Part shown: positions 1-64,000 of the stretch, piece after piece
Position numbering within the stretch: the stretch's first letter is position 1
Layout of the letters: every line of letters begins with the position of its first letter
NCBI GenBank assembly: GCA_036253495.1
Contig: GCA_036253495.1_4125.1
Source of the DNA: a phage
Strand: one strand, 5' to 3'
Length of the DNA: 64,000 nucleotides
Made by a program: the position numbers and the translations under genes
Notes under the pieces: generated by a model
What the model saw: the letters and a program-made list of their open reading frames with translations, nothing else
Told to the model about the DNA's origin: nothing
The model's database searches: none

Positions 1-88
1 TTCTTATGTATAATTTAATCTGTACTGCTATTGTTCCTTTCTTTTATGAAATTCACAATAACATTAAACGTAAAAAACGAGGTTAATT

Positions 89-442
89 ATGTTTTCTCCT
101 GCTGGGCAAGTTATATTCATGTTATGTACACTGGTATTCTTTATGTTCTCTGTACTACTTGTGATGAAATTCTTTCACATGAAACCATTCAGTACTTGGT
201 ATGATAATATTGTGTACTATATTGGTAATGCTATAACACTCTTTTCAGTTGCATACTATTTCGGTTATTTTGCAATGCTATTTGGGTTATTACTTGAGGC
301 TCGTGCATTGCTTGTAGCTGGTATGATGGCAGATTTAATGTGTATAACACTAGCCTGTATTGGATTTACTGTATGTATGTCGTTAACCATTTTTGACAAA
401 TTATGTAAACTACACAAACGTTTAGGTGAGAGGATGAAATAA
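89..442 (+). CDS. small integral membrane protein
   Basis: 117 aa, several hydrophobic TM-like segments; GAGG SD upstream; first of three coupled ORFs. Confidence 0.6.
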   Translation: MFSPAGQVIFMLCTLVFFMFSVLLVMKFFHMKPFSTWYDNIVYYIGNAITLFSVAYYFGYFAMLFGLLLEARALLVAGMMADLMCITLACIGFTVCMSLTIFDKLCKLHKRLGERMK

Positions 443-825
443 TGACTTACCGTGATTACTTTTGTATTTTTGAAATTGCAGTATTCGCTTTAGGTTCAGT
501 CTGGTTACTTCTATACTACTTCTGTATTAATCCAGTATTCAATTGGGTTCGTCGTGCTGAACAAAGTAGTGCTGGACAAATAGCAGTTGTTATGGGTATG
601 ACATATTATATGTTCGCCGTAGCTTCTGTTGTTATTGAAGTAATATTTGGTGGCATGAATGGTGATGATGGGGCAACGTTCTATGGATTCGTTACATTCT
701 TTAGTGTGCTGATTCCGTGTGGTGCTCTTATTATTACTGCGTTCTATTGGCTATATCGTGGTGTTAAGAAGCTGGAATCAATTCACGTAGATATGCGTTC
801 AAAACGAATGGGGATTGACAAATAA
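442..825 (+). CDS. small integral membrane protein (possibly DUF350/YjfL-like)
   Basis: 127 aa, TM-rich; ATGA start/stop overlap with upstream ORF; sits before DUF1190-like gene as yjfL does before yjfM. Confidence 0.55.
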   Translation: MTYRDYFCIFEIAVFALGSVWLLLYYFCINPVFNWVRRAEQSSAGQIAVVMGMTYYMFAVASVVIEVIFGGMNGDDGATFYGFVTFFSVLIPCGALIITAFYWLYRGVKKLESIHVDMRSKRMGIDK

Positions 826-1376
826 TGAAACGAAGTTCTAATGTCATTCGTGAACGATTTCGTAAAGTAAAAACTATTAAGTACGGAGCGATTGCCTTGG
901 CACTTAGTAGTACTTTTATTATGACTGGATGTGAACGCTCTGAAGATATTTCTGTATATCAGAATGTGGACCAATGTAAAAGAAGTGGTAGCAATCCGGT
1001 ACAATGTGAAGATGATTATAAAAAAGCACTAACTGAATCGGAAAAGGTAGCACCAAAATATAGTTCACAAAGTGATTGCTCTAGTGATTTTGGTAATCAG
1101 TGTCAACAGCATAGCTCTGGATTCTTTTGGATGCCAATTATGAGTGGATTCCATAGTAGTGGTAATGGGTTTGCTAGTCAACCATTATACAACTCTAAAG
1201 GGAACTTCTATGATGCTGGTGGTAACTCCTACGGTAGCAGTACTGCAAAAGGTACAACACGTACTGTATCAAGTTCCGCATTAGCTCCAAAACCTCCTAC
1301 AACGACCACAATCACCCGCAATGGGTTTGGGTCTTCAGTAGCCAGAAGTGCCGCTCACACGAGTTCTGGTGGATAA
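825..1376 (+). CDS. DUF1190 family lipoprotein (YgiB/YjfM-like)
   Basis: signal peptide with lipobox IMTGC; motifs QCQQ, FWMP, APKPPTTTTITRNGFG recalled from E. coli YgiB; ATGA overlap with upstream ORF. Confidence 0.65.
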   Translation: MKRSSNVIRERFRKVKTIKYGAIALALSSTFIMTGCERSEDISVYQNVDQCKRSGSNPVQCEDDYKKALTESEKVAPKYSSQSDCSSDFGNQCQQHSSGFFWMPIMSGFHSSGNGFASQPLYNSKGNFYDAGGNSYGSSTAKGTTRTVSSSALAPKPPTTTTITRNGFGSSVARSAAHTSSGG

Positions 1377-1380
1377 TAAA

Positions 1381-1407
1381 AAAAGCCCACTTAATGTGGG
1401 CTTTTTG
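1381..1407. terminator. bidirectional rho-independent terminator
   Basis: AAAAAGCCCAC-ttaat-GTGGGCTTTTTG between convergent genes. Confidence 0.75.
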
Positions 1408-4341
1408 TTATTTGTGTTTTATGTGTAAAGTGTCTAATATTGTATTGAACAATGATTTAGCAGAAATCATGATTACTTGATCAAAATCTTTAGTATAAGA
1501 AATATTAGCAGTACTGGAAGAATCTTTCACCTCATCCGGTAATGCATCAAACTCTTCTTTTTCCATAATCTTTTCAAGTTCTTCACGAGAAATGGCTTTT
1601 ACGTTTTCAATAGTCCTTAGTTGTATATTATAATCTTTATAATACGAAACTAAGTTCGTTGCGTATGAACCATCTTTAGATGCTGTGCCAGTAAAATCAT
1701 AACATCCTGTATCAGTACTAACCCAATCGATTTTCCCTGAACTACCACTATATACACCTTTGTTAAATTTAATATTAACAACATCGCCAATAGTTTTCAA
1801 TATACCACCTTTACATTCATTAAATGCGTTTAATTGATAACTTGTAGTCATATAGAATTTCGGTTCTAATGTAACAGTATCACCTACAGTTGCTTTCATA
1901 TCAGAAACACTTAAGAACAATTCATTAAATCCTTTTGAATAAGTCTTGGTAATTGTTGTCCCATCCCTGTTAGTTACTGTGTATTCTAAGTCCAATTCAC
2001 AAATACTATTCAATGATAAGTAAGGGATATCAAATTTATCAGTACTAGCATCATAAGGACATCTTGAGGATGGTAGTATACCAGTAGGGTTTGGTACGTA
2101 TTGAACTTTTGTTAACTCATACCCGCTTGCATTCGCTGGTGTAACTGTAATAGACGGTGTAGATATTCCTTTCATTCCACAGAAGTATATGTTATCTGGA
2201 AAATCATTTATTACGAAGTCAGTGACAGGAATATCATAAGTATCTTTATCAGTCCAATTAAGAACAACATTAGAACTGGTTGGATCAACAATATGTTCAC
2301 TAGAACCACAGAAATATACTGATTTGGTATTAGTAATCATTAGTAATGTTTTGGATGATGAGTTCAATTCAAGAACATCTTTCACTTCAAGACCAGATGG
2401 TAATGTCAATGGTAACTTCGTGAATGATGTTAAATCTTGTTCATCTTTAACACCACTAGTCCCCGCCGGAAACTTACCTGAACCATAGAAAACACCTTTA
2501 TTCGTCATGAAATACATGAACGGGGTTGATGTTCCTTTGTCAAATAGTTTAATGTCATCACATGTTAAACCATCAGGTAAACTTACTTTAGATGGAGTTC
2601 TATAAACACCAGGCTTAATACCACCTTCACCATTACTTACATCACCTAGTACATATAAATCTTTACCTAGTTTTAAGAACATTGATTTATTTTTAGCACA
2701 CAAGAATGTATCATATGATTTATCATCAATTGGTAGCTTGGTATACTCGGTGTATGTATGTATTGAATCATCAATCCACGAACTATCACCACTAATGTAA
2801 ATGTGATTGTTTCTGTCAATATAATATGAATACACATCAGTACTGTTCATATATAAAGCATTTAGTGCATTTGTTTTCACTAAGTGATTGAACTTAAGAA
2901 CTTGTTTTCCATCGTACTTATGGGAGTTGACACCAATATCACCATTCAGGCTACTACCAAATGAATATATGTGACCACGTGGTAATAGAACTTGAACACC
3001 ACTTTTGGTTAAATTATATTTGGAGTGCAAGAGATCGTTATATACAACTCTAACTTTCTTAAAGATATCAGTACATTCAATCCACGATTTAGATGGTGTA
3101 CCATCCATTCCTATTATTGCTGGATCACCATAATAATAAGCTTTATTTTCATATGATATTTTAAAAGATGATTTACCATCTTTTGTATTAGCACTGAAAT
3201 ACACATCTTTACTATCTTTAATTGGATAAGTACTATTCTCTACAAAAGTATTATATGAGATATCGTTGTTAGCACTATTAAGAACAAAAGAAGTAGATGT
3301 ACTATTGGACTTATAGACTGCTACGGAAGATGTATCACTGAAATCAATTTTAGTGAACGTATCTTTGTATGTTTCGTTTAATAATCCTACATAAAAAACA
3401 TCAGTGCCATCAGTAACGAATATAGCATTTCTATTATTACATAAAGAAGTAATATTTTTTACTACTTTATTTGAATTATAGTTCGGTAACTTCTTTAATC
3501 CACGAACAAAATTATCACAAATAATACCAGTACCATAGAAGTTATAATCTTTATCACAGTATATAAATGCTGTATCATATGGTGAAGTACTTAAATTCTT
3601 ATAGAATGGGAATGGAGTGAATGTGAATTGTAGAACATTACGCAATTCCCCTACTGTCTCTGTTGGGAATTGTCTGTTTTTATTATTTCCAAGAAAAACA
3701 ACTCTATCTGTTAGGTATGTGTACATAATTCCATATGGTTTTACGTACAAGTCATTATATCCTAATGATAATTTAGTTGGTGATGTTAGTGGACCGGAAT
3801 TTATTTTATTTTGGTTAAAAGAAAATTCATTTGAATTATAACCAGCCCCATATGTATTACCATCAGTACTTAAATAATATACAGTAGCTTCCCCTGCTCC
3901 AAGAAAAGTCTTTACATCAGTTGCTAACGTTTTTTTGAAAGTTGGATAAAATTTATTATATGTTCCCGTTCCCATCATCAGTTCACCATTGCGGTTATGA
4001 CCACGAGCATATAGAATACCTTTGTCTGTATCTAAGAAGAACATTCCATTATATGTTTTGTAAATCTTACCTTTTGTAATATCGAAATTGGAAAAATCAT
4101 CACTAATATCAATGAATATTGTCTCAAGGTTATCTTCAAGGGAGTTTAGAGATTTACCACAATACCATACTGAGTTATCTTTTTTAACAGCAACACAACC
4201 ACACGGACTGGCATCAAAATATGTTACATCGGAAAGAACCAGTGATAAGTTCTTTGTACTGCAATAGTTATCCATTGCATATAAATCGGAATCTTTAAGT
4301 ATATATACGGAATTCCCAACCGCTTTAATCGAATTTATCAT
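1408..4341 (-). CDS. large RCC1-like repeat protein (candidate tail fibre/receptor-binding protein)
   Basis: 977 aa from ATG with GAGGA SD (track TTG start at 4431 lacks SD); GxNxxGELxxG-type blades; lacks MLPFVRM N-terminus. Confidence 0.6.
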   Translation of the reverse strand: MINSIKAVGNSVYILKDSDLYAMDNYCSTKNLSLVLSDVTYFDASPCGCVAVKKDNSVWYCGKSLNSLEDNLETIFIDISDDFSNFDITKGKIYKTYNGMFFLDTDKGILYARGHNRNGELMMGTGTYNKFYPTFKKTLATDVKTFLGAGEATVYYLSTDGNTYGAGYNSNEFSFNQNKINSGPLTSPTKLSLGYNDLYVKPYGIMYTYLTDRVVFLGNNKNRQFPTETVGELRNVLQFTFTPFPFYKNLSTSPYDTAFIYCDKDYNFYGTGIICDNFVRGLKKLPNYNSNKVVKNITSLCNNRNAIFVTDGTDVFYVGLLNETYKDTFTKIDFSDTSSVAVYKSNSTSTSFVLNSANNDISYNTFVENSTYPIKDSKDVYFSANTKDGKSSFKISYENKAYYYGDPAIIGMDGTPSKSWIECTDIFKKVRVVYNDLLHSKYNLTKSGVQVLLPRGHIYSFGSSLNGDIGVNSHKYDGKQVLKFNHLVKTNALNALYMNSTDVYSYYIDRNNHIYISGDSSWIDDSIHTYTEYTKLPIDDKSYDTFLCAKNKSMFLKLGKDLYVLGDVSNGEGGIKPGVYRTPSKVSLPDGLTCDDIKLFDKGTSTPFMYFMTNKGVFYGSGKFPAGTSGVKDEQDLTSFTKLPLTLPSGLEVKDVLELNSSSKTLLMITNTKSVYFCGSSEHIVDPTSSNVVLNWTDKDTYDIPVTDFVINDFPDNIYFCGMKGISTPSITVTPANASGYELTKVQYVPNPTGILPSSRCPYDASTDKFDIPYLSLNSICELDLEYTVTNRDGTTITKTYSKGFNELFLSVSDMKATVGDTVTLEPKFYMTTSYQLNAFNECKGGILKTIGDVVNIKFNKGVYSGSSGKIDWVSTDTGCYDFTGTASKDGSYATNLVSYYKDYNIQLRTIENVKAISREELEKIMEKEEFDALPDEVKDSSSTANISYTKDFDQVIMISAKSLFNTILDTLHIKHK

Positions 4342-4561
4342 GTTTATATCCTCATAAATTGATACCAATTCTAATGTATTTACCCACTTAAAGTACAAAA
4401 AATGATCAATTAAATGGGGAATCTTTAACAAATGAATTCATGATGTACTTGATGAATTGCCCATACCAACGGATTCCCCAGTCCCAGCATACCACATGGT
4501 ATTATCGAACTTTTTTATAATTGTAGTATCATAACCACACCAAACATCATCAACATTAGTA

Positions 4562-5914
4562 TTACAACAATTGTATTTCTGTGAGTGTTTGATATGTTGT
4601 ACCGTTGTACACACCTCTCCAATATACCCTACCTTCAGTACTAACCACTAATAGTCCATATGTTGTAAACCCAAGAGTACCACCAACATACATAGCATCT
4701 TTAATTCGAATACCAATGTCTTCATATGTAAATGAAGCGACTGCTCCCGCTTGCCACGAAGGACTAGCGTAGTAATCACTATAAACACCATGTGCTTTAT
4801 ATATTGATGTTGTTCCTGGTTCAAAAATTACAGTTCCACAGTAGTTCATTCGTATTTTAGTACTGGATGAAGTCGGTACATTTATACCTATGCCATCTTT
4901 TATCCCTGTCGTTAGGACGTTAAAACCACCCGCCACACGGTTGACGTCATTCGCACCGATTAAAAACATACCAACGTTGTATCCCATATAATATACACTA
5001 CTACTTCCATTCCAGAAAGAAAAACCACCACCATTACCACAGCGATATAGTTGTGAATTTGAGCAGTACATCATACCTTCGTTTGTCGCATCAAATTCAT
5101 CTGCTGTTCCTATTGTAGCTACAGTAGTCCACGTTTTAATCACTTGGTTTGTACTAGCTGGTGTTTGTATACCATATCGTATATTATATCCCTTACCAAC
5201 GATTGTACCATCTTCTAATTTAGCATAAAGTACAGGTCTATTACCAACAAAATACATATTATTGTGTGACATGTCTATTGTGCATCTTAATGAAACTACT
5301 TTTTGTGTCAATTGATTATCTTTAGTAAAAGAAGTAAAGTAGTAATCCGATGTTGAGTTGTTTATTAAACCTTGTATTGACAATCCCATATACCAGATTT
5401 CACCATTGCTGTTTAATGCTGCCAAAATACAACTATATTTTGAAGTGTATGCTGGTGATGTTGTTGAAGTTGCTGGTCCTTTATCATATCCACCACAGAA
5501 TACCATCTCCACAACTTCACCTACGTTCGAAAAATAAGAAGATACATTGATAAAACCATTTGTTATAAAAGGTGCTGTATTCATACTTGAATGTGTGAAT
5601 ATCCCATTTGCATATACACCACAAAAATGATATGAACCATCATTATCTTGGACTATTATTCCATTTGATAGTAACCAAAAATTGTTTACATTTTTTCTTA
5701 CTAATTCAACTCCTGCACCATTGGTTGGTGTTATACCAAAAGAAACATATTTTGTTTGACCAATACCATATAAATTTCCATTAGTTGCTAGTATTGCACC
5801 AAACCAGTTCCCACCACCATTCCTATCATGACCCATACCAATGGAGTCGAATTTCTTTACAGTAGGAACTTCAACTTTATTCCCATAATCCAACATTCTT
5901 ACAAAAGGTAACAT
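4562..5914 (-). CDS. RCC1-like repeat protein, MLPFVRM-anchor paralog
   Basis: N-term MLPFVRMLDYGN; RCC1-like blades; SD AAGGAGG 6 nt upstream; track extension to 5980 rejected. Confidence 0.7.
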   Translation of the reverse strand: MLPFVRMLDYGNKVEVPTVKKFDSIGMGHDRNGGGNWFGAILATNGNLYGIGQTKYVSFGITPTNGAGVELVRKNVNNFWLLSNGIIVQDNDGSYHFCGVYANGIFTHSSMNTAPFITNGFINVSSYFSNVGEVVEMVFCGGYDKGPATSTTSPAYTSKYSCILAALNSNGEIWYMGLSIQGLINNSTSDYYFTSFTKDNQLTQKVVSLRCTIDMSHNNMYFVGNRPVLYAKLEDGTIVGKGYNIRYGIQTPASTNQVIKTWTTVATIGTADEFDATNEGMMYCSNSQLYRCGNGGGFSFWNGSSSVYYMGYNVGMFLIGANDVNRVAGGFNVLTTGIKDGIGINVPTSSSTKIRMNYCGTVIFEPGTTSIYKAHGVYSDYYASPSWQAGAVASFTYEDIGIRIKDAMYVGGTLGFTTYGLLVVSTEGRVYWRGVYNGTTYQTLTEIQLL

Positions 5915-5944
5915 ATATCCTCCTTTATTCATTATATTATATTT

Positions 5945-5980
5945 AATCAAAAAAGAAAAGCCAGTACAGAGTACTGGCAT
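5945..5980 (-). terminator. rho-independent terminator between RCC1 paralogs
   Basis: minus-strand GCCAGTAC-tct-GTACTGGC + TTTTCTTTTTTG. Confidence 0.6.
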
Positions 5981-5989
5981 TTAAAATAA

Positions 5990-7165
5990 TCAAAATGTAG
6001 GAAGTTTGAATTCTCTCATAACAGATGAACTGCTTGCAGATACATTATCTGGTGATTTCCCTGCGTAGTATAATTTATTATCAATGAACATATACAATGT
6101 TGCATCATTTCCTGCTACAAGTGATTCACTTTTCTTAAATTTAACACCACTAGGTAAAATTGCTTCAACAAATGAACCTGATTCTCTTGTAGTATTATTT
6201 GCCAATTGACCATTGTTATTATAACCAGTACTATAAATTTTACCTGAACTATAATATACGAGTCCACGAGTACTAGTGTTTTCTATTCGAATGAATTCAC
6301 TATCATCTGGAACTGTCGTTGATAGTACTGGGTTTAACTTATAAGCAGATGATACATTATTATTACCCAATTGACCATAACCTTGAAAGCCTAGTGTATA
6401 CATAGGACATGATTCTGGTGTACCTTTTGTTATAATACCAATATAATTCACACTACAAAAAATGTCTATTACTTCTGTAATAGGTGTACCCTTATATTGA
6501 ACCCAAGGGAATACATACGATTGTTGCTTACCATTTCCCAAAGTACCGGAAGTTGTTGTCCCAGTACGCCACATTGTATCATCAAGTTTAATAATCCAGT
6601 TAGCTGTCGTTATCGATGAACAGAATTTTTTAACATTATCCACTAAAAATGTAAATTGATTATAATATGATGCAGTGTTTATACCAAACTTAGCACCAGT
6701 ATTATCACCTAACAAATATAAACTATTATCTGTACCTAAAATCAAAGCATAATCATAACCCACGTATATATCTTTAATTCTTGAAATTCCAAATTGTGTA
6801 AAATAGCTTGTACATTCTGTGAATGTTGTTATATTATTGGTTGTATTATTACCTAGCCATTTATCTAAACCACTATAAAAGAATCTATCATCATTTGTGC
6901 GTATTAGACAAAAAGCGTTCATTGTACTGCACCAAAAATCTTTAACATTGCTATATATTTTTGTCCATTCAGTTACTGCATTAGTATGACCTAAACCAAA
7001 AATTCCACCATTCTGAAGACCAATAGCCCATATTGAACCATTTTTATCAAGCATCATTGTACATGTATGTGAATAACCACCCGATGGTGTAACTAATTTA
7101 ACAAAATTGGGAATATATGGTAAAACTTTATTTCCATAATCCAACATTCTAACAAAAGGTAACAT
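5990..7165 (-). CDS. RCC1-like repeat protein, MLPFVRM-anchor paralog
   Basis: N-term MLPFVRMLDYGN; motifs GFQGYGQLGNN, GYNNNGQLANN; SD AAGGAGG; track extension rejected. Confidence 0.7.
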   Translation of the reverse strand: MLPFVRMLDYGNKVLPYIPNFVKLVTPSGGYSHTCTMMLDKNGSIWAIGLQNGGIFGLGHTNAVTEWTKIYSNVKDFWCSTMNAFCLIRTNDDRFFYSGLDKWLGNNTTNNITTFTECTSYFTQFGISRIKDIYVGYDYALILGTDNSLYLLGDNTGAKFGINTASYYNQFTFLVDNVKKFCSSITTANWIIKLDDTMWRTGTTTSGTLGNGKQQSYVFPWVQYKGTPITEVIDIFCSVNYIGIITKGTPESCPMYTLGFQGYGQLGNNNVSSAYKLNPVLSTTVPDDSEFIRIENTSTRGLVYYSSGKIYSTGYNNNGQLANNTTRESGSFVEAILPSGVKFKKSESLVAGNDATLYMFIDNKLYYAGKSPDNVSASSSSVMREFKLPTF

Positions 7166-7195
7166 AATTCCTCCTTTATTCATTATACTATATTT

Positions 7196-7230
7196 AATCA
7201 AAAAAGAAATGCCAGCATCGAGTACTGGCA
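7196..7230 (-). terminator. rho-independent terminator between RCC1 paralogs
   Basis: minus-strand imperfect hairpin GCCAG..CTGGC + T-run. Confidence 0.55.
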
Positions 7231-7236
7231 TTATTG

Positions 7237-8424
7237 TTATAGTTGTCTTGGTGTATCAAGTACATATCTATTTGTACTAGGACCACCATCATCATACGTT
7301 CCGGTTGAATAGATATTTTTCATATCAGTTAGAAATGTACGATACGAACCTCTATATATTTTTATTTTATCATACATAGAATATGTTATTTGTGCTGGCA
7401 GTGGACATGCAGTAAATTTACCAATAGTAACATTAGAACCAACACCCAACGAACCAGCATAACTACTCGCATTTAAACCAGTTGCATATACACCAGTACT
7501 CGTAACTAGTATACTAGATTGTGTTGGGTATCCAGTATGGATTGAATACAAAGTTCCAGTTGGTAGAGTAGTACTATTATTTCCTAATACTGCTAGTGCT
7601 GTACTAGTCGTAGTGTTATTACCCCATGCACCATTACTAGCTAAACCACCCACAAGGAACTGTCGTGCTCCTGTACTTGGATTTTCAACTAAAGCACTGA
7701 CCGCACCACTTGAACAACCAGTATATTGTAATGTTTTTGTATATGTTGTACTTGGCTGATATAAAGTATATTCATTATAGGGAGTCCATGTAGTACTGGA
7801 ACTTATACCGGATGTACCACCACCAATATATAAATTATTTTGTGTATCAAAAAACATTACACAGTTATTTGTTGACTGTATTTGTGCAATATCAACATTA
7901 GGTGTGACAGCTTTTACAAATGATCCATCTGTTATTTGTTGAGTTTGTCCAGTACCATCAGCGAATTGTCTACCCCCACTCCAACCAGTACTCCATATTG
8001 TATTATTATCCATTAAGAAAGTAAACCACGTAGTACCTGCATACATCTGTTTAATTGAAGTACTTGAACTTTGTGTGTACAAATTTTCAATATATTGGTT
8101 ATAACTTAAAAATGATGTAGTACTAGTTTCTAAACCAATATGACTACCATATCCACAATAAAAATAATTTAAGTCATTATCTTGTACTAACAAAGTTCCT
8201 TGTGTCACCCAGCAATCTTTGACATTTTCTCTAATTAATGTCCATGATCTTAGTGCATTATTATTTCCTCTCCCAAATTTTCCAAAACTATTACTTCCTC
8301 GTGCGTATAGTTGACCATCAGTATAAAGTACAACAACATCAGTATCAGTTGGTATTATTTTCTTAATTTGAAGTGGAATAGGTACAATATTTCCATAATC
8401 AAACATTCTAACAAAAGGTAACAT
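7237..8424 (-). CDS. RCC1-like repeat protein, MLPFVRM-anchor paralog
   Basis: N-term MLPFVRMFDYGN; SD AAGGAGG; conserved upstream cassette. Confidence 0.7.
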   Translation of the reverse strand: MLPFVRMFDYGNIVPIPLQIKKIIPTDTDVVVLYTDGQLYARGSNSFGKFGRGNNNALRSWTLIRENVKDCWVTQGTLLVQDNDLNYFYCGYGSHIGLETSTTSFLSYNQYIENLYTQSSSTSIKQMYAGTTWFTFLMDNNTIWSTGWSGGRQFADGTGQTQQITDGSFVKAVTPNVDIAQIQSTNNCVMFFDTQNNLYIGGGTSGISSSTTWTPYNEYTLYQPSTTYTKTLQYTGCSSGAVSALVENPSTGARQFLVGGLASNGAWGNNTTTSTALAVLGNNSTTLPTGTLYSIHTGYPTQSSILVTSTGVYATGLNASSYAGSLGVGSNVTIGKFTACPLPAQITYSMYDKIKIYRGSYRTFLTDMKNIYSTGTYDDGGPSTNRYVLDTPRQL

Positions 8425-8455
8425 AATTCCTCCTTTATTCATTATATTATATTTA

Positions 8456-8490
8456 ATCCAAATAAGAAAGCCAGTATCAAGTACTGGCCT
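8456..8490 (-). terminator. rho-independent terminator between RCC1 paralogs
   Basis: minus-strand GCCAGTA-cttga-TACTGGC + TTTCTTATTTGG. Confidence 0.6.
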
Positions 8491-8494
8491 ATAT

Positions 8495-9664
8495 TTAAAC
8501 TGGTGAATCTAATACAAATTCTAAACTACTAATGCCACCATATGTGACATTTGTCCCTGTGCTATATACAAAATTACCATCAGTTATATAAGTTCGGTTA
8601 TACCCACCTGCCATCTGCGACTTACTATAATCAAACCCATCAGGAACGATTGCTTTGGTATATACTAATGCATTATTAGATGTACCAATACCTAACATAC
8701 CAGCTCCTGAAGATTTATTGTAGCCGCAACAATATATACCATCTGTTGTAGCAATAACTTGGTTATAATATGAAGTAATGTTAGCAATGCTTACTACATC
8801 ACCGGGTGGCATTAGTGAAGCAGTTTGAACCTCAAATGCTCTATAATCACTGAGAGAACCATTTATCCCATCTGCTTGTGCACCAAATATTCTCGAACCG
8901 CCATTTGCGATGATGGTTTTACCAGTGGGATCAGTACCAATTGCCATTGCCATTGAAGTACTATTCTCCATATAGTACTTGATATTAATTGTATTTCTTA
9001 AGCTGGTAGGAGCACCATAATATATAGTATATAACTTACCTCCTGAACTTGTAACTGCATTTACTCTTCCTGTATAAAATAGCCATCCTTGGTTTGTAAC
9101 ATAACCGTGCATTAAATTACTTGCAAACAATTTAACAGGTAATTGATCTGCTGCGGTCGGAACAGTACTTTTGACGAATTTTCTAGCAACATTGTTAGTT
9201 GTTGTCCCATCACCCAACTGACCATCACCCCCTGCTCCAGTACTCCATATTGTTTGGTCTGTTAGTAATACACTTGTAGTCTGATAACTAACTGCTATAT
9301 CTAATATTGGTAATGTTAACGTATCGAATGTTGGCATAGCAGAAGTCCATATTGATACTGCTGCCCCTGGCATACCAACAGTTGTTGAACTTCCACTGTA
9401 CCATATTTCATCATTGCTTTTCTTAATAACTATCGACGTGGCTCCCATCCAAAAATCTTGAACATCAGAAGTGCTAAAAGTCCATGTAGTAACAATATTT
9501 TTGTGACCTAAACCCAAAAGACCATTTGTATTCTCACCACGCACATATAAATCACCACTGTTTGTTAAAACAGCAACATTATAGTTGTTAGCTAGTATTT
9601 TTTTAATATTTGGTTTAGCAGGTGCAATATTCCCATACTCTAACATTCTTACAAAAGGTAACAT
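8495..9664 (-). CDS. RCC1-like repeat protein, MLPFVRM-anchor paralog
   Basis: N-term MLPFVRMLEYGN; motif GAGGDGQLGDGTT; SD AAGGAGG; 44-aa track extension rejected. Confidence 0.7.
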   Translation of the reverse strand: MLPFVRMLEYGNIAPAKPNIKKILANNYNVAVLTNSGDLYVRGENTNGLLGLGHKNIVTTWTFSTSDVQDFWMGATSIVIKKSNDEIWYSGSSTTVGMPGAAVSIWTSAMPTFDTLTLPILDIAVSYQTTSVLLTDQTIWSTGAGGDGQLGDGTTTNNVARKFVKSTVPTAADQLPVKLFASNLMHGYVTNQGWLFYTGRVNAVTSSGGKLYTIYYGAPTSLRNTINIKYYMENSTSMAMAIGTDPTGKTIIANGGSRIFGAQADGINGSLSDYRAFEVQTASLMPPGDVVSIANITSYYNQVIATTDGIYCCGYNKSSGAGMLGIGTSNNALVYTKAIVPDGFDYSKSQMAGGYNRTYITDGNFVYSTGTNVTYGGISSLEFVLDSPV

Positions 9665-9695
9665 AATTCCTCCTTTATTCATTATATTATATTTA

Positions 9696-9730
9696 ATCCA
9701 AATAAGAAAGCCAGTATCAAGTACTGGCTT
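9696..9730 (-). terminator. rho-independent terminator between RCC1 paralogs
   Basis: same cassette as 8456-8490. Confidence 0.6.
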
Positions 9731-9734
9731 TAAT

Positions 9735-10883
9735 TCATTGTATAAATGACATATCAACTTCGGTATATCTTGTAGTGTACTGCCCAGAACTTCCACCCAT
9801 TACTAGATTGGAAAAACCAGTATAAAATAACTTACCTTCATCTGTGAGAATCAAACTACCGATGTTATTCAGTACTAAACTGTAAGAACTATTAAAATTA
9901 GCATAGGACTGGGTATAATAGAACTGATTTGTAAGATTACCAACACCCAATTGTCCACCAGTGTTAACCCCAGTTGCAAATATCGTAGTACCAAATCTGC
10001 GAATATGTGAGGCCATATTGCCGACGCAACAATGTACATTCTGAACATCCGAATTCAATAAAGTTGGTGTTGTGTATTGCTTAAGTGTTGTGCCTGTACC
10101 GAATTCATTACCATATGATACCCCATACTGTGTACCACAAGCGTACAATTTATTATCATCTTTAATAAAAAATGTACTCTGATAACTTACATCGACATCT
10201 ATAACATTAGTCTGTATTCTAACAACTCCAGTACTAGCAGTTTGATTGCCTGTCCCTAACTGATAGTAAGTGTTAATACCACAACCCCATAATGTATTAT
10301 CTTCTTTTAGGTATATGTTACCAACAGCTTTTTTTACCGATGATATGGCTTCAATCTTAACAAAGGCGTTAAATGAATTTGTATTTGTGCCATTACCAAA
10401 AGATGATCTGGTTGATGTGCTGTTTGTTCCGCAGCAATATAAAGTACCATCAGTTGTTATCAAATTCACTTTAAGATCACTGTAACTACTCATGTATTTT
10501 ATATCAGAAACATTAATACCACTGGATGTTATCCATGAAGTACAATCTGTCCACGTGTTATAATATGCACCTGAACCAGAAAACGCACTCGGACTTCCAG
10601 TTATAAACACTTTTCCAGTACCGTCTTCTTCATATAATTGACAACCACTACTGTTATTTTCCAAAAGGACTCTTTTAACATTAGTCGCACTAAGAATAAA
10701 TTTACTCGACGCTACACCAGTTCCAGTACCCTGACTGACTGCCGCTGATGCATACAAATTTTTCGTGTATGTATCATGAAAATACATAGCACTACCGCCG
10801 GAATATATTTTAAAACGTGTACTAGGATCAGGCGGGTTAGGTGCAATATTCCCATAATCTAACATTCTTACAAAAGGTAACAT
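9735..10883 (-). CDS. RCC1-like repeat protein, MLPFVRM-anchor paralog
   Basis: N-term MLPFVRMLDYGN; motifs GINTYYQLGTGN, GVNTGGQLGVGN; close paralog of 13279-14427. Confidence 0.7.
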   Translation of the reverse strand: MLPFVRMLDYGNIAPNPPDPSTRFKIYSGGSAMYFHDTYTKNLYASAAVSQGTGTGVASSKFILSATNVKRVLLENNSSGCQLYEEDGTGKVFITGSPSAFSGSGAYYNTWTDCTSWITSSGINVSDIKYMSSYSDLKVNLITTDGTLYCCGTNSTSTRSSFGNGTNTNSFNAFVKIEAISSVKKAVGNIYLKEDNTLWGCGINTYYQLGTGNQTASTGVVRIQTNVIDVDVSYQSTFFIKDDNKLYACGTQYGVSYGNEFGTGTTLKQYTTPTLLNSDVQNVHCCVGNMASHIRRFGTTIFATGVNTGGQLGVGNLTNQFYYTQSYANFNSSYSLVLNNIGSLILTDEGKLFYTGFSNLVMGGSSGQYTTRYTEVDMSFIQ

Positions 10884-10915
10884 AATTCCTCCTTTATTCA
10901 TTATACTATATTTAA

Positions 10916-10950
10916 TACAAAAAAGAAAAGCCAGTATCAAGTACTGGCAT
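10916..10950 (-). terminator. rho-independent terminator between RCC1 paralogs
   Basis: minus-strand GCCAGTA-cttga-TACTGGC + T-run. Confidence 0.6.
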
Positions 10951-10954
10951 TATG

Positions 10955-12064
10955 TTATTTTGGTAAATCAATTTTAGTAAAGACTGCAACATCCTCGCTT
11001 GCACCGGGAATGGCGTAATACGTTCCAGTACTATATACATCTCCATTTTTGGTTAATATTGAAGTCAAACCATCACTAAAAAGAACATCCCTAATCTCAC
11101 TAACTTCAACGGGTAATTGTAAATTTGTAGCACTATATATAGCACCAGTTTGAGAATTGTTTAATCCCAAACCACGGTTCGCCCCAACACCCTTCTGATA
11201 TGTACTGGTAATTACCATTTGTGTAGCAGTATTTAATGCAGGTGAATTCGTCATAAACAACGGAGAACTATTAGGAAAAGTACTTGCAGGAACTGCACGG
11301 AATGTAGTCGTGCCTGAACTAAGAAAGTTTGGAGTTTGACCACATACGAAATATGATGTACCATTATAGTAATTAAATGCATTACCACCAATGGCTGCAT
11401 CGATTACACCAGAACTACGTAATCCCCAAGTGTTAATTTGTGTTTGGTCCCCTGTACCATGCTGCCCACTGCTATTCCATCCAGAACTATATAGCTTATT
11501 ATCTAATGTAATATACATACTATCATTTGCATTAGTCATTACTTTACGCACGTTAGTAGCACATTGAGTTAATGTGTAAATCGATGATGAGCCAATACCT
11601 AAAGAACCACGATATCCATTATCTCCTGCACCATAGAGTACTGAACTAGTGCTAAGTACAAATATTAAACCATTTGTACATACAATATTAGCAATTTCAC
11701 TCACTGGTATAGCATTGGTAAACCAATTAGTCCTTTCAACTAATATAGTACTGTAAGAAGTAGTTGTAGAAGATGAGAACCAGTACGTTTCACCCGATGT
11801 CCATATCGTATTATCATTTTTAATAATAACAAGTGTACGACCACCCACGAAAAAATTAGAAACATCTGAACTTACTAATATCCATGAAGATACCGTGTTG
11901 TTATTACCATTTCCAGATTCACCACCTTGATTTCTACCTATGTAATATAAATCATGTGAATCAGTCAATAAGAATTGACCCTGTGTAGAAGCACCAACTT
12001 TAATTATATTTTTAGGACCGGGTGTAATATTTCCATAATCAAACATTCTAACAAAAGGTAACAT
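10955..12064 (-). CDS. RCC1-like repeat protein, MLPFVRM-anchor paralog
   Basis: N-term MLPFVRMFDYGN; motif GWNSSGQHGTGD; SD AAGGAGG. Confidence 0.7.
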   Translation of the reverse strand: MLPFVRMFDYGNITPGPKNIIKVGASTQGQFLLTDSHDLYYIGRNQGGESGNGNNNTVSSWILVSSDVSNFFVGGRTLVIIKNDNTIWTSGETYWFSSSTTTSYSTILVERTNWFTNAIPVSEIANIVCTNGLIFVLSTSSVLYGAGDNGYRGSLGIGSSSIYTLTQCATNVRKVMTNANDSMYITLDNKLYSSGWNSSGQHGTGDQTQINTWGLRSSGVIDAAIGGNAFNYYNGTSYFVCGQTPNFLSSGTTTFRAVPASTFPNSSPLFMTNSPALNTATQMVITSTYQKGVGANRGLGLNNSQTGAIYSATNLQLPVEVSEIRDVLFSDGLTSILTKNGDVYSTGTYYAIPGASEDVAVFTKIDLPK

Positions 12065-12074
12065 ATTTCCCTCC

Positions 12075-13205
12075 TTAATTTAATAATGCCCCTGGCAAAT
12101 CCACTTTGACGAATTGTGCATATGCTGAGGAATTTTGATCAAAGTTTGGTCCCAATCCATAAAATGAGCTAATGCCGTCTTCATTTGTGTATATGATATA
12201 AACGTTCTTTACATCATTTCCGCATATAAATCGAATGTCTTTCGTTTGTGTTCCCGCTGGAACATTACGAAGGTTAACAACGCCATTACTTGCATTGTTA
12301 TCAGCCGACGCAATTGGTAATTGATTTTGATCATATTGACCACGCATATTTTTTGCATCTAAACCAAACACAGTATTTGATACCGCACCAACTTTCAAAA
12401 ATGAACCAAAACTATTATTGAATGACTTTGGAAATTTACCACTATAAACACTTCTCCCATCTGATAATACCGCTGAACTGAATGCCCCGCTATTCGATAT
12501 GGCAAATTCATTGTAAGGAAGTGTACCCATTTTGGTATATACAGAATATGAATTAGTGGAAGTATTATCAATAATCTTATTACCATTATATCCAATACCA
12601 TACTGGTATCCGTCTGCATCTTGAACTATACACAAAGGACCACTTGGGGTTTGTGTCAACGAAACAACACGTTCAACTTGTATATCACCAAATGTATTTC
12701 TTCGCCATGTTCTATCTATTATAGTACTAGTATTACCCAAAGATAATGCCACACTATATAATAGATTGTTTTCAGTAAAAATGGCAACATAATATGGGTG
12801 GTTAATAACTTGCTTCATCCCAGCATCAATAACTTCCTGTGGAATATGATCAGTAACATCCAACCAATCAAGGTTAGATGATGCAATATCTGGAGTACTG
12901 AATTTGTCAAATCTAGTTGAGCCACAAACTAGCACTCTATCATCATTTGTCAAAGCCACTGTGCTAGTCTGCATATTAGAACTGAATGATTTAACATTAC
13001 TAATGTTAGACTTGTACCAACCCTTATCAGCAGCACCCACCGTGAATCCGGTTCCCATTGATCCACTTGTACTTGTACCATAAGCCCACATCTCACCACT
13101 ATATGTTAGTGCCATACAGTGGCTTCCATTTGCTTGGAAATCCTTTATACCAGTGGGAGCAACCACTGTATTCCCATAATTAAACATTCTAACAAAAGGT
13201 AACAT
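12075..13205 (-). CDS. RCC1-like repeat protein, MLPFVRM-anchor paralog
   Basis: N-term MLPFVRMFNYGN; tightly coupled to downstream paralog (10-nt gap, SD AAGGAGGG). Confidence 0.65.
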   Translation of the reverse strand: MLPFVRMFNYGNTVVAPTGIKDFQANGSHCMALTYSGEMWAYGTSTSGSMGTGFTVGAADKGWYKSNISNVKSFSSNMQTSTVALTNDDRVLVCGSTRFDKFSTPDIASSNLDWLDVTDHIPQEVIDAGMKQVINHPYYVAIFTENNLLYSVALSLGNTSTIIDRTWRRNTFGDIQVERVVSLTQTPSGPLCIVQDADGYQYGIGYNGNKIIDNTSTNSYSVYTKMGTLPYNEFAISNSGAFSSAVLSDGRSVYSGKFPKSFNNSFGSFLKVGAVSNTVFGLDAKNMRGQYDQNQLPIASADNNASNGVVNLRNVPAGTQTKDIRFICGNDVKNVYIIYTNEDGISSFYGLGPNFDQNSSAYAQFVKVDLPGALLN

Positions 13206-13237
13206 ATTTCCCTCCTTTATTCATTATACTATATTTA

Positions 13238-13272
13238 ATCAAAAATAAAAGCCAGTACTTGAGTACTGGCAT
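13238..13272 (-). terminator. rho-independent terminator between RCC1 paralogs
   Basis: minus-strand GCCAGTACTC-aa-GTACTGGC + TTTTATTTTTG. Confidence 0.6.
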
Positions 13273-13278
13273 ATTAAT

Positions 13279-14427
13279 TCATTGTATAAATGACATATCT
13301 ACTTCTGTATAATTAAGAACGTTCTGTCCAGAAATACCACCCATTACTACTATTGCAATGCCACAATAATATAATTTTCCAGTATCCGTAAGTATAAGTG
13401 ATCCAGATGGACTGCGTACCAAATTACAAGAGGTATTAAACGAAGTATATGAAGGAGTATAGGAGTACTGATTAATATTATTACCAACACCTAATTGACC
13501 AGACGAGTTGCTTCCAGATGCATAAAGTACTTCATCACCTTTAACTATATGTGATGCCATGTTACCAACACAAGTATATAAACTATAAACACCTGCACTC
13601 AATAATGTGGGAGTTTTATATTGTATATCAGTAGAAGAGGAAGTACCACCTGTACCAAATTCGTTCCCATATTGTGCACCGAACTGTTTACCACAAGCGT
13701 ACAAATTATTATCCGATTTGATAAAAAATGTACTCTGATAACTTACATTAAAATCTATAACATCCGAAGAAATCATCGTCACCCCAGTAATAGAAGTTTG
13801 ATTACCCGTGCCCAACTGGTAGTAATAGTTAAAACCACAACCCCATAAAGTATTATCTTCTCGCAAATAAATGTTACCAACTGCCTTTTTAACCGAAGTT
13901 ATAGTATCTACTCTTTTGAATGTGTTAAAAGAATTAATGTTTGTACCATCACCAAATGATGATATGTTCGATATATTGTTAGCTCCACAACAATACAATG
14001 TACCATCGTTTGTTATCAAATTCACCTTCATATCATAAAAACTACTCATGTATTTTATATCAGAAACATTAATACCACTTGATGTTATCCACGTAGTACA
14101 GTCCGTCCACAAAGTTTTTCTATCAGTTACACCAGTGAATGCCTTCGTGTTACCAGTGATAAAAACTTTTCCAGTACCTTTCTCTTCATACAATTGACAA
14201 TCACTACTGTTATCTTCCAATAGAACTCGTTTAACATTCTCCGCACAAAGAATAAATTTACTCGATGCTACACCTGTACCAGTACCCCAATTCGTCGCAG
14301 AAGATGCATACAACTTATCAGTATAAGTATCATGAAGATACATGGAATCACTGGAATATATTTTAAAACGTCCATCATCACCAGGGGCAATATTCCCATA
14401 ATCAAACAATCTAACAAAAGGTAACAT
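13279..14427 (-). CDS. RCC1-like repeat protein, MLPFVRM-anchor paralog
   Basis: N-term MLPFVRLFDYGN; motifs GFNYYYQLGTGN, GSNSSGQLGVGN; first gene of minus-strand cluster. Confidence 0.7.
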   Translation of the reverse strand: MLPFVRLFDYGNIAPGDDGRFKIYSSDSMYLHDTYTDKLYASSATNWGTGTGVASSKFILCAENVKRVLLEDNSSDCQLYEEKGTGKVFITGNTKAFTGVTDRKTLWTDCTTWITSSGINVSDIKYMSSFYDMKVNLITNDGTLYCCGANNISNISSFGDGTNINSFNTFKRVDTITSVKKAVGNIYLREDNTLWGCGFNYYYQLGTGNQTSITGVTMISSDVIDFNVSYQSTFFIKSDNNLYACGKQFGAQYGNEFGTGGTSSSTDIQYKTPTLLSAGVYSLYTCVGNMASHIVKGDEVLYASGSNSSGQLGVGNNINQYSYTPSYTSFNTSCNLVRSPSGSLILTDTGKLYYCGIAIVVMGGISGQNVLNYTEVDMSFIQ

Positions 14428-14475
14428 AATTCCTCCTTTATTCATTATAATATATTTAATCAAAAAAGAAAACCC

Positions 14476-14504
14476 TTGACACCCTTTCAGTACTGATGTA
14501 CTAT
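14476..14504 (+). promoter_or_regulatory. sigma70-like promoter for family A array (divergent from RCC1 cluster)
   Basis: TTGACA - 17 nt - TACTAT, then SD AAGGAG and ATG at 14530. Confidence 0.55.
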
Positions 14505-14529
14505 ATGAGAAATCTAAGGAGAATCGTAC

Positions 14530-14757
14530 ATGCCATATGCTCTAAAGTACTACATCAATGAACTAAATGAACTAGAGTACGCAAAGGTTCTCTCTGACCA
14601 ATCGTGGCTAATTGAACTAAAAAATCAGAAGAGCACTGGGTGTAACCTTATGCTTGGTAGTGCACTGAATACCCTTACTGTGAGCATTGTACACAATACA
14701 CTATTAGGGGATACCCGTAAACAATTTTTAAACATCTTAGTACTAGTGGCTATATGA
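14530..14757 (+). CDS. small hypothetical protein, family A-like
   Basis: SD AAGGAG; first ORF after divergent promoter; N-term YALKYY. Confidence 0.55.
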   Translation: MPYALKYYINELNELEYAKVLSDQSWLIELKNQKSTGCNLMLGSALNTLTVSIVHNTLLGDTRKQFLNILVLVAI

Positions 14758-14954
14758 ACATTAACCCGTACTACATCAATGCATTGCACCCTGGGCTACA
14801 AGATGCAATGAAGAACCAAAAAACAGTACTGAAAAATGCTAAACGCATACCAGGACTCCTGAACTCAAACAGGAATAACCTCATCTGGAATGCAATAGAA
14901 GGTAACGAAAGTATGCAGTACTATTTCATCTTAACACTACTATTGGAGTACTAA
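14754..14954 (+). CDS. small hypothetical protein, family A
   Basis: ATGA overlap with upstream; N-term PYYINAL, C-term LTLLLEY. Confidence 0.6.
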   Translation: MNINPYYINALHPGLQDAMKNQKTVLKNAKRIPGLLNSNRNNLIWNAIEGNESMQYYFILTLLLEY

Positions 14955-14955
14955 T

Positions 14956-15165
14956 ATGAATACTGAACATAAAGAATTCTACACCAAATACCTCAGCAAC
15001 GAAGAACAAATGTTTCTAAGGAGTGTACCACCTGTAAGTATAGACACACCCAACACAAGGAATTGCTTTAATAATTGTATACGTAGTACTCTAGAAGCTA
15101 TTGAATGCAATAACAAAAATATGCAGTACTCAAGTTTAATCGGACTAATATACTTCTATGAATAA
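14956..15165 (+). CDS. small hypothetical protein, family A
   Basis: N-term HKEFYTKYL, C-term LIGLIYFYE; coupled. Confidence 0.65.
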   Translation: MNTEHKEFYTKYLSNEEQMFLRSVPPVSIDTPNTRNCFNNCIRSTLEAIECNNKNMQYSSLIGLIYFYE

Positions 15166-15352
15166 TCATAAAGATTTCTACTGTAGTAAACTACACAAGC
15201 AAGACCAGCTATCATTCTCTTTAGCACCACCTATGAGAAAGGATAATCTATATTACAATTACGATTTCAGGATGGCGACACGTTATGCAATAGAACATCA
15301 GTTCCCTGAAACTAAGTACCGCTCTATCCTGAACCTCATCTTTAAGTTCTAA
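15158..15352 (+). CDS. small hypothetical protein, family A
   Basis: N-term HKDFYCSKL, C-term LNLIFKF. Confidence 0.65.
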   Translation: MNNHKDFYCSKLHKQDQLSFSLAPPMRKDNLYYNYDFRMATRYAIEHQFPETKYRSILNLIFKF

Positions 15353-15363
15353 AAAGGTACTAT

Positions 15364-15576
15364 ATGAAAACTACAAACATTCATCAGTACTACATAGATA
15401 TTCTACCTAAAGATGTACAGTTCATACTTAAACAAGAATTCAGTACTTTTAAAAAACTTAAAAGAACCGCACCTTCAGCAATCATCCTGCACCACAAACA
15501 TGTCGTGCGTAATATTCTACAAGGTGCAACAGGGACCGAGTACTTTAATATAGTAAGGCTAATTACATTACAATGA
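15364..15576 (+). CDS. small hypothetical protein, family A
   Basis: N-term HQYYIDIL, C-term IVRLITLQ. Confidence 0.6.
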   Translation: MKTTNIHQYYIDILPKDVQFILKQEFSTFKKLKRTAPSAIILHHKHVVRNILQGATGTEYFNIVRLITLQ

Positions 15577-15758
15577 ATCATATAAGCTACTATTACCAAA
15601 AACTATCCGACAGAGACAAGTACAGCCACAACTCCCATGTGTGGTACTACAAACGCGGCAGTATAAGAGACAAACAACATTACTTCTGTACTGCTATAAA
15701 AGAAGTACTAACAACTAAGTACACGTACAGAGCAGTACTTAAACTTATTGAAATGTAG
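15573..15758 (+). CDS. small hypothetical protein, family A
   Basis: N-term SYYYQKL, C-term VLKLIEM; ATGA overlap. Confidence 0.6.
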   Translation: MNHISYYYQKLSDRDKYSHNSHVWYYKRGSIRDKQHYFCTAIKEVLTTKYTYRAVLKLIEM

Positions 15759-15766
15759 AGAATACA

Positions 15767-15946
15767 ATGCTAGAATACTACCTAAGCGTAATTTACCCAG
15801 AAGATAGATACGGCTTCAATTACTTCTCAATGAGCTATCATTGTAGTTCGCAAAGAAAACAAAGAAAATTACTCCTGAATTGTACTAAATTGGCACAGGA
15901 CGAAATGTTCACATATAATGAAGTACTGAAACTAATTTCTATCTAA
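15767..15946 (+). CDS. small hypothetical protein, family A (59 aa, not in ORF track)
   Basis: MLEYYLSVIY...YNEVLKLISI; below the 60-aa track cutoff. Confidence 0.6.
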   Translation: MLEYYLSVIYPEDRYGFNYFSMSYHCSSQRKQRKLLLNCTKLAQDEMFTYNEVLKLISI

Positions 15947-15954
15947 GGTACACT

Positions 15955-16134
15955 ATGCAAGAATTCTATATCTATAAACTCCAGAACAAAGATAGATACA
16001 TCTATAATCAATTCCAAAGGTACTACACAGTCGGGAACAAAAGAGATAAAAAACGATACCTGCTATCATGTACAGTAGAAGCACAAAACGAAAAGTACAC
16101 GTACAGAGAAGTACTGAAACTAATCTCTATATAA
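15955..16134 (+). CDS. small hypothetical protein, family A (59 aa, not in ORF track)
   Basis: MQEFYIYKLQNKDRY...YREVLKLISI; close paralog of 15767-15946. Confidence 0.6.
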   Translation: MQEFYIYKLQNKDRYIYNQFQRYYTVGNKRDKKRYLLSCTVEAQNEKYTYREVLKLISI

Positions 16135-16144
16135 GGAATAAACT

Positions 16145-16324
16145 ATGCTAGAGTACTACACCGATAATCTCAGTACTAAGGATCGTTTCATGTACGACAC
16201 CTTCGTGAAGTACTACAACCTGGGAACAAAAAGTACTAAAACTATTAATCTCAATAGCTGCATTCATCACGTCCTGACAAAAAATAACCCATACAGAGAA
16301 ATAATCTCGCTTGTAACAGTATAA
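16145..16324 (+). CDS. small hypothetical protein, family A (59 aa, not in ORF track)
   Basis: MLEYYTDNLSTKDRF...YREIISLVTV; overlapping antisense track ORF 16148-16429 rejected. Confidence 0.6.
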   Translation: MLEYYTDNLSTKDRFMYDTFVKYYNLGTKSTKTINLNSCIHHVLTKNNPYREIISLVTV

Positions 16325-16352
16325 GCAGTATAAGCAATTTAAGGAGACTAAA

Positions 16353-17024
16353 ATGAAACTCAATCCACAAAGCAAACGATACCTACAGCACTTCAAGTAC
16401 CTGCAATCAATCCAGGCTGAATCTACCACTAATGCATATACTTATCACCCTAATGTACTAAAGAACCTAAAGAAAAGTAAAAAAACCAGTACAAATGGAG
16501 TTAACGTATCAAAGAACCTTGAATTGTACATGAAGAAAAATAATATAGCTGTTCATTATATGAATATCTATAATACTGATTTAAAAGTATTGAGTACTAA
16601 TACGAGCATGAAGGTACTAAAGAACGCATCCTTCATCATCCATATGCAGTTGGATAATACCCCGTGCACTTTAATGCTATACTTCGGGAATACATACTTC
16701 TTCGGGAATTGTAACACCTCCCACGATGTCAATACAGCACAATTCCAAATGGGTGGCATATACAGTATGGGTTCAGAAGAAATACACGATAACATGCATT
16801 TCTTCCAACAGCAACGTACAGAAGAAACTAAATCAATTGTAGAATTCCTCAAAGAACTAGAACACAAAGAATTATCAGAAGAAGAACTATTCATGTACAG
16901 TACTGTAATCGATAATCCTGTACTGTACAAAAACGCGTACAATCTTACAAAACATGTACAGGAACTTATCAGTACTAATAAGAAAATTCATCACCTCATT
17001 ACATATATTACAAACTATGCATAA
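16353..17024 (+). CDS. hypothetical protein (223 aa) with family C-like EEELFMYSTVID motif
   Basis: SD AAGGAGA; embedded in family A array; C-terminal motif resembles family C core. Confidence 0.6.
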   Translation: MKLNPQSKRYLQHFKYLQSIQAESTTNAYTYHPNVLKNLKKSKKTSTNGVNVSKNLELYMKKNNIAVHYMNIYNTDLKVLSTNTSMKVLKNASFIIHMQLDNTPCTLMLYFGNTYFFGNCNTSHDVNTAQFQMGGIYSMGSEEIHDNMHFFQQQRTEETKSIVEFLKELEHKELSEEELFMYSTVIDNPVLYKNAYNLTKHVQELISTNKKIHHLITYITNYA

Positions 17025-17199
17025 AGAATACTACGTAAGTAAACTTACAATAGATCTCCAAAAACTTATTCCCCAAAAACCTGTAGATTTCAAAGATAAA
17101 AGCCAAACTATATTCTACCGATATCAAACAGAATCTGCAATAAATGAAGATGATATCTATAACTTGTACAATGTACTAACACTTATATACAGGTACTAA
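17017..17199 (+). CDS. small hypothetical protein, family A
   Basis: start MHKEYYVSKL overlaps upstream stop (ATGCATAA); C-term LTLIYRY; track extension rejected. Confidence 0.65.
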   Translation: MHKEYYVSKLTIDLQKLIPQKPVDFKDKSQTIFYRYQTESAINEDDIYNLYNVLTLIYRY

Positions 17200-17200
17200 T

Positions 17201-17389
17201 ATGCACAAAGAATACTACACAAAATATTTCCCAATGTACCTCATAACTAATCTATTAGATAAACCTCGCGGTATCAATGCACAAAACGATAAAAAGTACT
17301 TTACTATGTGCACTAAAGCATGTATACAAGATTATGATAGCTATCATCGAGCACTGTACCACACCCTGTACCTCGCATTCGTGTACTAA
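17201..17389 (+). CDS. small hypothetical protein, family A
   Basis: MHKEYYTKYFPM...LYLAFVY. Confidence 0.7.
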   Translation: MHKEYYTKYFPMYLITNLLDKPRGINAQNDKKYFTMCTKACIQDYDSYHRALYHTLYLAFVY

Positions 17390-17398
17390 GGAAATAAT

Positions 17399-17584
17399 AT
17401 GCATAAAGAATACTACATAAATAAACTCCCAATGCATCTACAATACCTTGTACCAACAAAACCATTGGGTATAGAAAAAGACTACGAAAAAGACTACTTC
17501 GTTAAGTGCACTAAATCCTCGATAGATATTGACGACTATAATCGAGTACTGTATCACATCCTTTTACTAATATATAAGTACTAA
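17399..17584 (+). CDS. small hypothetical protein, family A
   Basis: MHKEYYINKLPMHLQYLVPTKPLGI...LLLIYKY. Confidence 0.7.
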   Translation: MHKEYYINKLPMHLQYLVPTKPLGIEKDYEKDYFVKCTKSSIDIDDYNRVLYHILLLIYKY

Positions 17585-17585
17585 T

Positions 17586-17774
17586 ATGAACGACTATAAA
17601 GAATACTACCAAGATAAACTCCCAATGCATCTCCAACACCTTGTGCCAACAAAACCATTGGGCATAAAAGATCATGCAAAAATAATGTTCCAACAATGTA
17701 CTAAGTACACCCTAATATACGATGACAATCCATATATGCTGTACTACATAACAATGCTAATATTCAGGTACTAA
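17586..17774 (+). CDS. small hypothetical protein, family A
   Basis: MNDYKEYYQDKLPMHLQHLVPTKPLGI...MLIFRY. Confidence 0.7.
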   Translation: MNDYKEYYQDKLPMHLQHLVPTKPLGIKDHAKIMFQQCTKYTLIYDDNPYMLYYITMLIFRY

Positions 17775-17776
17775 TC

Positions 17777-17977
17777 ATGTATAAAGAATACTATATGAGT
17801 AAACTATCAAGCACCGAAAGAATCTGGTGCGAAGCCGCCGCCCCCGTTAATCCAAAAAGTGCATACGCAAAAATGGGCTTTAGGAAAGCTACAACGAACT
17901 CAATTGAAGCTCTAGAACAAGATGACACTAAAGCACTATACTCTAACCTAATGTTGCTAGTATATATCTATGGATAA
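17777..17977 (+). CDS. small hypothetical protein, family A
   Basis: MYKEYYMSKL...LLVYIYG. Confidence 0.65.
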   Translation: MYKEYYMSKLSSTERIWCEAAAPVNPKSAYAKMGFRKATTNSIEALEQDDTKALYSNLMLLVYIYG

Positions 17978-18161
17978 TTATAAAGAATACTATAAACAAT
18001 TTGTTAAAGAGAACTACAAAGATGCCGTCCCCGTAATCCCTTTAAATTCCCATGACCCAAGTTCTATATTCTTGTTTAAGGACGCAATACGTACAGTACT
18101 CAATACTAAAGATGAACAGGTGCAGTACGTATTCTTACTATTACTTATATACAGACACTAA
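17970..18161 (+). CDS. small hypothetical protein, family A
   Basis: MDNYKEYYKQF...LLLIYRH. Confidence 0.65.
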   Translation: MDNYKEYYKQFVKENYKDAVPVIPLNSHDPSSIFLFKDAIRTVLNTKDEQVQYVFLLLLIYRH

Positions 18162-18162
18162 T

Positions 18163-18360
18163 ATGAATGACCATAAAGAATTCTATATAAGTAAACTCAA
18201 AGAGAATGAACAAGTATGGATTAACGCTCTAATCCCTCTACCAATGACTCGATATGAATTTAATAAATGTACTAATATAGCAATAGACCCTTCTCCTGTT
18301 CTAGAGAATGTACAGTACAATCAGTACTACTATATCTTAATGCTTATATATAGGAAGTAA
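18163..18360 (+). CDS. small hypothetical protein, family A
   Basis: MNDHKEFYISKL...LMLIYRK; track N-terminal extension from 18052 rejected. Confidence 0.65.
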   Translation: MNDHKEFYISKLKENEQVWINALIPLPMTRYEFNKCTNIAIDPSPVLENVQYNQYYYILMLIYRK

Positions 18361-18990
18361 TTAAACACATATAGCTAGGGGAAGCTCCGTAGTGCAAGCA
18401 TTATACAGGCTTTAACATATGTTGCATATGTTAAAATTCAGCCTGGACAAATGCGATCACTAGGATTCTCCCCAGGCTAAACCCCGTAATCATAAGTAAT
18501 CATATATAAACATTTAAGTAATCATTTATAATCATTGTAGTGAACAGTATTGAGTACTAGAGTGCAGGAATGATTCAGAATGATTCAGTACTGATATCCC
18601 ACTAAGTAGGCAAATGAAGTCGCCCAAAATTTACATAATTTTACAGTACTGAACAATTGCAAAACAAATCATTTCCAATCAAAAGTAATCACGGAATGAC
18701 CAGTACTGAAAACTCCCAATCACCTATTCAAAAAAGTTCAATTTACCCTTTGTCAAAAATCCCGAATACCCATTGGGGAAAATTCCGAATACCCCTTGAG
18801 GCTCCAGCAAAAAGTTGGTTAGTACTCCATCGTAAATCTGGATCGTAAAAATTTTGGAGTACCTATGAAATAAAAGTTGGATCTTCGAAAGTTGAAATTT
18901 ACATTGGGACATATAGGATTAGTGGGATATAATGAGTTTTGAAGAGATACAGAGTATACGATTTCAGTACTGAATAATGGAAGAAATCTA

Positions 18991-19018
18991 TTGACATTAT
19001 GATTCAGTACTGTATAAT
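18991..19018 (+). promoter_or_regulatory. sigma70-like promoter with no downstream ORF
   Basis: TTGACA - 16 nt - TATAAT with AGTACTG spacer; T-run about 115 nt downstream. Confidence 0.5.
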
Positions 19019-19140
19019 GTTCTACATAGAGTGATGAATTGCCGCAAACAATTCAGAGCCTTAGCCCTCCTGTCGTGAGACAGTACAGAAGAGATTGAAT
19101 CCTCCTATGCAGTGGTTCATCTTTGACAACCTCTTTTTTC
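19019..19140 (+). ncRNA. candidate small non-coding transcript
   Basis: starts after promoter 18991-19018; no ORF or SD; internal hairpin CTGTC-gtga-GACAG; ends at CCTCTTTTTTCG. Confidence 0.25.
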
Positions 19141-19150
19141 GTAATATAAA

Positions 19151-19219
19151 CAGTACTGTTATTAACAGAATGGTAGCAGTACTGTTATTAACAGAATGGT
19201 AGCAGTACTGATATTAATC
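19151..19219. repeat. tandem direct repeat (26 bp x 2.6)
   Basis: CAGTACTGTTATTAACAGAATGGTAG x2 then CAGTACTGATATTAATC. Confidence 0.85.
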
Positions 19220-19372
19220 TAATATAATGTTACCATGCAATGTGGTGAATTTCCCTTAACAGTATTCAGTACTACATGATAGTCTTCATCCTCCTAGGGT
19301 AACATAGTGAGGGCTATGATGGCAGTACTGAATACTCCCTTCTTAAAGATAGATCTATGGTATAGTACTGAC

Positions 19373-19413
19373 GGATTTTGGGCGTAGTAACCCTGGGTGG
19401 ATTTTGGACGTAG
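19373..19413. repeat. direct repeat GGATTTTGG(G/A)CGTAG x2
   Basis: two copies 11 bp apart; related motif recurs at ~19745 and ~19950. Confidence 0.7.
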
Positions 19414-19444
19414 AGATGCCTAGCCCTCCAGAAGTCTGGAAGTA

Positions 19445-19592
19445 AAGATGGCTATCCCTCTAGACGGCTGGATGGCTGGATGGCTAGATTTCTAGATGGC
19501 TGTACTGCTAGACGTTTGGACGGCTAAACGGCTAGATGGTTAAACGTCTGGATGTATAGACGGTTAAATCAAAATTTTTATTTTGTTTTTTC
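19445..19592. repeat. iteron-like array plus AT-rich tract (candidate replication origin)
   Basis: about 10 degenerate copies of (T/G)(A/G)GA(T/C)GG(C/T)T in ~125 bp, followed by AAAATTTTTATTTTGTTTTTTCC. Confidence 0.4.
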
Positions 19593-19725
19593 CAATAGTT
19601 CCCCTACCGCGTGGGGATGGTTTCCCCGCAGTATCTGGAGTTAGATTTTTCTGAATCTGGAAACATTATCCCAGTTTTAGCGGGGTATGTCAACCGCCTG
19701 GATGAATATTTTTAAAAAATAATCT

Positions 19726-19808
19726 AGTACTGAATTTTGGGCGTAACTATGCACCCGGTGGGCTAGAGTCTTTCTCGACTTGATGAAATAATTATAGCAG
19801 TACTGAAT
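19726..19808. repeat. ~80-bp repeated intergenic element (copy 1)
   Basis: AGTACTGAATTTTGGGCGTA..GCACCCGGTGGGCTAGAG..TAATTATAGCAGTACTGAA; copies at 19944-20030 and 24041-24127. Confidence 0.6.
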
Positions 19809-19943
19809 TATAAAAGCAATAGCCTAAGTGTAAAAAGTTTTAATTAATTTGCTTGCCATCCTGGGGCGTACTATGGTACTATGATTCAGTACTGAGAAAG
19901 TACTTTGACCCGCTAGGGTGCGGGAGTGTATCCTTTTTAAATT

Positions 19944-20030
19944 TACTGAATTTTGGGCGTAGTTCCGCACCCCCTGGGGTATCCGCTTTCTCGCGTCTAT
20001 GTAGTAATTATACGCTTTTTTAGTACTGAG
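19944..20030. repeat. ~80-bp repeated intergenic element (copy 2)
   Basis: ACTGAATTTTGGGCGTAG..CACCCCCTGGGG..TAATTATACG..AGTACTGA. Confidence 0.55.
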
Positions 20031-20269
20031 TCAATAGCTAAAAACAAAATAATTGAAAATAATTTAACGCGTTTAAACGGCCCGTAAAGCCCTGGATTGT
20101 TGGGAGTGGTGCAAATGTATAGCTTAGGTGTATTAATGCGTTAGAATGCGTCTGAGGCCGTTTTAAGGGTATAGTACTGAATAATTGTACTCACTGGATT
20201 GATTCAGTACTGAATGATAGTACTCCTATATAGAAAGAAAACTATTTTAAAAGTATTTGCAGAAAGTAC

Positions 20270-20297
20270 TTGCATACTATGTTTAAGGGCGTATAAT
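20270..20297 (+). promoter_or_regulatory. early promoter
   Basis: AAAGTACTTGCAT ... TATAAT GTTTTACATC. Confidence 0.6.
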
Positions 20298-20353
20298 GTT
20301 TTACATCGAGACGGGGGAAACGCTCCTAACTCACTTTAATAGGAATTAAAACG

Positions 20354-20716
20354 ATGGCGACTCAAATCACTAAAATCATTGCTAACCTGGTTAACTTTCG
20401 CGAAGAGATGAAAGATCTTCCGGCTGAGACTGTAAAGATTCATATTTCAGCTTATCGGGAATTGATTGCAATGTTGCCGCTTAAGCGTGAACAATACGCC
20501 GCTACTGTGATGCTTGATGCGATGATCCACAAGATGATTGCCAGTGATTTAACGATGGCTTATCAGTACATGGGCGAACTATTTGCGGTGTATAGTAAAC
20601 CAGTGCCTGGGATGGAAAGTACAGAAGTATTGCACGGCTTAAACTTAAAACAAGATGCATGGGATAATATGCCTCGTTTCCTGGTATGGGCTGACAGTGG
20701 CAAGATTTACGAATAA
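20354..20716 (+). CDS. hypothetical early protein
   Basis: 120 aa; promoter TTGCAT/TATAAT upstream; SD AGGA. Confidence 0.65.
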   Translation: MATQITKIIANLVNFREEMKDLPAETVKIHISAYRELIAMLPLKREQYAATVMLDAMIHKMIASDLTMAYQYMGELFAVYSKPVPGMESTEVLHGLNLKQDAWDNMPRFLVWADSGKIYE

Positions 20717-20730
20717 GTTTTAAAAAGTAC

Positions 20731-20758
20731 TTGCAAAGTAAGTTTAAAAGCGTATAAT
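20731..20758 (+). promoter_or_regulatory. early promoter + 5' stem-loop
   Basis: TTGCAA-16-TATAAT; hairpin GTGGGGAA-tag-TTCCCCAC at ~20770-20789. Confidence 0.65.
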
Positions 20759-20810
20759 GTTTTACATCAGGTGGGGAATAGTTCCCCACTATATAAGAGG
20801 ATTTTTAATT

Positions 20811-21050
20811 ATGGCTACTACTAAAACTTTCAACGGTCACAAAAACAAAACTCATTGGAATGTAAGCCTTTGGATTAATAACGATGAGTCATTGTATCGT
20901 CTGGCGAAAGAATTTATCGACGCTAATACTAATCGTAATGATGCGGCCCGTCATATGATGCTATTTTTAGAACAAATTGGACAAGATAAAACTCCAGACG
21001 GTTTCAAGTATAGCACTACGGCGATCCGTGCTGCAATGGTTGGAATGTAA
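20811..21050 (+). CDS. hypothetical early protein
   Basis: 79 aa from MATTKTF; promoter + 5' hairpin + SD AGAGGA; track extension rejected. Confidence 0.65.
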   Translation: MATTKTFNGHKNKTHWNVSLWINNDESLYRLAKEFIDANTNRNDAARHMMLFLEQIGQDKTPDGFKYSTTAIRAAMVGM

Positions 21051-21071
21051 GAGAATAGATTTAAAGTACTA

Positions 21072-21096
21072 TTGCACGGTGATAGTACTTTATAAT
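21072..21096 (+). promoter_or_regulatory. possible promoter (weak spacing)
   Basis: TTGCAC ... TATAAT with short spacer. Confidence 0.3.
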
Positions 21097-21132
21097 AGAT
21101 TTCTTTTATACAACAACGATAGGGGTAACAGC

Positions 21133-21399
21133 ATGAATATTATATACTTTGCAACGCGTGAACAAGCTCGGCAAGCGGCAAAGGTTGACGGTGCAACGTT
21201 TAAAGATATGGGCGTACAATCTGAACGTGGTAAACGTTGGGCCGTAGTAAAGCAAAGTACAGCCCGATCAATTCAGTACTGGCTATCGGCTTTAAAGAGT
21301 CCTGATAGTGTATCGCGTCGAGTGGTAGAAATAAAGCACGACCGCAAGGGCAACCGTGTTACTGTGTACAGTACTAAAAAGATTGCAGTACTTGAATAA
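21133..21399 (+). CDS. hypothetical early protein (paralog of 33805-34200)
   Basis: 88 aa; shares FYATREQAR..GA.FKDMG..RWAV and HDRKGNRVTVYS with 33805-34200. Confidence 0.65.
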   Translation: MNIIYFATREQARQAAKVDGATFKDMGVQSERGKRWAVVKQSTARSIQYWLSALKSPDSVSRRVVEIKHDRKGNRVTVYSTKKIAVLE

Positions 21400-21405
21400 A
21401 AGTAC

Positions 21406-21433
21406 TTGCAAAGTAATTAGATTAACGTATAAT
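21406..21433 (+). promoter_or_regulatory. early promoter + 5' stem-loop
   Basis: TTGCAA-16-TATAAT; hairpin GTGGGGAA/TTCCCCAC. Confidence 0.65.
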
Positions 21434-21486
21434 ACTTTCTATCAGGTGGGGAATAGTTCCCCACTACAAATAAGAGGATTTTTAAA

Positions 21487-21717
21487 ATGGCTATTATGTA
21501 TATGACCGAAGTTAAAACCGTAAAAGATACTACCACTAATAAAACTACTTACTTACAGCGGGTATGCGGTGTATGGCAACGTATTAGTAAAGCAAAGTAC
21601 TTTAAATTAACATCATATGCTAATCGTTCGGATTCATTCAGTACTGAAATAAAAGGTAATAAATTACACCAATACGGCACTTATTATTATTATAGCCTGG
21701 ACGCGATTGCAGTCTAA
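21487..21717 (+). CDS. hypothetical early protein
   Basis: 76 aa; 5' region nearly identical to that of 20811-21050. Confidence 0.65.
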   Translation: MAIMYMTEVKTVKDTTTNKTTYLQRVCGVWQRISKAKYFKLTSYANRSDSFSTEIKGNKLHQYGTYYYYSLDAIAV

Positions 21718-21747
21718 GCAGTTTACAAATCTTTACAATTGCCGGTA

Positions 21748-21776
21748 TTGACTTATTTTGTCAGTACTGGCATAAT
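21748..21776 (+). promoter_or_regulatory. sigma70-like promoter in non-coding region
   Basis: TTGACT-17-CATAAT. Confidence 0.5.
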
Positions 21777-21968
21777 GTATCTATTGAAACGAACAATTTG
21801 GCCCACGGGGTGCGGGAGTGTATCTATAGAAAAAGTAGTTTAGTACAGTTACAATTGTGCACCCTATGGGTTAGCTGTTGTCATGGGGTATATTATACCA
21901 GTACTTGATAATGCTGTCAATACTTTTTTTTTACTATTCAGTACTGAAAACTATTTTTTAAAAAGTAC

Positions 21969-21996
21969 TTGCATACTATGTTTAAAGGCGTATAAT
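21969..21996 (+). promoter_or_regulatory. early promoter (upstream of structured leader)
   Basis: AAAAAGTACTTGCAT ... TATAAT GTTTTACATCAG. Confidence 0.6.
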
Positions 21997-22002
21997 GTTT
22001 TA

Positions 22003-22085
22003 CATCAGGACGGGGAACGAAATAAGTAACTCCCCGTTAAGTAGCCCAGGAGTAAGGCACACGAAAAACTCCCCTGATAAAATAG
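22003..22085 (+). other. conserved structured 5' leader RNA between tandem promoters (copy 1)
   Basis: ACGGGGAAcgaaataagtaaCTCCCCGT hairpin then CCAGGAG...CTCCCCTG; copy at 32613-32694 shows covariation. Confidence 0.5.
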
Positions 22086-22114
22086 TTTGACAAATGTTTT
22101 TAAAAGCGTATAAT
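22086..22114 (+). promoter_or_regulatory. second (proximal) promoter
   Basis: TTGACA-17-TATAAT, 30 nt before ATG 22147. Confidence 0.55.
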
Positions 22115-22146
22115 ACTTACATCAACTACTGAATGAGAGTTACAAA

Positions 22147-22821
22147 ATGAAAACTATCACTACTACTACTTTCGTTATGGATTTTTCTGAATTGAATGAG
22201 GGTGGCAAAGCGAAAACTATCACTACTACTACTTATGTTATGGCTTTTTCTGAATTGACCGCAGAACAACAAACGTCAGCTATCGAACTGGTTCGGGATC
22301 GTGAGCGTTCATGCGGGGATGATTTCTTTTCTGAGTCAGTGATCGAATACTATAAAGAAACATTATTGCCGGAATATGGCATTAATGACGCAGATTTACG
22401 ATTCAGTGGTTTTTGGTCGCAGGGTGACGGTGCATCAATCAGTACTGATCACGTTGACGGTGTGAAGTTTTTACGCAAGATTAAAGCATTAACTAAGTAT
22501 CGTTCTATCCGTCACCTGCTGAATGAAGATGATTTGGCAATGAGTGTAAAGCGTTCTCACTCCCACTACTCGCATGAAAACACTGTAAGCGGGTACATTG
22601 AATCGGCTTACACTGATTTAACCGCAAAACAAGAAACGTTAGTTAATGAGCTTGAGGAACTACTCACTGAAACTATTCGTGAATTATCTCGCAAGTTGTA
22701 CCGTGATTTAGAGAATGCATATGAGGATCAATTCACTACTGAGAACATTGTAGCACTGATTGAGGGTAACGAATATCAATTCAATGTTATTGATGGCGTA
22801 GTAGAATCAATCGAATATTAA
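22147..22821 (+). CDS. hypothetical protein with N-terminal in-frame tandem duplication
   Basis: 224 aa; KTITTTT(F/Y)VM(D/A)FSEL repeated twice; tandem promoters and structured leader upstream. Confidence 0.65.
   Translation: MKTITTTTFVMDFSELNEGGKAKTITTTTYVMAFSELTAEQQTSAIELVRDRERSCGDDFFSESVIEYYKETLLPEYGINDADLRFSGFWSQGDGASISTDHVDGVKFLRKIKALTKYRSIRHLLNEDDLAMSVKRSHSHYSHENTVSGYIESAYTDLTAKQETLVNELEELLTETIRELSRKLYRDLENAYEDQFTTENIVALIEGNEYQFNVIDGVVESIEY
22150..22262 (+). repeat. in-frame tandem duplication (~66-bp period) at 5' end of CDS 22147-22821
   Basis: AAAACTATCACTACTACTACTT..GTTATGG.TTTTTCTGAATTGA present twice. Confidence 0.8.
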
Positions 22822-22877
22822 TTCAGTACTGAATCAATGGCGGGAGTGGTTCCCGCCTATAACCAGGAGTAAGCATC

Positions 22878-23111
22878 ATGATCGAACAAATTCAAACGAC
22901 TACTAGCCGGAGCGGAACGAAAGTACATTCCATCGCTGATACTGATAAAGGTGTACCCTATTGTGCTGTACACGTAAACACTGACGGTGACTATTGGTTA
23001 ACTGTATACGGGCGTTACTCGTTTGCTTTTAGTGCACATAGTAAGATCCTGGAAGTAGTGAAGCCAACGGGTAAAAATATTACCGCTGAAATGTTTTATA
23101 AAAAGCACTAA
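22878..23111 (+). CDS. hypothetical early protein (paralog of 24247-24483)
   Basis: 77 aa; GVPYCAVHVNTDG.YW.TVYG..SF and PTGKNITAEMFYKK shared with 24247-24483. Confidence 0.65.
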   Translation: MIEQIQTTTSRSGTKVHSIADTDKGVPYCAVHVNTDGDYWLTVYGRYSFAFSAHSKILEVVKPTGKNITAEMFYKKH

Positions 23112-23118
23112 AAAGTAC

Positions 23119-23146
23119 TTGCAAAGTAATTAGATTAACGTATAAT
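23119..23146 (+). promoter_or_regulatory. early promoter + 5' stem-loop
   Basis: TTGCAA-16-TATAAT; hairpin GCGGGAA/TTCCCGC. Confidence 0.65.
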
Positions 23147-23196
23147 ACTTTATATCGAGAGCGGGAATAGTTCCCGCCTATACTGAGGATTATCTA

Positions 23197-23478
23197 ATGA
23201 GCAAAGTAATTAACTATACAGTACTAAGCAAGTCATTGTCTATCAGTGAGTGCACCGATGGTTATTGGCTTTATGATGAAACGCGTGGCATGAATTTAGC
23301 TATGCAGGAGAAAACTACTGATGCGGCATATCTTAAAGCACTGGAATACTACCAGAAGCGTTTAAAGGAAGTAGAAAACGATTATAATAACCTGAAAGCG
23401 AAAGTAGATAATTTCGTTGGTCAATTCGTTGACGATGACGAGGGGCACTACTGCGACCGTTGCGGATCTTACAGTTAA
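23197..23478 (+). CDS. hypothetical early protein
   Basis: 93 aa; promoter + hairpin GCGGGAA/TTCCCGC upstream. Confidence 0.6.
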   Translation: MSKVINYTVLSKSLSISECTDGYWLYDETRGMNLAMQEKTTDAAYLKALEYYQKRLKEVENDYNNLKAKVDNFVGQFVDDDEGHYCDRCGSYS

Positions 23479-23495
23479 GTACTAAGGATTATATA

Positions 23496-23699
23496 ATGAG
23501 TGATTTAATTGAACGTATCAAAGAGCTTGAAGAAAAAGAATTGCAGCTAATCGGCTTACAGAATAAAATCTATCATGATTTGGGGAGTTTTATCAATGCC
23601 TGGGATAGTGGCGATCCTGATGCGTTACCTGCTAACCGCCAGGCGATGATCAATGATGTGCGTCGTGTCTTTGAGTATGTTTTTAAGCAATTAAATTAA
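23496..23699 (+). CDS. hypothetical early protein
   Basis: 67 aa from MSDLIERIKELEE; SD AAGGA; track start 23460 rejected. Confidence 0.55.
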   Translation: MSDLIERIKELEEKELQLIGLQNKIYHDLGSFINAWDSGDPDALPANRQAMINDVRRVFEYVFKQLN

Positions 23700-23706
23700 A
23701 AAGTAC

Positions 23707-23734
23707 TTGCAATTAGTTTTCAGTACTGTATAAT
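23707..23734 (+). promoter_or_regulatory. early promoter + 5' stem-loop
   Basis: TTGCAA ... cAGTACTG TATAAT; hairpin GGGGAGAA/TTCTCCC. Confidence 0.65.
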
Positions 23735-23784
23735 AGTTTACATCAAGGGGAGAAATGGTTCTCCCTGGTAATGAGGAAAATACA

Positions 23785-24006
23785 ATGGCTAACATTACTA
23801 CCCTTTCCCAACTTGAAGCACTGGTTAAATCTATGCGGGAACATGCCGACAATATCGGCGTAAAAGATCCAGCCGTTTGCTTCTGCGACGATGTAAATGA
23901 TGATACACTGGTAATAGCAGAAGTCCAGGACGTTTCTAACTATTCATCGCGTTACACTGGCGGTGTAGCAAATAAAGGTGACTTCTGTTTATACCTTACT
24001 AAGTAA
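23785..24006 (+). CDS. hypothetical early protein
   Basis: 73 aa from MANITTLSQ; promoter + hairpin upstream; terminator downstream. Confidence 0.65.
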   Translation: MANITTLSQLEALVKSMREHADNIGVKDPAVCFCDDVNDDTLVIAEVQDVSNYSSRYTGGVANKGDFCLYLTK

Positions 24007-24010
24007 TACA

Positions 24011-24040
24011 GAGGGGATCGATTGATCCCCTTTATTTTGC
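24011..24040 (+). terminator. rho-independent terminator
   Basis: GGGGATC-gatt-GATCCCC + TTTATTTT. Confidence 0.7.
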
Positions 24041-24127
24041 AGTACTGAATCATTTAATAGACGGATCTATGCACCCGGTGGGTTAGAGACTGTATCGTCT
24101 TGATGTAGTAATTATGCCAGTACTGGA
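24041..24127. repeat. ~80-bp repeated intergenic element (copy 3)
   Basis: AGTACTGAA..CTATGCACCCGGTGGGTTAGAG..GTAATTATGCCAGTACTGG. Confidence 0.6.
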
Positions 24128-24172
24128 TGCAGTTGTCAAGAACTATTTTTCAAATACTTTTTATTAAAATAC

Positions 24173-24200
24173 TTGCTAATAGTTTTTAAACGCGTATAAT
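24173..24200 (+). promoter_or_regulatory. early promoter + 5' stem-loop
   Basis: TTGCTA-16-TATAAT; hairpin GGGGAgcgGTTCCCC. Confidence 0.6.
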
Positions 24201-24246
24201 GTTTTGCATAGGGGAGCGGTTCCCCTGGTAACTAAGGAATAAGAAA

Positions 24247-24483
24247 ATGCTTGAACAAATCAAAACAACGTCTGCGAATGTAACGGGAACGGTATCACAC
24301 TTTATTGGTGATGAATCGCGGGGCGTACCCTATTGTGCTGTACATGTAAACACTGATGGCAACTACTGGTTTACGGTTTACGGATCTTATTCATTTGGTC
24401 GACCTGGACATCAAAAAATCCTGGATAAAGTACAGCCAACGGGTAAAAATATCACTGCTGAAATGTTTTATAAAAAATCATAA
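24247..24483 (+). CDS. hypothetical early protein (paralog of 22878-23111)
   Basis: 78 aa; promoter + hairpin upstream. Confidence 0.65.
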   Translation: MLEQIKTTSANVTGTVSHFIGDESRGVPYCAVHVNTDGNYWFTVYGSYSFGRPGHQKILDKVQPTGKNITAEMFYKKS

Positions 24484-24488
24484 AGTAC

Positions 24489-24516
24489 TTGCAATTAGTT
24501 TTTAGTACTGTATAAT
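24489..24516 (+). promoter_or_regulatory. early promoter + 5' stem-loop
   Basis: TTGCAA-16-TATAAT; hairpin GGGGGAAC/GTTCCCC. Confidence 0.65.
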
Positions 24517-24566
24517 ATTTTACATAGCAAGGGGGAACGGTTCCCCTGGTAACTAAGGATAATCAA

Positions 24567-24866
24567 ATGAAAATTGCAATCATCGCCCTGGCTTTATCTG
24601 TTTCCTCTTTCGCTGTTAATGCGTCATTAGATGTACCTGGTGATAAATTCATTCAGTGCACAGTAGCAATGACAGATGAAAGTACTGGCGAGATTGTTTT
24701 AAAGGATCTGGAATTACAGCCAGAAGCATTTAAAAACGGGCCGTTCCATGAAGAAGACGAAAAAGGTAGCACAACAATTTATTATGATGCAATGAAAAAA
24801 CGTGGTTCTGTCACTGTTATGGATACTGAGAAAGTAACGCATACAGGCGTTATTAACTGCCTATAA
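24567..24866 (+). CDS. small secreted protein (signal peptide)
   Basis: MKIAIIALALSVSSFAVNA then mature part; terminator downstream. Confidence 0.65.
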   Translation: MKIAIIALALSVSSFAVNASLDVPGDKFIQCTVAMTDESTGEIVLKDLELQPEAFKNGPFHEEDEKGSTTIYYDAMKKRGSVTVMDTEKVTHTGVINCL

Positions 24867-24885
24867 TACATCAGTACTGAATCAC

Positions 24886-24915
24886 TAGCCCACTATAAGC
24901 AGTGGGCTTTTTTGT
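24886..24915 (+). terminator. rho-independent terminator
   Basis: AGCCCACT-ataagc-AGTGGGCT + TTTTTG. Confidence 0.75.
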
Positions 24916-24961
24916 AGTATCGTAGTACTGGAATACTTTGAAAATAGTTTTAAAAAAGTAG

Positions 24962-24990
24962 TTGACATTACCGCAAAAAGGCGTAGAATG
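24962..24990 (+). promoter_or_regulatory. promoter with long leader (H-NS-like gene)
   Basis: TTGACA-17-TAGAAT; ~120-nt leader before ATG 25113. Confidence 0.55.
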
Positions 24991-25112
24991 TATTACATCA
25001 AGACGGGGAACACTAAGTAGACCGCCAGTAAGTCGAACGAAAAACTGGACACGTCGAGAAAACTTTGATACACTAACTAACGTAAACTAAACTTTAATTG
25101 AGGAATTACATA

Positions 25113-25595
25113 ATGGCTAACGTAAAATCATTCATCAAAGCACTGGTAGCAAATGAAACTAACGTAGCGGCAGAAATCCTGGCCGAACTGGATAGCGATA
25201 CCATGAAAGCAGTACGCAACAATTTTAACATTGCGTACAGCGAAGCGAAAGAACTGCAAGCTAATAAAGCGGCAGCACTTGAAGCTGAGAAGGCAGCACG
25301 CGAAGCTGAATTGCAGAAAACGATTGAAGATATTAACGCCGCCGTCGCTGGGCTTGATCTGGAAGTAGTTACCGAAATGGCACGTAAAGCCCTGGCAGCG
25401 AAATACGGGGAAGACAAGCCAGAAGTAAAAGCTAAAAAATGGATTCAAGAACGTGTGACGGTTGTACTGGATAATGGCGAGGAATACACTGTACCAGTAC
25501 GCGGTAACTGCATTGCGGTAGTACTGGATGCTATCAAAGAAAGCGGATTGACTCGCGAGGAATGGATCGAATCTCATCGCAAAGTTGAAGCATAA
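25113..25595 (+). CDS. H-NS-like protein candidate (coiled-coil N-terminus, H-NS-like C-terminal domain)
   Basis: Ala/Glu/Lys-rich N-terminal half; C-terminus LDNGEEYTVPVRGNCIAVVLDAIKESGLTREEWI resembles H-NS [33 protein letters not shown]; long 5' leader; terminator. Confidence 0.45.
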   Translation: MANVKSFIKALVANETNVAAEILAELDSDTMKAVRNNFNIAYSEAKELQANKAAALEAEKAAREAELQKTIEDINAAVAGLDLEVVTEMARKALAAKYGEDKPEVKAKKWIQERVTVVLDNGEEYTVPVRGNCIAVVLDAIKESGLTREEWIESHRKVEA

Positions 25596-25615
25596 CAATT
25601 AAAGTACTGAATCAC

Positions 25616-25646
25616 TAGCCCACCTTAAACAGTGGGCTTTTTTTGT
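25616..25646 (+). terminator. rho-independent terminator
   Basis: AGCCCAC-cttaaac-AGTGGGCT + TTTTTTT. Confidence 0.75.
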
Positions 25647-25663
25647 GTCTATAGTATCCCAGT

Positions 25664-25733
25664 CCACCAGCACCGCCTAGAATCGATTCTAACGCATTAA
25701 ACTGATTATCTGATGCATCGCCCTAGCTGGTGG
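25664..25733. repeat. inverted repeat bounded by Chi octamers
   Basis: CCACCAGC (25664-25671) and GCTGGTGG (25726-25733); inner inverted CGATTCTAACGCATT / CGTTAGAATGCGATT. Confidence 0.6.
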
Positions 25734-25798
25734 CGTTAAGGTCGTTAGAATGCGATTGAGAGCGTTTAAAGTATTTTGCAAAAAGTAATAAAAAGTAC

Positions 25799-25826
25799 TT
25801 GCACGATAAAGAGATTAGCGTATAAT
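25799..25826 (+). promoter_or_regulatory. early promoter
   Basis: AAAAAGTACTTGCAC-16-TATAAT. Confidence 0.6.
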
Positions 25827-25871
25827 TAATTACATCAAGGCGAGACACCTTAACTAACTGAGGATATAAAG

Positions 25872-26024
25872 ATGAATACTTATGAACTGGATTGTTTCAC
25901 TTTACAAGTAATGTCAGTATGCAGTAAAAAAGATTGGTCATCAAAGGAATTTAAAGCAGTTATCGCGTGTGCAAAACACGGCAAGACTATCAATGAAACG
26001 GCATCAATCATTGATAAACTTTAA
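25872..26024 (+). CDS. small hypothetical protein (50 aa, not in ORF track)
   Basis: promoter TTGCAC/TATAAT upstream, SD GAGGA; MNTYELDCFTLQVMSVCSKK... Confidence 0.5.
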   Translation: MNTYELDCFTLQVMSVCSKKDWSSKEFKAVIACAKHGKTINETASIIDKL

Positions 26025-26032
26025 AAAATAGT

Positions 26033-26061
26033 TTGACAATAGTTTTAAGTACTGCGATAAT
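26033..26061 (+). promoter_or_regulatory. early promoter
   Basis: TTGACA-17-GATAAT. Confidence 0.55.
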
Positions 26062-26094
26062 ACATACATCAACTACTGAATAGGAATCAAAACA

Positions 26095-26322
26095 ATGGCT
26101 ATCGTAATCACTCGCGTAACTGGTACTACTGGCAATTCTTCTACTGTTGCTGTAATTACTAATAAGAAAGGTGCGGAATTGCATTTTGCAATGGATACCT
26201 GGGCAGTGAATGAGTTCGGTCAGTGGGCTAGTGTAGAATACATTGAATCCTATCAAGTGCCATCGATTAGCTTAACTGATTTAGGTGTAGAACGTATCCT
26301 TTGCCTGGATGAATTAAATTAA
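26095..26322 (+). CDS. hypothetical early protein
   Basis: 75 aa; promoter TTGACA/GATAAT upstream. Confidence 0.6.
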   Translation: MAIVITRVTGTTGNSSTVAVITNKKGAELHFAMDTWAVNEFGQWASVEYIESYQVPSISLTDLGVERILCLDELN

Positions 26323-26330
26323 AAAAGTAC

Positions 26331-26358
26331 TTGCAAAGTAAATCAAATAAAGTATAAT
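26331..26358 (+). promoter_or_regulatory. early promoter + 5' stem-loop
   Basis: TTGCAA-16-TATAAT; hairpin GGGGAGAA/TTCTCCCC. Confidence 0.65.
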
Positions 26359-26408
26359 ACATTACATCAAGGGGAGAAATGGTTCTCCCCACTAAGAGGA
26401 AACGAAAA

Positions 26409-26552
26409 ATGAAAACTTGTCAATGTGGTAAAAAATCTATTACTGGTTTAAAGCGGGGCGTTGCTCTTTGTCAGTATCACTATAATGCTCAAGTATGGGG
26501 TAAAGAGTGGGCCGACCGGGTTGAAGCATCAAAGAAAGCAAAAAGTAAGTAA
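26409..26552 (+). CDS. small Cys-rich protein (47 aa, not in ORF track)
   Basis: MKTCQCGKK...CQYHY; promoter + hairpin + SD AGAGGA upstream. Confidence 0.5.
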   Translation: MKTCQCGKKSITGLKRGVALCQYHYNAQVWGKEWADRVEASKKAKSK

Positions 26553-26571
26553 AAATATTATCACAGTACTA

Positions 26572-26600
26572 TTGACATAGATTGATAGTACTGGCATAAT
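26572..26600 (+). promoter_or_regulatory. early promoter (duplicated cassette, copy 1)
   Basis: TTGACA-17-CATAAT; same 90-bp cassette at 26857-26947 and 30738-30827. Confidence 0.6.
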
Positions 26601-26643
26601 AGATTTTATCAAGACAACACATATTAATTTAAGGAATACTAAA

Positions 26644-26856
26644 ATGGCTATCATTATTAAAAACAAAGTTAACAAGACTATCGTTAAACTGGCAGAAGTG
26701 AAAGAAGGTTATAAAGTATCTTGGGAGGGTTTTTATAGGATGTTCACAGATATAGACGATGCAATCAAGTACTACACTGATACGGTTGCTGACTTTGTTC
26801 GTTCTGATGTAGTAATGGCAGTTGCACAACATAAAGCATCGAAAGAAAGTAAGTAA
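26644..26856 (+). CDS. hypothetical early protein (cassette paralog, cf. 30828-31007)
   Basis: 70 aa; near-identical promoter/leader to 26857-26947 and 30738-30827. Confidence 0.65.
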   Translation: MAIIIKNKVNKTIVKLAEVKEGYKVSWEGFYRMFTDIDDAIKYYTDTVADFVRSDVVMAVAQHKASKESK

Positions 26857-26875
26857 AATTATTATCACAGTACTA

Positions 26876-26904
26876 TTGACATAGTTTGATAGTACTGGCA
26901 TAAT
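26876..26904 (+). promoter_or_regulatory. early promoter (duplicated cassette, copy 2)
   Basis: TTGACA-17-CATAAT. Confidence 0.6.
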
Positions 26905-26947
26905 AGATTTTATCAAGACAACACATATTAATTTAAGGAATACTAAA

Positions 26948-27271
26948 ATGGCTAAAACTATCATTAACACCGTATCCCTGGCTGCAATCCGTGCAATCAA
27001 TGTTGACGGTAAACGTTGGACTGATTCATATGGCAATACTTATCATTCTTGTCATGTAAGCGTTGAACTGGATAACGGTGTGAATGATCTGGCGGTTGAA
27101 TCATTTACTTATGGCTATGAAGATGCATATCAACAAACGGCGTTATCTCTCTTAAAGGAATCAGTAGATGGGCTTGATACTGTTGAAACCTCCCTTAATC
27201 GTTTGTGCAATGATTTGTCTATCCCGTTGCATTGTACTGTACAGAATGTTAAACGCAAAAAAGATCTTTAA
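26948..27271 (+). CDS. hypothetical early protein (paralog of 33386-33709)
   Basis: 107 aa; RWTDS.GNTYHSC, FTYGY, VKRKKD shared with 33386-33709. Confidence 0.7.
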   Translation: MAKTIINTVSLAAIRAINVDGKRWTDSYGNTYHSCHVSVELDNGVNDLAVESFTYGYEDAYQQTALSLLKESVDGLDTVETSLNRLCNDLSIPLHCTVQNVKRKKDL

Positions 27272-27351
27272 TTAGCTTTACTTTATGCAGATACTTTGAT
27301 ATAGTGTCTGCATAGGGGAAAGAAATTAAATTAACTTAAGAGGATAGTATA

Positions 27352-27621
27352 ATGAAAAATATCAGTACTTTAATCGATGCAGGTACGCATGTTCGTCGGT
27401 CTATGGTTGCAACCAGTACTACAAAACAAGTAGCGAGCGGTTATCTTGTATTTGTGCACGATGGTAAACTCCTGGAACGTTCAATCAATTTTGATGTTAA
27501 AAACAATTGCCGTTTTATTATCTTTAAGCGTGAACAATATAAAATTGATTTACCAGCGAAGCCCATAAGCGGGGCGTACAACGTGCAATCATTGTTTGAG
27601 CGTCAACCATACACCTATTAA
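27352..27621 (+). CDS. hypothetical early protein
   Basis: 89 aa; SD AAGAGGA. Confidence 0.6.
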   Translation: MKNISTLIDAGTHVRRSMVATSTTKQVASGYLVFVHDGKLLERSINFDVKNNCRFIIFKREQYKIDLPAKPISGAYNVQSLFERQPYTY

Positions 27622-27672
27622 TCAAAACATCGTTAGCGGTTGATTTAGGCCGCTTATATTGAGGATTATACC

Positions 27673-27942
27673 ATGAACGTTAATCAAGTACTGAATGAAG
27701 TTGAAAGCATCATTAAACCAATGAAACGAATTGATGCAATTCCTACACCGGAAGAATGCCGCCTTTATGAGCGTTACAGTGTAGAACAAGCCCAGGCGAT
27801 GGCCCGTATCCGTCCGGTTGCTAGTACTGAGAACGCGGATCAGGACGTTACAGGGGATTATATCATTAATCCAGTACTAGGGAAGATGCCGCCAATCACC
27901 GAAGAACAAAAAGACTATTTGAGCCAGTACTTAAAAGGTTAA
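27673..27942 (+). CDS. hypothetical early protein
   Basis: 89 aa; SD GAGGA. Confidence 0.6.
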   Translation: MNVNQVLNEVESIIKPMKRIDAIPTPEECRLYERYSVEQAQAMARIRPVASTENADQDVTGDYIINPVLGKMPPITEEQKDYLSQYLKG

Positions 27943-27947
27943 TTAAT

Positions 27948-28157
27948 ATGCTTACTGTACAGGATAAGATCGACATCTTAAAGGTTAATATGTATGTGAT
28001 TGATGCAGATCCTGAAAAAGTATTTGCATACGATGATTCTAATCGTAGTCCTTTCTATTGTAGTCATGTAGTTGGATACGTGCCGTTGGCGTATGTTATC
28101 GAAAGAGTGGTTGATGCAGCATACAATCATTTTTTAGAAAATAATACTTGCAATTAG
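27948..28157 (+). CDS. hypothetical early protein
   Basis: 69 aa; closely follows upstream ORF. Confidence 0.55.
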   Translation: MLTVQDKIDILKVNMYVIDADPEKVFAYDDSNRSPFYCSHVVGYVPLAYVIERVVDAAYNHFLENNTCN

Positions 28158-28175
28158 TTTTCAGTACTGTATAAT
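28148..28175 (+). promoter_or_regulatory. early promoter + 5' stem-loop
   Basis: TTGCAA-16-TATAAT; hairpin GCGGGAA/TTCCCGC. Confidence 0.65.
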
Positions 28176-28229
28176 GATTTGCATCGAGAGCGGGAATGGT
28201 TCCCGCCTAACTCAAAGAGAGAAAATATA

Positions 28230-28472
28230 ATGGAAACTATTTTAATCAAAGACACTGCAACTACTGTTACTTATGATAATGATTGTATTATCCCTGGCAC
28301 TGATTACGGTGAACGTGTACCCGTTCAAGTCGAGATTGATACTACATACATTGACCAGGCTGAAAAGTGTATCACTATTGTTATTGGTGAATATCGTTTT
28401 CTACCAGAAGAGATCCAAAAATGGCAGTATATGATTGACCGTGCGAAATTAGTCGCACAAAGTTTAAAATAA
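28230..28472 (+). CDS. hypothetical early protein
   Basis: 80 aa from METILIKD; promoter + hairpin upstream; track extension rejected. Confidence 0.6.
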   Translation: METILIKDTATTVTYDNDCIIPGTDYGERVPVQVEIDTTYIDQAEKCITIVIGEYRFLPEEIQKWQYMIDRAKLVAQSLK

Positions 28473-28475
28473 TAC

Positions 28476-28503
28476 TTGCAATTAGTTTTCAGTACTGTAT
28501 AAT
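28476..28503 (+). promoter_or_regulatory. early promoter + 5' stem-loop
   Basis: TTGCAA-16-TATAAT; hairpin GGGGAG/CTCCCC. Confidence 0.65.
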
Positions 28504-28554
28504 GTTTTACATGAAGGGGAGAAATAGTACTCCCCACTAATTAAGGAATATGAA

Positions 28555-28701
28555 ATGAAAGCATCAAAAAAGAGTAATACTAAGAAAGCATGTTCACCTT
28601 TCGCTGGGGTATTCCCTTTACGTTTCGTTGATGAAGTGGTTTCCTACCCGCCGGGCCTTACTCCTGAGATGGTAGAAAGTTTGCGTAAATCTAAAAAATA
28701 G
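28555..28701 (+). CDS. small basic protein (48 aa, not in ORF track)
   Basis: MKASKKSNTKKACSPF...; promoter + hairpin + SD AAGGA upstream. Confidence 0.5.
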   Translation: MKASKKSNTKKACSPFAGVFPLRFVDEVVSYPPGLTPEMVESLRKSKK

Positions 28702-28704
28702 TAC

Positions 28705-28732
28705 TTGCAATTAGTTTTCAGTACTGTATAAT
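28705..28732 (+). promoter_or_regulatory. early promoter + 5' stem-loop
   Basis: TTGCAA-16-TATAAT; hairpin GGGGAAA/GGTTCTCCCC. Confidence 0.65.
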
Positions 28733-28782
28733 GTTTTACATAGAGGGGGGAAATGGTTCTCCCCGATACTAGGAGAATCAAA

Positions 28783-28935
28783 ATGAAACAATATAATGCT
28801 CGGTTTGATGTTACTATCGGCAACGGCAAAGGTCAATTTTCTTTCAGTACTCGTCGCAGTTATACAGAAAACTTCCTGCGTAATTGTGCATTGACCGCCG
28901 CACAAATTAAACATTACTTCCAGGCTAAAAAATGA
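28783..28935 (+). CDS. small hypothetical protein (50 aa)
   Basis: MKQYNARFDV...; promoter + hairpin + SD AGGAGA; track extension rejected. Confidence 0.55.
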   Translation: MKQYNARFDVTIGNGKGQFSFSTRRSYTENFLRNCALTAAQIKHYFQAKK

Positions 28936-29021
28936 AATCATTGGCTTATTACAGTTCGGCGGTGATCGGTGCATTGATCGCGGCATTGTTAGTAACCTAT
29001 CTATTCTTTGTGGTGATTTAA
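28932..29021 (+). CDS. small hydrophobic membrane peptide (29 aa)
   Basis: MKSLAYYSSAVIGALIAALLVTYLFFVVI; ATGA overlap with upstream stop. Confidence 0.4.
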   Translation: MKSLAYYSSAVIGALIAALLVTYLFFVVI

Positions 29022-29159
29022 ATGAATCCTAACGGTTTAATTTATAGTACTCCTAAAACGAAAGCAGATAAAGCGAAAGCACGTAAAGCGAAAGTAAAGG
29101 AGTACATCAAGCAAGGCATGACGCGAAAAGCAGCAGTACTAAAAGCTAAAAATAAATGA
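29022..29159 (+). CDS. small Lys-rich protein (45 aa)
   Basis: MNPNGLIYSTPKTKADKAKARKAKVKEY...; directly follows membrane peptide. Confidence 0.4.
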   Translation: MNPNGLIYSTPKTKADKAKARKAKVKEYIKQGMTRKAAVLKAKNK

Positions 29160-29164
29160 AAAAA

Positions 29165-29197
29165 GTGGTTGACTTCGGTCAGCCATTTTGCTATTAT
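29165..29197 (+). promoter_or_regulatory. composite terminator-hairpin/promoter element (copy 1, divergent)
   Basis: AAAAAGTGGTTGACTTCGGTCAGCCATTTTGCTATTAT: hairpin spans -35 TTGACT and spacer; -10 TATTAT. Confidence 0.5.
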
Positions 29198-29278
29198 ATA
29201 TTCATTGAGAGATAGCTCACTAGCCCACCGGGTGCGGAAGTGTAAATAAAATATATCAATCTAATAAGGAGTACTACA

Positions 29279-29461
29279 ATGTTTAAACCAATCGAACTAG
29301 CGGCATCACATATCATCGGTAAACCTGCCGTTATCATACGCCAGGAAGACGTAAACCTATGGATCATCTATGTAGACATGAAAGAGATTGAGCGTCACGA
29401 TGATTTCAAATCAGCGTCAATTGCGTATGATATGGCGTTATGTGAGTATCAAAGAGATTAA
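29279..29461 (+). CDS. hypothetical early protein
   Basis: 60 aa; SD AAGGAG; composite terminator/promoter element upstream. Confidence 0.6.
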   Translation: MFKPIELAASHIIGKPAVIIRQEDVNLWIIYVDMKEIERHDDFKSASIAYDMALCEYQRD

Positions 29462-29481
29462 AAGTATTTTGCAAAAAGTAC

Positions 29482-29509
29482 TTGCATTGTACTTAGAATC
29501 AAGTATAAT
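29482..29509 (+). promoter_or_regulatory. early promoter + 5' stem-loop
   Basis: TTGCAT-16-TATAAT; hairpin GGGGAAAC/GTTTCCCC. Confidence 0.65.
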
Positions 29510-29561
29510 GTTTTACATAGCAAGGGGAAACGGTTTCCCCTGGTAACTAAGGAAATGAATT

Positions 29562-30029
29562 ATGAATAGCATCGAATTCGTCGCAGCAGTACAAGAAAAC
29601 TTCCTGAAAGTATTCCCTAACGGTTTCTTTATCGCCCGACCTTTACCGCTGGGTGGCGACGTGGGGATCACTATGTCACTGACTCGCGAGCTTGCCGACT
29701 GCCCCCACAATATCCGCGATAACGACCGCATGATGATGACCTTTGCGATCCACGGTATGAAGTTCGGGGATAGCGACGAATACACAGACAAGCTGATCAT
29801 GGAACCGTACCGCAGCGTTATCAGTACTATTCCACGTAAACAGTACTACGCGATGGGACATGACAAAATCCCTACCCGTAAGACTACAAACACGCCTGAG
29901 AAGCTGTTAGCGACTCTTAACAAGTATATTCGGGCCGCAGGTAAACAGGTGTTAGATCTTAAAGCATTAAACGAGATTTACCAACAGGAAAACATCAAAG
30001 AGCAGTACTTAGAAATTAACGTAAAATAG
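29562..30029 (+). CDS. hypothetical early protein
   Basis: 155 aa; promoter TTGCAT/TATAAT + hairpin GGGGAAAC/GTTTCCCC upstream. Confidence 0.7.
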   Translation: MNSIEFVAAVQENFLKVFPNGFFIARPLPLGGDVGITMSLTRELADCPHNIRDNDRMMMTFAIHGMKFGDSDEYTDKLIMEPYRSVISTIPRKQYYAMGHDKIPTRKTTNTPEKLLATLNKYIRAAGKQVLDLKALNEIYQQENIKEQYLEINVK

Positions 30030-30032
30030 TAC

Positions 30033-30061
30033 TAGACAACACAACGGGGCTATTATATAAT
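30033..30061 (+). promoter_or_regulatory. promoter
   Basis: TAGACA-17-TATAAT within imperfect palindrome. Confidence 0.45.
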
Positions 30062-30093
30062 AGTCCCATCTTAAGCAAACAAGGAACTACAAA

Positions 30094-30432
30094 ATGATCT
30101 CAATCGCTCAATCTAACTTTGAAAACGAAATCATCGCCCAGGCACTGCGTTTAAATGATGGTCGGGCCGAAATTAATTACGGTTTCAATTCAGGCGGTTG
30201 TGAAAACTATCAGTACTTTGTAACGGCTGATGGCGGTGTCCTGGGAATCAATACAGTTATTGTAAACATTCAGAAAATTAATTTCAATGATCCAGAAGAT
30301 AGCCAGTTTTACATCACGGGCGTAGACGTGAACTATGAGGATGACTCACTAACTGATGATTGCACTGGTGAGAAGTTAGAAAGTGCATACGGTGAAGATG
30401 ATTATCAGTCCGGTCCAGAAGATTTCGAATAA
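30094..30432 (+). CDS. acidic hypothetical protein (candidate DNA-mimic)
   Basis: 112 aa; highly acidic C-terminal half (NDPEDSQFY...YEDDSLTDD...YGEDDYQSGPEDFE). Confidence 0.6.
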   Translation: MISIAQSNFENEIIAQALRLNDGRAEINYGFNSGGCENYQYFVTADGGVLGINTVIVNIQKINFNDPEDSQFYITGVDVNYEDDSLTDDCTGEKLESAYGEDDYQSGPEDFE

Positions 30433-30445
30433 TATAAAAAATAGT

Positions 30446-30473
30446 TTGACAATAGATTATAGTACTGTATAAT
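30446..30473 (+). promoter_or_regulatory. early promoter + 5' stem-loop
   Basis: TTGACA-16-TATAAT; hairpin GGGGAGAA/TTCTCCCC. Confidence 0.65.
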
Positions 30474-30524
30474 AAGTTACATCAAGGGGAGAATAGTTCT
30501 CCCCACAAACAGAGAGAAAACAAA

Positions 30525-30737
30525 ATGGCTAATATCCGCACTGTACTGAAAAATGCAAAACAAGTTTTATTTTCTGATCATGAAAATTTCAACAAGGATA
30601 TCACAGGCGTTCGGAATATCAAAGATGTAAAAAATGTTATGGGTATCTATTGCAATATGAAACGTGTTGGCACGTTCGGCGATAAAGTACTATACCAGGC
30701 AGGGGATTACAATTTTACACTGACTATCATTAACTAA
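30525..30737 (+). CDS. hypothetical early protein
   Basis: 70 aa; promoter + hairpin upstream. Confidence 0.65.
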   Translation: MANIRTVLKNAKQVLFSDHENFNKDITGVRNIKDVKNVMGIYCNMKRVGTFGDKVLYQAGDYNFTLTIIN

Positions 30738-30756
30738 AAATATTATCACAGTACTA

Positions 30757-30785
30757 TTGACAACGTTTGATAGTACTGACATAAT
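30757..30785 (+). promoter_or_regulatory. early promoter (duplicated cassette, copy 3)
   Basis: TTGACA-17-CATAAT. Confidence 0.6.
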
Positions 30786-30827
30786 AACTTTTATCAAGAC
30801 AACGCATATTAACTTAAGGAATTAAAA

Positions 30828-31007
30828 ATGGCTATTATCGCAAAAACTGAAATCGTTGGTCTGGATTCTATCATCATGACGTTTGAAGATCAAAAAGGGA
30901 TGTATGTAGTTTCCTATGGTGATTATGTTCGGGAGTATGAAACGGTAGACGAAGCCTTTGAAAGTTACATTCGCCAGGTGAATAAAGCATACGACGACTA
31001 CCGCTAA
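30828..31007 (+). CDS. small hypothetical protein (59 aa, not in ORF track), cassette paralog of 26644-26856
   Basis: MAIIAKTEIVGLDS...; same promoter/leader cassette as 26553-26643. Confidence 0.55.
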   Translation: MAIIAKTEIVGLDSIIMTFEDQKGMYVVSYGDYVREYETVDEAFESYIRQVNKAYDDYR

Positions 31008-31034
31008 AATATATTACCAGTACTATTAAAGATA

Positions 31035-31062
31035 TTGACATAGTTTGATAGTACTGTATAAT
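31035..31062 (+). promoter_or_regulatory. early promoter
   Basis: TTGACA-16-TATAAT. Confidence 0.6.
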
Positions 31063-31106
31063 AAGTTTTATCAACAGTAGTTAACTTAACCTAAGAGAGA
31101 AAGAAA

Positions 31107-31250
31107 ATGATCGCACTGGATTCATTCATCGAAGCAGTACTGGCAAAAACTGGCGAAGATCTGACCGCAGAACAATACGCAATGATCGAACAATGCCAGC
31201 AAGACGGTAAATCGGTGAAAGATACTGTTAAGATTATCCGCAAGATGTAA
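31107..31250 (+). CDS. small hypothetical protein (47 aa, not in ORF track)
   Basis: MIALDSFIEAVLAKTGEDLTAEQYAMIEQCQQDGK...; promoter upstream, terminator downstream. Confidence 0.5.
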   Translation: MIALDSFIEAVLAKTGEDLTAEQYAMIEQCQQDGKSVKDTVKIIRKM

Positions 31251-31255
31251 GATTA

Positions 31256-31288
31256 TAGCCCACTGGTTAACGCTGGTGGGCTTTTTAG
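31256..31288 (+). terminator. rho-independent terminator (contains Chi octamer)
   Basis: AGCCCAC-tggttaacgctg-GTGGGCT + TTTT; includes GCTGGTGG. Confidence 0.65.
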
Positions 31289-31362
31289 TATATACCTATC
31301 CGATAGTACTACAAAATAGATTAGCTCGTTAGAATGCGTTTGAGAGCGTTTAAATAAGTACT

Positions 31363-31390
31363 AAAAAGTATTGACAGTACTGATAGATAG
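31363..31390 (+). promoter_or_regulatory. early promoter + 5' stem-loop
   Basis: TTGACA-16-TATAAT; hairpin GGGGAA-acatc-TTCCCC. Confidence 0.65.
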
Positions 31391-31445
31391 TGTATAATGT
31401 TTTACATGAAGGGGAAACATCTTCCCCTACTAAGAGGAAAACAAA

Positions 31446-31634
31446 ATGGAACAATTATCAAGTATTTTAGTACAAGATGAATACGGCAATCCAGGAAGTG
31501 CTATCATTGTTCGGGGTAATAAGGCAACGTTTGTTATTGCTGGTGGACCTGTACAGCGTAGCATTAAAAACAATGCCGTTACTATTAATAATGTACGCTA
31601 TCGTTTAGATAAAGAATTAATTCATAAACTTTAA
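31446..31634 (+). CDS. hypothetical early protein
   Basis: 62 aa; promoter + hairpin upstream. Confidence 0.65.
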   Translation: MEQLSSILVQDEYGNPGSAIIVRGNKATFVIAGGPVQRSIKNNAVTINNVRYRLDKELIHKL

Positions 31635-31642
31635 AAAAGTAC

Positions 31643-31670
31643 TGGACAATAGATTATAGTACTGTATAAT
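31643..31670 (+). promoter_or_regulatory. early promoter + 5' stem-loop
   Basis: TGGACA-16-TATAAT; hairpin GGGGAGAA/TTCTCCCC. Confidence 0.6.
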
Positions 31671-31720
31671 AAGTTACATGAAGGGGAGAAATGATTCTCC
31701 CCAGTACTGAGGAAAGAAAA

Positions 31721-31933
31721 ATGCAAGGTCAACTAATCGTTCGTAAATGGTCTGATACTAACGCTAAACCGTGGGATGTACAATACATCGCCCCCAATGG
31801 TGAATCCAGATATCAACCAGGTGTAACGCATAGTACTGAGCAATATGCCGCCGCACACCGTGAACGCCTGTTACAATCCATGCAGCAAGGCTTCGGTGAA
31901 AAATTCATCCAAGATCATTGGCTGAAAGATTAA
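31721..31933 (+). CDS. hypothetical early protein
   Basis: 70 aa from MQGQLIVRKW; promoter + hairpin; track extension rejected. Confidence 0.65.
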   Translation: MQGQLIVRKWSDTNAKPWDVQYIAPNGESRYQPGVTHSTEQYAAAHRERLLQSMQQGFGEKFIQDHWLKD

Positions 31934-31941
31934 AAAAGTAT

Positions 31942-31969
31942 TTGACAAAGTATCACAGTACTGTATAAT
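31942..31969 (+). promoter_or_regulatory. early promoter + 5' stem-loop
   Basis: TTGACA-16-TATAAT; hairpin GGGGAGAA/TTTCTCCCC. Confidence 0.65.
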
Positions 31970-32020
31970 TAATTACATCAAGGGGAGAAGTTTTCTCCCC
32001 ACCATATAAGGGTAACAGTT

Positions 32021-32110
32021 ATGCACATGAATCCGTTCATAGTAGTAATTGCAATCATTATGGCAGTACAGGCCGTATTAGTTTACTTAAGCAAAGCAGG
32101 AGTTATCTAA
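32021..32110 (+). CDS. small hydrophobic membrane peptide (29 aa)
   Basis: MHMNPFIVVIAIIMAVQAVLVYLSKAGVI; promoter + hairpin upstream. Confidence 0.4.
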   Translation: MHMNPFIVVIAIIMAVQAVLVYLSKAGVI

Positions 32111-32111
32111 A

Positions 32112-32285
32112 ATGATCCATGTAGAATTATCAGTACTGAAAGATTTGTTTTATCGGATGGGTACTACTGGCGAATATCCGAAGGGTGATACCGCAAAACT
32201 TTTTGTATCACTCGACTTATGGCAACGCGAACAATTAGTAACGTCCTGGCGTAAAGGTAAAGCCGACAAGGGGGCCGTAGCATGA
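32112..32285 (+). CDS. small hypothetical protein (57 aa, not in ORF track)
   Basis: MIHVELSVLKDLFYRMGTTGEYPKGD...; preferred over antisense track ORF 32150-32332. Confidence 0.45.
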   Translation: MIHVELSVLKDLFYRMGTTGEYPKGDTAKLFVSLDLWQREQLVTSWRKGKADKGAVA

Positions 32286-32431
32286 AAGAATACATTTTCG
32301 AAGTTACGTTTTTGGGTAAAGGTATGCATCAACTGATACGGTCCAGCGGATACAGTGTTAACCAGGCGTGGAATAACTTAAAACAAATGTACCCGAACGC
32401 TATCACATATCGCAACCCTCGCGAGGCATAA
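32282..32431 (+). CDS. small hypothetical protein (49 aa, not in ORF track)
   Basis: MKEYIFEVTFLGKGMHQLIRSSGYS...; ATGA overlap with upstream ORF. Confidence 0.45.
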   Translation: MKEYIFEVTFLGKGMHQLIRSSGYSVNQAWNNLKQMYPNAITYRNPREA

Positions 32432-32446
32432 AATAAATTGAAAAAA

Positions 32447-32479
32447 GGGATTGACTCCGGTCAGTCCCTTTGCTATTAT
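32447..32479 (+). promoter_or_regulatory. composite terminator-hairpin/promoter element (copy 2)
   Basis: AAAAAAGGGATTGACTCCGGTCAGTCCCTTTGCTATTAT. Confidence 0.55.
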
Positions 32480-32578
32480 ATACGCATAGAAACAAATTAG
32501 CCCACCGGGTGCATAAATGTATCTATTGTTTGCTGGTGGAGGTATTATCTAGTACTGAAAACTATTTTTAAAAAGTAC

Positions 32579-32606
32579 TTGCATTGTACTTAGAATCAAG
32601 TATAAT
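32579..32606 (+). promoter_or_regulatory. early promoter (upstream of structured leader)
   Basis: TTGCAT-16-TATAAT GTTTTACATCAG. Confidence 0.6.
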
Positions 32607-32612
32607 GTTTTA

Positions 32613-32694
32613 CATCAGGACGGGGAATGAAACAAGTAACCCCGTTAAGTAGTCCAGGAGTAAGACATAAGAAAACCTCCCCTGATAAAATAGT
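32613..32694 (+). other. conserved structured 5' leader RNA between tandem promoters (copy 2)
   Basis: ACGGGGAAtgaaacaagtaaCCCCGT then CCAGGAG...CCTCCCCTG. Confidence 0.5.
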
Positions 32695-32722
32695 TTGACA
32701 ATAGAAAGTAAACGAGTATAAT
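32695..32722 (+). promoter_or_regulatory. second (proximal) promoter
   Basis: TTGACA-16-TATAAT before ATG 32755. Confidence 0.55.
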
Positions 32723-32754
32723 ACTTACATCAACCACTGATAAGGAAACATAAA

Positions 32755-33030
32755 ATGCGGATTCTACTGACAGCTAACGAAATCGAGCAAGTACTGACTA
32801 CTAACCTGGAACAATGGAAACGTGATGCAGATATCCAGGCGGTACAATGGCTTAACGATAAGTTAACGCCAGATGACTTAAGCAAGATTGTTGACCCTCA
32901 ATTCTATGAAGATATTCACGACACGGCTTTAAGCGTCGAGGATGTACTTGATAAGCACTACATTGATATTGATTTGCAGGTTTACGGTCGTAAAAACTTT
33001 ATCACTATTCACGACATTTACAATACTTAA
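32755..33030 (+). CDS. hypothetical early protein
   Basis: 91 aa; tandem promoters and structured leader upstream. Confidence 0.65.
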   Translation: MRILLTANEIEQVLTTNLEQWKRDADIQAVQWLNDKLTPDDLSKIVDPQFYEDIHDTALSVEDVLDKHYIDIDLQVYGRKNFITIHDIYNT

Positions 33031-33033
33031 GTA

Positions 33034-33061
33034 TTGACAAAGTATCTTAGTACTGTATAAT
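33034..33061 (+). promoter_or_regulatory. early promoter + 5' stem-loop
   Basis: TTGACA-16-TATAAT; hairpin GAGGGGAA/TTCCCCTC. Confidence 0.65.
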
Positions 33062-33115
33062 AGTTTACATCAAGAGGGGAATGGTTCCCCTCCTAACAAA
33101 GAGAGAGAAATAAAA

Positions 33116-33298
33116 ATGGCTAAGTGCACTATCTGTAAGAAAGAAATCGTATTAGTTCCAAGTGCCCGTGAACGTGCCGCTCGGTTCGGTGGCAAAGCGT
33201 CAGACTATACAAAAATGTTTACTGCCCATGCAGATTGCCAGGTAGCAAAACGTTCACAAGAAAGCGTAGAATTAATGCGTAAACTTTCCAAAAAATAA
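33116..33298 (+). CDS. small zinc-ribbon-like protein
   Basis: 60 aa; CTIC...HADC motif; promoter + hairpin upstream. Confidence 0.6.
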   Translation: MAKCTICKKEIVLVPSARERAARFGGKASDYTKMFTAHADCQVAKRSQESVELMRKLSKK

Positions 33299-33301
33299 GT
33301 A

Positions 33302-33329
33302 TTGACAAAGTATCTTAGTACTGTATAAT
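33302..33329 (+). promoter_or_regulatory. early promoter + 5' stem-loop (duplicate of 33034)
   Basis: TTGACA-16-TATAAT; hairpin GAGGGGAA/TTCCCCTC. Confidence 0.65.
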
Positions 33330-33385
33330 AGTTTACATCAAGTGAGGGGAATGGTTCCCCTCCTAACTAAAAGAGAGAAATAAAA

Positions 33386-33709
33386 ATGGCTATGATCCTC
33401 ACCCAGAAAGTAGAACTGAAAATTGTAACATCCTTTGACATTAAAGTTAATCGGTGGACTGATTCACACGGCAATACTTACCACTCTTGCTACGTGTCTG
33501 CGTTAATTGGCGACCGCTGGGAGGATTTAGGACATGAAACCTTTACTTACGGTTACGGCACACAAGGCGAATACACGGGCTTGGAGATCATTAAAGAAAC
33601 GGTTATAGGTTTCAACCCGAAAGAAAAAGTTATTCATCAAATAGAAAAAGAGATCAACAAAGAAATAACAGTTCGCTACAACGATGTAAAACGTAAGAAA
33701 GACATGTAA
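33386..33709 (+). CDS. hypothetical early protein (paralog of 26948-27271)
   Basis: 107 aa; upstream promoter/hairpin nearly identical to that of 33116. Confidence 0.7.
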   Translation: MAMILTQKVELKIVTSFDIKVNRWTDSHGNTYHSCYVSALIGDRWEDLGHETFTYGYGTQGEYTGLEIIKETVIGFNPKEKVIHQIEKEINKEITVRYNDVKRKKDM

Positions 33710-33731
33710 TAGAATCCATTTAAAGTACTAT

Positions 33732-33760
33732 TTGACATTGCCCAGATAGTACTTTATAAT
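33732..33760 (+). promoter_or_regulatory. early promoter
   Basis: TTGACA-17-TATAAT. Confidence 0.6.
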
Positions 33761-33804
33761 AGACTCTAGCTTGTAGTACTAACTTAACTAATAGGATGTA
33801 TACC

Positions 33805-34200
33805 ATGATTACTAAATTCTACGCTACCCGTGAAGCTGCCCGTATTGTTGCACGCGAGGAAGGAGCAGCATTTAAAGACATGGGCACGACCGCACCGAAA
33901 GGCCAACGCTGGGCCGTACAGTTCAAAGAAATCTCTGATATTGTGAATTCACCTGAACCAGTACTAACAGCAGCAGAACAGAAGAAAGCTGATGAACTGT
34001 CAGCAGTACTTAACGCTCAAGATGAATTTATCGCGGGTTCTGATATCAAAGTACAGGTAAATGCTAATGCATGGACTCACGCGGATCACCTGGCTAACCT
34101 GAAGCGTCCAAGTGAACTGGTTCGCAACCAGAAAGAGATCCGACACGACCGTAAGGGTAATCGTGTAACAGTATACAGTAAACGCCGCCAGGTTATCTAA
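33805..34200 (+). CDS. hypothetical early protein (paralog of 21133-21399)
   Basis: 131 aa from MITKFYATREAAR; SD AGGA; terminator downstream. Confidence 0.65.
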   Translation: MITKFYATREAARIVAREEGAAFKDMGTTAPKGQRWAVQFKEISDIVNSPEPVLTAAEQKKADELSAVLNAQDEFIAGSDIKVQVNANAWTHADHLANLKRPSELVRNQKEIRHDRKGNRVTVYSKRRQVI

Positions 34201-34221
34201 TAACTTGCAGTACTAACAACA

Positions 34222-34250
34222 CGGCGGGATCAGTTCCCGCCTTTTTTATA
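34222..34250 (+). terminator. rho-independent terminator
   Basis: GGCGGGA-tcagt-TCCCGCC + TTTTTT. Confidence 0.75.
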
Positions 34251-34262
34251 GGATAAACTAAA

Positions 34263-34517
34263 ATGATTAAGGTACAACTATCTAAAGATAATATCTTGCG
34301 GGTACACTATAAAGCCCCTCAGAGAATCATCACAAAGGCCGTACAGCTTGCTAATGAGTTTATTAATGGTAATCTATTGCCCAGGAAGTTAAGCAACGGC
34401 AAACTGCGTGTAATCGATGTAGACACTAACAACAGGATAGTAATCGAGAATACCGGAAAGATAAACCTCTATGAACACCAACAATATAATAAGAAAATAA
34501 AACTAATATCACGTTGA
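34263..34517 (+). CDS. hypothetical early protein
   Basis: 84 aa; SD AGGA. Confidence 0.6.
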   Translation: MIKVQLSKDNILRVHYKAPQRIITKAVQLANEFINGNLLPRKLSNGKLRVIDVDTNNRIVIENTGKINLYEHQQYNKKIKLISR

Positions 34518-34542
34518 CAGTACTCAATTGTTTTAGTACTAT
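34514..34542 (+). promoter_or_regulatory. early promoter
   Basis: TTGACA-17-TACTAT. Confidence 0.55.
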
Positions 34543-34570
34543 GTATCTATACCAACACGGGAGAAACAAA

Positions 34571-34789
34571 ATGAAATTATCTAAAATCGAAAAGAAAACT
34601 ATTGATGAAGCAGTTAAGCACGGTTATACCTTTCGTAATGATTCACATTTTACCAATTTTCAACAAGGGTATCGTACTATTAAAAAACTAATTGACAAAG
34701 GTTTATTAGTTAAAGTAGATAACGGTAACGGCGTGGAGTATCAGCCAACACAAGACGCATTATCTTTAAAGAAATATGCAATTATCTAA
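34571..34789 (+). CDS. hypothetical early protein
   Basis: 72 aa from MKLSKIEKK; promoter TTGACA/TACTAT; SD GGGAGA; track extension rejected. Confidence 0.6.
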   Translation: MKLSKIEKKTIDEAVKHGYTFRNDSHFTNFQQGYRTIKKLIDKGLLVKVDNGNGVEYQPTQDALSLKKYAII

Positions 34790-34818
34790 TTGACAGTACT
34801 CAAATGTTTTAGTACTAT
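34790..34818 (+). promoter_or_regulatory. early promoter (duplicate of 34514)
   Basis: TTGACA-17-TACTAT. Confidence 0.55.
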
Positions 34819-34854
34819 ATGTACATACCAACACGGAATAACTGGAGAAACAAA

Positions 34855-35082
34855 ATGATTAATATCTTAGAACGCATCAAAGAAACTACTACGCTGGTGG
34901 ATCTACTCAATGTACTGACTTTTAAAGTAACTCGGTTTAGTACTCCTGAATTTATCAACCTCATTGATAGTAAAGGTGAATACCGCATCACTATTGAAAA
35001 TGGTCGTGCTAATGTATTCAGTACTAAATCAGGTAAAACCGCAATTCATTCTGTAATTGCAAATAAAACTGTTGCAATCTAA
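34855..35082 (+). CDS. hypothetical early protein
   Basis: 75 aa from MINILERIK; duplicated promoter as upstream gene. Confidence 0.6.
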   Translation: MINILERIKETTTLVDLLNVLTFKVTRFSTPEFINLIDSKGEYRITIENGRANVFSTKSGKTAIHSVIANKTVAI

Positions 35083-35100
35083 TTAGTACTAACATATAAT
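35072..35100 (+). promoter_or_regulatory. promoter + 5' stem-loop (kinase-like gene)
   Basis: TTGCAA-17-TATAAT; hairpin GCAGGGA/TCCCTGC. Confidence 0.55.
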
Positions 35101-35151
35101 AGTCACATCAAGGCAGGGAATACCTCCCTGCTATCTTAAAGAGTAAATGCA

Positions 35152-35736
35152 ATGCGTAATTATACTAAATTCATCCGGGCACTGGCAGAAATGGAAACTA
35201 ACAAAGAGATCCTTACAGCTTGTCGGTTGGCTGGTCTGGAGATCATCGGGGCCGGATCATCCCGTATCGTATTCGCTTTAAATGATCGGTTAGTGATTAA
35301 GGTCGCTAATTGTGACGCTGGCGTAGAACAAAATGAAACAGAATGTAAGGTATGGAATTTTTTAGATTATGACCGCCCTCACCTTAAACAGTACTTTGCT
35401 AAGGTGCATATGCATTTAAGCGATCCTGATAATATGTTTATTGTTATGGATCGTTTGAGTACTGCAAGCAAAGGCAGTGTAAAGCACGTTAACGCTTGCA
35501 ATGAATTAAAGTACAATGTCAAACGTAACACTATTGAACGCCAACACCATTTCGCTGATGCACTACAACACGTTGATGATACCTTATCAACACTAACGAT
35601 AAGAGATATCAGAAAGCAGAACATAGGCCAAGATCGCAATGGCCTGATTAAAGTACTTGATTACGGTTTAACCCGCAATATCTGGAATCAGTACTATAAA
35701 CAACGCGACGTAAAAGCCGTAACTATAACACGATAA
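35152..35736 (+). CDS. protein kinase-like protein (candidate small Ser/Thr or atypical kinase)
   Basis: 194 aa; Gly-loop IIGAGSSRIVF, Lys motif LVIKV, catalytic-loop-like IRDIRKQNIG, DFG-like VLDYG. Confidence 0.5.
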   Translation: MRNYTKFIRALAEMETNKEILTACRLAGLEIIGAGSSRIVFALNDRLVIKVANCDAGVEQNETECKVWNFLDYDRPHLKQYFAKVHMHLSDPDNMFIVMDRLSTASKGSVKHVNACNELKYNVKRNTIERQHHFADALQHVDDTLSTLTIRDIRKQNIGQDRNGLIKVLDYGLTRNIWNQYYKQRDVKAVTITR

Positions 35737-35750
35737 AAAAGATTAAAAAA

Positions 35751-35783
35751 GGGATTGACTCCAGTCAGTCCCTTTGCTATTAT
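35751..35783 (+). promoter_or_regulatory. composite terminator-hairpin/promoter element (copy 3)
   Basis: AAAAAAGGGATTGACTCCAGTCAGTCCCTTTGCTATTAT. Confidence 0.55.
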
Positions 35784-35878
35784 ATAGTCATTGAGAGATA
35801 ACTCACTGACCCATAGGGTGCATAAGTGTATCTATAATATAAGTATTGTCAGTACTGAAAACTATTTTAAAAAAGTAC

Positions 35879-35906
35879 TTGCATTGTACTTAGAATCAAG
35901 TATAAT
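35879..35906 (+). promoter_or_regulatory. early promoter + 5' stem-loop
   Basis: TTGCAT-16-TATAAT; hairpin GGGGGAAAC/GTTCTCCC. Confidence 0.65.
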
Positions 35907-35958
35907 GTTTTATATCGAGAGGGGGAAACGGTTCTCCCTGGCAATAAGGAATAAAATC

Positions 35959-36180
35959 ATGACTACAATGACTTGCATTTACGCTTCCAATCTTCTGAAT
36001 GATGCGGCCTTTAATGTTGATTCAGAATATCAATGTTATCGGGATGAAAATAAAAAAGTTTTTGTAGTTGATAATAATGGTTTCCATATTGAATTGCAAT
36101 CCGGCTTCACTGGCGTTGATGGTAAATCAGTATGGGGCGTACAGGATGATAAAGGTACATATCATTTTAAACGTAATTAA
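35959..36180 (+). CDS. hypothetical early protein
   Basis: 73 aa from MTTMTCIY; promoter + hairpin; track extension from 35791 rejected. Confidence 0.6.
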   Translation: MTTMTCIYASNLLNDAAFNVDSEYQCYRDENKKVFVVDNNGFHIELQSGFTGVDGKSVWGVQDDKGTYHFKRN

Positions 36181-36183
36181 GTA

Positions 36184-36211
36184 TTGACAAAGTATCTTAG
36201 TACTGTATAAT
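36184..36211 (+). promoter_or_regulatory. early promoter + 5' stem-loop
   Basis: TTGACA-16-TATAAT; hairpin GGGGAGAA/TTCTCCCC. Confidence 0.65.
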
Positions 36212-36263
36212 AGTTTACATCAAGGGGAGAATAGTTCTCCCCGATACTAAAAGGAATAAAATC

Positions 36264-36671
36264 ATGACTACTACTAATCAAGCTCGGTCCATCGCCAACG
36301 ATAAAAATCATGCTGCAATGGTCGCTGGTTACATTGAAGCTATGCAATTCAGTACTGTACACAATGAGAACGGCGAATACCTGGAAGATTATGAATTATC
36401 AGAGCAAGCCCATCAAGCGGCAGTGATTGCATGTTCACGTTTCCTTGCTGTACATGGTGAAGATATGGAAACAGTACAAAAACACCATAATCCTGATTAT
36501 ACTTATAATCATGCAGGTCATGATCTCTTTCTTACTCGCGAAGGTCACGGTACTGGCTTTTGGGATCGTGATATCGGTCACTATGACGATGTATTCACTA
36601 AGTACTGCGAAGAAATCAACGTTTGCGATCCCTATGTAGGCGATGATAATCTAATCTATATGGGCGAATAA
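36264..36671 (+). CDS. hypothetical protein with His/Asp-rich motif
   Basis: 135 aa; HAGHDLFLTREGHGTGFWDRDIGHYDD suggests metal-binding/hydrolase-like site (speculative). Confidence 0.65.
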   Translation: MTTTNQARSIANDKNHAAMVAGYIEAMQFSTVHNENGEYLEDYELSEQAHQAAVIACSRFLAVHGEDMETVQKHHNPDYTYNHAGHDLFLTREGHGTGFWDRDIGHYDDVFTKYCEEINVCDPYVGDDNLIYMGE

Positions 36672-36677
36672 AAGTAC

Positions 36678-36705
36678 TTGACAAAGTATATCAGTACTGT
36701 ATAAT
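36678..36705 (+). promoter_or_regulatory. early promoter + 5' stem-loop
   Basis: TTGACA-16-TATAAT; hairpin GGGGAGAA/TTCTCCCC. Confidence 0.65.
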
Positions 36706-36758
36706 AGTTTACATCAAGGGGAGAATAGTTCTCCCCACCAATAAAAGGAAACAACATT

Positions 36759-37031
36759 ATGTCAAGCTACTCCGCTACTATGATCATTAAAGATATGAAC
36801 GGTAATCCTACTTCTGCTGGTGGATCATTTGGAAACATTAACTTAGATGGTCGGTTATCAATGGAATCAGCCATCAATGCAGCGAAAGAAGTTTTTAAGA
36901 ATGAATGTACTGTAAGCAAGCTAGATTATATGGGCTTCGCTATCGAGAAAACTAAACGTTTTGTGGACTACAAAAATCCACTAATGATTGATACTAACCT
37001 GAAAGCTAACGAAGTGGAATACTTATTATGA
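36759..37031 (+). CDS. hypothetical early protein
   Basis: 90 aa; promoter + hairpin upstream. Confidence 0.65.
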   Translation: MSSYSATMIIKDMNGNPTSAGGSFGNINLDGRLSMESAINAAKEVFKNECTVSKLDYMGFAIEKTKRFVDYKNPLMIDTNLKANEVEYLL

Positions 37032-37219
37032 CAGTTGAAGAAGTTAAAAAAGTACTGGCAGTACTACGCTATCATAATCATTGCAAGGTGAAGAATGATC
37101 CTGATTATGTTGATTCATCCCTGGAGGAAGACACCTTAAACGCGATAAGCCATATGCAAACATTAGCAAAGCGTATGACCGAAAAGAATAGGCCGGACTA
37201 TATCGGAAATAAAATTTAA
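37028..37219 (+). CDS. hypothetical early protein
   Basis: 63 aa; ATGA overlap with upstream ORF. Confidence 0.55.
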   Translation: MTVEEVKKVLAVLRYHNHCKVKNDPDYVDSSLEEDTLNAISHMQTLAKRMTEKNRPDYIGNKI

Positions 37220-37226
37220 AAAGTAC

Positions 37227-37254
37227 TTGCATTGTAGTTAGATTAAAGTATAAT
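37227..37254 (+). promoter_or_regulatory. early promoter + 5' stem-loop
   Basis: TTGCAT-16-TATAAT; hairpin GGGGGAAA/TTTCCCCT. Confidence 0.65.
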
Positions 37255-37306
37255 GTTTTATATCGAGAGGGGGAAATGGTTTCCCCTCAAGTCCAGGAGA
37301 TACACC

Positions 37307-37570
37307 ATGAACACTATCGAAATCACTATTAATGCTCACGTATACGACAACGTAGTACTGCAAACTACTATGACCGCTAACGATACCAGTACTTTGCGGA
37401 ATACTGTTATAAGTGCTGTATGTGCCGCTATCGGTGATGTATCCCTGGAAAATGCAGAACACATCAACAACGGTTTCACTATGTGCAAACGTGATAACGC
37501 AAAACATATCATCGTAGAAGGTTACGGCGGTGTAGAATATAACCTTTATATGAAAAAAGTACTTGCATAG
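37307..37570 (+). CDS. hypothetical early protein
   Basis: 87 aa from MNTIEITINAH; 3' end overlaps next promoter. Confidence 0.6.
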   Translation: MNTIEITINAHVYDNVVLQTTMTANDTSTLRNTVISAVCAAIGDVSLENAEHINNGFTMCKRDNAKHIIVEGYGGVEYNLYMKKVLA

Positions 37571-37590
37571 TAACTAAAACAAAGTATAAT
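37563..37590 (+). promoter_or_regulatory. early promoter + 5' stem-loop
   Basis: TTGCAT-16-TATAAT; hairpin GGGGGAG-atatc-CTCCCCC. Confidence 0.65.
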
Positions 37591-37638
37591 GTTTTGCATA
37601 GGGGGAGATATCCTCCCCCACTAATAAGGAGTACTACG

Positions 37639-37863
37639 ATGGCTAATCATGATGAACTGATTCGGGAAGTAGCTAACCTGGCGGCAGAAAAGAAATCATT
37701 TGATTCTATCTATAACACCGCTCACCGTGATTCAGTACTGGCATGTAATCAGGATCAAAAAGATGAACTGATCGCAACCTATCATGAAGCATGGAAGTAT
37801 TACCGTCAATGGGAGAAAGAAGAAAAAGCATCAACCATAAGAGGATTAAATAATCTAGTATAA
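37639..37863 (+). CDS. hypothetical early protein
   Basis: 74 aa from MANHDELIREV; SD AAGGAG. Confidence 0.6.
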   Translation: MANHDELIREVANLAAEKKSFDSIYNTAHRDSVLACNQDQKDELIATYHEAWKYYRQWEKEEKASTIRGLNNLV

Positions 37864-37869
37864 CAATAA

Positions 37870-37900
37870 AAGGGGATGATAATATCCCCTTAATAATTTC
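37870..37900 (+). terminator. possible terminator (weak U-tract)
   Basis: GGGGAT-gataat-ATCCCC + TTAATAATTT. Confidence 0.4.
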
Positions 37901-37915
37901 TATAATAGGTTAACA

Positions 37916-38182
37916 ATGAAAAAGAAAACAACATATCGCTATAATAAAAATTATCAATCCGTTGTATTAGATCACTCTATGCTCCCGCTCGTTGTCCCTG
38001 CCGTTGGTGTAGTCTATCAATCCATATACTGGTCAAGGAAACAACAAAAGTACTTAAAAGGCCCACTAGCACGTTATGAGGGTAACGGTGTATGGTCCGA
38101 TCCGTTACATCCAATCACTACGCGTTATATTGAATATTTTCCTTATTGTGACTACATTGAAATACATCCTAAATTTAATTGA
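37916..38182 (+). CDS. hypothetical early protein (paralog of 38263-38520)
   Basis: 88 aa; shares NG.W.DP..PI and YIE motifs with next gene. Confidence 0.6.
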   Translation: MKKKTTYRYNKNYQSVVLDHSMLPLVVPAVGVVYQSIYWSRKQQKYLKGPLARYEGNGVWSDPLHPITTRYIEYFPYCDYIEIHPKFN

Positions 38183-38187
38183 TAGTA

Positions 38188-38215
38188 TTGACAGTACTAA
38201 CTGATAGTGTATAAT
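38188..38215 (+). promoter_or_regulatory. early promoter + 5' stem-loop
   Basis: TTGACA-16-TATAAT; hairpin GGGGGAATACTCCCCC. Confidence 0.65.
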
Positions 38216-38262
38216 GTTTTGCATAGGGGGAATACTCCCCCAATATTAAAAGGGGAATCATC

Positions 38263-38520
38263 ATGGAACAATTCACACAATATCGGGTAAATCCTCAAGC
38301 TATGGCCTACGTAGAAGACCATAAAACGTTACCAGTACTGCAACCAGTTAAAGGCCGTATCTATCGTGGCCTTGCATGGAATACGGCCCAGGATGGATAT
38401 AAAACCGTTGCCGTGGGGATGTATTGCGGGAATGGTGAATGGTTTGATCCTAACAATCCGATTGCACTTGACAGTACTGAAAAAATGAAATGGGCCGACT
38501 ATATCGAGGATATCTCATAA
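38263..38520 (+). CDS. hypothetical early protein (paralog of 37916-38182)
   Basis: 85 aa; promoter + hairpin GGGGGAATACTCCCCC upstream. Confidence 0.65.
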   Translation: MEQFTQYRVNPQAMAYVEDHKTLPVLQPVKGRIYRGLAWNTAQDGYKTVAVGMYCGNGEWFDPNNPIALDSTEKMKWADYIEDIS

Positions 38521-38525
38521 AACTA

Positions 38526-38554
38526 TTTGACAGTACTATCATATAGTGTATAAT
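38526..38554 (+). promoter_or_regulatory. early promoter + 5' stem-loop
   Basis: TTGACA-17-TATAAT; hairpin GCGGGGGAA/TTCTCCCGC. Confidence 0.65.
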
Positions 38555-38609
38555 GTTTTACATAGAGCGGGGGAATAGTTCTCCCGCCAATAGTTTGGAG
38601 TAAAACATT

Positions 38610-38810
38610 ATGTCAATCGCTATCGCCCTGGTTGAAGTACTGAAAGAAGCTAAAGCTAACCTGATCGACGTAAAGATCCAGGAACTACAATCCGGCTTAA
38701 TCGGCTGTACTTGTACCGCTGGTGGGGCGACAGATTATCGTGAATTCGAATCACTCGAATCTATGGTTCGGTATCTTACAATGATCGTGGAAGATTGGAA
38801 GATCATCTAA
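38610..38810 (+). CDS. hypothetical early protein
   Basis: 66 aa; promoter + hairpin upstream. Confidence 0.6.
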   Translation: MSIAIALVEVLKEAKANLIDVKIQELQSGLIGCTCTAGGATDYREFESLESMVRYLTMIVEDWKII

Positions 38811-38828
38811 CAAAAAAGAATAAAAAAA

Positions 38829-38861
38829 GGGATTGACTCCGGTCAGTCCCTTTGCTATTAT
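38829..38861 (+). promoter_or_regulatory. composite terminator-hairpin/promoter element (copy 4)
   Basis: AAAAAAAGGGATTGACTCCGGTCAGTCCCTTTGCTATTAT. Confidence 0.55.
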
Positions 38862-38974
38862 ATACGCATAGACAAAAACTAGCCCACAGGGTGCATAGGT
38901 GTATCTAAAATATATAGTTAATAACGGTGAGTAACTATCTGCTGGTGGAGTGAAAACTATTAATAAAAAACTAT

Positions 38975-39002
38975 TGACAAAGTATAGCAGTACTGCAATA
39001 AT
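38975..39002 (+). promoter_or_regulatory. promoter
   Basis: TTGACA-16-AATAAT. Confidence 0.5.
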
Positions 39003-39055
39003 GTATCTCGTAGGGCGGCAATGGTGCGACGGTCCACAAAGTTAGGAGATTCAAA

Positions 39056-39388
39056 ATGAGTACTTCAATCGCTATCGTAAACGCTTTCATCCGTACCAAT
39101 GTTTCATCTGTATTCATTGACGGGCTGGATCGGGAAGTAGAATACTCAATCATTATCGCACAAACTGCAAACGGTGCTCGGTATATCCTCAATGATAGTG
39201 AAGCAAATCACTACTACTACACTAAAGCTACTGGCTTTAAACGCATCGATGCGGACGTAGTATACGCTAAGATGAATAAGCTGGTAGACAAGATTAACGC
39301 TAAAGGTACTATCGATTTACAGTACTGGACCGAAACCGATCCAGAATATGGATCACATCGCTACCTGAATCCAGGTATTAAAATGTAA
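39056..39388 (+). CDS. hypothetical early protein
   Basis: 110 aa; SD AGGAGA; promoter TTGACA upstream. Confidence 0.65.
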   Translation: MSTSIAIVNAFIRTNVSSVFIDGLDREVEYSIIIAQTANGARYILNDSEANHYYYTKATGFKRIDADVVYAKMNKLVDKINAKGTIDLQYWTETDPEYGSHRYLNPGIKM

Positions 39389-39395
39389 AAAGTAC

Positions 39396-39423
39396 TTGCA
39401 TAGTACTTAGTAAAGTGTATAAT
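39396..39423 (+). promoter_or_regulatory. early promoter + 5' stem-loop
   Basis: TTGCAT-16-TATAAT; hairpin GAGGGGGAAA/GGTTCTCCCTC. Confidence 0.65.
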
Positions 39424-39477
39424 GTTTTACATAGAGAGGGGGAAATGGTTCTCCCTCCTAAATTAAGGAGTTTTATC

Positions 39478-39879
39478 ATGACCTTCTCAATCACTTCTTA
39501 CGCTGACGTTTTAGTACTGGCTCGGACTTTTGGTAAAGATGCACTGGAGTACGCTGTAAGTAATGGTACTATCCAACCGGAGCAGTGCCGCATCATTGGA
39601 AACTGCAAACGTTGGGCGGTATCCAATACTATTGCACTGGAAAACTTCAACGATGGCAACAATGAATATTCTGTTGATGTAGTATTCGAAGCCGTTGATC
39701 TCGGCGGTATCTATAACACTAACCTGAATGATGTGCGTATCGTTCGCACGGGGTTCGGTGCTTATGATGTATCTATTCGTGAAGCTATGAACACCGGATA
39801 CATTAGCAAGGACTTACTTGCTCACATCATGCAGCTGTGGACGGAACGTAACGAAGCACGCACTATCTTAGGACTGTAA
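39478..39879 (+). CDS. hypothetical early protein
   Basis: 133 aa from MTFSITSYADV; promoter + hairpin; track extension rejected. Confidence 0.65.
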   Translation: MTFSITSYADVLVLARTFGKDALEYAVSNGTIQPEQCRIIGNCKRWAVSNTIALENFNDGNNEYSVDVVFEAVDLGGIYNTNLNDVRIVRTGFGAYDVSIREAMNTGYISKDLLAHIMQLWTERNEARTILGL

Positions 39880-39947
39880 GCATTACACATCACCAAACAT
39901 CATAGGCCGCTCTCTAGCGGCCTTAACTATATCAGGAGTACACACAC

Positions 39948-40157
39948 ATGATCTATACAGTATACAGCGTTCTAGGTACTATTGCAGGCGTACACGATAA
40001 CGTCAATGATGCTATGCGTACAGTACTGCAACAGGTTCCACTAAAGCCTAAGACTATTAAGCAGATGACAGCACGACTAACCAGGGCAAAGGCTGGCGGT
40101 GAAGTCTGGCAGGACTACGCGGATACGCAGATTATCATTGCAGTAAGTAATGATTAA
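39948..40157 (+). CDS. hypothetical protein
   Basis: 69 aa; SD AGGAG; strong terminator downstream. Confidence 0.6.
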   Translation: MIYTVYSVLGTIAGVHDNVNDAMRTVLQQVPLKPKTIKQMTARLTRAKAGGEVWQDYADTQIIIAVSND

Positions 40158-40199
40158 TGAATTAAATGATTCAGTACTAAAACTATTAGTCAGAAAATA

Positions 40200-40236
40200 A
40201 TCGGTGCATTTTTAAAATGCATCGTTTTTTATTTTA
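40200..40236 (+). terminator. rho-independent terminator at end of early region
   Basis: CGGTGCATTTT-ta-AAATGCATCG + TTTTTTATTTT. Confidence 0.7.
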
Positions 40237-40339
40237 ACCAGTACACTATAACGTATGAAATAGTTTCGACCTGTTATTATAACTTAGGGCAACTAGGGGC
40301 GGGTAATTGCTTAGCTCGTGTGAAGGGGTTCATAGGGTA

Positions 40340-40368
40340 TTGACTTTTTATATGAATCGTGTATTATA
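40340..40368 (+). promoter_or_regulatory. promoter for family B array
   Basis: TTGACT-17-TATTAT, then SD AAGGGAG and ATG 40398. Confidence 0.55.
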
Positions 40369-40397
40369 TGATTGATATTAATTTTAAGGGAGTCCCT

Positions 40398-40595
40398 ATG
40401 CGTATTTTAACACAAGAAGAGCATCACGAAAGACTTATCAATAACATGGCTATGATAATGTATAAGTCTCATAAACGTGGTAATGCCTATAAACGTGAAT
40501 TAGTTATGGAACTATTCTTAGGAACTAACTTACAAAATGAATATGTTAAACTATATGTAAAAGAGTTATGTTTAGAGATAAATGGTAAACTATGA
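40398..40595 (+). CDS. small protein, family B (LGTNYQ-motif)
   Basis: first array member; promoter TTGACT/TATTAT and SD AAGGGAG upstream; FLGTNLQNEYV. Confidence 0.65.
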   Translation: MRILTQEEHHERLINNMAMIMYKSHKRGNAYKRELVMELFLGTNLQNEYVKLYVKELCLEINGKL

Positions 40596-40792
40596 AAATG
40601 CGTACATTAACTCAAGATGAATATCATCATATACTACGTAAAAACACGGCAAGAATTTACCAAAGCAATGTGCACTTAGAAAGAGTTGAGTTGTACCTGT
40701 TGATTACGATGGGAACAAACTATCAGGAAGTGTGGATAACTCACTATTTGGAATCTTTGAAAGCTGACATACGAGCTAGGAGAAAACTATGA
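40592..40792 (+). CDS. small protein, family B
   Basis: MKMRTLTQDEY...MGTNYQEVWI; ATGA overlap. Confidence 0.65.
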   Translation: MKMRTLTQDEYHHILRKNTARIYQSNVHLERVELYLLITMGTNYQEVWITHYLESLKADIRARRKL

Positions 40793-40989
40793 AAATGCGT
40801 ACATTAACCGAAAAAGAATATCAAGCTCTACTACGTAAAAACATGGTAAGGATTTACCAAAGCGATGTGCACTTAGAAAGAGTTGAGTTGTACCTTTTGA
40901 TTACAATGGGAACCAACTATCAGGAAGCATTGATATCGAAATATTTGGAATCTTTGAAAGCTGACATACGAGCGAGGTGCAAACATTGA
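40789..40989 (+). CDS. small protein, family B
   Basis: MKMRTLTEKEY...MGTNYQEALI; near-duplicate of previous. Confidence 0.65.
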   Translation: MKMRTLTEKEYQALLRKNMVRIYQSDVHLERVELYLLITMGTNYQEALISKYLESLKADIRARCKH

Positions 40990-41195
40990 AAATCATAACA
41001 CAGACACAAGCATTTGGTCGTATATTGAAATACCTTGATGACATGATAGATATACATAGTGACCTCCCTAAAACTGTAATCGACGCCAAAAGAGCAGAAT
41101 ATCGCATGATGGCTGTACTGAACACAAACTTTCAGGAAGAGTATGTCAATGATTGGATTGGATTTTTAATTGAAGATATAAAGAGTAAACTATGA
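40977..41195 (+). CDS. small protein, family B (divergent)
   Basis: non-ATG start (GTG at 40977 or TTG near 40986); LNTNFQEEYV. Confidence 0.5.
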   Translation: MQTLKIITQTQAFGRILKYLDDMIDIHSDLPKTVIDAKRAEYRMMAVLNTNFQEEYVNDWIGFLIEDIKSKL

Positions 41196-41404
41196 TTATA
41201 TTAACACCAGAGCAATATAGGAAACGTTACAATTCTAAGCAGATTGAAATCTTGCTGATATATGCAGACAGGGATGATGTATACTTATCAAAAGTTATGG
41301 AAAAAGAATTACTTATGGGTGTCTTCTTAGGAACTGACCACCAGAAATCTTATGTCCAAGAGTATCTAATAGCTCTTGAGAAATACATCAGGAGTAAACT
41401 ATGA
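41192..41404 (+). CDS. small protein, family B
   Basis: FLGTDHQKSYV; ATGA overlap. Confidence 0.6.
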   Translation: MIILTPEQYRKRYNSKQIEILLIYADRDDVYLSKVMEKELLMGVFLGTDHQKSYVQEYLIALEKYIRSKL

Positions 41405-41625
41405 ACTGCATTAATAACTTTGAATACGAGGCTCGCTCAAGGTGTGCATCTCAAAAAGAGAACCACATTTACTTCACTATGATGTACTTATCTTGGAATG
41501 AAATTGAAGAAATGGTTGCTGAAGTATGGCTGTTTGAATTCATGGGGACGCAGTATCAGAATAGGTTTGTGGGTGAGTATCTTAATGTTCTTATGAAACA
41601 TATAGAAAGAAAGGGAATGAACTAA
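41401..41625 (+). CDS. small protein, family B
   Basis: FMGTQYQNRFV; ATGA overlap. Confidence 0.6.
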   Translation: MNCINNFEYEARSRCASQKENHIYFTMMYLSWNEIEEMVAEVWLFEFMGTQYQNRFVGEYLNVLMKHIERKGMN

Positions 41626-41876
41626 TGAAAGTATTATCAAGCACTGAGTATCAATCTGCCCTATTCTCTTTACTAAACACCCTTCGCAAGAACAATGAAC
41701 TTTATCCTTCCCCTGAGAATGATGTAGTTAATGGTGACGTGTTTCTACTTAAATTCGTTGGAACTAATAAACAAGATATCTTCACTGATCGTTATATCAA
41801 TGCACTAAGAAACCTTGTAGCGTATAAAACCCGCCAGGCCAAAAGAGAATGGAAGAGACAATGCGATCCAGAATAA
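41625..41876 (+). CDS. small protein, family B
   Basis: FVGTNKQDIFT; start overlaps upstream stop. Confidence 0.6.
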   Translation: MKVLSSTEYQSALFSLLNTLRKNNELYPSPENDVVNGDVFLLKFVGTNKQDIFTDRYINALRNLVAYKTRQAKREWKRQCDPE

Positions 41877-42109
41877 ATCACATCATGTACGTTAAACTAT
41901 TTCAGAAACTAATCCACAAACACTATGATACAGTATCTGATAAACTCACTAATGATATCAGCAGACTTATTCACTGTGAAGCAGAGATGCTTGTACTGAT
42001 GACGGGAGACGATACACAAACAATCTCTAAGGCAATAGAGAACTATCTGGAAGCATATCAACAACATATAAGAACGGAAGTCTGGAGACGAGAGAATGAA
42101 AATCCTTAG
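41861..42109 (+). CDS. small protein, family B-like (start uncertain)
   Basis: overlaps upstream 3' end; track start 41849. Confidence 0.5.
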   Translation: MRSRINHIMYVKLFQKLIHKHYDTVSDKLTNDISRLIHCEAEMLVLMTGDDTQTISKAIENYLEAYQQHIRTEVWRRENENP

Positions 42110-42311
42110 TGGGTATGAATATTACAGGCTGTTGCGAACTATACAAGCAAAAGTTTCTAGTATTTCTTTAAACAAATCTATTGCACAAGTGGACAAATGT
42201 GTTATAATAACTGAAATGAAGCTATCTATCTTCATTGGGACAAACTATCAAAGCATCTACACTGACGCATGGTTAGCAAGTCTACGTAACAAGGTGATAT
42301 CCAGAGAATGA
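42096..42311 (+). CDS. small protein, family B
   Basis: FIGTNYQSIYT. Confidence 0.6.
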   Translation: MKILSGYEYYRLLRTIQAKVSSISLNKSIAQVDKCVIITEMKLSIFIGTNYQSIYTDAWLASLRNKVISRE

Positions 42312-42526
42312 AAAAATTACAAGGTTTTGAATATATTAAGCTTCTGCAAACCTGTGAAATCCAAAGAAGAAAGATTCAAAAGGCTAAAAGAATTACCGCA
42401 GAACGAAAGTTTACACTGATAACTGAAGTCTATGTAGAGGCACTCTTAGGCACAAACTATCAACAAACGTATATAGACCTATGGATTGATGCACTCCAGA
42501 AAGAGGTTAAAAGTAAATGCAAATGA
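42308..42526 (+). CDS. small protein, family B
   Basis: LLGTNYQQTYI; ATGA overlap. Confidence 0.6.
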   Translation: MKKLQGFEYIKLLQTCEIQRRKIQKAKRITAERKFTLITEVYVEALLGTNYQQTYIDLWIDALQKEVKSKCK

Positions 42527-42741
42527 TTAATTTAAGTAAAGATGAATATTATGTACGTCTTGCAAAAACTTATTCATTACGCAAGGCCATTTATGAAAGT
42601 CACATTATTGAACAATCAAATAAGTGGATTGTAGTAAATGAAATCAAGATGCTTTCAGTCTTAGGAACAAACTATCAAGCGAGTGCTGTACTGAAGGTCA
42701 TTAATGCACTTCAAAATGAGGTCCAAAGTAAATGCAAATGA
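42517..42741 (+). CDS. small protein, family B
   Basis: MQMINLSKDEY...LGTNYQASAV. Confidence 0.6.
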   Translation: MQMINLSKDEYYVRLAKTYSLRKAIYESHIIEQSNKWIVVNEIKMLSVLGTNYQASAVLKVINALQNEVQSKCK

Positions 42742-42995
42742 TCAATTTAAGTCAAGATGAATATAACGAGCGACTTGCAAAAATCTCACCTAAACGTAAT
42801 GCAATCTATCACAGCCAAGAAATTCAACACAGTAAGAAGATGATTATGTTTCGTGAGTTAAAGATGGGTGTCTTCTTAGGAACAAACTATCAAGAGACAG
42901 AAGTAAATCGCGTCATAACCGAGTTACTCATGGAAATCAGAGGTAAGCTGTACTTTCATCAAATGACCCAACCACTGAGGTGTAATGAGAAATGA
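42732..42995 (+). CDS. small protein, family B
   Basis: MQMINLSQDEY...LGTNYQETEV. Confidence 0.6.
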   Translation: MQMINLSQDEYNERLAKISPKRNAIYHSQEIQHSKKMIMFRELKMGVFLGTNYQETEVNRVITELLMEIRGKLYFHQMTQPLRCNEK

Positions 42996-43228
42996 ATAAA
43001 ATTAATAACATCAACTTAGCAGAAAGATTTGATAGAATTGGGGAAGCTCTGAGAAGATACGATAAAGCATATGGTCATTTAAGCTTTACCATAGAAACGA
43101 GATATGCCCTTGAAGAAGAGTTTAAAATGCATAGTCTCTTAGGCACACAGTATCAAAAACAATATGTTCAAAAATGGATTGAATGTTTAATCCAAACAAT
43201 TCATGTGAGGAACATAAAATGCAAATGA
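42992..43228 (+). CDS. small protein, family B
   Basis: LLGTQYQKQYV; ATGA overlap. Confidence 0.6.
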   Translation: MNKINNINLAERFDRIGEALRRYDKAYGHLSFTIETRYALEEEFKMHSLLGTQYQKQYVQKWIECLIQTIHVRNIKCK

Positions 43229-43473
43229 TATACTTAACAGACGATGAAATAAAAGAAAGAATAATTAAATCCAGAAAACATACAAATCAACTGCCAAAAG
43301 ACCCAAATCAAACCCCTGCTGAAAGGAGTGCAGAAGTATTATATCAACAACTCCTGTACTTTCTTGGAACTGATAGACAGGATTATTATGTTCGATCGAT
43401 TCTTAGATATCTTAAAATGACTATTCAGGAAAAGATACATGACCAAATATATAAAAATCTTAACAGTCAATGA
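43219..43473 (+). CDS. small protein, family B
   Basis: MQMIYLTDDE...LGTDRQDYYV; track extension from 43183 rejected. Confidence 0.6.
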   Translation: MQMIYLTDDEIKERIIKSRKHTNQLPKDPNQTPAERSAEVLYQQLLYFLGTDRQDYYVRSILRYLKMTIQEKIHDQIYKNLNSQ

Positions 43474-43690
43474 ATATCATAAGATTATCATGAAGACTAA
43501 TATTGAGAATTCTAAAAAATCAAATACCAAGTACATTCTGGAACACACATTTGAAGAACGACAATTAGCTTTAGTTGAAGCAAAACTTCTTGCACTATTA
43601 GGGACTAACTATCAAGACGAGTACGTAAGAAAACTAATATACCTTTTAACTAAACACATCAGGAAAAGAAATGCAGCACTTGACAGATGA
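43439..43690 (+). CDS. small protein, family B
   Basis: LLGTNYQDEYV; start overlaps upstream gene. Confidence 0.55.
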   Translation: MTKYIKILTVNEYHKIIMKTNIENSKKSNTKYILEHTFEERQLALVEAKLLALLGTNYQDEYVRKLIYLLTKHIRKRNAALDR

Positions 43691-43880
43691 CGAATACGGT
43701 GTTATCATCCTTGATGTTATCAATAAAGAATACCATAGGAAACAACGATACGCTTGTTATGAAGATAAACAGCTTTCTATAGCTGAACAACAATTAGTTC
43801 ATTTATTAGGAACAAACTATCAAGAACAATGCACTGAACGTTACCTGTATCTACTGTCGAGGAAAACACAAAGATTATGA
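43671..43880 (+). CDS. small protein, family B
   Basis: LLGTNYQEQCT. Confidence 0.6.
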   Translation: MQHLTDDEYGVIILDVINKEYHRKQRYACYEDKQLSIAEQQLVHLLGTNYQEQCTERYLYLLSRKTQRL

Positions 43881-44092
43881 AAATTTTAAGCGAAGGTGAT
43901 GAAGTAATATTACTTATAGAGAATTCAAGTAAATTCTTAAACATATCACTGTCTGATATAGATGAAGATGACAAAGAAGTACTGAGAGCAGATTTAAGAG
44001 TACTGTTACATCTCGGAACAAACCTACAAGAACAATTTGTTGAGGACTACATCAATGAACTTAAAGAATCAGTACTGAGAAGATGCAAATGA
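43877..44092 (+). CDS. small protein, family B
   Basis: HLGTNLQEQFV; ATGA overlap. Confidence 0.6.
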   Translation: MKILSEGDEVILLIENSSKFLNISLSDIDEDDKEVLRADLRVLLHLGTNLQEQFVEDYINELKESVLRRCK

Positions 44093-44325
44093 AAATCATT
44101 TCACCTACTGAATACAACCAACTATTAAGTAGTTTAATTCCAAAGTTGCATCGTAGCTGGTCAGCAGAATTATCACAGGATGAAAAAAATATTCTAATAA
44201 GTGAAATCTATGTTCTAGCTACTATAGGAACTAACTATCAAGAACACATCATCGTGGATTATATTAATACACTTAAAAGGGTAATACAATTAAAATGCAC
44301 AGACAGCACATACACAAACCCCTAG
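44083..44325 (+). CDS. small protein, family B
   Basis: TIGTNYQEHII. Confidence 0.6.
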   Translation: MQMKIISPTEYNQLLSSLIPKLHRSWSAELSQDEKNILISEIYVLATIGTNYQEHIIVDYINTLKRVIQLKCTDSTYTNP

Positions 44326-44525
44326 GAACAGCAGAATACATTGAACTAATGGCAGCAAACTTCTCATCCTTTCAGAAACTGAGGCAAGAATCAAATAATG
44401 ATTTAGAATATCATATCAAAAGTTCAGATTTAAGATTGTTACTCACTCTAGGAACAGACAGTCAGTACAAATTCGTACAGGAGCATATTAGAGCACTTTT
44501 AAATGGCATCAGGGATAAACTATGA
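44295..44525 (+). CDS. small protein, family B
   Basis: TLGTDSQYKFV; start overlaps upstream gene. Confidence 0.55.
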   Translation: MHRQHIHKPLGTAEYIELMAANFSSFQKLRQESNNDLEYHIKSSDLRLLLTLGTDSQYKFVQEHIRALLNGIRDKL

Positions 44526-44737
44526 AGGAAATATCAAATCAAGAGTACTTGGCACTATTCAGAAAAAATAAGAAAGAATTTATTGTACTTGATACAAGAA
44601 CTGATATAGGGGAACTTGAAAAAAATCTTTTGCGTTCAGATATGATAGTACTGATACTCTTAGGAACACAGCATCAAGAAAGAACTGTTAATTCACACAT
44701 AGAAATACTTAAGAAGCTTATACAGGAAAAGTTATGA
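44522..44737 (+). CDS. small protein, family B
   Basis: LLGTQHQERTV; ATGA overlap. Confidence 0.6.
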   Translation: MKEISNQEYLALFRKNKKEFIVLDTRTDIGELEKNLLRSDMIVLILLGTQHQERTVNSHIEILKKLIQEKL

Positions 44738-44955
44738 GAATCATAACACAAAAAGATATGTTTAAGTTAGCAAGGGATCATGCATCTGAAATTGATGCTA
44801 TAGTATCAAAAAGTTACAATGACCCTTATACACAAGATGTACACTACAATGAATTATGGGTGTATATACTTTTAGATACAAATTATCAAGAGCAAGCAGT
44901 ACAGAGGTATTTGAGTGCTTTAAGTACTGCTACTGCTAATGGAATAGGTGTTTAA
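44734..44955 (+). CDS. small protein, family B
   Basis: LLDTNYQEQAV; ATGA overlap. Confidence 0.6.
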   Translation: MRIITQKDMFKLARDHASEIDAIVSKSYNDPYTQDVHYNELWVYILLDTNYQEQAVQRYLSALSTATANGIGV

Positions 44956-44957
44956 AA

Positions 44958-45299
44958 ATGAAAACTAATATTCAACTTAAGGTTTATAAATCATTTGCAA
45001 GTACATATATCAAATGCAGTCTATGTAAAGATGTAATGGACTACAAAGGTAAGCCATTCACGATTACTTACGATTCTACAAGAGGTTTTTATATATCTTT
45101 TGCTGATTACAAATATAACATGTACGAACACATTGACATTGAAGATTTAAGTACTTTATCTGAAGAAGAATACTTTCAAGAATCATTAGTATGGGATTTA
45201 GAGTTTCCTATGCCATTGGTACATAAGATGATAGTACTAATAAAAGAAACTAAACAGGAGCCTAATAGTGCTTATGAAGAACACATTATTGAGTACTGA
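44958..45299 (+). CDS. small protein, family C (EEYFQxS-motif) inside family B array
   Basis: SEEEYFQESLVWD. Confidence 0.65.
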   Translation: MKTNIQLKVYKSFASTYIKCSLCKDVMDYKGKPFTITYDSTRGFYISFADYKYNMYEHIDIEDLSTLSEEEYFQESLVWDLEFPMPLVHKMIVLIKETKQEPNSAYEEHIIEY

Positions 45300-45302
45300 A
45301 CC

Positions 45303-45533
45303 ATGAAAAGATTATCATTCGAAGAGTACTGCAAGCTTATTAATACTTTACAACCACAAATAAAACAAATAAATTCTCTTCCTATATCCCAAGAAGAACG
45401 TGCAGTACTGAAAGATGAGTTAATTTTAAAATGCACAGTAGGTACTAACTATCAAGCTGATAGTGTTCGTTATCTAATTTGGGGTTTAATGTGCATAATA
45501 GAGAACAAAGCAGTTGACAGTACTCTAATGTAG
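45303..45533 (+). CDS. small protein, family B
   Basis: TVGTNYQADSV. Confidence 0.6.
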   Translation: MKRLSFEEYCKLINTLQPQIKQINSLPISQEERAVLKDELILKCTVGTNYQADSVRYLIWGLMCIIENKAVDSTLM

Positions 45534-45542
45534 TGCTATAGT
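45514..45542 (+). promoter_or_regulatory. internal promoter
   Basis: TTGACA-17-TATAGT. Confidence 0.45.
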
Positions 45543-45582
45543 GTCAGTACTTTTTCGAGCGTTAAAATATAGGGTACAGATT

Positions 45583-45828
45583 ATGTTAAAATTTTTAAAT
45601 TTCCTTATCGTCTTGTGTATTGTTCTTGGGATTGCACCGTTTGTATTAGCGTATCTGGATTCAGATGAAATGCACAAGATGAATTGCACAAAGACAGGAC
45701 AGAGTAGAAAAGAGACGGTTATGATGCCCGTAACGGTTATTGTGAATAACATGCCGATTACAAACATGGTCCCTACCCTAACGACAACGTACCAGTACTC
45801 TTGTGATGACGGAGAGAGGTGGAGATAA
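45583..45828 (+). CDS. small membrane protein
   Basis: MLKFLNFLIVLCIVLGIAPFVLAYL TM segment; promoter TTGACA/TATAGT upstream; track start 45541. Confidence 0.5.
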   Translation: MLKFLNFLIVLCIVLGIAPFVLAYLDSDEMHKMNCTKTGQSRKETVMMPVTVIVNNMPITNMVPTLTTTYQYSCDDGERWR

Positions 45829-45835
45829 TGCGATA

Positions 45836-46162
45836 ATGCGTAAGATCAATTGTATAAAAAGAGCGAATACATGTTTCATTGCGTTGACCAATGTACCGGG
45901 TGGGTCTGGTGTTAAGATATTTGAGTACAATAAAGTTGATAATTGTTTCTATTGGGTAGAAGGTATCAAATCATATGAAAATACGATAGCAGTACCGAAT
46001 CTAGTTGATATCTCTGAAGAAGAAGAGTTTCAGTACATGTTAGTACACGATGATTCTTTTGGGTTGACATACAAAGAGATGAAGGAAGTACAAAGGCAGA
46101 TGATATCATGTATGAATATTTCTAAGCATTTCCTTCAAAATATTCATCCAATTTACGTATAA
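45836..46162 (+). CDS. small protein, family C
   Basis: SEEEEFQYMLVHDD; start uncertain (track 45803). Confidence 0.55.
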   Translation: MRKINCIKRANTCFIALTNVPGGSGVKIFEYNKVDNCFYWVEGIKSYENTIAVPNLVDISEEEEFQYMLVHDDSFGLTYKEMKEVQRQMISCMNISKHFLQNIHPIYV

Positions 46163-46171
46163 GAGATTAAT

Positions 46172-46507
46172 ATGAAATTCAACATTCATAGAATTAATTC
46201 CGGTTGTATATTTGCTTATACGCATGAGAATTACAAGAAGTACATGAATCATGAAGTACATTATGTTTTTGAGGACGGTAAAGAATATTTTGCTTATTTG
46301 AGTCCCAGGAGTTTAGGTAAGTACGAGTTGCTTCAGGATCTTTCTCTTATGCAGGAAGATGAATTATTTCAGTACAGTCTAATTCATGACCCTTATATGT
46401 TTGATATAGATATTATGTGCAGTTTACAGAAGAGGATGAAAGAAGTTTGGGATTCGATTAAAAGAGGTGATTGTATAGAATATGATAGTATACAAGAAGA
46501 TGCCTAA
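46172..46507 (+). CDS. small protein, family C
   Basis: QEDELFQYSLIHDP. Confidence 0.65.
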   Translation: MKFNIHRINSGCIFAYTHENYKKYMNHEVHYVFEDGKEYFAYLSPRSLGKYELLQDLSLMQEDELFQYSLIHDPYMFDIDIMCSLQKRMKEVWDSIKRGDCIEYDSIQEDA

Positions 46508-46700
46508 CGGATATGAATTGAAGTACAGACATTTTATTCGAAATGTAGATTCAGATCCTTTTAATGTTAAAATGGCAGAGTTCGATTTATTATTTTATCT
46601 AGGAACGAGAGCACAGCCACAATTCGTTGATGCATACATAAGGGCTTTACGAACAGAGATAGTATGCACACCAAAGGAGTCTAAATGTACAAAAATGTAA
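46482..46700 (+). CDS. small protein, family B-like inside family C array
   Basis: FYLGTRAQPQFVDAYIRAL. Confidence 0.55.
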   Translation: MIVYKKMPNGYELKYRHFIRNVDSDPFNVKMAEFDLLFYLGTRAQPQFVDAYIRALRTEIVCTPKESKCTKM

Positions 46701-46942
46701 ACCATCATTTGTACGCATCAAAGTACAGGGATTTTTGTTTACAAGGGGGCGATGAAGATTTTGCTTTGCGATTATCGGAATTTAATATGTTATTTTATCT
46801 TGGTACATCAGTACAAGAAGAAATGGTACAGAAATTTATCAAGCACCTTGAACGAAAAATTCATACGCAAATTTTGGTTGTTAAGTTACAGAATGAGATA
46901 AATGAATACAATGCAGAATCTAACAATAGTACAGGATCTTAG
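46685..46942 (+). CDS. small protein, family B-like inside family C array
   Basis: FYLGTSVQEEMVQKFIKHL. Confidence 0.55.
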   Translation: MYKNVNHHLYASKYRDFCLQGGDEDFALRLSEFNMLFYLGTSVQEEMVQKFIKHLERKIHTQILVVKLQNEINEYNAESNNSTGS

Positions 46943-47303
46943 ACCAGTAATAATGATGTTAAATGCAAGACGAGATTTATGGCACGAAATGCATAACAAG
47001 AAGGATTCATTTGCACAAATCAATTTAGTCTTTCAGGAGTTAATCCAGAGTGCATTGGATGTTATTGAACCAAAATACAAAGATGGTATATTCTGTGTAA
47101 AGAATGCAGTTCGTCCTCATGCAATTCCAAGGAAAATTAAGTTAGCTAGATTAACATTTGACGAGAGGGATTTCTTCAGTTATAATCCCAGTACAGCTTT
47201 ATATTTTATTCCTGATTCAGACAAATATCATCCTATCCATTACGGATGGATTATGTCTTATATAGTAAATGAAACGGAATACCCTATTAAATGGGAAAGA
47301 TGA
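46902..47303 (+). CDS. hypothetical protein
   Basis: 133 aa; start overlaps upstream gene; no family motif. Confidence 0.5.
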   Translation: MNTMQNLTIVQDLRPVIMMLNARRDLWHEMHNKKDSFAQINLVFQELIQSALDVIEPKYKDGIFCVKNAVRPHAIPRKIKLARLTFDERDFFSYNPSTALYFIPDSDKYHPIHYGWIMSYIVNETEYPIKWER

Positions 47304-47479
47304 TGATAGATGTTAAGACATTAAATGCATTACAGGATTCATTATTAGATAGTATTAAGCTGTATTACAATATGCATTTGAGGGGTGGTATCAATGATTA
47401 CAATTATTATTTGAGTGTAATTATATTTGAGCATCTTTCAGTACAGGATAGAATTTTACACAAGTACAAACATTATTGA
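47291..47479 (+). CDS. small hypothetical protein
   Basis: 62 aa; coupled. Confidence 0.45.
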   Translation: MGKMMIDVKTLNALQDSLLDSIKLYYNMHLRGGINDYNYYLSVIIFEHLSVQDRILHKYKHY

Positions 47480-47850
47480 GGAAACAAAATATGTTCAATA
47501 AAATCATGTTCATTTTAACATTTGTGTTTTTATCATTCACAAACACCGCTCATGCAGTACATGCAGAACAGGCATCATCGGATGTACCGTTATATGAAAC
47601 ATACAAATTTGATTGCAGATTGCAGAATAATGAAATAATCAATATCTTTTTACACAATACAGAAGTACCTTATTTGCAGATTGAAGCAACGAAGTACATG
47701 TATTATGGTACGAATTCGGTACAGGAATTTTTATTCAAACACACCAATCAGGATGTAATTATATCATTGCAGTACGTTGATAGTTCATTGTCTTTAATGC
47801 ATTTCAAGAATGCAGAGGGATTAGTTACAGTGCTCAAATGCTATAGGTAA
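47476..47850 (+). CDS. small secreted protein (signal peptide)
   Basis: MFNKIMFILTFVFLSFTNTAHA signal-like N-terminus; ATGA overlap. Confidence 0.55.
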   Translation: MRKQNMFNKIMFILTFVFLSFTNTAHAVHAEQASSDVPLYETYKFDCRLQNNEIINIFLHNTEVPYLQIEATKYMYYGTNSVQEFLFKHTNQDVIISLQYVDSSLSLMHFKNAEGLVTVLKCYR

Positions 47851-47856
47851 TAATAT

Positions 47857-48372
47857 ATGAATGAAATTGAATTATTAACGCACAAGATTAGTACAATAAT
47901 GCTTATGCTCAAAAATAATCATCCTATACATAAGTACATTGATATAGATGAATTACGCATAGAAGATAGGCATGGTAAATTATCGTTTATGTTTCACAAT
48001 GCAAATAATGCAGGGAATGTTAACGTTTGTATTGCAGCATTTACCCAAGCCAATCCAGTACAAACATCTCCTGTTGTATACGAAAATAAAGAAGGGTATT
48101 TGTGGGTAAACACAAACGATTATTTCTTTTATGATTTGAAACAAGATGATGAAGTAGAAGAACGAATTGATTTAATTGATATTAGTACAGATTGTAGTGC
48201 TGAATTATTTCAGAAATCGTTATTATATAGTCCTCGTCAAATGCATTATCTAAAGTTATTCAGTTCATTGTACGCGAATCCTTTAATTAAGGGTTTTAAA
48301 TTTTATATAAAAGTTCCTGACATTCAAGCAGTTTATGATATTTTGATGCAAGGATATAGTTATGAAGTATAG
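47857..48372 (+). CDS. small protein, family C
   Basis: SAELFQKSLLYSP. Confidence 0.65.
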   Translation: MNEIELLTHKISTIMLMLKNNHPIHKYIDIDELRIEDRHGKLSFMFHNANNAGNVNVCIAAFTQANPVQTSPVVYENKEGYLWVNTNDYFFYDLKQDDEVEERIDLIDISTDCSAELFQKSLLYSPRQMHYLKLFSSLYANPLIKGFKFYIKVPDIQAVYDILMQGYSYEV

Positions 48373-48670
48373 AATGCTCTATACAAAAGATATGATTTAT
48401 GTTGAATTAGAAGGCGATGAAGACGGTTGGAATTTGATTTATTCATGTAGTTCAGGTTGGTACATGGCACATTTAAATGATAACGAAGTCACAGATTATT
48501 TTGTAGATTTCAATACATTATCCGACGAAGAATTGTTTCAACAGCAATTAGTGATTGACACAGGTGGATATGATGTGTTATTATTAAAAAAGATACAGAA
48601 AGCTGTTATGAATTTTAATGCCCAGGTATCCGAATGGGAAAGGAAATATTATGACCTCGAAGTACAATAA
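48362..48670 (+). CDS. small protein, family C
   Basis: SDEELFQQQLVIDT. Confidence 0.6.
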   Translation: MKYRMLYTKDMIYVELEGDEDGWNLIYSCSSGWYMAHLNDNEVTDYFVDFNTLSDEELFQQQLVIDTGGYDVLLLKKIQKAVMNFNAQVSEWERKYYDLEVQ

Positions 48671-49019
48671 TACATTTGATATCAATAAGTTAACAGAATG
48701 GTTTTATAATATTGAAATTGAAGCTATTCCGTATCATAAGTACGAACAAAGTGATTTGCGTAGTATAGATATTCGTGAGTTGTATGCATATTATCAGAGT
48801 GCATTAGAGATGCATAAGATATTTTTGAGTACAGAATACATGACACGTTGTAAGGATGCGTTTGATGAATTCAAGAAGAATGATAATTTAGTACAGAAAT
48901 ATGTAATAGCAAAGTACATGTACCTTCAGGGAATTACAAGTACAGTGGAATTCAATACAGTTCTTGCTTTAGTTGAGATTATTTTATTATGCAAAAATGT
49001 AAAGTGGAATTTAGTTTAG
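48651..49019 (+). CDS. hypothetical protein
   Basis: from MTSKYNNTF with SD AAGGAAA; track start 48618. Confidence 0.5.
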   Translation: MTSKYNNTFDINKLTEWFYNIEIEAIPYHKYEQSDLRSIDIRELYAYYQSALEMHKIFLSTEYMTRCKDAFDEFKKNDNLVQKYVIAKYMYLQGITSTVEFNTVLALVEIILLCKNVKWNLV

Positions 49020-49486
49020 AGAGTGCTGTACAGTACGTTAAGTACATTGAAGGTGTATACAATATAATGAAAGCATATGAAGGAAAAGGATATGCTTCAA
49101 TAAATCACAAATATGATTATATTAACAATCAGTTAGAAGAATCAAATTCAGGTAAAGTGCTTTTTAGTTTTTTATATTTTGCTCCTGACAATGTATATCC
49201 TGATGAAAATGATCTTCGTCTGGAAAGAGATGACCTTTGGTATATGTATCCAGGACGTGATAAGCCAATGGATGATGCTTTGTTGGAAATCAAATACAGT
49301 ACAGAACCTTTGACACCGGAGTTGTGGTTCCAGTACAGTACAATACATGAAGAAATTGATATCTTTTTCTACGCAATATATAAGATGCTTTATGAGAATG
49401 GTGTGCTTAAGAATCATGTATATTTTTATTTCCAGCAAATGAAAAATGTATATGAGTCCTTTTACCCAACCGAGCCTGTATCGTAA
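48989..49486 (+). CDS. small protein, family C
   Basis: TPELWFQYSTIHEE; start overlaps upstream. Confidence 0.6.
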   Translation: MQKCKVEFSLESAVQYVKYIEGVYNIMKAYEGKGYASINHKYDYINNQLEESNSGKVLFSFLYFAPDNVYPDENDLRLERDDLWYMYPGRDKPMDDALLEIKYSTEPLTPELWFQYSTIHEEIDIFFYAIYKMLYENGVLKNHVYFYFQQMKNVYESFYPTEPVS

Positions 49487-49512
49487 GATATGGGCTTTTT
49501 TACGTTTTGGTA

Positions 49513-49541
49513 TTGACACAGTACAGAATCGGTGCTAACAT
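49513..49541 (+). promoter_or_regulatory. possible internal promoter
   Basis: TTGACA-17-TAACAT (weak -10). Confidence 0.35.
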
Positions 49542-49568
49542 ACCTGAACCATTTTTAAGGAGAACCCA

Positions 49569-50111
49569 ATGCAAACATCGCAAAAATCGCAAAAATCGCA
49601 AGTACAGAAAGCAATGACATTCAATGAAATTGGTGCATTTAAAGATAAGATTATTGATTGTATTGAATACGCGATTTGTAGTAATATCAAAAGTATAGAG
49701 GTATTTAACAAGTCAAATCGCTCTTACCATATGATGTACATTGCAAACAATAATGGTATCATTCCATTTGTTTCGGATAGTACAATATGGTTCGCTTGCG
49801 ATGTGAAAAAATACACAATAGGTTCATATGTCTTCGGTAAACATGGTGATCTAATTATTCCTGAGCATTGTATGCAAGAAGAAGAATATTTTCAAAAGCA
49901 ATGTGTACATGAACCATTAGAGATGGTTGCTTTATATATGATACCTTATATCTCTAAATGTGTTCATGAGAATAAAGCTCCGTGGAATCATGAATTTGTA
50001 TCGTTGAAGTTATTGTATAATGTTTTAGTACAATATTATGATTACAGACACGAGGGTACAATCAGCGATGTATGGGATTTCGAAAATTTAAGGGTAAAAA
50101 CATATGAATAA
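49569..50111 (+). CDS. small protein, family C
   Basis: QEEEYFQKQCVHEP; N-terminal QKSQKSQ repeat; SD AAGGAG; weak promoter upstream. Confidence 0.65.
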   Translation: MQTSQKSQKSQVQKAMTFNEIGAFKDKIIDCIEYAICSNIKSIEVFNKSNRSYHMMYIANNNGIIPFVSDSTIWFACDVKKYTIGSYVFGKHGDLIIPEHCMQEEEYFQKQCVHEPLEMVALYMIPYISKCVHENKAPWNHEFVSLKLLYNVLVQYYDYRHEGTISDVWDFENLRVKTYE

Positions 50112-50742
50112 TTTTCCAAGAAATGCTTCACCGTATGAGGTGATGAAGTTCATGGAGCCTCATGTTCCTTATATGTTTGAAATGCTAAAGAAGTTCAATG
50201 CTATTTTCCCTGAGAATTCAAAATTGGAGATTCCATTTGATTCCGCATCCAGATACAGTGCATCCTGTGGTAAATTAGTTTTAGTTATCGGTAGTGACAG
50301 AATTGGTTTCAGGGAAGTATTTGACACGTCATTAGCATTTGGTATATTCGATAACAACAATAACATCACATACATTGACAAGTACATTTGCGACATAGCA
50401 GGTTCATCTAAGCCGGATTCCTTTGTGGATTCAGTTGCAGATTATGGTGTTTCAAAAGATGGTAATGTAATAAGTACAAAGACGTTCATATCATTATCGT
50501 TAGACGATGACATATGTTACATTGCAGGTCAAGAGTACGAGGGTGTAGAGGAAGTGCTTTTTCAAATGTCCTTAGTACAGAAGGATATGGTGGACCCTAC
50601 CGAAATCCTGAAGTTGTGCAAATATGCAAATGAGTACAAGAAATTGATTGAACCTGGGTTTAGTTTCAGTGCACAGAGTCCGCATTTTCAGATAAAAGTA
50701 TATGAAGATTTCATTTTGAAGTTAAAAGAGATTGTGTTATAA
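50104..50742 (+). CDS. small protein, family C
   Basis: VEEVLFQMSLVQKD. Confidence 0.65.
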   Translation: MNNFPRNASPYEVMKFMEPHVPYMFEMLKKFNAIFPENSKLEIPFDSASRYSASCGKLVLVIGSDRIGFREVFDTSLAFGIFDNNNNITYIDKYICDIAGSSKPDSFVDSVADYGVSKDGNVISTKTFISLSLDDDICYIAGQEYEGVEEVLFQMSLVQKDMVDPTEILKLCKYANEYKKLIEPGFSFSAQSPHFQIKVYEDFILKLKEIVL

Positions 50743-50794
50743 TACGCAATAACATGCAATAACACACAATACAACAAAGACGGGAGTGATTTAG

Positions 50795-51331
50795 ATGATC
50801 CAGCACAAACATTTTGAGTACGAGTTCGCTGACAATTTAGTAAAAATCGTACAGGCGTTTGAGGCTGGGGATTTTGACCACATCTATCCTAAGCACAAGG
50901 AAGGATGGCTTGAGCCTAAGAGCGATATTGAAAAGTATCCATCTATTGTGTATTACAGGAGAGATACGGTAATGCACGCTGTAGGTGAGAAGATGCAGTT
51001 AGAGTATTGTCTTTTGTTCAATGCTATTACATCGGCTACATCAGCATCTGAAGAGTTCGCTCCAGTGAATTGGATTCGTTATTTGGATATGAGCAAGAGA
51101 GAGGAAGAAACCTTTTTTGCTTTAACAAAGCACGTTGATATTGCAACCTTGAATCCTAACATCCTGAGTCCTGAAGAATATTTTCAGGAGTCCTTAGTAC
51201 AAGATCCTTATGTTTTACAGGTGCAGCAAGTATATAATGTATTACGTGCTAATGTGAAAACGAATTTCTTTTTAGCTTTAACGTGGTACGATAGGTTAGT
51301 AAAAGATCTCAAAGAGATTAAGGGGGAGTAA
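50795..51331 (+). CDS. small protein, family C
   Basis: SPEEYFQESLVQDP; SD GGGAG. Confidence 0.65.
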   Translation: MIQHKHFEYEFADNLVKIVQAFEAGDFDHIYPKHKEGWLEPKSDIEKYPSIVYYRRDTVMHAVGEKMQLEYCLLFNAITSATSASEEFAPVNWIRYLDMSKREEETFFALTKHVDIATLNPNILSPEEYFQESLVQDPYVLQVQQVYNVLRANVKTNFFLALTWYDRLVKDLKEIKGE

Positions 51332-51897
51332 TGCTGGACCTTCAGGACATAGAAAGTACATGCAAAGCGATAGAAGATGATTTAGAATACATCAAGGGGT
51401 TGTATTTAATTGTAGATAGGATTTACAAAAATCCGAATGCGTTTCAGGAAACGTACCAGCATGATAAATTTCGTCACGAACCAATCATTACGCTTATGTC
51501 GGATTTATCGATTTACGAAAGAAAATCCAACAAATCACATAGTGTATTATTTGTGAGTACAGATAGATTTTACAGTACAACATCAATTTGTTCAGATGTA
51601 TCATGTGCATGGTTCAGTTCAAATGAATATATAACAGTTAAAAATAATGGCGAAAATGAGAAATTAAAAGTAAGTGAGCTTATTGATTTGATGCCATATA
51701 GTCCTGATGTTGTGTTTCAGTACAGTACATTGCACGATTATAATTCAATACGATATCGTTATTTTGTTAAGCATTATTATGATACCTTCGGGGAGTTGAC
51801 GGAGAAGTTAACGTTGAGATTTGACCGTGATATCGATCTCGTTGCAATGCTTCAGTACATACAGTACGTGTTTGATAAGGACGCGGAAAAGGGGTAA
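51331..51897 (+). CDS. small protein, family C
   Basis: SPDVVFQYSTLHDY. Confidence 0.65.
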   Translation: MLDLQDIESTCKAIEDDLEYIKGLYLIVDRIYKNPNAFQETYQHDKFRHEPIITLMSDLSIYERKSNKSHSVLFVSTDRFYSTTSICSDVSCAWFSSNEYITVKNNGENEKLKVSELIDLMPYSPDVVFQYSTLHDYNSIRYRYFVKHYYDTFGELTEKLTLRFDRDIDLVAMLQYIQYVFDKDAEKG

Positions 51898-52097
51898 TTT
51901 TAAAATGATAAATATAGGCTTGTTTTTGGGGGTCAAAAAAATTTTCGCTGAAAAACATGTTAAGGTATATGTTTAATATAAAATTTTATATTGTGTTTTT
52001 CAGAGTACAGTTCATGTTTCCTTAAACAAAAAATACCCCGCCGCCGAACGTGCTCCTTATATTGTAGTTTACCTTATTAATTATAGTAGAGGTTATT

Positions 52098-52454
52098 ATG
52101 AGCAATGATTTTGCTATTCACAGTTTTTTCTACAAAAAGGTTGAGTTCTATTGTAATCTCGTTAAGGGTGATACCAATCATTCGTTGGACCAATATATTA
52201 AGTACACCTCAAATGGATTTTCTTTTATTGATTACGGTCGAGTGGGTGGTGGTGTTAATGAACCTCTACTGGACTATACAGAAATGGATGAGGCTACACT
52301 ATTTCAGGAATCATTAGTGTTCGATAAGAAATATATTTGTACACTAGATGAAGTTATTGGTATTCAGAATATCATGAAAGAACACTCTGCGAAGTGCATG
52401 ATAGAATTAACTCAAGATAAGCACAAGACTGTTCAGTACCATTTCAATCTTTAG
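52098..52454 (+). CDS. small protein, family C
   Basis: DEATLFQESLVFDK; SD AGAGG. Confidence 0.65.
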   Translation: MSNDFAIHSFFYKKVEFYCNLVKGDTNHSLDQYIKYTSNGFSFIDYGRVGGGVNEPLLDYTEMDEATLFQESLVFDKKYICTLDEVIGIQNIMKEHSAKCMIELTQDKHKTVQYHFNL

Positions 52455-52465
52455 GGGTCTTAACT

Positions 52466-52810
52466 ATGACATACAATGAATACCGTGAAATAGATCTTCT
52501 CCAGAATACATTATATGAAATTGAAGATTTAATGCACGGATGGACAAGTCTTTCTTTCTTTAATGAAATGTTCGAAGAAATAAAAGTAGTACTACAGAAA
52601 AAACATAATGGTACTAAAATTAAAATAAAGACTTTCACTGGAGAAGTCTGGTGCGGAGAAATTGTGAAATACATTATAACTCGCAATAACGCATCATTCT
52701 GTTTGAATACTGGTCATTACAGAAATCATTTCAACAATAGCAGTACTCAAATTATTTCCGAGGAAGAATACAATGAGCACTGTAATAAACTTCTTAAGAG
52801 TAGATTCTAA
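52466..52810 (+). CDS. hypothetical protein
   Basis: 114 aa; no clear family motif. Confidence 0.5.
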   Translation: MTYNEYREIDLLQNTLYEIEDLMHGWTSLSFFNEMFEEIKVVLQKKHNGTKIKIKTFTGEVWCGEIVKYIITRNNASFCLNTGHYRNHFNNSSTQIISEEEYNEHCNKLLKSRF

Positions 52811-53136
52811 TGAATACTAAAATATATGTTTCTTCAAGTACAATGGGAAGTGGTTTTACTTATACGTGCTTTTTTACTACATTGAATAAAACACCTATAT
52901 TGATTATTCGTGATTTCAATGAATGTAATATAGAGTACGTATCCAAAACAGATAAGCTTCCTAATTACATCGAATGCGAATACATGGAGAACTATGAAAG
53001 TTTTATATTTCAGGAATCATTAGTATGGGATAAAGAAATCGATTTCTTTATGTACCTTGCATTACAAAAGTACTACAGAGATAACAAGGACCAAATAGTT
53101 CGTTCTTGCATTTATTCTATTAATCTGGAGTACTGA
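52810..53136 (+). CDS. small protein, family C
   Basis: YESFIFQESLVWDK. Confidence 0.65.
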   Translation: MNTKIYVSSSTMGSGFTYTCFFTTLNKTPILIIRDFNECNIEYVSKTDKLPNYIECEYMENYESFIFQESLVWDKEIDFFMYLALQKYYRDNKDQIVRSCIYSINLEY

Positions 53137-53306
53137 TGCTTAAAAAAGAACAAATGGAATCATTAATGAATGCAGTTATTCGTCGTTTTGTTAAAGACAT
53201 TAGTCATAAAAACTGTATTACAAATGACAGGTACGGTATAGAATTGTATATAGCTAATATTCACATGGCGTACAGAGAATATATTAAGACACGTCACAGG
53301 GGTTGA
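53136..53306 (+). CDS. small hypothetical protein (56 aa, not in ORF track)
   Basis: MLKKEQMESLMNAVIRRF...KTRHRG; ends with same CACAGGGGTTGA junction as 53308-53790. Confidence 0.4.
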   Translation: MLKKEQMESLMNAVIRRFVKDISHKNCITNDRYGIELYIANIHMAYREYIKTRHRG

Positions 53307-53307
53307 A

Positions 53308-53790
53308 ATGAGTTTAGAAAGTGCATTGAAAGAAGCAAAGAAGATTCATGAGTACATGAATATGGCAAAAGAAGGTTCAGTTTACGGTATTTTCAAAGAC
53401 ACAAGTACTCAATATTATGTCTCTGATAACCTCATTGATAATGACTTCCCAGATACAGAAACGTGCGTACTAGATACCGACCCTAATGATTATGAATGTT
53501 TCATTGATATGCATAATGAGTACATGGTCTATGTTAATGATGGAGATATTACCATCTACAGTACTGTCCACGATACCGATGACATTATAATTCCGTGTGC
53601 AGTACTGGAAGGTCCGTGGGATAGTGAAGAGTATTACTTCCAACAAAGTACTGTATACAATGAAGAAGAACTTGATTGTATTGTAATTATGTGGTACTTT
53701 AAAAGTATTGGTTCTGAGAACTTCTATTTCGATTACAGATACGTAAAGAAAACTGTAGATAACGGTATTAATAAACTTCACAGGGGTTGA
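53308..53790 (+). CDS. small protein, family C
   Basis: MSLESALKEAKKIHEY...SEEYYFQQSTVYNE. Confidence 0.7.
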   Translation: MSLESALKEAKKIHEYMNMAKEGSVYGIFKDTSTQYYVSDNLIDNDFPDTETCVLDTDPNDYECFIDMHNEYMVYVNDGDITIYSTVHDTDDIIIPCAVLEGPWDSEEYYFQQSTVYNEEELDCIVIMWYFKSIGSENFYFDYRYVKKTVDNGINKLHRG

Positions 53791-53791
53791 A

Positions 53792-54235
53792 ATGAGTTTA
53801 GAAAGAGCACTAGAACTAGCCAACAAAATACATCACTTCCACGATAACATAAAAAGTGGGTTCTATGGTGATAAAGTAAGTGCATTTGGTAATGAGTATT
53901 ATCTATCAGGTATAAAGACATACTCTGCTGATATTTTACTTATGGGTCATGATAAAGACAATACTATACAGTACTCTTCATGTAGTCAATATACTAGTTT
54001 TATGGTATATATTCCAGGTACTAAGATTACTTTTGACACAACAAATACACCTGTTGACTTCGGGGTACTTGATGGCCCGTGGGGTACTGAAGAGTATTAC
54101 TTCCAACAGAGTCTCATTTTTAACCAAGAAATGCTTGATTCCTTGGTTGTGTTGTGGTACTTTAAGGAATTGAATTTTGAACCATTCTTTCTTGACTGGG
54201 GAGCATGTGAATATTTAAGTACAGGGGATTTGTAA
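53792..54235 (+). CDS. small protein, family C
   Basis: MSLERALELANKIHHF...TEEYYFQQSLIFNQ. Confidence 0.7.
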   Translation: MSLERALELANKIHHFHDNIKSGFYGDKVSAFGNEYYLSGIKTYSADILLMGHDKDNTIQYSSCSQYTSFMVYIPGTKITFDTTNTPVDFGVLDGPWGTEEYYFQQSLIFNQEMLDSLVVLWYFKELNFEPFFLDWGACEYLSTGDL

Positions 54236-54690
54236 TGTCGTTACAAAGTGCATTGAAAGAAGCAAAGAAGATTCATGAGTACATGATTAAGGTCAAAGGT
54301 GGAGAAATTCCAGGTATCTTCAAAATGTCAGAGACAGAATATTGCACGAAGAATATTGAGGATTTTGATGGTTCTGATACATTAGTACTGCAATGTGATG
54401 ATTATGATCATGATAATTGTGGTTATAACCCTTTGTACTACTTTATCAATTACTACCCAGGGTCAGATATAACCGTATACAACCCTGATTATTATGGTAA
54501 AGATTTGACAATTCCGTTTTCAGTACTGGATGGTCCGTGGGATAGTGAAGAGTATTACTTTCAGCAAAGTACTGTATATACTGAACATGAACTCGATACT
54601 CTGGTCATTATGTGGTACTTTAAAAGTATAGATTCAACATGTTTCTATATGGATTATGAATACATAGAGACACAGAAATATAAGAGGTAA
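54235..54690 (+). CDS. small protein, family C
   Basis: MSLQSALKEAKKIHEY...SEEYYFQQSTVYTE. Confidence 0.7.
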   Translation: MSLQSALKEAKKIHEYMIKVKGGEIPGIFKMSETEYCTKNIEDFDGSDTLVLQCDDYDHDNCGYNPLYYFINYYPGSDITVYNPDYYGKDLTIPFSVLDGPWDSEEYYFQQSTVYTEHELDTLVIMWYFKSIDSTCFYMDYEYIETQKYKR

Positions 54691-54695
54691 TTGTA

Positions 54696-55142
54696 ATGTT
54701 TTTTTATTATTATGAAGTAAATGATAAGTTGGTTCAGGATATTGTACAAATAATCAAGTACTTCAATGATAATCCTAACGTATTGGGTAGTGAGCTTGAA
54801 TACGAGAAAGGTGGGTGTGTATATTTTACTTTCTGTGGTGGGTGCTCGGAAGAGCAATCATTTTTCAATTCTTATTCAAATTACATCTCCTATAATGCAC
54901 TTGCAGACGAGTTGATTGTGGTACGTGACAGTAGTGATGACCGTACAGTGTATACCAGAGAGACAATACAAAGTGTAGGTAATGAAGAAGGATACTTTCA
55001 ATTGAGTACAGTACTTAATCATGAAGAACTACATGTATTACGTTTGTTTTATCTTATTAGTACTATGAACTTGAAGCACGATCAGGTATACATTGATTTA
55101 GATTACTTTGAGTACTTACGTAAGATTAGTTCTAAAAAATAA
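54696..55142 (+). CDS. small protein, family C
   Basis: NEEGYFQLSTVLNH. Confidence 0.65.
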   Translation: MFFYYYEVNDKLVQDIVQIIKYFNDNPNVLGSELEYEKGGCVYFTFCGGCSEEQSFFNSYSNYISYNALADELIVVRDSSDDRTVYTRETIQSVGNEEGYFQLSTVLNHEELHVLRLFYLISTMNLKHDQVYIDLDYFEYLRKISSKK

Positions 55143-55152
55143 GTTCATGCTA

Positions 55153-55180
55153 TTGACAAGAGCCTGTACTGTGTTACAAT
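55153..55180 (+). promoter_or_regulatory. internal promoter
   Basis: TTGACA-16-TACAAT. Confidence 0.5.
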
Positions 55181-55214
55181 GCACAGTAATATTAATTCAA
55201 AAGGTGCACATTAA

Positions 55215-55748
55215 ATGATTATTGATGCTTACAATGCTGAGGAAATGCAGGAATTATCTCGTAAAATCAACATTATAGTTCCTTTGCTTAAGGATTGCAG
55301 TACTGGTTTGATTCCATCACGAGACATTATTAAAGAAGGATACTACCTACAGGCAGTCTATAAGGGTGGTACATTTCATCGTTGTCGTGTATTACGTGAT
55401 GGCCTTCCTGCACTTACACTCATTGGTATTGGTATTGCCTTATGCGGTACGAACCGTTTGTACTTGAATGAAAAAAATCAAATCATGAATTTGTTTTATA
55501 CAGGAAAAAGTACTGAATTATATTTTGGTATTCAGAACTGGTGGGATACAGTAAAGAGTAGTACTATTGAAATCCCAAAATACAATTACAACGCATTTGA
55601 AGAGCAGATGTTTCAATTGTCATGTACAGATGACATGTACATGATTCTACGTCTATATATGGAGATGCAAATGAACTTCAGAAGTAATTTATACATTGAT
55701 ACTTCAACATTTGAATTCGAAGATGTATTCGTTGATGGTATACTATGA
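55215..55748 (+). CDS. small protein, family C (divergent)
   Basis: FEEQMFQLSCTDD; promoter TTGACA/TACAAT upstream. Confidence 0.6.
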   Translation: MIIDAYNAEEMQELSRKINIIVPLLKDCSTGLIPSRDIIKEGYYLQAVYKGGTFHRCRVLRDGLPALTLIGIGIALCGTNRLYLNEKNQIMNLFYTGKSTELYFGIQNWWDTVKSSTIEIPKYNYNAFEEQMFQLSCTDDMYMILRLYMEMQMNFRSNLYIDTSTFEFEDVFVDGIL

Positions 55749-55972
55749 AGTATATTCCAAAACACCAGTACTACAGGATGTGTTCTGACATTTACACAAA
55801 ATGGAATACATTTCATCCCCTTTTGAAGAAGAGGCGTCCATATCATGATTACAAGTTGAATCATTTTCTTGGAACTAATTATCAAGAGGTTGTGATGAAA
55901 GATTACATTTTTAACCTTCAGAAATTAATTCAGAATAAAGTTCAAGGAAAGGGGGAGTCACCGTGGGTATAA
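55745..55972 (+). CDS. small protein, family B-like inside family C array
   Basis: HFLGTNYQEVVMKDYIFNL. Confidence 0.55.
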   Translation: MKYIPKHQYYRMCSDIYTKWNTFHPLLKKRRPYHDYKLNHFLGTNYQEVVMKDYIFNLQKLIQNKVQGKGESPWV

Positions 55973-56169
55973 GACACAGAGACATGCAAGATATTCTTAA
56001 CCAATACAGTGCTCAAATGTTCACTGCAATCAGGTCTTCCAATCAAAATGACGTGTCGGAATTACAGTTACTGATGTACATAGGGACACAATACCAGGAG
56101 GCTTCAGTTGAGACGTATATTAAGTACCTATTGGGTATTATAAGGATGAAAAATGGACAATACTTTTGA
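55963..56169 (+). CDS. small protein, family B-like inside family C array
   Basis: MYIGTQYQEASVETYIKYL. Confidence 0.55.
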   Translation: MGIRHRDMQDILNQYSAQMFTAIRSSNQNDVSELQLLMYIGTQYQEASVETYIKYLLGIIRMKNGQYF

Positions 56170-56389
56170 ACAAGCACCAGCATCGGATTTTAGTTATGGG
56201 TTTATTATAGATATATTTTCTGGTACTGAAGAATCGGATATACCTCTCTATATCTTTGCTAATATGCGTTATATTTTTCGTATTGCAGAGGACAGTGACA
56301 AATCTGATATGTCTTTTATGATTAAAAAAATTATATACCTATCGTGCTATGAATATATGAATAAAATGAGCGAACACTATGACCTATGA
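56153..56389 (+). CDS. small hypothetical protein
   Basis: 78 aa; coupled. Confidence 0.45.
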   Translation: MDNTFEQAPASDFSYGFIIDIFSGTEESDIPLYIFANMRYIFRIAEDSDKSDMSFMIKKIIYLSCYEYMNKMSEHYDL

Positions 56390-56927
56390 TGAGATAATTT
56401 CTTTTGCAAATAAGTTAAGTACACTAACCAAATTGACGGAAGTAGTACTGCAAGATGAGCGTATACTTTCTAGGAGTGAGCTAATTGTTTCACAACACGA
56501 TTACATGACGTATATGTCTTTCAGATCGTCAGGCCGAACAATTATTAAGTTCGGTTCTGTTCCTGAAACAAATGGAAAATTATCTATGTGCACCCATAAC
56601 AATGGGGAATTGTATGGATTAGTGTACAGAAAAGATTCGACAGTACTGAATACTTTTAATGCAGGTGCGAGTGCAGTTGATGTTACATCATTAAGCGATG
56701 TTGACAAACACATAGATTTACCACACCTTGAAATTAATGAAGAAAGTGTTTTTCAGTTAAGTACAGTGTACAATGATATTGAAGTGTTTGGTATTTCTTT
56801 GTGGAATATCCTTCGTTTAAGGGATGATGCTCCTGTATTTGTATATGCAAATTATGAAGACATTGATACTTGTATTGATGAAATGGAGAAATACATTGAT
56901 CAATTTAAACAAAACTTCCACATTTGA
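56379..56927 (+). CDS. small protein, family C
   Basis: NEESVFQLSTVYND. Confidence 0.65.
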   Translation: MTYDEIISFANKLSTLTKLTEVVLQDERILSRSELIVSQHDYMTYMSFRSSGRTIIKFGSVPETNGKLSMCTHNNGELYGLVYRKDSTVLNTFNAGASAVDVTSLSDVDKHIDLPHLEINEESVFQLSTVYNDIEVFGISLWNILRLRDDAPVFVYANYEDIDTCIDEMEKYIDQFKQNFHI

Positions 56928-57474
56928 TATTCACGAGAAAGCTAAGCTACTCATCAGTACTGCTGAATATTATTACGATACAGTACTGAGTCAATCACCT
57001 TCTACATTTCGTGATTTAGTTAAATCATTTAATAAAACACAAAAAGAATGTGAGCTTTCATATAATGGTGTGAACTTTATGTATATTAAACCATATATGT
57101 CAAAGCGTGATTTGATTAAATGCAATGATGATTTCAAGATTGATCGTGATTTAAATCGTTTCTTCTACGATGTAAGAAGCAATCTGTATCAACTTACATT
57201 AAATTCCAGTACTTCTTTCATTATTGGATTGGGTAAGAATTTAGGCACAGGTACTTCATTTTATAATAAAGGTGCAGTACAAGATGTGGATCTCAATCCA
57301 AGTACTGATGTTGCATTCCAACAGGATTTGATTATGAATGTGGATTCAGCATCAGTATACAGTTCTAATGTTCTGTGTAAGGAATTTCAGAATTCCAAAA
57401 TTCTTGAGTTATTGTACATTGCGGATTGCAATATACTGTACAAATTTTGTACTCATCTGAAGGAGATTTTATGA
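56824..57474 (+). CDS. hypothetical protein, family C-like (start uncertain)
   Basis: TDVAFQQDLIMNVD; track start overlaps upstream gene by ~100 nt, true start probably internal. Confidence 0.5.
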   Translation: MMLLYLYMQIMKTLILVLMKWRNTLINLNKTSTFDIHEKAKLLISTAEYYYDTVLSQSPSTFRDLVKSFNKTQKECELSYNGVNFMYIKPYMSKRDLIKCNDDFKIDRDLNRFFYDVRSNLYQLTLNSSTSFIIGLGKNLGTGTSFYNKGAVQDVDLNPSTDVAFQQDLIMNVDSASVYSSNVLCKEFQNSKILELLYIADCNILYKFCTHLKEIL

Positions 57475-57839
57475 AAAAAGAAATTAGAATCCAATTCGGT
57501 ATGAGGAAAAAAGAGGTCATTTGTACACTGAATCATGAGGTCGTGGAAAGGTTTGATGCATTACAAAAATTCTCCCATTTTGTTCTTGTACTATATGAAA
57601 ATGGGTCTTTTAAAATCTTCACATATGATGATTCAAAAAATTATCGTAATGATTTTGTAAATCTTACAGTACTGTCAGAAGAGGAATTCTTTCAGGAAAG
57701 TACAGTTTGGGATTTACCAGGAGCACCAATTGAATACGTCCGTGCTACACAGGTAGAGATGATCAAAGCAATGCAGAACTATCCAGAAGATCATATGACT
57801 AAGTTTCCTGAATCTATTCATGTAGAGGTTGAGTACTGA
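57471..57839 (+). CDS. small protein, family C
   Basis: from MKKEIRIQFG with SD AAGGAG; SEEEFFQESTVWD; track start 57426 rejected. Confidence 0.65.
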   Translation: MKKEIRIQFGMRKKEVICTLNHEVVERFDALQKFSHFVLVLYENGSFKIFTYDDSKNYRNDFVNLTVLSEEEFFQESTVWDLPGAPIEYVRATQVEMIKAMQNYPEDHMTKFPESIHVEVEY

Positions 57840-58177
57840 TGGATTTAGTAAAAGTTACTATAGCCAAACATCAGTACTATGTAATGATTGAGTTAGGTTA
57901 TAACCACAAGAAAGAACATTTTTATTATCTTACATATGAAAAGAATATGTTCAAGATAATCACTAATAATTTAGCACGAGATGTATATCATATTTTTGAT
58001 TACAGTGATTATAGTGAAGAAGAGTTATTTCAGGAATCATTAGTATGGGAGTACAATAGAATTGTAGATATTGAAAAGTTAATTAAGTATCAACAACTAA
58101 TGAAAGATATAATGAATAACTATCCATGTAAACTACAAAGAGAACTGGAATTTATTGTCCAATACAAAGAGGTTTAA
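57839..58177 (+). CDS. small protein, family C
   Basis: SEEELFQESLVWEY. Confidence 0.65.
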   Translation: MDLVKVTIAKHQYYVMIELGYNHKKEHFYYLTYEKNMFKIITNNLARDVYHIFDYSDYSEEELFQESLVWEYNRIVDIEKLIKYQQLMKDIMNNYPCKLQRELEFIVQYKEV

Positions 58178-58179
58178 TT

Positions 58180-58716
58180 ATGTTAGATTATGACAGAATA
58201 GAGAAAGATGATTGGGACGGTACTCACCATTTAAAGGTTGACACTTTTGAACACGCTCGCAGTACTGCTCAAGATCTTATGCAAATCCATGAGTTCATTT
58301 GTAATAACAGAGAGACTTCTATTTGGACAAAATCTGACAGATTTATTGATTCAAGTTATGATTACTTCAGTATTCGTTCAAATCATCTAGATGATGACGG
58401 GTACAGTGTTGATATGTTCAATATCAACAAATTTAATGACCCTGAATATGATCCAAAATACAGCGGTGGATTTTTAAGTTATTCCCCTAACTATGACAGA
58501 ATAAAGTTCTTTTACGTAGATACTGACATTGTTCTTCCATTTATCGAAGAAGAACTTACAGAAGAACTGTTCTTTCAGATGAGTACTGTTGACGACCCGT
58601 ACATAGTTGGTGTACAATTCATGTTCTCTTGGCTTAAACAGAATAACTTCCCTCCTTTTTATGTTGACCTTACTTTTTACGATCTAATTTGGAATTTTGT
58701 TCGTAATCCATCTTGA
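58180..58716 (+). CDS. small protein, family C
   Basis: TEELFFQMSTVDDP. Confidence 0.65.
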   Translation: MLDYDRIEKDDWDGTHHLKVDTFEHARSTAQDLMQIHEFICNNRETSIWTKSDRFIDSSYDYFSIRSNHLDDDGYSVDMFNINKFNDPEYDPKYSGGFLSYSPNYDRIKFFYVDTDIVLPFIEEELTEELFFQMSTVDDPYIVGVQFMFSWLKQNNFPPFYVDLTFYDLIWNFVRNPS

Positions 58717-58741
58717 CACCTCCTTCTGTGCATGATATAAT
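58713..58741 (+). promoter_or_regulatory. internal promoter
   Basis: TTGACA-17-TATAAT. Confidence 0.55.
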
Positions 58742-58772
58742 CTTTTTCATCTAATACGAAAAGGATCATATC

Positions 58773-59279
58773 ATGCAATTCAATCCTGAACTCTCATACA
58801 GTAATGCTATAACTTTTGCAGACAATTTAATTCGCATTCATAACTTTTTAAGAGATGTTGAAACTAATTTTGACGTTACATATGTGGACCCCAAAAGTGG
58901 TGAAATGTTTACCGATACAGTACAGGTATCCAGTATCCTGTCATTTCGTATGCATATGTTATACAGCAAAGTTGAAGCACATAATAATGTCAGAATTCTT
59001 GGTTCGTCATTCTTTGGATTCAATGCGAAAGCGAAAGGTACTCTTCGTTTTTATAAAGAATTTTTGGAGTACGAAGATATAGAATATATAGATCTCATTG
59101 ATATCAATGATGAGTGTGAATACTTTCAGTACTGCACAATCTATTCAGAAGATGTGGTTTTTGCATTAACTGCAATATCTGAATTGCATAAAAAATTACC
59201 ACCAGATGCCCAATTTTACTTTGACCTTAGTGATTATGATATCATGTTGGATCATATTAATCGTGTAGGAGAATTGTAA
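58773..59279 (+). CDS. small protein, family C
   Basis: DECEYFQYCTIYSE; promoter TTGACA/TATAAT upstream. Confidence 0.65.
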   Translation: MQFNPELSYSNAITFADNLIRIHNFLRDVETNFDVTYVDPKSGEMFTDTVQVSSILSFRMHMLYSKVEAHNNVRILGSSFFGFNAKAKGTLRFYKEFLEYEDIEYIDLIDINDECEYFQYCTIYSEDVVFALTAISELHKKLPPDAQFYFDLSDYDIMLDHINRVGEL

Positions 59280-59782
59280 TGCCTGATATTAGTAAACTTA
59301 ATTACGATGAGATTGAACAGTACGCAAAAGATATCTACGAAATCTATGATGAATTCAAGAACAATACTACAGCATTTGGTTCAATGTATTCTCGAAAAAA
59401 GAGTCTTAACAGGGATAGGAAAAGTTGTTTAACATATACACAGAAATCGGGCGAAATGATGGAAATCTTCTGTGAATCATTTGATGATAGTGAATATAGT
59501 GTAGGCATGAATTACCTATCTTACTCAAAAAAAGGTGAAGTTGTAGTAGATTTACGTCTTGAAAATGGTCGTAATAGAAAGAGTAGTATCAATGAAGAAG
59601 ATGTAAAACTAATTTCTGAAGAAGATTACTTTCAGTTAAGTACTACTATGAATATGTTGGTATTGAGTGTCATAACACTCTACGGTTTCCTTCGATATAA
59701 GCATGAAATTGAAACTGACTTCTATTTTGATTTGAATGATTTTGAAGTATGCAAGGGATATCTAAATGGGAAAAGTAGTTGA
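59279..59782 (+). CDS. small protein, family C
   Basis: SEEDYFQLSTTMN. Confidence 0.65.
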   Translation: MPDISKLNYDEIEQYAKDIYEIYDEFKNNTTAFGSMYSRKKSLNRDRKSCLTYTQKSGEMMEIFCESFDDSEYSVGMNYLSYSKKGEVVVDLRLENGRNRKSSINEEDVKLISEEDYFQLSTTMNMLVLSVITLYGFLRYKHEIETDFYFDLNDFEVCKGYLNGKSS

Positions 59783-60104
59783 TATTGAGTACATGCACGA
59801 TGGTGATGAAATTTTCATTGTCCAAAAAGAATGCAAGGCTGGACATTGGGTTATCTTCTCTGTAGAAGAGGATGAATCCATTGTATCTTTTATTTCTACT
59901 AAACACAAAGATACGAATTTAGAACTTCTTTACAATTTAAGTGAAGAAGAACTATTTCAAATGAGCACTGCATTTGAATATGATGTATACGAATTATTAG
60001 ATGTACAGAATATTTTGTTGGAGTCTCTTCAGAAACTAAAACACAAAGATTTATTTCTGGTTAAATCATTTATGATGCACAAATATACACTTGAGGTGGA
60101 TTAA
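59766..60104 (+). CDS. small protein, family C
   Basis: SEEELFQMSTAFEYD. Confidence 0.6.
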   Translation: MGKVVDIEYMHDGDEIFIVQKECKAGHWVIFSVEEDESIVSFISTKHKDTNLELLYNLSEEELFQMSTAFEYDVYELLDVQNILLESLQKLKHKDLFLVKSFMMHKYTLEVD

Positions 60105-60535
60105 TGTATTTTGAAATTATAAAAGTTAAATCAAAGGCGTTACTTAATACAAGATTTCAAACGTATGGTTGCACTCATAGTGTAATGCTGGATGATAATA
60201 ACGAATTGTATTATTCTAAAGTAACACAACCAGTACCGGAGAATAAATTCTATATCTATTCTCACAAAGATAACTCACAATATGACATTGAGAATCTCGC
60301 TGTAATGCCACCTGACGAGCTATTTCAGTACAGCTTAGTATGTCCTTACCGTGGTGATATTGACCTTCTCAAGAAGATTCAGGAGGGTTTAATGGACTTT
60401 GTGCCTAAGTCTAGCCCTGAATATTTTTCAACTAATGTAGAGTTTTTAAAGATCGAAAGAGAAATTCCTGATTATATGCTTAGTGATGATGAGTTCTACG
60501 ATAAGCATTTCCCAGGAAAAAAATGGAGAGATTAA
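60104..60535 (+). CDS. small protein, family C
   Basis: PPDELFQYSLVCPY. Confidence 0.65.
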   Translation: MYFEIIKVKSKALLNTRFQTYGCTHSVMLDDNNELYYSKVTQPVPENKFYIYSHKDNSQYDIENLAVMPPDELFQYSLVCPYRGDIDLLKKIQEGLMDFVPKSSPEYFSTNVEFLKIEREIPDYMLSDDEFYDKHFPGKKWRD

Positions 60536-61005
60536 TGACATTCCAGGAAGATATTGATTTTGCAAAAAAGATTTACAAAATTCATCTTATAATGGAAAGT
60601 ACTGAGTTCCAAAAGCGTTCATATGTCGATAAGATTAAAAGCTGTGATAAAAGTTCATTTGTCATAAAACTACCAACATTCAAATCCAAAAGAGAGGCCA
60701 TCTACGCTACGATTTATGATGATTCAGAATACAATCTAATGGATTTGTACATGACCTTTACCCCAGGGAATACACTTGTATGTTACTTCCAATGGGAGGA
60801 AGAGACAATTGTACTTGATAATATAAGTTCTTATAAGCCCACTGAAGAGACGCACTTTCAGTTATCTTTGATCTATACAGAAGAAACGGTTCGTGCTATA
60901 ATGTTGTATTCATATCTCAATAGTGTAAATGCCAGTGCTTTCTATCTGGATTTAGTACATCTTGAACTTATTGAGGAATTACTTGCAGAGGAACTTTCTC
61001 TATGA
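60523..61005 (+). CDS. small protein, family C
   Basis: TEETHFQLSLIYTE. Confidence 0.6.
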   Translation: MERLMTFQEDIDFAKKIYKIHLIMESTEFQKRSYVDKIKSCDKSSFVIKLPTFKSKREAIYATIYDDSEYNLMDLYMTFTPGNTLVCYFQWEEETIVLDNISSYKPTEETHFQLSLIYTEETVRAIMLYSYLNSVNASAFYLDLVHLELIEELLAEELSL

Positions 61006-61472
61006 TAGAATCCGACGAGTTAGTACTGGATGGTCACGTTATCCGATACGATTCATTTGCGGCGTGTATTGATTTTGCAAAGATTTTGATGAAGATTTAT
61101 CATGCTGGTAATAATGGTAAATTTGACAAAGTGTTTGAAAAATCATTTACTCATAATGCATGGTATTACGCTGGTACTGAAGTTTTAAACATAGGGGAAT
61201 CAGTGTGTGATAATGAATCATTCATGAGCTTTGATTACTATTATATTCAGTACCATTCATACCTTGATAAAATTTGTGTTCATGACAGTGATTTTAAAGT
61301 ATTACCTTCATATATTGAAATATGTAATGAAGAGATGTACTTTCAAAACTCATTATTATATACAAGTAATATACTTTTACTATCTGTGATTGTAACATAC
61401 TTAAGAAGCGAAGGACTTAATTCCTTTTATATTGATTTGGATTTCTTTAATACATTTTTGGAACATTTATAA
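61002..61472 (+). CDS. small protein, family C
   Basis: NEEMYFQNSLLYTS. Confidence 0.65.
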   Translation: MIESDELVLDGHVIRYDSFAACIDFAKILMKIYHAGNNGKFDKVFEKSFTHNAWYYAGTEVLNIGESVCDNESFMSFDYYYIQYHSYLDKICVHDSDFKVLPSYIEICNEEMYFQNSLLYTSNILLLSVIVTYLRSEGLNSFYIDLDFFNTFLEHL

Positions 61473-61481
61473 AGGTGCTAT

Positions 61482-61988
61482 ATGTCGAGGAAACTATCAG
61501 AACTAATAAAGTTCGCAAAGGATTGTCTTGATACAATAACTTATTTGTACGTTAATGAAGTTAATTTGCATAGATATTTCGCTATCCATCACAGTACTGA
61601 ATCGTCTTTCAATATTCGTCACGGTGCTCATAGTATATATTTTCATACTAAAGCTGAAGATCGTCTGGCTCATTCTATGTTTGAGAAAGGTAAAACGGAC
61701 TATATTCTATTTCGTTCAGATGGTTCTGATATAAAATATATTTCACACCAAAGAGGAAAAGCCCAATTTATTAATCATATACTTCCGTACATTACGGATT
61801 TAACGGATGAAAATTATTTCCAAAATTCATTAATTTACAATGACTCTGAACTTAAAGCTATGTTTATTCTATCGTACTTTAAAAAATATAGTGAGTTTCA
61901 GAGAATTAGTTTTGAATTTGCTTCAATGAAGCACTTTATTAAACAGGTAAGGATTTTAAAAAATGCTGACAAACGAAACAATAGATAA
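61482..61988 (+). CDS. small protein, family C
   Basis: TDENYFQNSLIYND. Confidence 0.65.
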   Translation: MSRKLSELIKFAKDCLDTITYLYVNEVNLHRYFAIHHSTESSFNIRHGAHSIYFHTKAEDRLAHSMFEKGKTDYILFRSDGSDIKYISHQRGKAQFINHILPYITDLTDENYFQNSLIYNDSELKAMFILSYFKKYSEFQRISFEFASMKHFIKQVRILKNADKRNNR

Positions 61989-62574
61989 AATTAGTCAGAT
62001 AAGTTTAGAACTAATTCGTATTCATGAATTTGCATGGCGTCTAACAAATCGTGTTATTTCATTTCATACCAGTACTGACCAAAATTCTACATACAAATTT
62101 GACCGTGGTGACAAATGGTTTGATTTAATGGATGAAAATGATAAATGTATCATCTGCGTAAGAACTGAATTGACCGACCGCAACAGTGCAAGAGATTTAG
62201 ATATATATATGCCCAGTTCTTATATTTGTATCTCAAGAAGCGATGGTATTTTTATTAGTTCATCTGGACTTAATTATCTTAATAAAGTCTACATTGATAT
62301 GGATGAAGAAGAATACTATGTCACAACACATGAACCTGAATTTCTGGATATTCCAGATGATGATGTACTCGACGAAACATTGTTTCAGTACTCATTAATT
62401 CACAACGCCTGTGTTATTGATGCTATTAAATTTTGTAAAAATCTATCCCCTAAATTACCATTAACAAAGTATATCAAATTAGAACCTGAAATATTCAAAG
62501 AACAGGACTGGGATGGGTTATTACTTAAATTAAAAAGTATTACTGAAGAAAACATATGTACAATTGAGGATTAA
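61963..62574 (+). CDS. small protein, family C
   Basis: LDETLFQYSLIHNA; start overlaps upstream gene. Confidence 0.6.
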   Translation: MLTNETIDKISQISLELIRIHEFAWRLTNRVISFHTSTDQNSTYKFDRGDKWFDLMDENDKCIICVRTELTDRNSARDLDIYMPSSYICISRSDGIFISSSGLNYLNKVYIDMDEEEYYVTTHEPEFLDIPDDDVLDETLFQYSLIHNACVIDAIKFCKNLSPKLPLTKYIKLEPEIFKEQDWDGLLLKLKSITEENICTIED

Positions 62575-62578
62575 TTGA

Positions 62579-63211
62579 ATGAGTACAAAAAGAAAACCAA
62601 TTTCAAAGTACGTTTTTCATCGCCTAGAATATAAGCACTGCATTGCGTATGCACGAGCCTTAACGGACATATTACCACGTCTGAAAGATGATAAGTTCCT
62701 TGAATGTTATGACATGCGTTTTCATAACAATGTTCTTGAGTACATAGAATCAGATGATAGTGAGTTGAATGAAGTATGGCTTGATTTCAGTCCTAGTGGT
62801 TTAGATAAAAATAGAGTTGGGAACTTGGGTCTATTTTATACGCACTGCTTGAACTTCGATTTGTCAGATAAAACATTAGTACTGGATAGTAATGAGGTAC
62901 TTAGATTGAACCTCAATGTTATGGATTATTCAGAAGAATCATTCTTTCAAAATAGTTTAATATATGAACCGAATGATTTATTATATACTATTGTTTTCCC
63001 ATATCTACATGAGCACCTTAAAGGTACTACAGTTCAAAGAGCAGACATTACCTTTAGTTTAGTAAATTTATTCAAGTACAGTGACGTATTCAAAGAAATA
63101 TGTATTGAAGGCGGTTACTTCGATGACCTTGCTGATTTGAATAACATGGCGTTTGAAAATGATAATTATTTTAACGATACCTATATAGGCGGTTCAAGGA
63201 TAATGAAATGA
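62579..63211 (+). CDS. small protein, family C
   Basis: SEESFFQNSLIYEP. Confidence 0.65.
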   Translation: MSTKRKPISKYVFHRLEYKHCIAYARALTDILPRLKDDKFLECYDMRFHNNVLEYIESDDSELNEVWLDFSPSGLDKNRVGNLGLFYTHCLNFDLSDKTLVLDSNEVLRLNLNVMDYSEESFFQNSLIYEPNDLLYTIVFPYLHEHLKGTTVQRADITFSLVNLFKYSDVFKEICIEGGYFDDLADLNNMAFENDNYFNDTYIGGSRIMK

Positions 63212-63759
63212 GTTTACCATTAACAATAAACCCAGTACTAAAAGATCTATCTAAAGTTATTATGAACTTTTTTCCTATTGTACTACAAGATATAAAACCT
63301 ATATCAAATCTTGGTTCATGTTATATTCGACACAGTAATAATAAAAACGGTACTATAGGTACTTTGTACATTAGTGATAGTTCATTGTTTCTTTTGCACC
63401 CTGAGTTATCAGATGAAGAAATTGCAGATGGTTGTTCGGAGGCACAGAATCGTGTACTCACCCGTTATCCATATGTGTACATAAGCAGCATTAAACATAA
63501 AAATCTTGCTAATAACTTTTGCCAATGCAATCACGGTGATAACTTAATAGATTTAAATGTTGACGATGGGGTGCTTTTCCAGTACAGTACTCTATATGAT
63601 CAGTTAACAATGGATATCATTGAGTTGGATAAGTTAGTGCGTGATTACATCCCTGATGGTTTCTATCTTACAATGGATCTTAATGTACTGAATTCCGTAA
63701 TGGAACAAGGCACTCTACCAAACATTCTGAGAGACTTACGAGCATTTAAAAGACCCTGA
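63208..63759 (+). CDS. small protein, family C
   Basis: DDGVLFQYSTLYDQ; last array member, terminator follows. Confidence 0.65.
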   Translation: MSLPLTINPVLKDLSKVIMNFFPIVLQDIKPISNLGSCYIRHSNNKNGTIGTLYISDSSLFLLHPELSDEEIADGCSEAQNRVLTRYPYVYISSIKHKNLANNFCQCNHGDNLIDLNVDDGVLFQYSTLYDQLTMDIIELDKLVRDYIPDGFYLTMDLNVLNSVMEQGTLPNILRDLRAFKRP

Positions 63760-63775
63760 TGGGTCTTTTTTCGTT
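63749..63775 (+). terminator. rho-independent terminator after family C array
   Basis: AGACCC-tgat-GGGTCT + TTTTTCGTTT. Confidence 0.75.
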
Positions 63776-63781
63776 TATAGG

Positions 63782-63810
63782 TTGACATTAGTAATGTAGA
63801 GTGTTAGAAT
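63782..63810 (+). promoter_or_regulatory. promoter
   Basis: TTGACA-17-TAGAAT after terminator. Confidence 0.5.
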
Positions 63811-63841
63811 ATTGTAACCTATTTAAAAGAGAGCGTATTTT

Positions 63842-64000
63842 ATGGATAGCATTGTAAATATTATTGAATGCATGATTTATATTTTTAAAAACAGTCCTGA
63901 TAATAAGACTGTTAATTTTGAGTTAGGTGAATTAAATATCAACCCAAAAGAATCTCCATCAGTATATTCTAATATTACATTGTTCATTAGTGGTTTAGGT
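63842..64000 (+). CDS. hypothetical protein (3' end beyond window)
   Basis: ATG after promoter TTGACA/TAGAAT and SD AAGAGAG; MDSIVNIIECMIYIF... Confidence 0.5.
   Translation, partial: MDSIVNIIECMIYIFKNSPDNKTVNFELGELNINPKESPSVYSNITLFISGLG

Follow-up and report, generated by a model that had tools for sequence, protein, structure and literature searches.

Promoter-early stem-loops (PeSLs) have been described in T4-type phages (Arbiol et al. 2010, PMC2839356; Comeau et al. 2014, PMC4122927), and the T4 internal proteins carry a capsid targeting sequence (PMC3012670). Secondary receptor-binding proteins (RBPs) of the K1-5/SP6, KP32, Menlow and PhiK64-1 groups dock through conserved N-terminal peptides that can be as short as 7-11 residues (Latka et al. 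2019, PMC6872550), and Rak2-like jumbo Klebsiella phages have 10-11 RBPs each (PMC6872550). Tandem "DNA condensation / RCC1" arrays are noted in passages on 121Q, PBECO4, phAPEC6 and Munch (PMC5259590, PMC7247149, PMC8273493), and the gene family, its locus, its multiplicity and its detection in virions are already reported. Those passages treat the array genes as duplicated DNA-condensation genes and make no mention of a common tag, of its non-RCC1 folds, of the cassette or of cassette-bounded shuffling. Here we analyzed such an array in a window of 64,000 nucleotides (64 kb; the whole stretch of DNA under study) from an Asteriusvirus, a Rak2-like jumbo coliphage (giant E. coli phage).

The array and its genes

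The initial annotation described eight minus-strand genes that share an MLPFVRM-type start. The analysis confirmed eight such ORFs, starting at 14427, 13205, 12064, 10883, 9664, 8424, 7165 and 5914, and a six-frame search of the 64 kb gave no further copy of their N-terminus, MLPFVR(M/L)(L/F)(D/N/E)YGN. The locus contains the following features (letters denote body groups).

13279..14427, minus strand: array gene 1, 382 aa, group C; tag MLPFVRLFDYGN and RCC1-like propeller (RCC1_2 46 bits, RCC1 37 bits)
12075..13205, minus strand: array gene 2, 376 aa, group K; tag MLPFVRMFNYGN and RCC1-like body; two-gene unit with gene 3
10955..12064, minus strand: array gene 3, 369 aa, group A; tag MLPFVRMFDYGN and RCC1-like body; translationally coupled, without cassette
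9735..10883, minus strand: array gene 4, 382 aa, second copy of group C
8495..9664, minus strand: array gene 5, 389 aa, group F; modelled 7-bladed RCC1-like propeller
7237..8424, minus strand: array gene 6, 395 aa, group B
5990..7165, minus strand: array gene 7, 391 aa, group E
4562..5914, minus strand: array gene 8, 450 aa, group J; tagged, divergent RCC1-like body
4432..4561, minus strand: RCC1-like fragment without a start, ending NVDDVWCGYDTTIIKKFDNTMWYAGTGESVGMGNSSSTS (stop)
1408..4341, minus strand: 977-aa protein, untagged; RCC1-like only at residues ~385-700 (Pfam, PHROG)
1380..1406, no strand assigned: bidirectional terminator, closing the array against converging plus-strand genes

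The pairwise identity of the array-gene bodies is only ~25-30%, and the two group C genes (genes 1 and 4) are 67% identical to each other. The fragment at 4432..4561, which resembles the annotated N-terminus of PBECO4 gp296, is the remnant of a deleted array member. As had been noted, the 977-aa protein lacks the shared N-terminus; elsewhere it was found only in phage A4, where it is split in two, and the promoter-like GGGTAAATACATTAGAAT at 4368-4382 belongs to its gene. The array sits outside the structural module and adjoins the early region. The phage also encodes a T4 gp21-like prohead protease.

Fold and composition of the bodies

All of these proteins had been called RCC1-type, and the four blade motifs quoted for them are present in the translations. 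Pfam RCC1 or RCC1_2 scored above the curated cut-off in six of the eight array genes; for gene 8 and the 977-aa protein the description was slightly overstated. Gene 6 was borderline in Pfam (21.4 versus 22 bits). Gene 8 had no Pfam match but, along its whole length, matched PHROG 4219, a "regulator of chromosome condensation" family; its structure model was poor (pLDDT 57), being confident only for the first ~180 residues.

The AF2 model of gene 5 (pLDDT 87.7) bears out the expectation of a beta-propeller behind a short unstructured N-terminal segment, this being the one gene modelled confidently. Residues 1-13, the tag, are disordered or of low confidence, and a 7-bladed RCC1-like propeller begins at about residue 20, with a TM score of 0.76-0.81 to UVR8/RCC1 at a sequence identity of only 15-17%. 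The array proteins are rich in S/T/G/N and have few charged residues, with a pI of 5.0-8.0.

A fold-independent N-terminal tag

In its general form the tag consists of 12 residues, M-L/I-P-F-x-R-M/I-x-x-Y-G-N, followed by a Pro-containing linker (~I-A-P-x-P) and then by a self-contained fold. An alignment of 25 diverse members showed M1, P3, F4, R6 and N12 to be invariant and L2, Y10 and G11 to be conserved at 90% or more. Position 9 alternates between D/E and K/N, and neither the tag nor the stretch after it contains a conserved Glu or a cleavage motif of the (L/I)xxE type.

The single-copy GAP32 gp001 begins MLPFSRIIQYGN. In Xanthomonas phage XbC2, five coupled genes begin MLPFPQLVQYGN; two of them have a Laminin_G_3 body, and the other three have Kelch, RCC1 and an unknown fold. 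The start MIPFxRILxYGN heads 15 genes of Salmonella phage Munch, Gly_rich_2 among them, and the "three unrelated hypothetical proteins" in the Munch passage of PMC8273493 carry the tag. BF17 and A4 each carry a tagged Kelch member, and a metagenomic operon (locus L012) contains seven tightly coupled MIPF... genes behind a single promoter, with no cassette. The tag was thus shown to be fold-independent and conserved across genera, since in relatives it heads Kelch, ConA/LamG lectin, Gly-rich and unknown folds. In PHROGs, the tagged lectin-type bodies hit families that carry the annotation virion structural protein or baseplate wedge subunit. Since single-copy genes and operon-coupled genes retain the tag even without a cassette, selection acts on it at the protein level.

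The cassette and its promoter

The near-identical cassette reported before six paralogs was recovered, with the hairpin GCCAG..CTGGC occurring 6 times (0.08 expected) and the 30-nt block GATTAAATATA(A/G)TATAATGAATAAAGGAGG 7 times with 0-1 mismatch (0 expected). Its copies are as follows.

14432..14461, minus strand: promoter/SD block of gene 1, TAAATA-TAT-TATAAT + AAGGAGG; no terminator hairpin 5' of the block
13211..13270, minus strand: full cassette of gene 2; hairpin 13251-13270, T-run, GATTAAATATAGTATAATGAATAAAGGAGG 13211-13240
10888..10948, minus strand: cassette of gene 4; hairpin 10930-10948, promoter/SD 10888-10917
9669..9728, minus strand: cassette of gene 5; hairpin 9710-9728, promoter/SD 9669-9698
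8429..8488, minus strand: cassette of gene 6; hairpin 8470-8488, promoter/SD 8429-8458
7170..7229, minus strand: cassette of gene 7; hairpin 7211-7229, including a G-U pair, promoter/SD 7170-7199
5919..5978, minus strand: cassette of gene 8; hairpin 5960-5978, promoter/SD 5919-5948

Six array genes are headed by the hairpin, a T-run, TTAAATA-N3-TATAAT and AAGGAGG, and the cassette hairpins fold at -10 to -13 kcal/mol with a U-run. Gene 1 indeed lacks the hairpin, the segment upstream of its promoter not folding (-1.8 kcal/mol), and retains promoter and SD. Gene 2, which had been described as directly coupled, has the full cassette; the coupled, cassette-less gene is gene 3, which follows the gene 2 stop after a 10-nt gap with only an SD, at 12065-12074. 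In Asteriusvirus the majority of the array genes are each enclosed in this repeat unit of ~110 bp, which comprises the upstream gene's intrinsic terminator, a promoter element without a -35, a strong SD and the 36 nt encoding the tag. The repeated DNA is near-invariant from about -75 to +37, synonymous sites included, after which identity drops abruptly. An upstream in-frame ATG (MNKGGIM...) falls within TATAATG and has no SD, so that the longer ORF calls are artefacts, as the initial annotation had argued.

Within the 64 kb, exact TAAATA-N3-TATAAT is confined to the 7 cassettes; the element is also conserved in a metagenome relative and in the phages Munch, GAP32 and G17. The suggestion that this AT-rich element is of late type gained support from the TAAATA core that it has in common with structural-gene late promoters: phAPEC6 structural genes use (T)ATAAATA, some with TATAAT downstream, although the TTAAATA of the cassette deviates from the late consensus ATAAATA. 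The early promoters in the window are of a different class, near-consensus sigma-70. Judged from the TAAATA core, array expression is most likely late.

Array turnover among relatives

Among the eight genomes compared, 88 ORFs begin with the tag, and the arrays contain 8-15 genes in differing orders. The grouping of tag-starting ORFs of at least 100 aa gave at least 26 body types. When the window was compared with seven phages, the cassette was conserved, genes were gained, lost and reordered exactly there, and each homology-block end fell at a cassette or tag boundary; homology with phage A4, for example, stops at 9731, by the cassette of gene 5. The K-A adjacency of genes 2 and 3 is also present in BF17 and EC.P1. 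The cassette repeat was shown to be the unit boundary for gene insertion, deletion, duplication and reordering between close relatives. Some concentration of breakpoints at conserved repeats is, however, to be expected in any case where conserved spacers separate variable genes.

Tag divergence was 10.8% between different bodies of the same genome and 11.8% between orthologous bodies of different genomes, whereas over the 150 nt after the tag the corresponding values were 66% and 15%. Identical 18-nt tag haplotypes are common to up to 11 genes from different body groups, and the assortment of tag haplotypes is independent of the bodies. These nucleotide patterns showed that the tag codons are homogenized by gene conversion, with the bodies independent of it.

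Virion association

Homologues of the array proteins are present in purified virions. Mass spectrometry (MS) of phAPEC6 virions detected eight tagged-array homologues (PMC7247149 Table 1), including gp003, the ortholog of gene 5, and GAP32 gp001 was detected in the same way (PMC5259590). Coverage of the phAPEC6 array proteins was low, at 3-17%, compared with 21% for the 12-copy portal (PMC7247149 Table 1). Since the phAPEC6 list also includes proteins that are plainly not structural (thymidylate synthase, SSB, RecA-like, topoisomerase; PMC7247149), some co-purification is possible. Virions of 121Q and phAPEC6 contain an inner body. Phage CBB has a "hairy" virion and no homologue of the array proteins (PMC5259590), so the array proteins are not the hairs themselves.

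Interpretation of the array

We consider it probable, if only slightly so, that the array encodes interchangeable virion-borne ligand-binding modules, which have in common a tag for docking or incorporation and are shuffled via PeSL-like cassettes. The tag would take any fused body to the same virion site or sites and, because one docking tag is common to all, the paralogs may share or compete for these sites. The bodies, presumably external, could bind diverse host-surface ligands as auxiliary adhesins or receptor-binding modules; if so, array turnover would retune what the virion can bind. It counts against this reading that the array proteins are predicted as single globular propellers, whereas receptor-binding proteins of the classical kind form trimeric fibres or spikes. 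The main rival is that the array products are packaged in the manner of the internal proteins of T4, with the tag as a capsid-targeting sequence and the prohead, perhaps its inner body, loaded with diversified host-interaction or anti-defense proteins that are injected with the DNA. Virion association, the inner body, the location beside the early region and the prohead protease would fit such packaging, but the tag and what follows it lack a cleavage motif, and the proteins, of ~40 kDa and acidic to neutral, have propeller or lectin-type folds instead of being small and basic. MS coverage below that of the portal argues against hundreds of copies, a rough estimate for an inner body of 91 x 18 nm, and the lectin, Kelch and RCC1 folds, together with fibre-fused relatives, point to extracellular binding. 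We regard packaging as rather unlikely.

That the proteins are cytoplasmic host-takeover or regulatory factors which merely co-purify, the tag serving recognition by, for example, an intracellular chaperone or partner, seems improbable. The contaminants in the phAPEC6 list, the adjoining early region and the role of eukaryotic RCC1-like domains as protein-interaction platforms are in its favor; however, eight different phAPEC6 members and, independently, the single GAP32 member were detected, the array promoter class is unlike the early promoters of the window, and the PHROGs matches of the lectin-type bodies are to virion structural and baseplate wedge families. GenBank annotates the family as "regulator of chromosome condensation" or "DNA condensation protein", and a chromatin-like role in organizing the packaged genome would draw on the RCC1 fold and on the phAPEC6 authors' speculation about ordered DNA structure. 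The name, however, is inherited from eukaryotic RCC1, which is a Ran GEF, and we know of no Ran or nucleosome partner in the bacterial host. Since the array proteins are acidic to neutral, with few charged residues, the label is unsupported; lectin and Kelch domains carry the same tag, extreme diversification and copy-number turnover are unexpected in a DNA-packing component, and we consider this role very improbable. Equally remote, and already disfavored, is the reading of the shared N-terminus as a functionless by-product of a regulatory DNA repeat spreading by gene conversion. Nucleotide identity from the non-coding cassette through codon 12, synonymous sites included, and tag haplotypes spread across non-orthologous genes would agree with it, but the amino-acid motif is kept in single-copy GAP32 and in the cassette-less coupled genes of XbC2 and L012 (MLPFPQLVQYGN, MIPFARILxYGN), and the invariant and near-invariant residues of the 25-member alignment speak against it.

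Comparison with known systems

The array propeller shares its fold with UVR8, RCC1, RPGR and the HERC2 RLDs but lacks a Ran-GEF context. BFVD models of Pseudomonas phages PollyC and Littlefix have a C-terminal RCC1-like propeller after a T7-tail-fibre N-domain, whereas the array propeller stands alone behind a 12-residue tag, with no fibre shaft. Like the T4 internal proteins, the array proteins are otherwise unrelated, fast-evolving virion proteins that share a conserved N-terminus of ~10 residues and a hypervariable locus; unlike them, they have no Glu-type protease motif, are not small or basic, and have folds that suggest extracellular binding. Docking-peptide RBPs similarly combine a short conserved N-terminal peptide with a variable domain, several per phage, but these are trimeric beta-helix depolymerases on T4gp10-like branching domains, while the array proteins are predicted globular propellers or lectin folds, and a single tag is common to 8-15 or more of them.

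PeSLs and the cassette are both composites of a stem-loop and a promoter motif, repeated in hyperplastic regions. Both lie on either side of the genes by which close relatives differ, and the DNA between two copies is proposed to be inserted, deleted and exchanged through them. A PeSL-like cassette of sigma-70 promoter and stem-loop also occurs elsewhere in the window, at 18.9-38.6 kb. PeSL promoters follow the sigma-70 early consensus and PeSL-flanked genes are small early ORFans, whereas the array cassette has a promoter without a -35 and with a late-like TAAATA core, and its genes encode large virion proteins. Since the array repeat runs on past the SD and takes in codons 1-12, a protein tag is part of it as well.

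RESULTS

An array of eight tagged genes in the window

The window matched genomes of Asteriusvirus, which are Rak2-like jumbo coliphages with about 350 kb of DNA. Escherichia phage A4 matched best, with 97.9% identity over window positions 1-9731, beyond which homology stopped. No tRNA genes were found in the 64-kb window. The genes considered here were as follows:

13279-14427, minus strand: array gene 1
12075-13205, minus strand: array gene 2
10955-12064, minus strand: array gene 3
start at 10883, minus strand: array gene 4
8495-9664, minus strand: array gene 5
7237-8424, minus strand: array gene 6
start at 7165, minus strand: array gene 7
4562-5914, minus strand: array gene 8
4432-4561: RCC1-like gene fragment without a start, directly after the stop of gene 8
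1408-4341: 977-aa gene, next to the fragment

The initial annotation had described eight minus-strand genes with a shared N-terminal anchor, and all eight were recovered, between converging plus-strand genes on the left and diverging, small early-type plus-strand genes on the right. Each starts with the 12-residue motif MLPFVR(M/L)(L/F)(D/N/E)YGN (the tag), which had no further occurrence in the window. Pairwise identity of the remaining sequences (the bodies) was 25 to 30%, with one pair at 67%, and the proteins were S/T/G/N-rich with a pI of 5.0 to 8.0. The RCC1-type bodies ascribed to all eight genes held for six, which scored above the curated cut-off of Pfam RCC1 or RCC1_2. Gene 7237-8424 was borderline (21.4 versus a cut-off of 22 bits), and gene 4562-5914 had no Pfam hit and matched only PHROG 4219 ("regulator of chromosome condensation"), over its full length; an hhalign match of this gene was inflated by a profile that included the query itself. 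The start-less fragment at 4432-4561 is evidence of an earlier deletion.

We then analyzed the fold. A beta-propeller with a short N-terminal segment had been anticipated, and it was predicted for gene 8495-9664, one of two array genes that were modelled. The AF2 model, built on a 25-sequence alignment, had a pLDDT of 87.7 and a pTM of 0.87, with low confidence for residues 1-13 and a first strand that starts at residue 20. Foldseek matched this model to UVR8 (TM 0.76 to 0.81; E 3e-22) and to RCC1, RPGR and HERC2, all of which are seven-bladed RCC1-like propellers. The matches among viral models included GAP32 gp1, PBECO4 paralogs and Pseudomonas phage proteins that have an RCC1-like propeller behind a T7 tail-fibre N-domain. 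Since the model of gene 4562-5914 had a pLDDT of only 57, the fold of this protein is unconfirmed and is supported for the first blades at most. A role of the tag as a "velcro" strand that closes the propeller was rejected: the tag lies outside the propeller, at low confidence, in the model, and is also found on lectin and Kelch bodies.

The 977-aa protein indeed lacks the tag, and it is RCC1-like in its middle third only. Its sole domain match was WD40_RLD, below the Pfam cut-off, and a PDB sequence search returned no significant match. By tblastn, phage A4 was the only other phage record with a match. The gene is intact in the window and is annotated in A4 (locus L001, 6005-8942) as two overlapping genes of 668 and 314 aa.

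The tag is found on different folds

Cronobacter phage GAP32 has one homologue, with the N-terminus MLPFSRIIQYGN. In Xanthomonas phage XbC2 (locus L010, 97-4146), five tightly coupled genes all start with MLPFPQLVQYGN, which heads a Kelch-repeat protein, two Laminin_G_3/ConA lectins, one unknown fold and one RCC1 propeller. This operon is the clearest case of a fold-independent tag. Salmonella phage Munch has 15 genes that begin with MIPFxRILxYGN, including those for a Gly_rich_2 protein and for a 233-aa protein without an assigned fold. A Kelch-propeller member carries the tag in BF17 and A4, and in a metagenomic relative a coupled operon of seven MIPF... genes lies behind a single promoter. 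The phAPEC6 structural module (49 kb) had no tag-bearing genes.

The main new point is that the tag is not a feature of RCC1 proteins. It was near-invariant, whereas the bodies behind it were 25 to 30% identical or of different folds. Among 25 diverse members, M1, P3, F4, R6 and N12 were invariant, and L2, Y10, G11 and P15 were at least 90% conserved. Because the amino acid motif persists in single-copy genes and in cassette-less operons of several genera, the tag is under selection at the protein level and acts independently of the fold that follows.

Array genes are exchanged at cassette and tag boundaries

The window was compared with seven Asteriusvirus genomes (A4, phAPEC6, G17, PBECO4, UE-S1, BF17 and EC.P1). 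The eight sequences contained 88 ORFs starting with the tag, which fell into 26 body groups (ORFs of at least 100 aa, identity of at least 60%). Array size ranged from 8 genes (window and A4) to 15 (BF17), and gene order varied.

Order of body groups (letters) in four arrays
Window: C K A C F B E J
A4: N D D A F B E J
G17: V G A F C D B H O W P Q
UE-S1: C R M A I H B E D

In the comparison of the window with the seven phages, all homology-block ends inside the array lay in, or within a few tens of nucleotides of, a cassette or tag boundary, and no breakpoint was seen inside a body. Many of these ends coincided exactly with the hairpin or with the 3' edge of the tag. The cassette, a repeat that precedes most array genes, had been expected to be conserved in relatives; it was kept in the seven genomes, where it bounded gene gain, loss and reordering. 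Such breakpoints are in part expected where conserved spacers separate variable genes.

The tag was exchanged as well. Codons 5-10 formed discrete haplotypes, a single one of which was shared by as many as 11 genes from different body groups, and orthologues differed in haplotype (in group A it varies between phages, as VRMFD, GRMVK, GRMIR or VRLFD). The tags of non-orthologues in the same genome differed by 10.8% and those of orthologues between genomes by 11.8%, whereas in the next 150 nt the differences were 66% and 15%, respectively. By these sequence comparisons, the tag undergoes concerted evolution and recombination that are uncoupled from the body.

Tag-only stubs of 44 to 74 aa (MLPFRRIITSSK... 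or MLPF(R/G)RIITSSK...; L002_5084, L003_3995 and L004_7773) were present at the downstream end of the phAPEC6, G17 and PBECO4 arrays, and may have arisen by decay of members or may be spare landing pads where new bodies could be added. Together with the fragment at 4432-4561, these remnants fit a turnover of the array. In phAPEC6 (locus L002), two full-length tagged ORFs, 12093-13283 (group B) and 15803-16912 (group A), are unannotated in the record; the published figure of eleven, like the mass spectrometry list for this phage, is therefore probably incomplete.

Anatomy of the cassette

An alignment of the eight array genes at the start codon showed near-invariant DNA from about -75 to +37, synonymous sites included, and background identity beyond. 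From this span, the repeat unit is about 110 bp and comprises a terminator, a T-run, TTAAATA-N3-TATAAT, the Shine-Dalgarno (SD) sequence AAGGAGG and the 12 tag codons. The 30-nt promoter/SD block occurred seven times in the window (0 expected) and the GCCAG...CTGGC hairpin six times (0.08 expected), giving six hairpin-plus-promoter cassettes and one promoter-only cassette within 10 kb. Dozens of further copies were found in the seven related phages and Munch. A megablast search of all phages with a single 113-nt cassette as the query hit array genes at one to five places per genome and was too insensitive for copy counts.

The hairpins had folding energies of -10 to -13 kcal/mol and were followed by U-runs, and are thus intrinsic terminators for the gene before them. 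The stems carried compensatory changes between phages (GCCAG/CTGGC, ACCAG/CTGGT, GACAG/CTGTC and GCTAG/CTAGC); these are listed examples and not a formal count, and loops and stems also vary by indels. As previously noted, the first gene (13279-14427) has the promoter without the hairpin. Direct coupling had been assigned to the wrong gene: 12075-13205 has a full cassette, and the cassette-less, translationally coupled gene is 10955-12064. The N-terminal extensions in longer ORF calls are artefacts, as had been suspected, because their in-frame upstream ATG lies within TATAATG and has no SD.

The cassette promoter differs from the early promoters

Exact TAAATA-N3-TATAAT was confined to the seven cassettes in the 64 kb, and a version with one mismatch lies upstream of the 977-aa gene. 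The element was kept in Munch, GAP32, G17 and the metagenomic operon, with a variable sequence between it and the SD. Internal cassettes had no TGn extension, and no -35 box was present in the cassette, in which the hexamer 17 nt upstream of TATAAT reads CTTTTC; the promoter is thus not of the sigma-70 early type (TTGACA-N17-TATAAT-like). The hairpin loop TTGATA, which resembles the early-promoter AGTAC-TTGACA, was rejected as a -35 box: the loop is variable and its spacing to TATAAT is 28 nt.

In phAPEC6, structural genes (capsid, scaffold, protease, baseplate and others) have a T4-type late box, (T)ATAAATA, upstream. Two of them have TATAAT a few bases 3' of this box, and the gene for the virion protein gp250c has ATTAAATA, the same as in the cassette. 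The window also has at least 24 early promoters that are near-consensus sigma-70 and unlike the cassette promoter. From the element shared with the late boxes and the contrast to the early promoters, late expression of the array genes is plausible.

The early promoters lie in at least 24 near-identical cassettes at 18990-38600 on the plus strand (aaAGTAC-TTG(A/C)CAA-N-CAGTAC-TGTATAAT-rtTTTACAT-CAAGGGGAGAAnnGTTCTCCCC-SD-ATG), each upstream of a small ORF. A 26-bp direct repeat, AGTACTGTTATTAACAGAATGGTAGC, is present in about 2.5 copies at 19152-19230, within the intergenic zone from which the array side and the early region diverge, and could be an iteron or operator.

AGTACT, mostly as CAGTACTG, was the most over-represented hexamer, with 271 occurrences in the 64 kb versus about 22 expected; in the phAPEC6 structural module there were 88 versus 14.5 expected. 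Such strong enrichment of a palindrome is unusual in a phage. The sites were spread over coding and non-coding DNA of the whole window (for example, 14500-40000), flanking the -35 and -10 boxes of early promoters, upstream of late TATAAATA boxes and in the arms of the array hairpins. The hexamer was absent from the 6 kb at 46000-52000 and occurred twice per 2 kb at 40-44 kb, compared with 9 to 19 times per 2 kb nearby. The AGTACT-free stretch may be a separate module whose origin or regulation differs.

DISCUSSION

The observation of a cassette-organized, tagged array was confirmed, and its reading as exchangeable receptor-binding modules is partly supported and extended here. The locus is already in the literature, but it is mislabelled. 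The label "chromosome condensation" derives from Ran guanine-nucleotide exchange or chromatin binding, and to our knowledge the host has neither Ran nor nucleosomes. The sole basis of the label "DNA condensation" is the name of the eukaryotic family; the database label looks wrong, and DNA binding is unlikely in view of the pI of the proteins. In the literature passages searched, neither the tag and its presence on other folds nor the cassette and the shuffling bounded by it came up.

Evidence that the array proteins are virion components comes from published work on relatives. Virion mass spectrometry of phAPEC6 detected eight members (gp003, gp005, gp006, gp007, gp009, gp010, gp549 and gp551), in a list that also has likely contaminants (PMC7247149); of the eight, gp003 is orthologous to window gene 8495-9664. 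GAP32 gp001 was likewise detected in virions (PMC5259590). The authors of the phAPEC6 study speculated on a DNA-ordering or inner-body role (PMC7247149). An inner body of 91 x 18 nm would, by our rough volume estimate, need hundreds of copies, and the coverage of the array proteins was below that of the 12-copy portal (PMC7247149). We rejected the idea that these proteins form the hairy whiskers seen in phAPEC6 and CBB, since CBB has whiskers and no homologue (PMC5259590).

Together with the volume estimate, the low coverage counts against the main alternative, in which the tag is a capsid-targeting signal like that of T4 internal proteins, and its bearers are packaged or ejected. A conserved N-terminus of about 10 residues on diverse bodies is common to both systems. 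However, the tag end lacks the Glu-type cleavage motif of the prohead protease: position 9 is D/E/N in some members and K/R/N/Q in others, and positions 10-12 are YGN, followed by I-A-P. The array proteins are, moreover, neither small nor basic. We infer instead that they are virion-displayed adhesin or receptor-binding modules that dock via the tag. This reading is favored by the lectin, Kelch and RCC1 folds, by the S/T/G/N-rich composition and pI of 5 to 8, by relatives fused to fibre N-domains, and by the precedent of docking peptides of 7 to 11 residues in secondary receptor-binding proteins (PMC6872550).

The architecture is well supported: binding folds are interchangeable behind a tag common to all, and the cassettes carry terminator, promoter and tag as a portable unit. 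Because array size ranges from 8 to at least 15 genes despite conserved structural genes, with the same tag throughout, the members would share or compete for the same sites. A more speculative model, to which we give about one chance in four, is that one 12-residue tag loads any of 8 to 17 unrelated modules (RCC1 or Kelch propellers and lectin domains) onto fixed virion sites. Competition among paralogs would then leave a stochastic subset on each particle, and the subsets would form a combinatorial, bet-hedging surface for host recognition whose modules are re-dealt by cassette recombination.

Should the tag prove to be a general signal for incorporation into virions, it would explain why this locus is the top difference among related therapeutic jumbo coliphages, and the array would be a determinant of host range or adsorption beyond the annotated tail-fibre genes. 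Cassette shuffling, as of small early genes in T4-type phages, would extend to large virion proteins, with the junction inside the coding sequence, and the tag could serve as a handle to display or package foreign proteins on jumbo phages.

Parts of this design are found in known systems. T4 internal proteins lie inside the capsid and are ejected into the host, and their targeting sequence ends in a Glu cleavage motif. The promoter-early stem-loops (PeSLs) of T4-type phages are likewise stem-loop and promoter composites, in many copies in a plastic region, that bound insertions, deletions and replacements between close relatives; recombination between tandem PeSLs excises mini-circles. The cassette differs from them in that its promoter is not of the sigma-70 early type. 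Receptor-binding proteins with docking peptides share the short conserved N-terminus, the variable specificity domain and the presence of several per phage; in that system, the partner has a T4gp10-like docking or branching domain and host binding has been demonstrated. Our verdict is that the array combines PeSL-type shuffling cassettes with N-terminal docking or targeting peptides.

Follow-up and report, generated by a model that had tools for sequence, protein, structure and literature searches.

Tandem paralog arrays beside terminal repeats are found at the genome ends of large eukaryotic DNA viruses, namely MGF110, MGF360 and MGF505 in African swine fever virus and the terminal gene families in poxviruses. 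Close strains differ in how many and which copies they carry, the genes are accessory and not structural, and experiments have shown that they act in host range or immune evasion. In bacteriophages, gp37-60 of SPO1 and the pre-early genes of T5 constitute host-takeover modules of many small genes with host-type promoters near the genome terminus; both sit within the terminal repeat, and their genes do not form paralog families. In Bacillus phage G, a lineage-specific expansion of about 35 zinc-ribbon proteins has been described (Iyer et al., 2021, PMC7824862). The literature likewise already records tandem gene arrays for 121Q, tandem duplication having given rise to paralog arrays in the same genus as the phage considered here. 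Two papers deal with tandem duplication in Asteriusvirus, and neither of them describes the present gene family, its subfamilies, fold, promoter or position.

The locus lies in a 64,000-nucleotide stretch of an Asteriusvirus jumbo coliphage (121Q/PBECO4 group), referred to as the window. Between positions 14530 and 18360 of the plus strand, 16 head-to-tail open reading frames of 59–75 amino acids and one frame of 223 amino acids (X) follow each other at spacings of -8 to +28 nt. The original prediction of a tandem array of about 16 tiny paralogs behind one promoter is upheld by profile comparison, by selection analysis and by eight other phages, and every frame it named was found on the plus strand. 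With 16 homologs in one run, the locus is a tandem multigene family in the sense of at least three adjacent homologs in the same orientation. The promoter, predicted at 14476..14504 (+) in the divergent intergenic region, is of sigma-70 type (TTGACA-17-TACTAT, with CAGTACTG in the spacer; 10/12 in a consensus scan) and is identical or nearly identical in 9/9 related phages. An AAGGAG sequence at 14516..14521 (+), read from the sequence as the ribosome-binding site of the first gene m01, is also kept in 9/9. Most later genes begin -8 to +2 nt from the preceding stop, which indicates probable translational coupling of most of the array; TAATATG and ATGA start-stop junctions occur within it. No terminator-like sites were found inside the array, and 14476-18360 is best read as a single rightward operon. 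The array promoter and about 12 promoters in the terminal repeat have TTGACA and the spacer AGTACTG in common, and by this sequence likeness transcription of the array may be of the early type.

The 16 small proteins belong to a single superfamily, which divides into subfamily A with 9 members, subfamily B with 4 and subfamily C' with 3. In a leave-one-out (LOO) profile test, each member was scored against 1000 composition-matched shuffles of itself. All members outrank their own shuffles, such that homology exceeds composition; scores range from 12.9 to 70.2 bits against shuffle maxima of 8.5–13.4 bits, m01 alone being marginal. The subfamilies are linked by full-length, colinear profile-profile alignments (hhalign) with 94% probability for A and C' (E 2e-7), 70% for A and B (E 4e-5) and 54% for B and C' (E 1e-4). 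The consensus quoted in the original prediction (HKEYY..KL ... LLLIYKY) fits the 9/16 members in subfamily A, but not the seven in the two distant subfamilies. PHROG 11711 is matched by all four submitted subfamily-A members (m03, m13, m15 and m17), whereas none of five submitted B or C' members matches it at E <=0.01. With end-to-end matches at E 1e-12 to 3.5e-27, PHROG 11711 is the same family as subfamily A; it has no assigned function and misses subfamilies B and C', which are joined only via profile-profile comparison.

All genes lie on the plus strand. Two C' genes open the array, namely m01 (14530..14757, 75 aa; LOO 12.9 bits; 99% identity to its ortholog A4_246) and m02 (14754..14954, 66 aa; 24.6 bits), whose start overlaps the m01 stop (ATGA). 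They are followed by the subfamily-A genes m03 (14956..15165, 69 aa; PHROG 11711 E 1.2e-13; 51.4 bits) and m04 (15158..15352, 64 aa; 87.7 bits against the subfamily-A profile, LOO 36.8 bits) and by the third C' gene, m05 (15364..15576, 70 aa; 18.1 bits), which some phages lack. Subfamily B comprises m06 (15573..15758, 61 aa; dN/dS 0.05-0.36; 30.3 bits) and three 59-aa genes under the cutoff of the original open reading frame list: m07 (15767..15946; identical to A4_251; 13.9 bits, its shuffles reaching 8.8 at most), m08 (15955..16134; dN/dS 0-0.22; 39.6 bits) and m09 (16145..16324; dN/dS 0.14-0.21 at dS <=1.0; 32.7 bits). Downstream of X, all genes belong to subfamily A. The list entry 16954-17199 has its family-type methionine at 17017, giving m11 (17017..17199, 60 aa; LOO 35.3 bits), which shares its first 8 nt with X. 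Then follow m12 (17201..17389, 62 aa; dN/dS 0.71 in comparison with the near-identical A4 and 0.14-0.19 with phages further removed), m13 (17399..17584, 61 aa; PHROG 11711 E 3.5e-27), for which the structure was modelled, m14 (17586..17774, 62 aa; 46.1 bits), m15 (17777..17977, 66 aa; PHROG 11711 E 2.6e-12) and m16 (17970..18161, 63 aa; 28.0 bits). The last gene, m17 (18163..18360, 65 aa; PHROG 11711 E 2.4e-20), likewise has a corrected start, since the family-type methionine of entry 18052-18360 lies at 18163.

Pooled dN/dS of orthologs amounts to 0.24-0.45. Across 163 ortholog pairs, the termini show a dN/dS of 0.15-0.22 and the middle one of 0.34-0.37, dS at the termini being no lower. The orthologs are under purifying selection, and the low ratios (pooled and by region, 0.15-0.37) argue that the array members are maintained coding sequences. 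Tyr6 is invariant and is encoded by both TAC and TAT. The three 59-aa frames at 15767, 15955 and 16145, which had been proposed as genes, are genuine; phage A4 has them annotated as A4_251-253, and their dN/dS against orthologs is 0-0.22. In many GenBank records the array genes are unannotated. Cutoffs of at least 60 aa and many deposited annotations thus miss real genes here.

X (16353..17024, +) is unrelated to the 16 small paralogs. It matches PHROG 29152 (E 2.4e-136), has its own AAGGAG site and in 9/9 phages is flanked by the B block on one side and the distal A block on the other. The proposed link of X to the large arrays downstream holds only at the level of a motif, a 16-column match over KELSEEELFMYSTVID. 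Comparison with the downstream EELFQ-motif family (44958-63759) by hhalign gave 71% probability and E 3.7e-5 over these 16 columns, and a profile E of only 0.016. In the motif E-x-x-F-x-x-S(T/L)(V/I), F180 is invariant and E177 and S183 are at least 90% conserved (42 sequences). The structure model of X (pLDDT 47) is too poor for comparison with the downstream family.

Comparison with related genomes bears out the array as a conserved unit, nine phages keeping the order C' C' A A (C') B3-6 X A7-12. Among these phages the copy number varies from 16 to 22 and paralog content also differs; even the comparison with phage A4, at 95% identity, shows a mosaic. Between close relatives, entire paralog cassettes are gained, lost or replaced. 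A search of 1.84 billion representatives returned 30 clusters, all of 41-69 aa, the named ones all from Escherichia phage; in a phage collection of 50,697 records, 36 gave a match, without exception Escherichia or Salmonella phages. On these searches, the family appears to be confined to Asteriusvirus-type Escherichia and Salmonella phages.

The most informative context of the array, missed in the original prediction, is its nearness to the terminal repeat. Phage G17 has an exact terminal repeat of 20,668 bp, and for fEgEco12 PhageTerm and restriction digests have confirmed one of 20,993 bp (PMC13070987). In the window, the boundaries of these two repeats fall on position 18605 (...GATATCCCACTA followed by AGTAGGCA...), the putative first base of the direct terminal repeat and physical terminus of the genome. 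Only 244 bp separate the array end (18360) from the start of this ~21-kb repeat, and among the transcription units of the unique genome the array comes last. A long, stable inverted repeat at 18372..18479 (+) is predicted to form a hairpin (minimum free energy -47.3 kcal/mol, z = -6.2), its outer stem invariant across 9 phages and its inner part present in two variants; no informative covariation was found across these 9 phages. Candidate interpretations are the operon's 3' end and a DNA element beside the terminus. A canonical intrinsic terminator was ruled out for lack of a T run. The terminal repeat contains other small genes, which are single-copy.

Based on this dataset, we tentatively infer that the array encodes diversified non-structural host-interaction effectors, a best guess to which we assign a probability of roughly 0.45. 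The proteins would be made from transcripts of the host RNA polymerase and would not enter the virion. Paralogs would present different surfaces on a common scaffold, each binding a different host or defence target, and may act in host takeover or counter-defence, with cassette turnover tracking differences between host strains. An arms race of this kind would be reflected in the turnover of cassettes only, as close orthologs are under purifying and not positive selection. Other observations count against the effector reading: the terminal repeat looks like an early module and the array lies outside it, and the tight coupling of the genes fits a joint complex equally well.

Such a complex, in which the paralogs are subunits of one hetero-oligomeric assembly or serve as assembly factors for the neighbouring RCC1-like virion fibre proteins, is in our estimate rather unlikely. 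Translational coupling favours co-expression at fixed ratios, and the conserved N- and C-terminal motifs could serve as subunit interfaces. The array also stands back to back with eight RCC1-like paralogs on the opposite strand, and the phAPEC6 orthologs of two of these, gp549 and gp551, are part of the virion. However, none of the array proteins is present in the phAPEC6 virion proteome (62 proteins), and it is on this absence, with gp549 and gp551 present, that we read them as non-structural. Furthermore, the divergent promoter of the array is of sigma-70 type, whereas a late-type element faces the RCC1 genes; fibre genes have no one-to-one pairing with array genes; and paralog content varies freely, which an obligate complex would tolerate poorly. 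The array also departs from tail-fibre assembly chaperones, which are encoded directly downstream of a fibre gene and co-transcribed with it, in having its own promoter and lying on the strand opposite to the RCC1-like genes.

Structure prediction with AlphaFold2 gave a confident model of m13 (pLDDT 91.5, pTM 0.75), and subfamily A, of which this one monomer was modelled, is represented by a predicted compact four-helix fold with helices at residues 2-7, 12-15, 28-43 and 47-59. Aromatic or hydrophobic residues account for most conserved positions, which lie in the N- and C-terminal motifs; a 20-residue loop (12-33) and other helix positions are variable. The array proteins are rich in tyrosine and are predicted to be soluble, the peak 19-residue Kyte-Doolittle mean being at most 1.2 in all members and below 0.8 in subfamilies A and B. 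Small membrane proteins such as holins or superinfection-exclusion proteins were ruled out, as a hydrophobic transmembrane segment is missing (hydropathy <=1.2). Solved structures searched with the m13 model returned no significant structural match, and Pfam, NCBIfam and PADLOC returned nothing above curated thresholds for the array proteins; no homology or fold match points to a target or activity.

Small nucleic-acid-binding regulators, i.e. transcription or nucleoid factors possibly recognising AGTACT, are an improbable explanation. A basic character (pI 9.1-10.0, net charge +4 to +6) is seen in several members, and subfamily B carries loops rich in lysine and arginine. AGTACT, strongly over-represented in this genome, is found 271 times where 22 are expected and belongs to the terminal-repeat promoters, and lineage-specific expansions of small DNA-binding domains are known from phage G (PMC7824862). 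Yet no helix-turn-helix, zinc-ribbon or other DNA-binding signature was detected, fold searches gave no DNA-binding protein match, about half of the members are neutral to mildly acidic, 11 of 16 have a net charge <=+2, and the tie between the family and AGTACT consists in co-occurrence only.

We consider it very unlikely that the region matters mainly as DNA, its proteins being minor, for instance as a GTAC-rich, duplication-prone buffer at the terminus involved in packaging, recombination or adjustment of genome length. The array does adjoin the terminal repeat, and tandem duplication has been proposed as a way to fill larger capsids (PMC5646251). GTAC density in the array is the highest in the window (19.6 per kb vs 9.8) and three times the codon-shuffle expectation, and GTAC sites are kept against G17 at 72%, compared with 55% for tetramers of the same composition. 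Against a mere buffer, however, stand the preservation of frame lengths, start-stop coupling and residue patterns, a dN/dS well below 1 that is lowest at the conserved termini without a drop in dS, the confident fold prediction, and the age and divergence of the paralogs (14-57% identity), which do not resemble recent filler. Chance untranslated frames in AT-rich DNA, as might be suspected from the very short frames (59-75 aa), the missing GenBank annotations and the several genes without a Shine-Dalgarno sequence, can practically be dismissed, given 17 consecutive same-strand frames kept in 9 phages, purifying selection, profile homology beyond composition and a confident fold.

In a stronger form of the effector reading, which we regard as doubtful, a new-fold scaffold would be kept beside the terminus as a library of exchangeable cassettes, each paralog neutralising a different host factor or defence and the content setting host range. 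In a bolder variant still, conserved tyrosine codons would double as (A)GTAC(T) DNA motifs under genome-wide selection, and the array would be shaped by constraints at both the protein and the DNA level. Most genes of jumbo phages are without known function, and Asteriusviruses are being developed as therapy against pathogenic E. coli. The array, a compact, well-delimited and highly variable mini-protein locus, is a tractable place for finding activities in takeover or counter-defence. It is also a candidate for what sets near-identical phages apart. Together with two further paralog families at the edges of the terminal repeat, it offers a testable picture of genome growth.

With regard to the systems described at the outset, the published arrays of the 121Q genus number more than 30 copies, which suits the downstream EELFQ-motif family better than the present array of 16-22 copies. 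The zinc-ribbon proteins of phage G are likewise a large expansion of a tiny domain in a jumbo phage, but the proteins described here have no zinc-binding Cys/His pattern and are all-helical. The SPO1 and T5 modules resemble the array in their many small genes, their location near the terminus and their host-type promoters, which are predicted from sequence for the array; unlike them, the array is paralogous and lies 244 bp outside the repeat. The poxvirus and African swine fever virus families are similar in terminal tandem layout, variable content and accessory nature, whereas sequences and folds are unrelated, the hosts differ, and the role of the phage family is putative. If the effector-scaffold reading is true, the array would be the phage counterpart of these terminal multigene families.

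The plus strand of the window carries 17 consecutive ORFs without a break at 14530–18360: 16 small ORFs of 59–75 aa (m01–m17, with no m10) and one ORF of 223 aa, termed X, at 16353–17024. Two ORF-track entries extended upstream of the family-type starts at 17017 and 18163. Spacing between the genes ranges from −8 to +28 nt; four junctions have the form TAATATG, two are ATGA overlaps, three are 8-nt overlaps, and the remainder are short gaps, several of which carry an AAGG-type ribosome-binding site. No terminator-like site was found within this run. The ORFs are carried as hypothetical proteins in the annotation of the related phages A4, 121Q, E9.1, JP4 and G17. GenBank annotation of the array genes is uneven, and many records, including PBECO4, SP27, BF17, slurp01, Sharanji and phAPEC6, give several members no CDS feature though the ORFs are intact. 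No tRNA genes were found in the window.

All-against-all BLASTP and profile searches place the 16 small plus-strand ORFs in three groups, namely subfamilies A (m03, m04, m11–m17), B (m06–m09) and C' (m01, m02, m05). The subfamily alignments were enlarged with orthologs from eight other phages (66, 20 and 16 unique sequences for A, B and C', respectively) before profile-profile comparison. All three alignments are full-length and colinear (A with C': 94%, E 2e-7; A with B: 70%, E 4e-5; B with C': 54%, E 1e-4), and they join the ORFs into the tandem array of about 16 tiny paralogs that the original prediction had described. In a leave-one-out test, each member was scored against the profile of the other 15 and compared with 1000 shuffles of itself. 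All 16 members scored above their own shuffles (12.9–70.2 bits versus shuffle maxima of 8.5–13.4), with m01 as the sole marginal case, and the conservation hence extends beyond composition.

The array proteins contain 10.8% Tyr, with Gly, Val and Trp scarce, and their pI ranges from 5.3 to 10.0. Hydropathy indicates soluble proteins without a transmembrane segment, which rules out a reading as membrane proteins. An AlphaFold2 model of the subfamily A member m13 (pLDDT 91.5, pTM 0.75, 35-sequence alignment) consists of four helices at residues 2–7, 12–15, 28–43 and 47–59. Conserved columns in subfamily A are mainly aromatic or hydrophobic (K3, E4, Y/F5, Y6, L10 and P22 in the N-terminal part; F34, C37, T/I38, I/L42, L/Y51, Y52, L55, L57, I58, Y/F59 and Y61 in the rest), and residues 12–33 and most remaining helix positions are highly variable. 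Subfamily A corresponds to PHROG 11711, a family without assigned function. Searches of Pfam, NCBIfam and PADLOC gave no match above threshold, and PDB sequences gave no match either; an assignment of m05 as a HigB toxin is noise (E 0.02, 15.6 bits versus a cutoff of 27). Literature searches turned up neither functional nor expression data on these proteins.

DNA of 14400–18400 matches 36 phage records, all of them Asteriusvirus-group jumbo phages of Escherichia or Salmonella, including 121Q, PBECO4, G17 and phAPEC6; a tblastn search of 50,697 phage records found the family in the identical set of 36. The nearest DNA relative is phage A4 with 95% identity, most others being at about 85%. Family entries number only 35 in a word-indexed search across 5.8 billion proteins and 30 in an exhaustive profile search across 1.84 billion representatives. 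All entries are single-domain proteins of 41–84 aa, and those that are named all come from Escherichia or Salmonella Asteriusvirus-type phages. Comparison with related genomes, as the original prediction had proposed, shows a layout kept in nine phages, C' C' A A (C') B(3–6) X A(7–12), with variable copy number (16–22 small genes per array) and cassette content. The order of A-type cassettes 3' of X differs among phages, and array content is mosaic: many members in other phages are just 33–55% identical to any member in the window, and m13 is without a close ortholog even in the 95%-identical A4 (best match 50%).

G17 carries an exact direct terminal repeat of 20,668 bp, which its authors had inferred from read coverage as about 20 kb (PMC6563267), and in fEgEco12 PhageTerm and restriction digests confirm one of 20,993 bp (PMC13070987). 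The starts of both repeats fall on one homologous base, position 18605, and the array therefore ends 244 bp ahead of the repeat (266 bp in G17, 303 bp in fEgEco12), the counterpart of which lies at about 18605–40317. In the packaged DNA no further unique transcription unit follows the array, which reads toward the right-hand repeat copy. The repeat counterpart contains about 55 small, well-spaced plus-strand genes and two repeated promoter types, each built on AGTACT. One, TTGACA-N9-AGTACTG-TATAAT, is present in about 12 copies and often precedes a GGGGAGAA...TTCTCCCC hairpin; the second, AAAGTACTTGCA-N17-(C/A)GTATA, has 17 copies, all on the plus strand. Spanning the genome terminus is a 2-kb stretch without ORFs (18361–20353), with 22 AGTACT sites, strong promoter matches on both strands, a perfect consensus promoter (TTGACA-16-TATAAT) at 18991, and tandem repeats at 18744–18798 (23 bp x2.4), 19151–19217 (26 bp x2.6) and 19460–19554 (16/24 bp). 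It has no Rfam match and may serve in packaging or replication or as a leader.

The single promoter predicted ahead of the array at 14476–14504 on the plus strand holds up: its sequence, TTGACA-17-TACTAT, is kept in nine of nine phages, as is the AAGGAG ribosome-binding site. Since its spacer includes CAGTACTG, the array promoter resembles the AGTACTG-containing class of the adjacent terminal repeat. A good sigma-70 match within m07 (15890) is taken as incidental because the paralogous position lacks it. Downstream of the last stop codon, a 108-nt hairpin at 18372–18479 (−47.3 kcal/mol, z = −6.2) has an outer stem that is invariant across nine phages, with no T run and no informative covariation among them. 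Rfam searches of 14–21 kb gave nothing but a sub-threshold archaeal snoRNA match.

On the minus strand, diverging from the array promoter, eight tandem paralogs of 369–472 aa (4562–14463) are labelled RCC1-like 'regulator of chromosome condensation' in relatives. Their copy number varies among phages, and JP4 has extra copies beside the array. TAAATA/TATTTA is the most under-represented hexamer window-wide (22 versus 79 expected); one copy lies at 14448–14460 in the divergent intergenic region, about 30–40 nt upstream of an RCC1-like gene, a placement that would suit a late promoter of the T4 type (TATAAATA-like), with the motif avoided in other places.

AGTACT occurs 271 times in 1–64000 against 22 expected from base composition, with the bias peaking at 14000–22000, and GTAC occurs 664 times against 208; both have top Markov z-scores (+9.2 and +22.7). 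GCGC is absent (61 expected), and both GATC and CATG are under-represented. In every gene set GTAC is more frequent than in codon-order shuffles (ratio 1.7–3.6, highest in the array), and its conservation relative to G17 is 72% versus 55% for other tetramers of the same composition in the array, and 82% versus 72% in the repeat. Either a motif for binding or modification or an effect of sequence context could underlie this bias. The Tyr TAC:TAT ratio is reversed in 14530–18360 (79:31; elsewhere 58:216, 104:128, 59:84 and 162:212); 42% of array TAC codons follow a G, and just 13% of codons end in G.

ORF X belongs to PHROG 29152. It does not qualify as a fused member of the small-paralog family (hhalign probabilities of just 0.3–1.8%), and its C-terminal 50 residues show weak likeness to subfamily B (E 0.017). 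The original prediction linked X to the large downstream arrays, which stands for the motif: KELSEEELFMYSTVID in X matches the motif at the core of a tandem family with 31 or more members, located at 44958–63759 (profile E 0.016; hhalign 71%, E 3.7e-5, 16 columns). In this motif F180 is invariant, and E177 and S183 each reach at least 90%. Judged by sequence, X appears to be joined to this family at motif level only. Its structure model is unreliable (pLDDT 47). Members of the downstream family (102–212 aa, many PHROGs, function unassigned) all carry ..EE(L/Y)FQxS(L/T)(V/I)xD close to a C-terminal region that is helical; this motif resembles the sites (E-x-x-Y/L-F-Q|S/G) at which TEV and 3C-type proteases cleave. 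A further family, with about 25 tandem members of 61–96 aa (40368–46942 and 55745–56169; motif (L/F)LGTNYQ...Y(I/L)..L; PHROG 4148, without assigned function), begins immediately at the repeat's inner boundary. The X orthologs P0061, P0063 and P0073 are filed under 'Escherichia coli' on contigs of about 350–359 kb, which look like whole Asteriusvirus genomes within bacterial assemblies; P0068 is a further entry in the same set. Lytic phage genomes are reported from bacterial assemblies (PMC12768965), and these contigs would fit such reports.

Based on this dataset, the array is established as an operon of tiny helical paralogs that is translationally coupled, restricted to this lineage and located beside the genome terminus, with a conserved scaffold and variable surfaces, changing by cassette turnover. 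We hypothesize, at a probability of roughly 0.45, that its products are non-structural proteins that would be made from host-polymerase transcripts and would bind a range of host or defence targets. This reading is favoured by the class of promoter, by the proteins' absence from virions, by a core that is conserved where the other positions vary, and by the variability between strains; it is weakened by the lack of positive selection among orthologs and of a fold or sequence lead. Positive selection is unsupported overall, dN/dS above 1 being seen only in m13 and m17 with very few substitutions.

Alternatively, the proteins may form a co-assembling complex or act in fibre assembly. Of the array proteins gp540c–548c, none is among the 62 proteins of the phAPEC6 virion proteome, which does include gp549 and gp551, orthologs of the neighbouring RCC1-like paralogs. 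They may also be small nucleic-acid-binding regulators. A role mainly at the DNA level has to be weighed against the pattern of substitution in 163 ortholog-like pairs, where dN/dS is 0.22 in the first 10 codons, 0.15 in the last 12 and 0.34–0.37 in the middle. As dS is not reduced at the gene ends, the conserved termini point to protein-level constraint, and DNA-level constraint at gene junctions drops out as their cause; the invariant Tyr6 is encoded by TAC as well as TAT. A non-coding nature of the ORFs is effectively excluded by the data, with pooled dN/dS of 0.24–0.45 against five phages and of 0–0.22 for the three 59-aa ORFs, which can be accepted as the genuine genes they were proposed to be.

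Already known are subfamily A as a PHROG and the tandem gene arrays in 121Q and phAPEC6, through one-sentence mentions (PMC5646251; PMC7247149). New here are the union of three subfamilies in a single superfamily, the model of the fold, an architecture that is conserved even as cassettes turn over, the array promoter class, and the location bordering the terminal repeat. Compared with known systems, the array belongs with the lineage-specific multigene families known from large viruses; it does not represent a new type of system.
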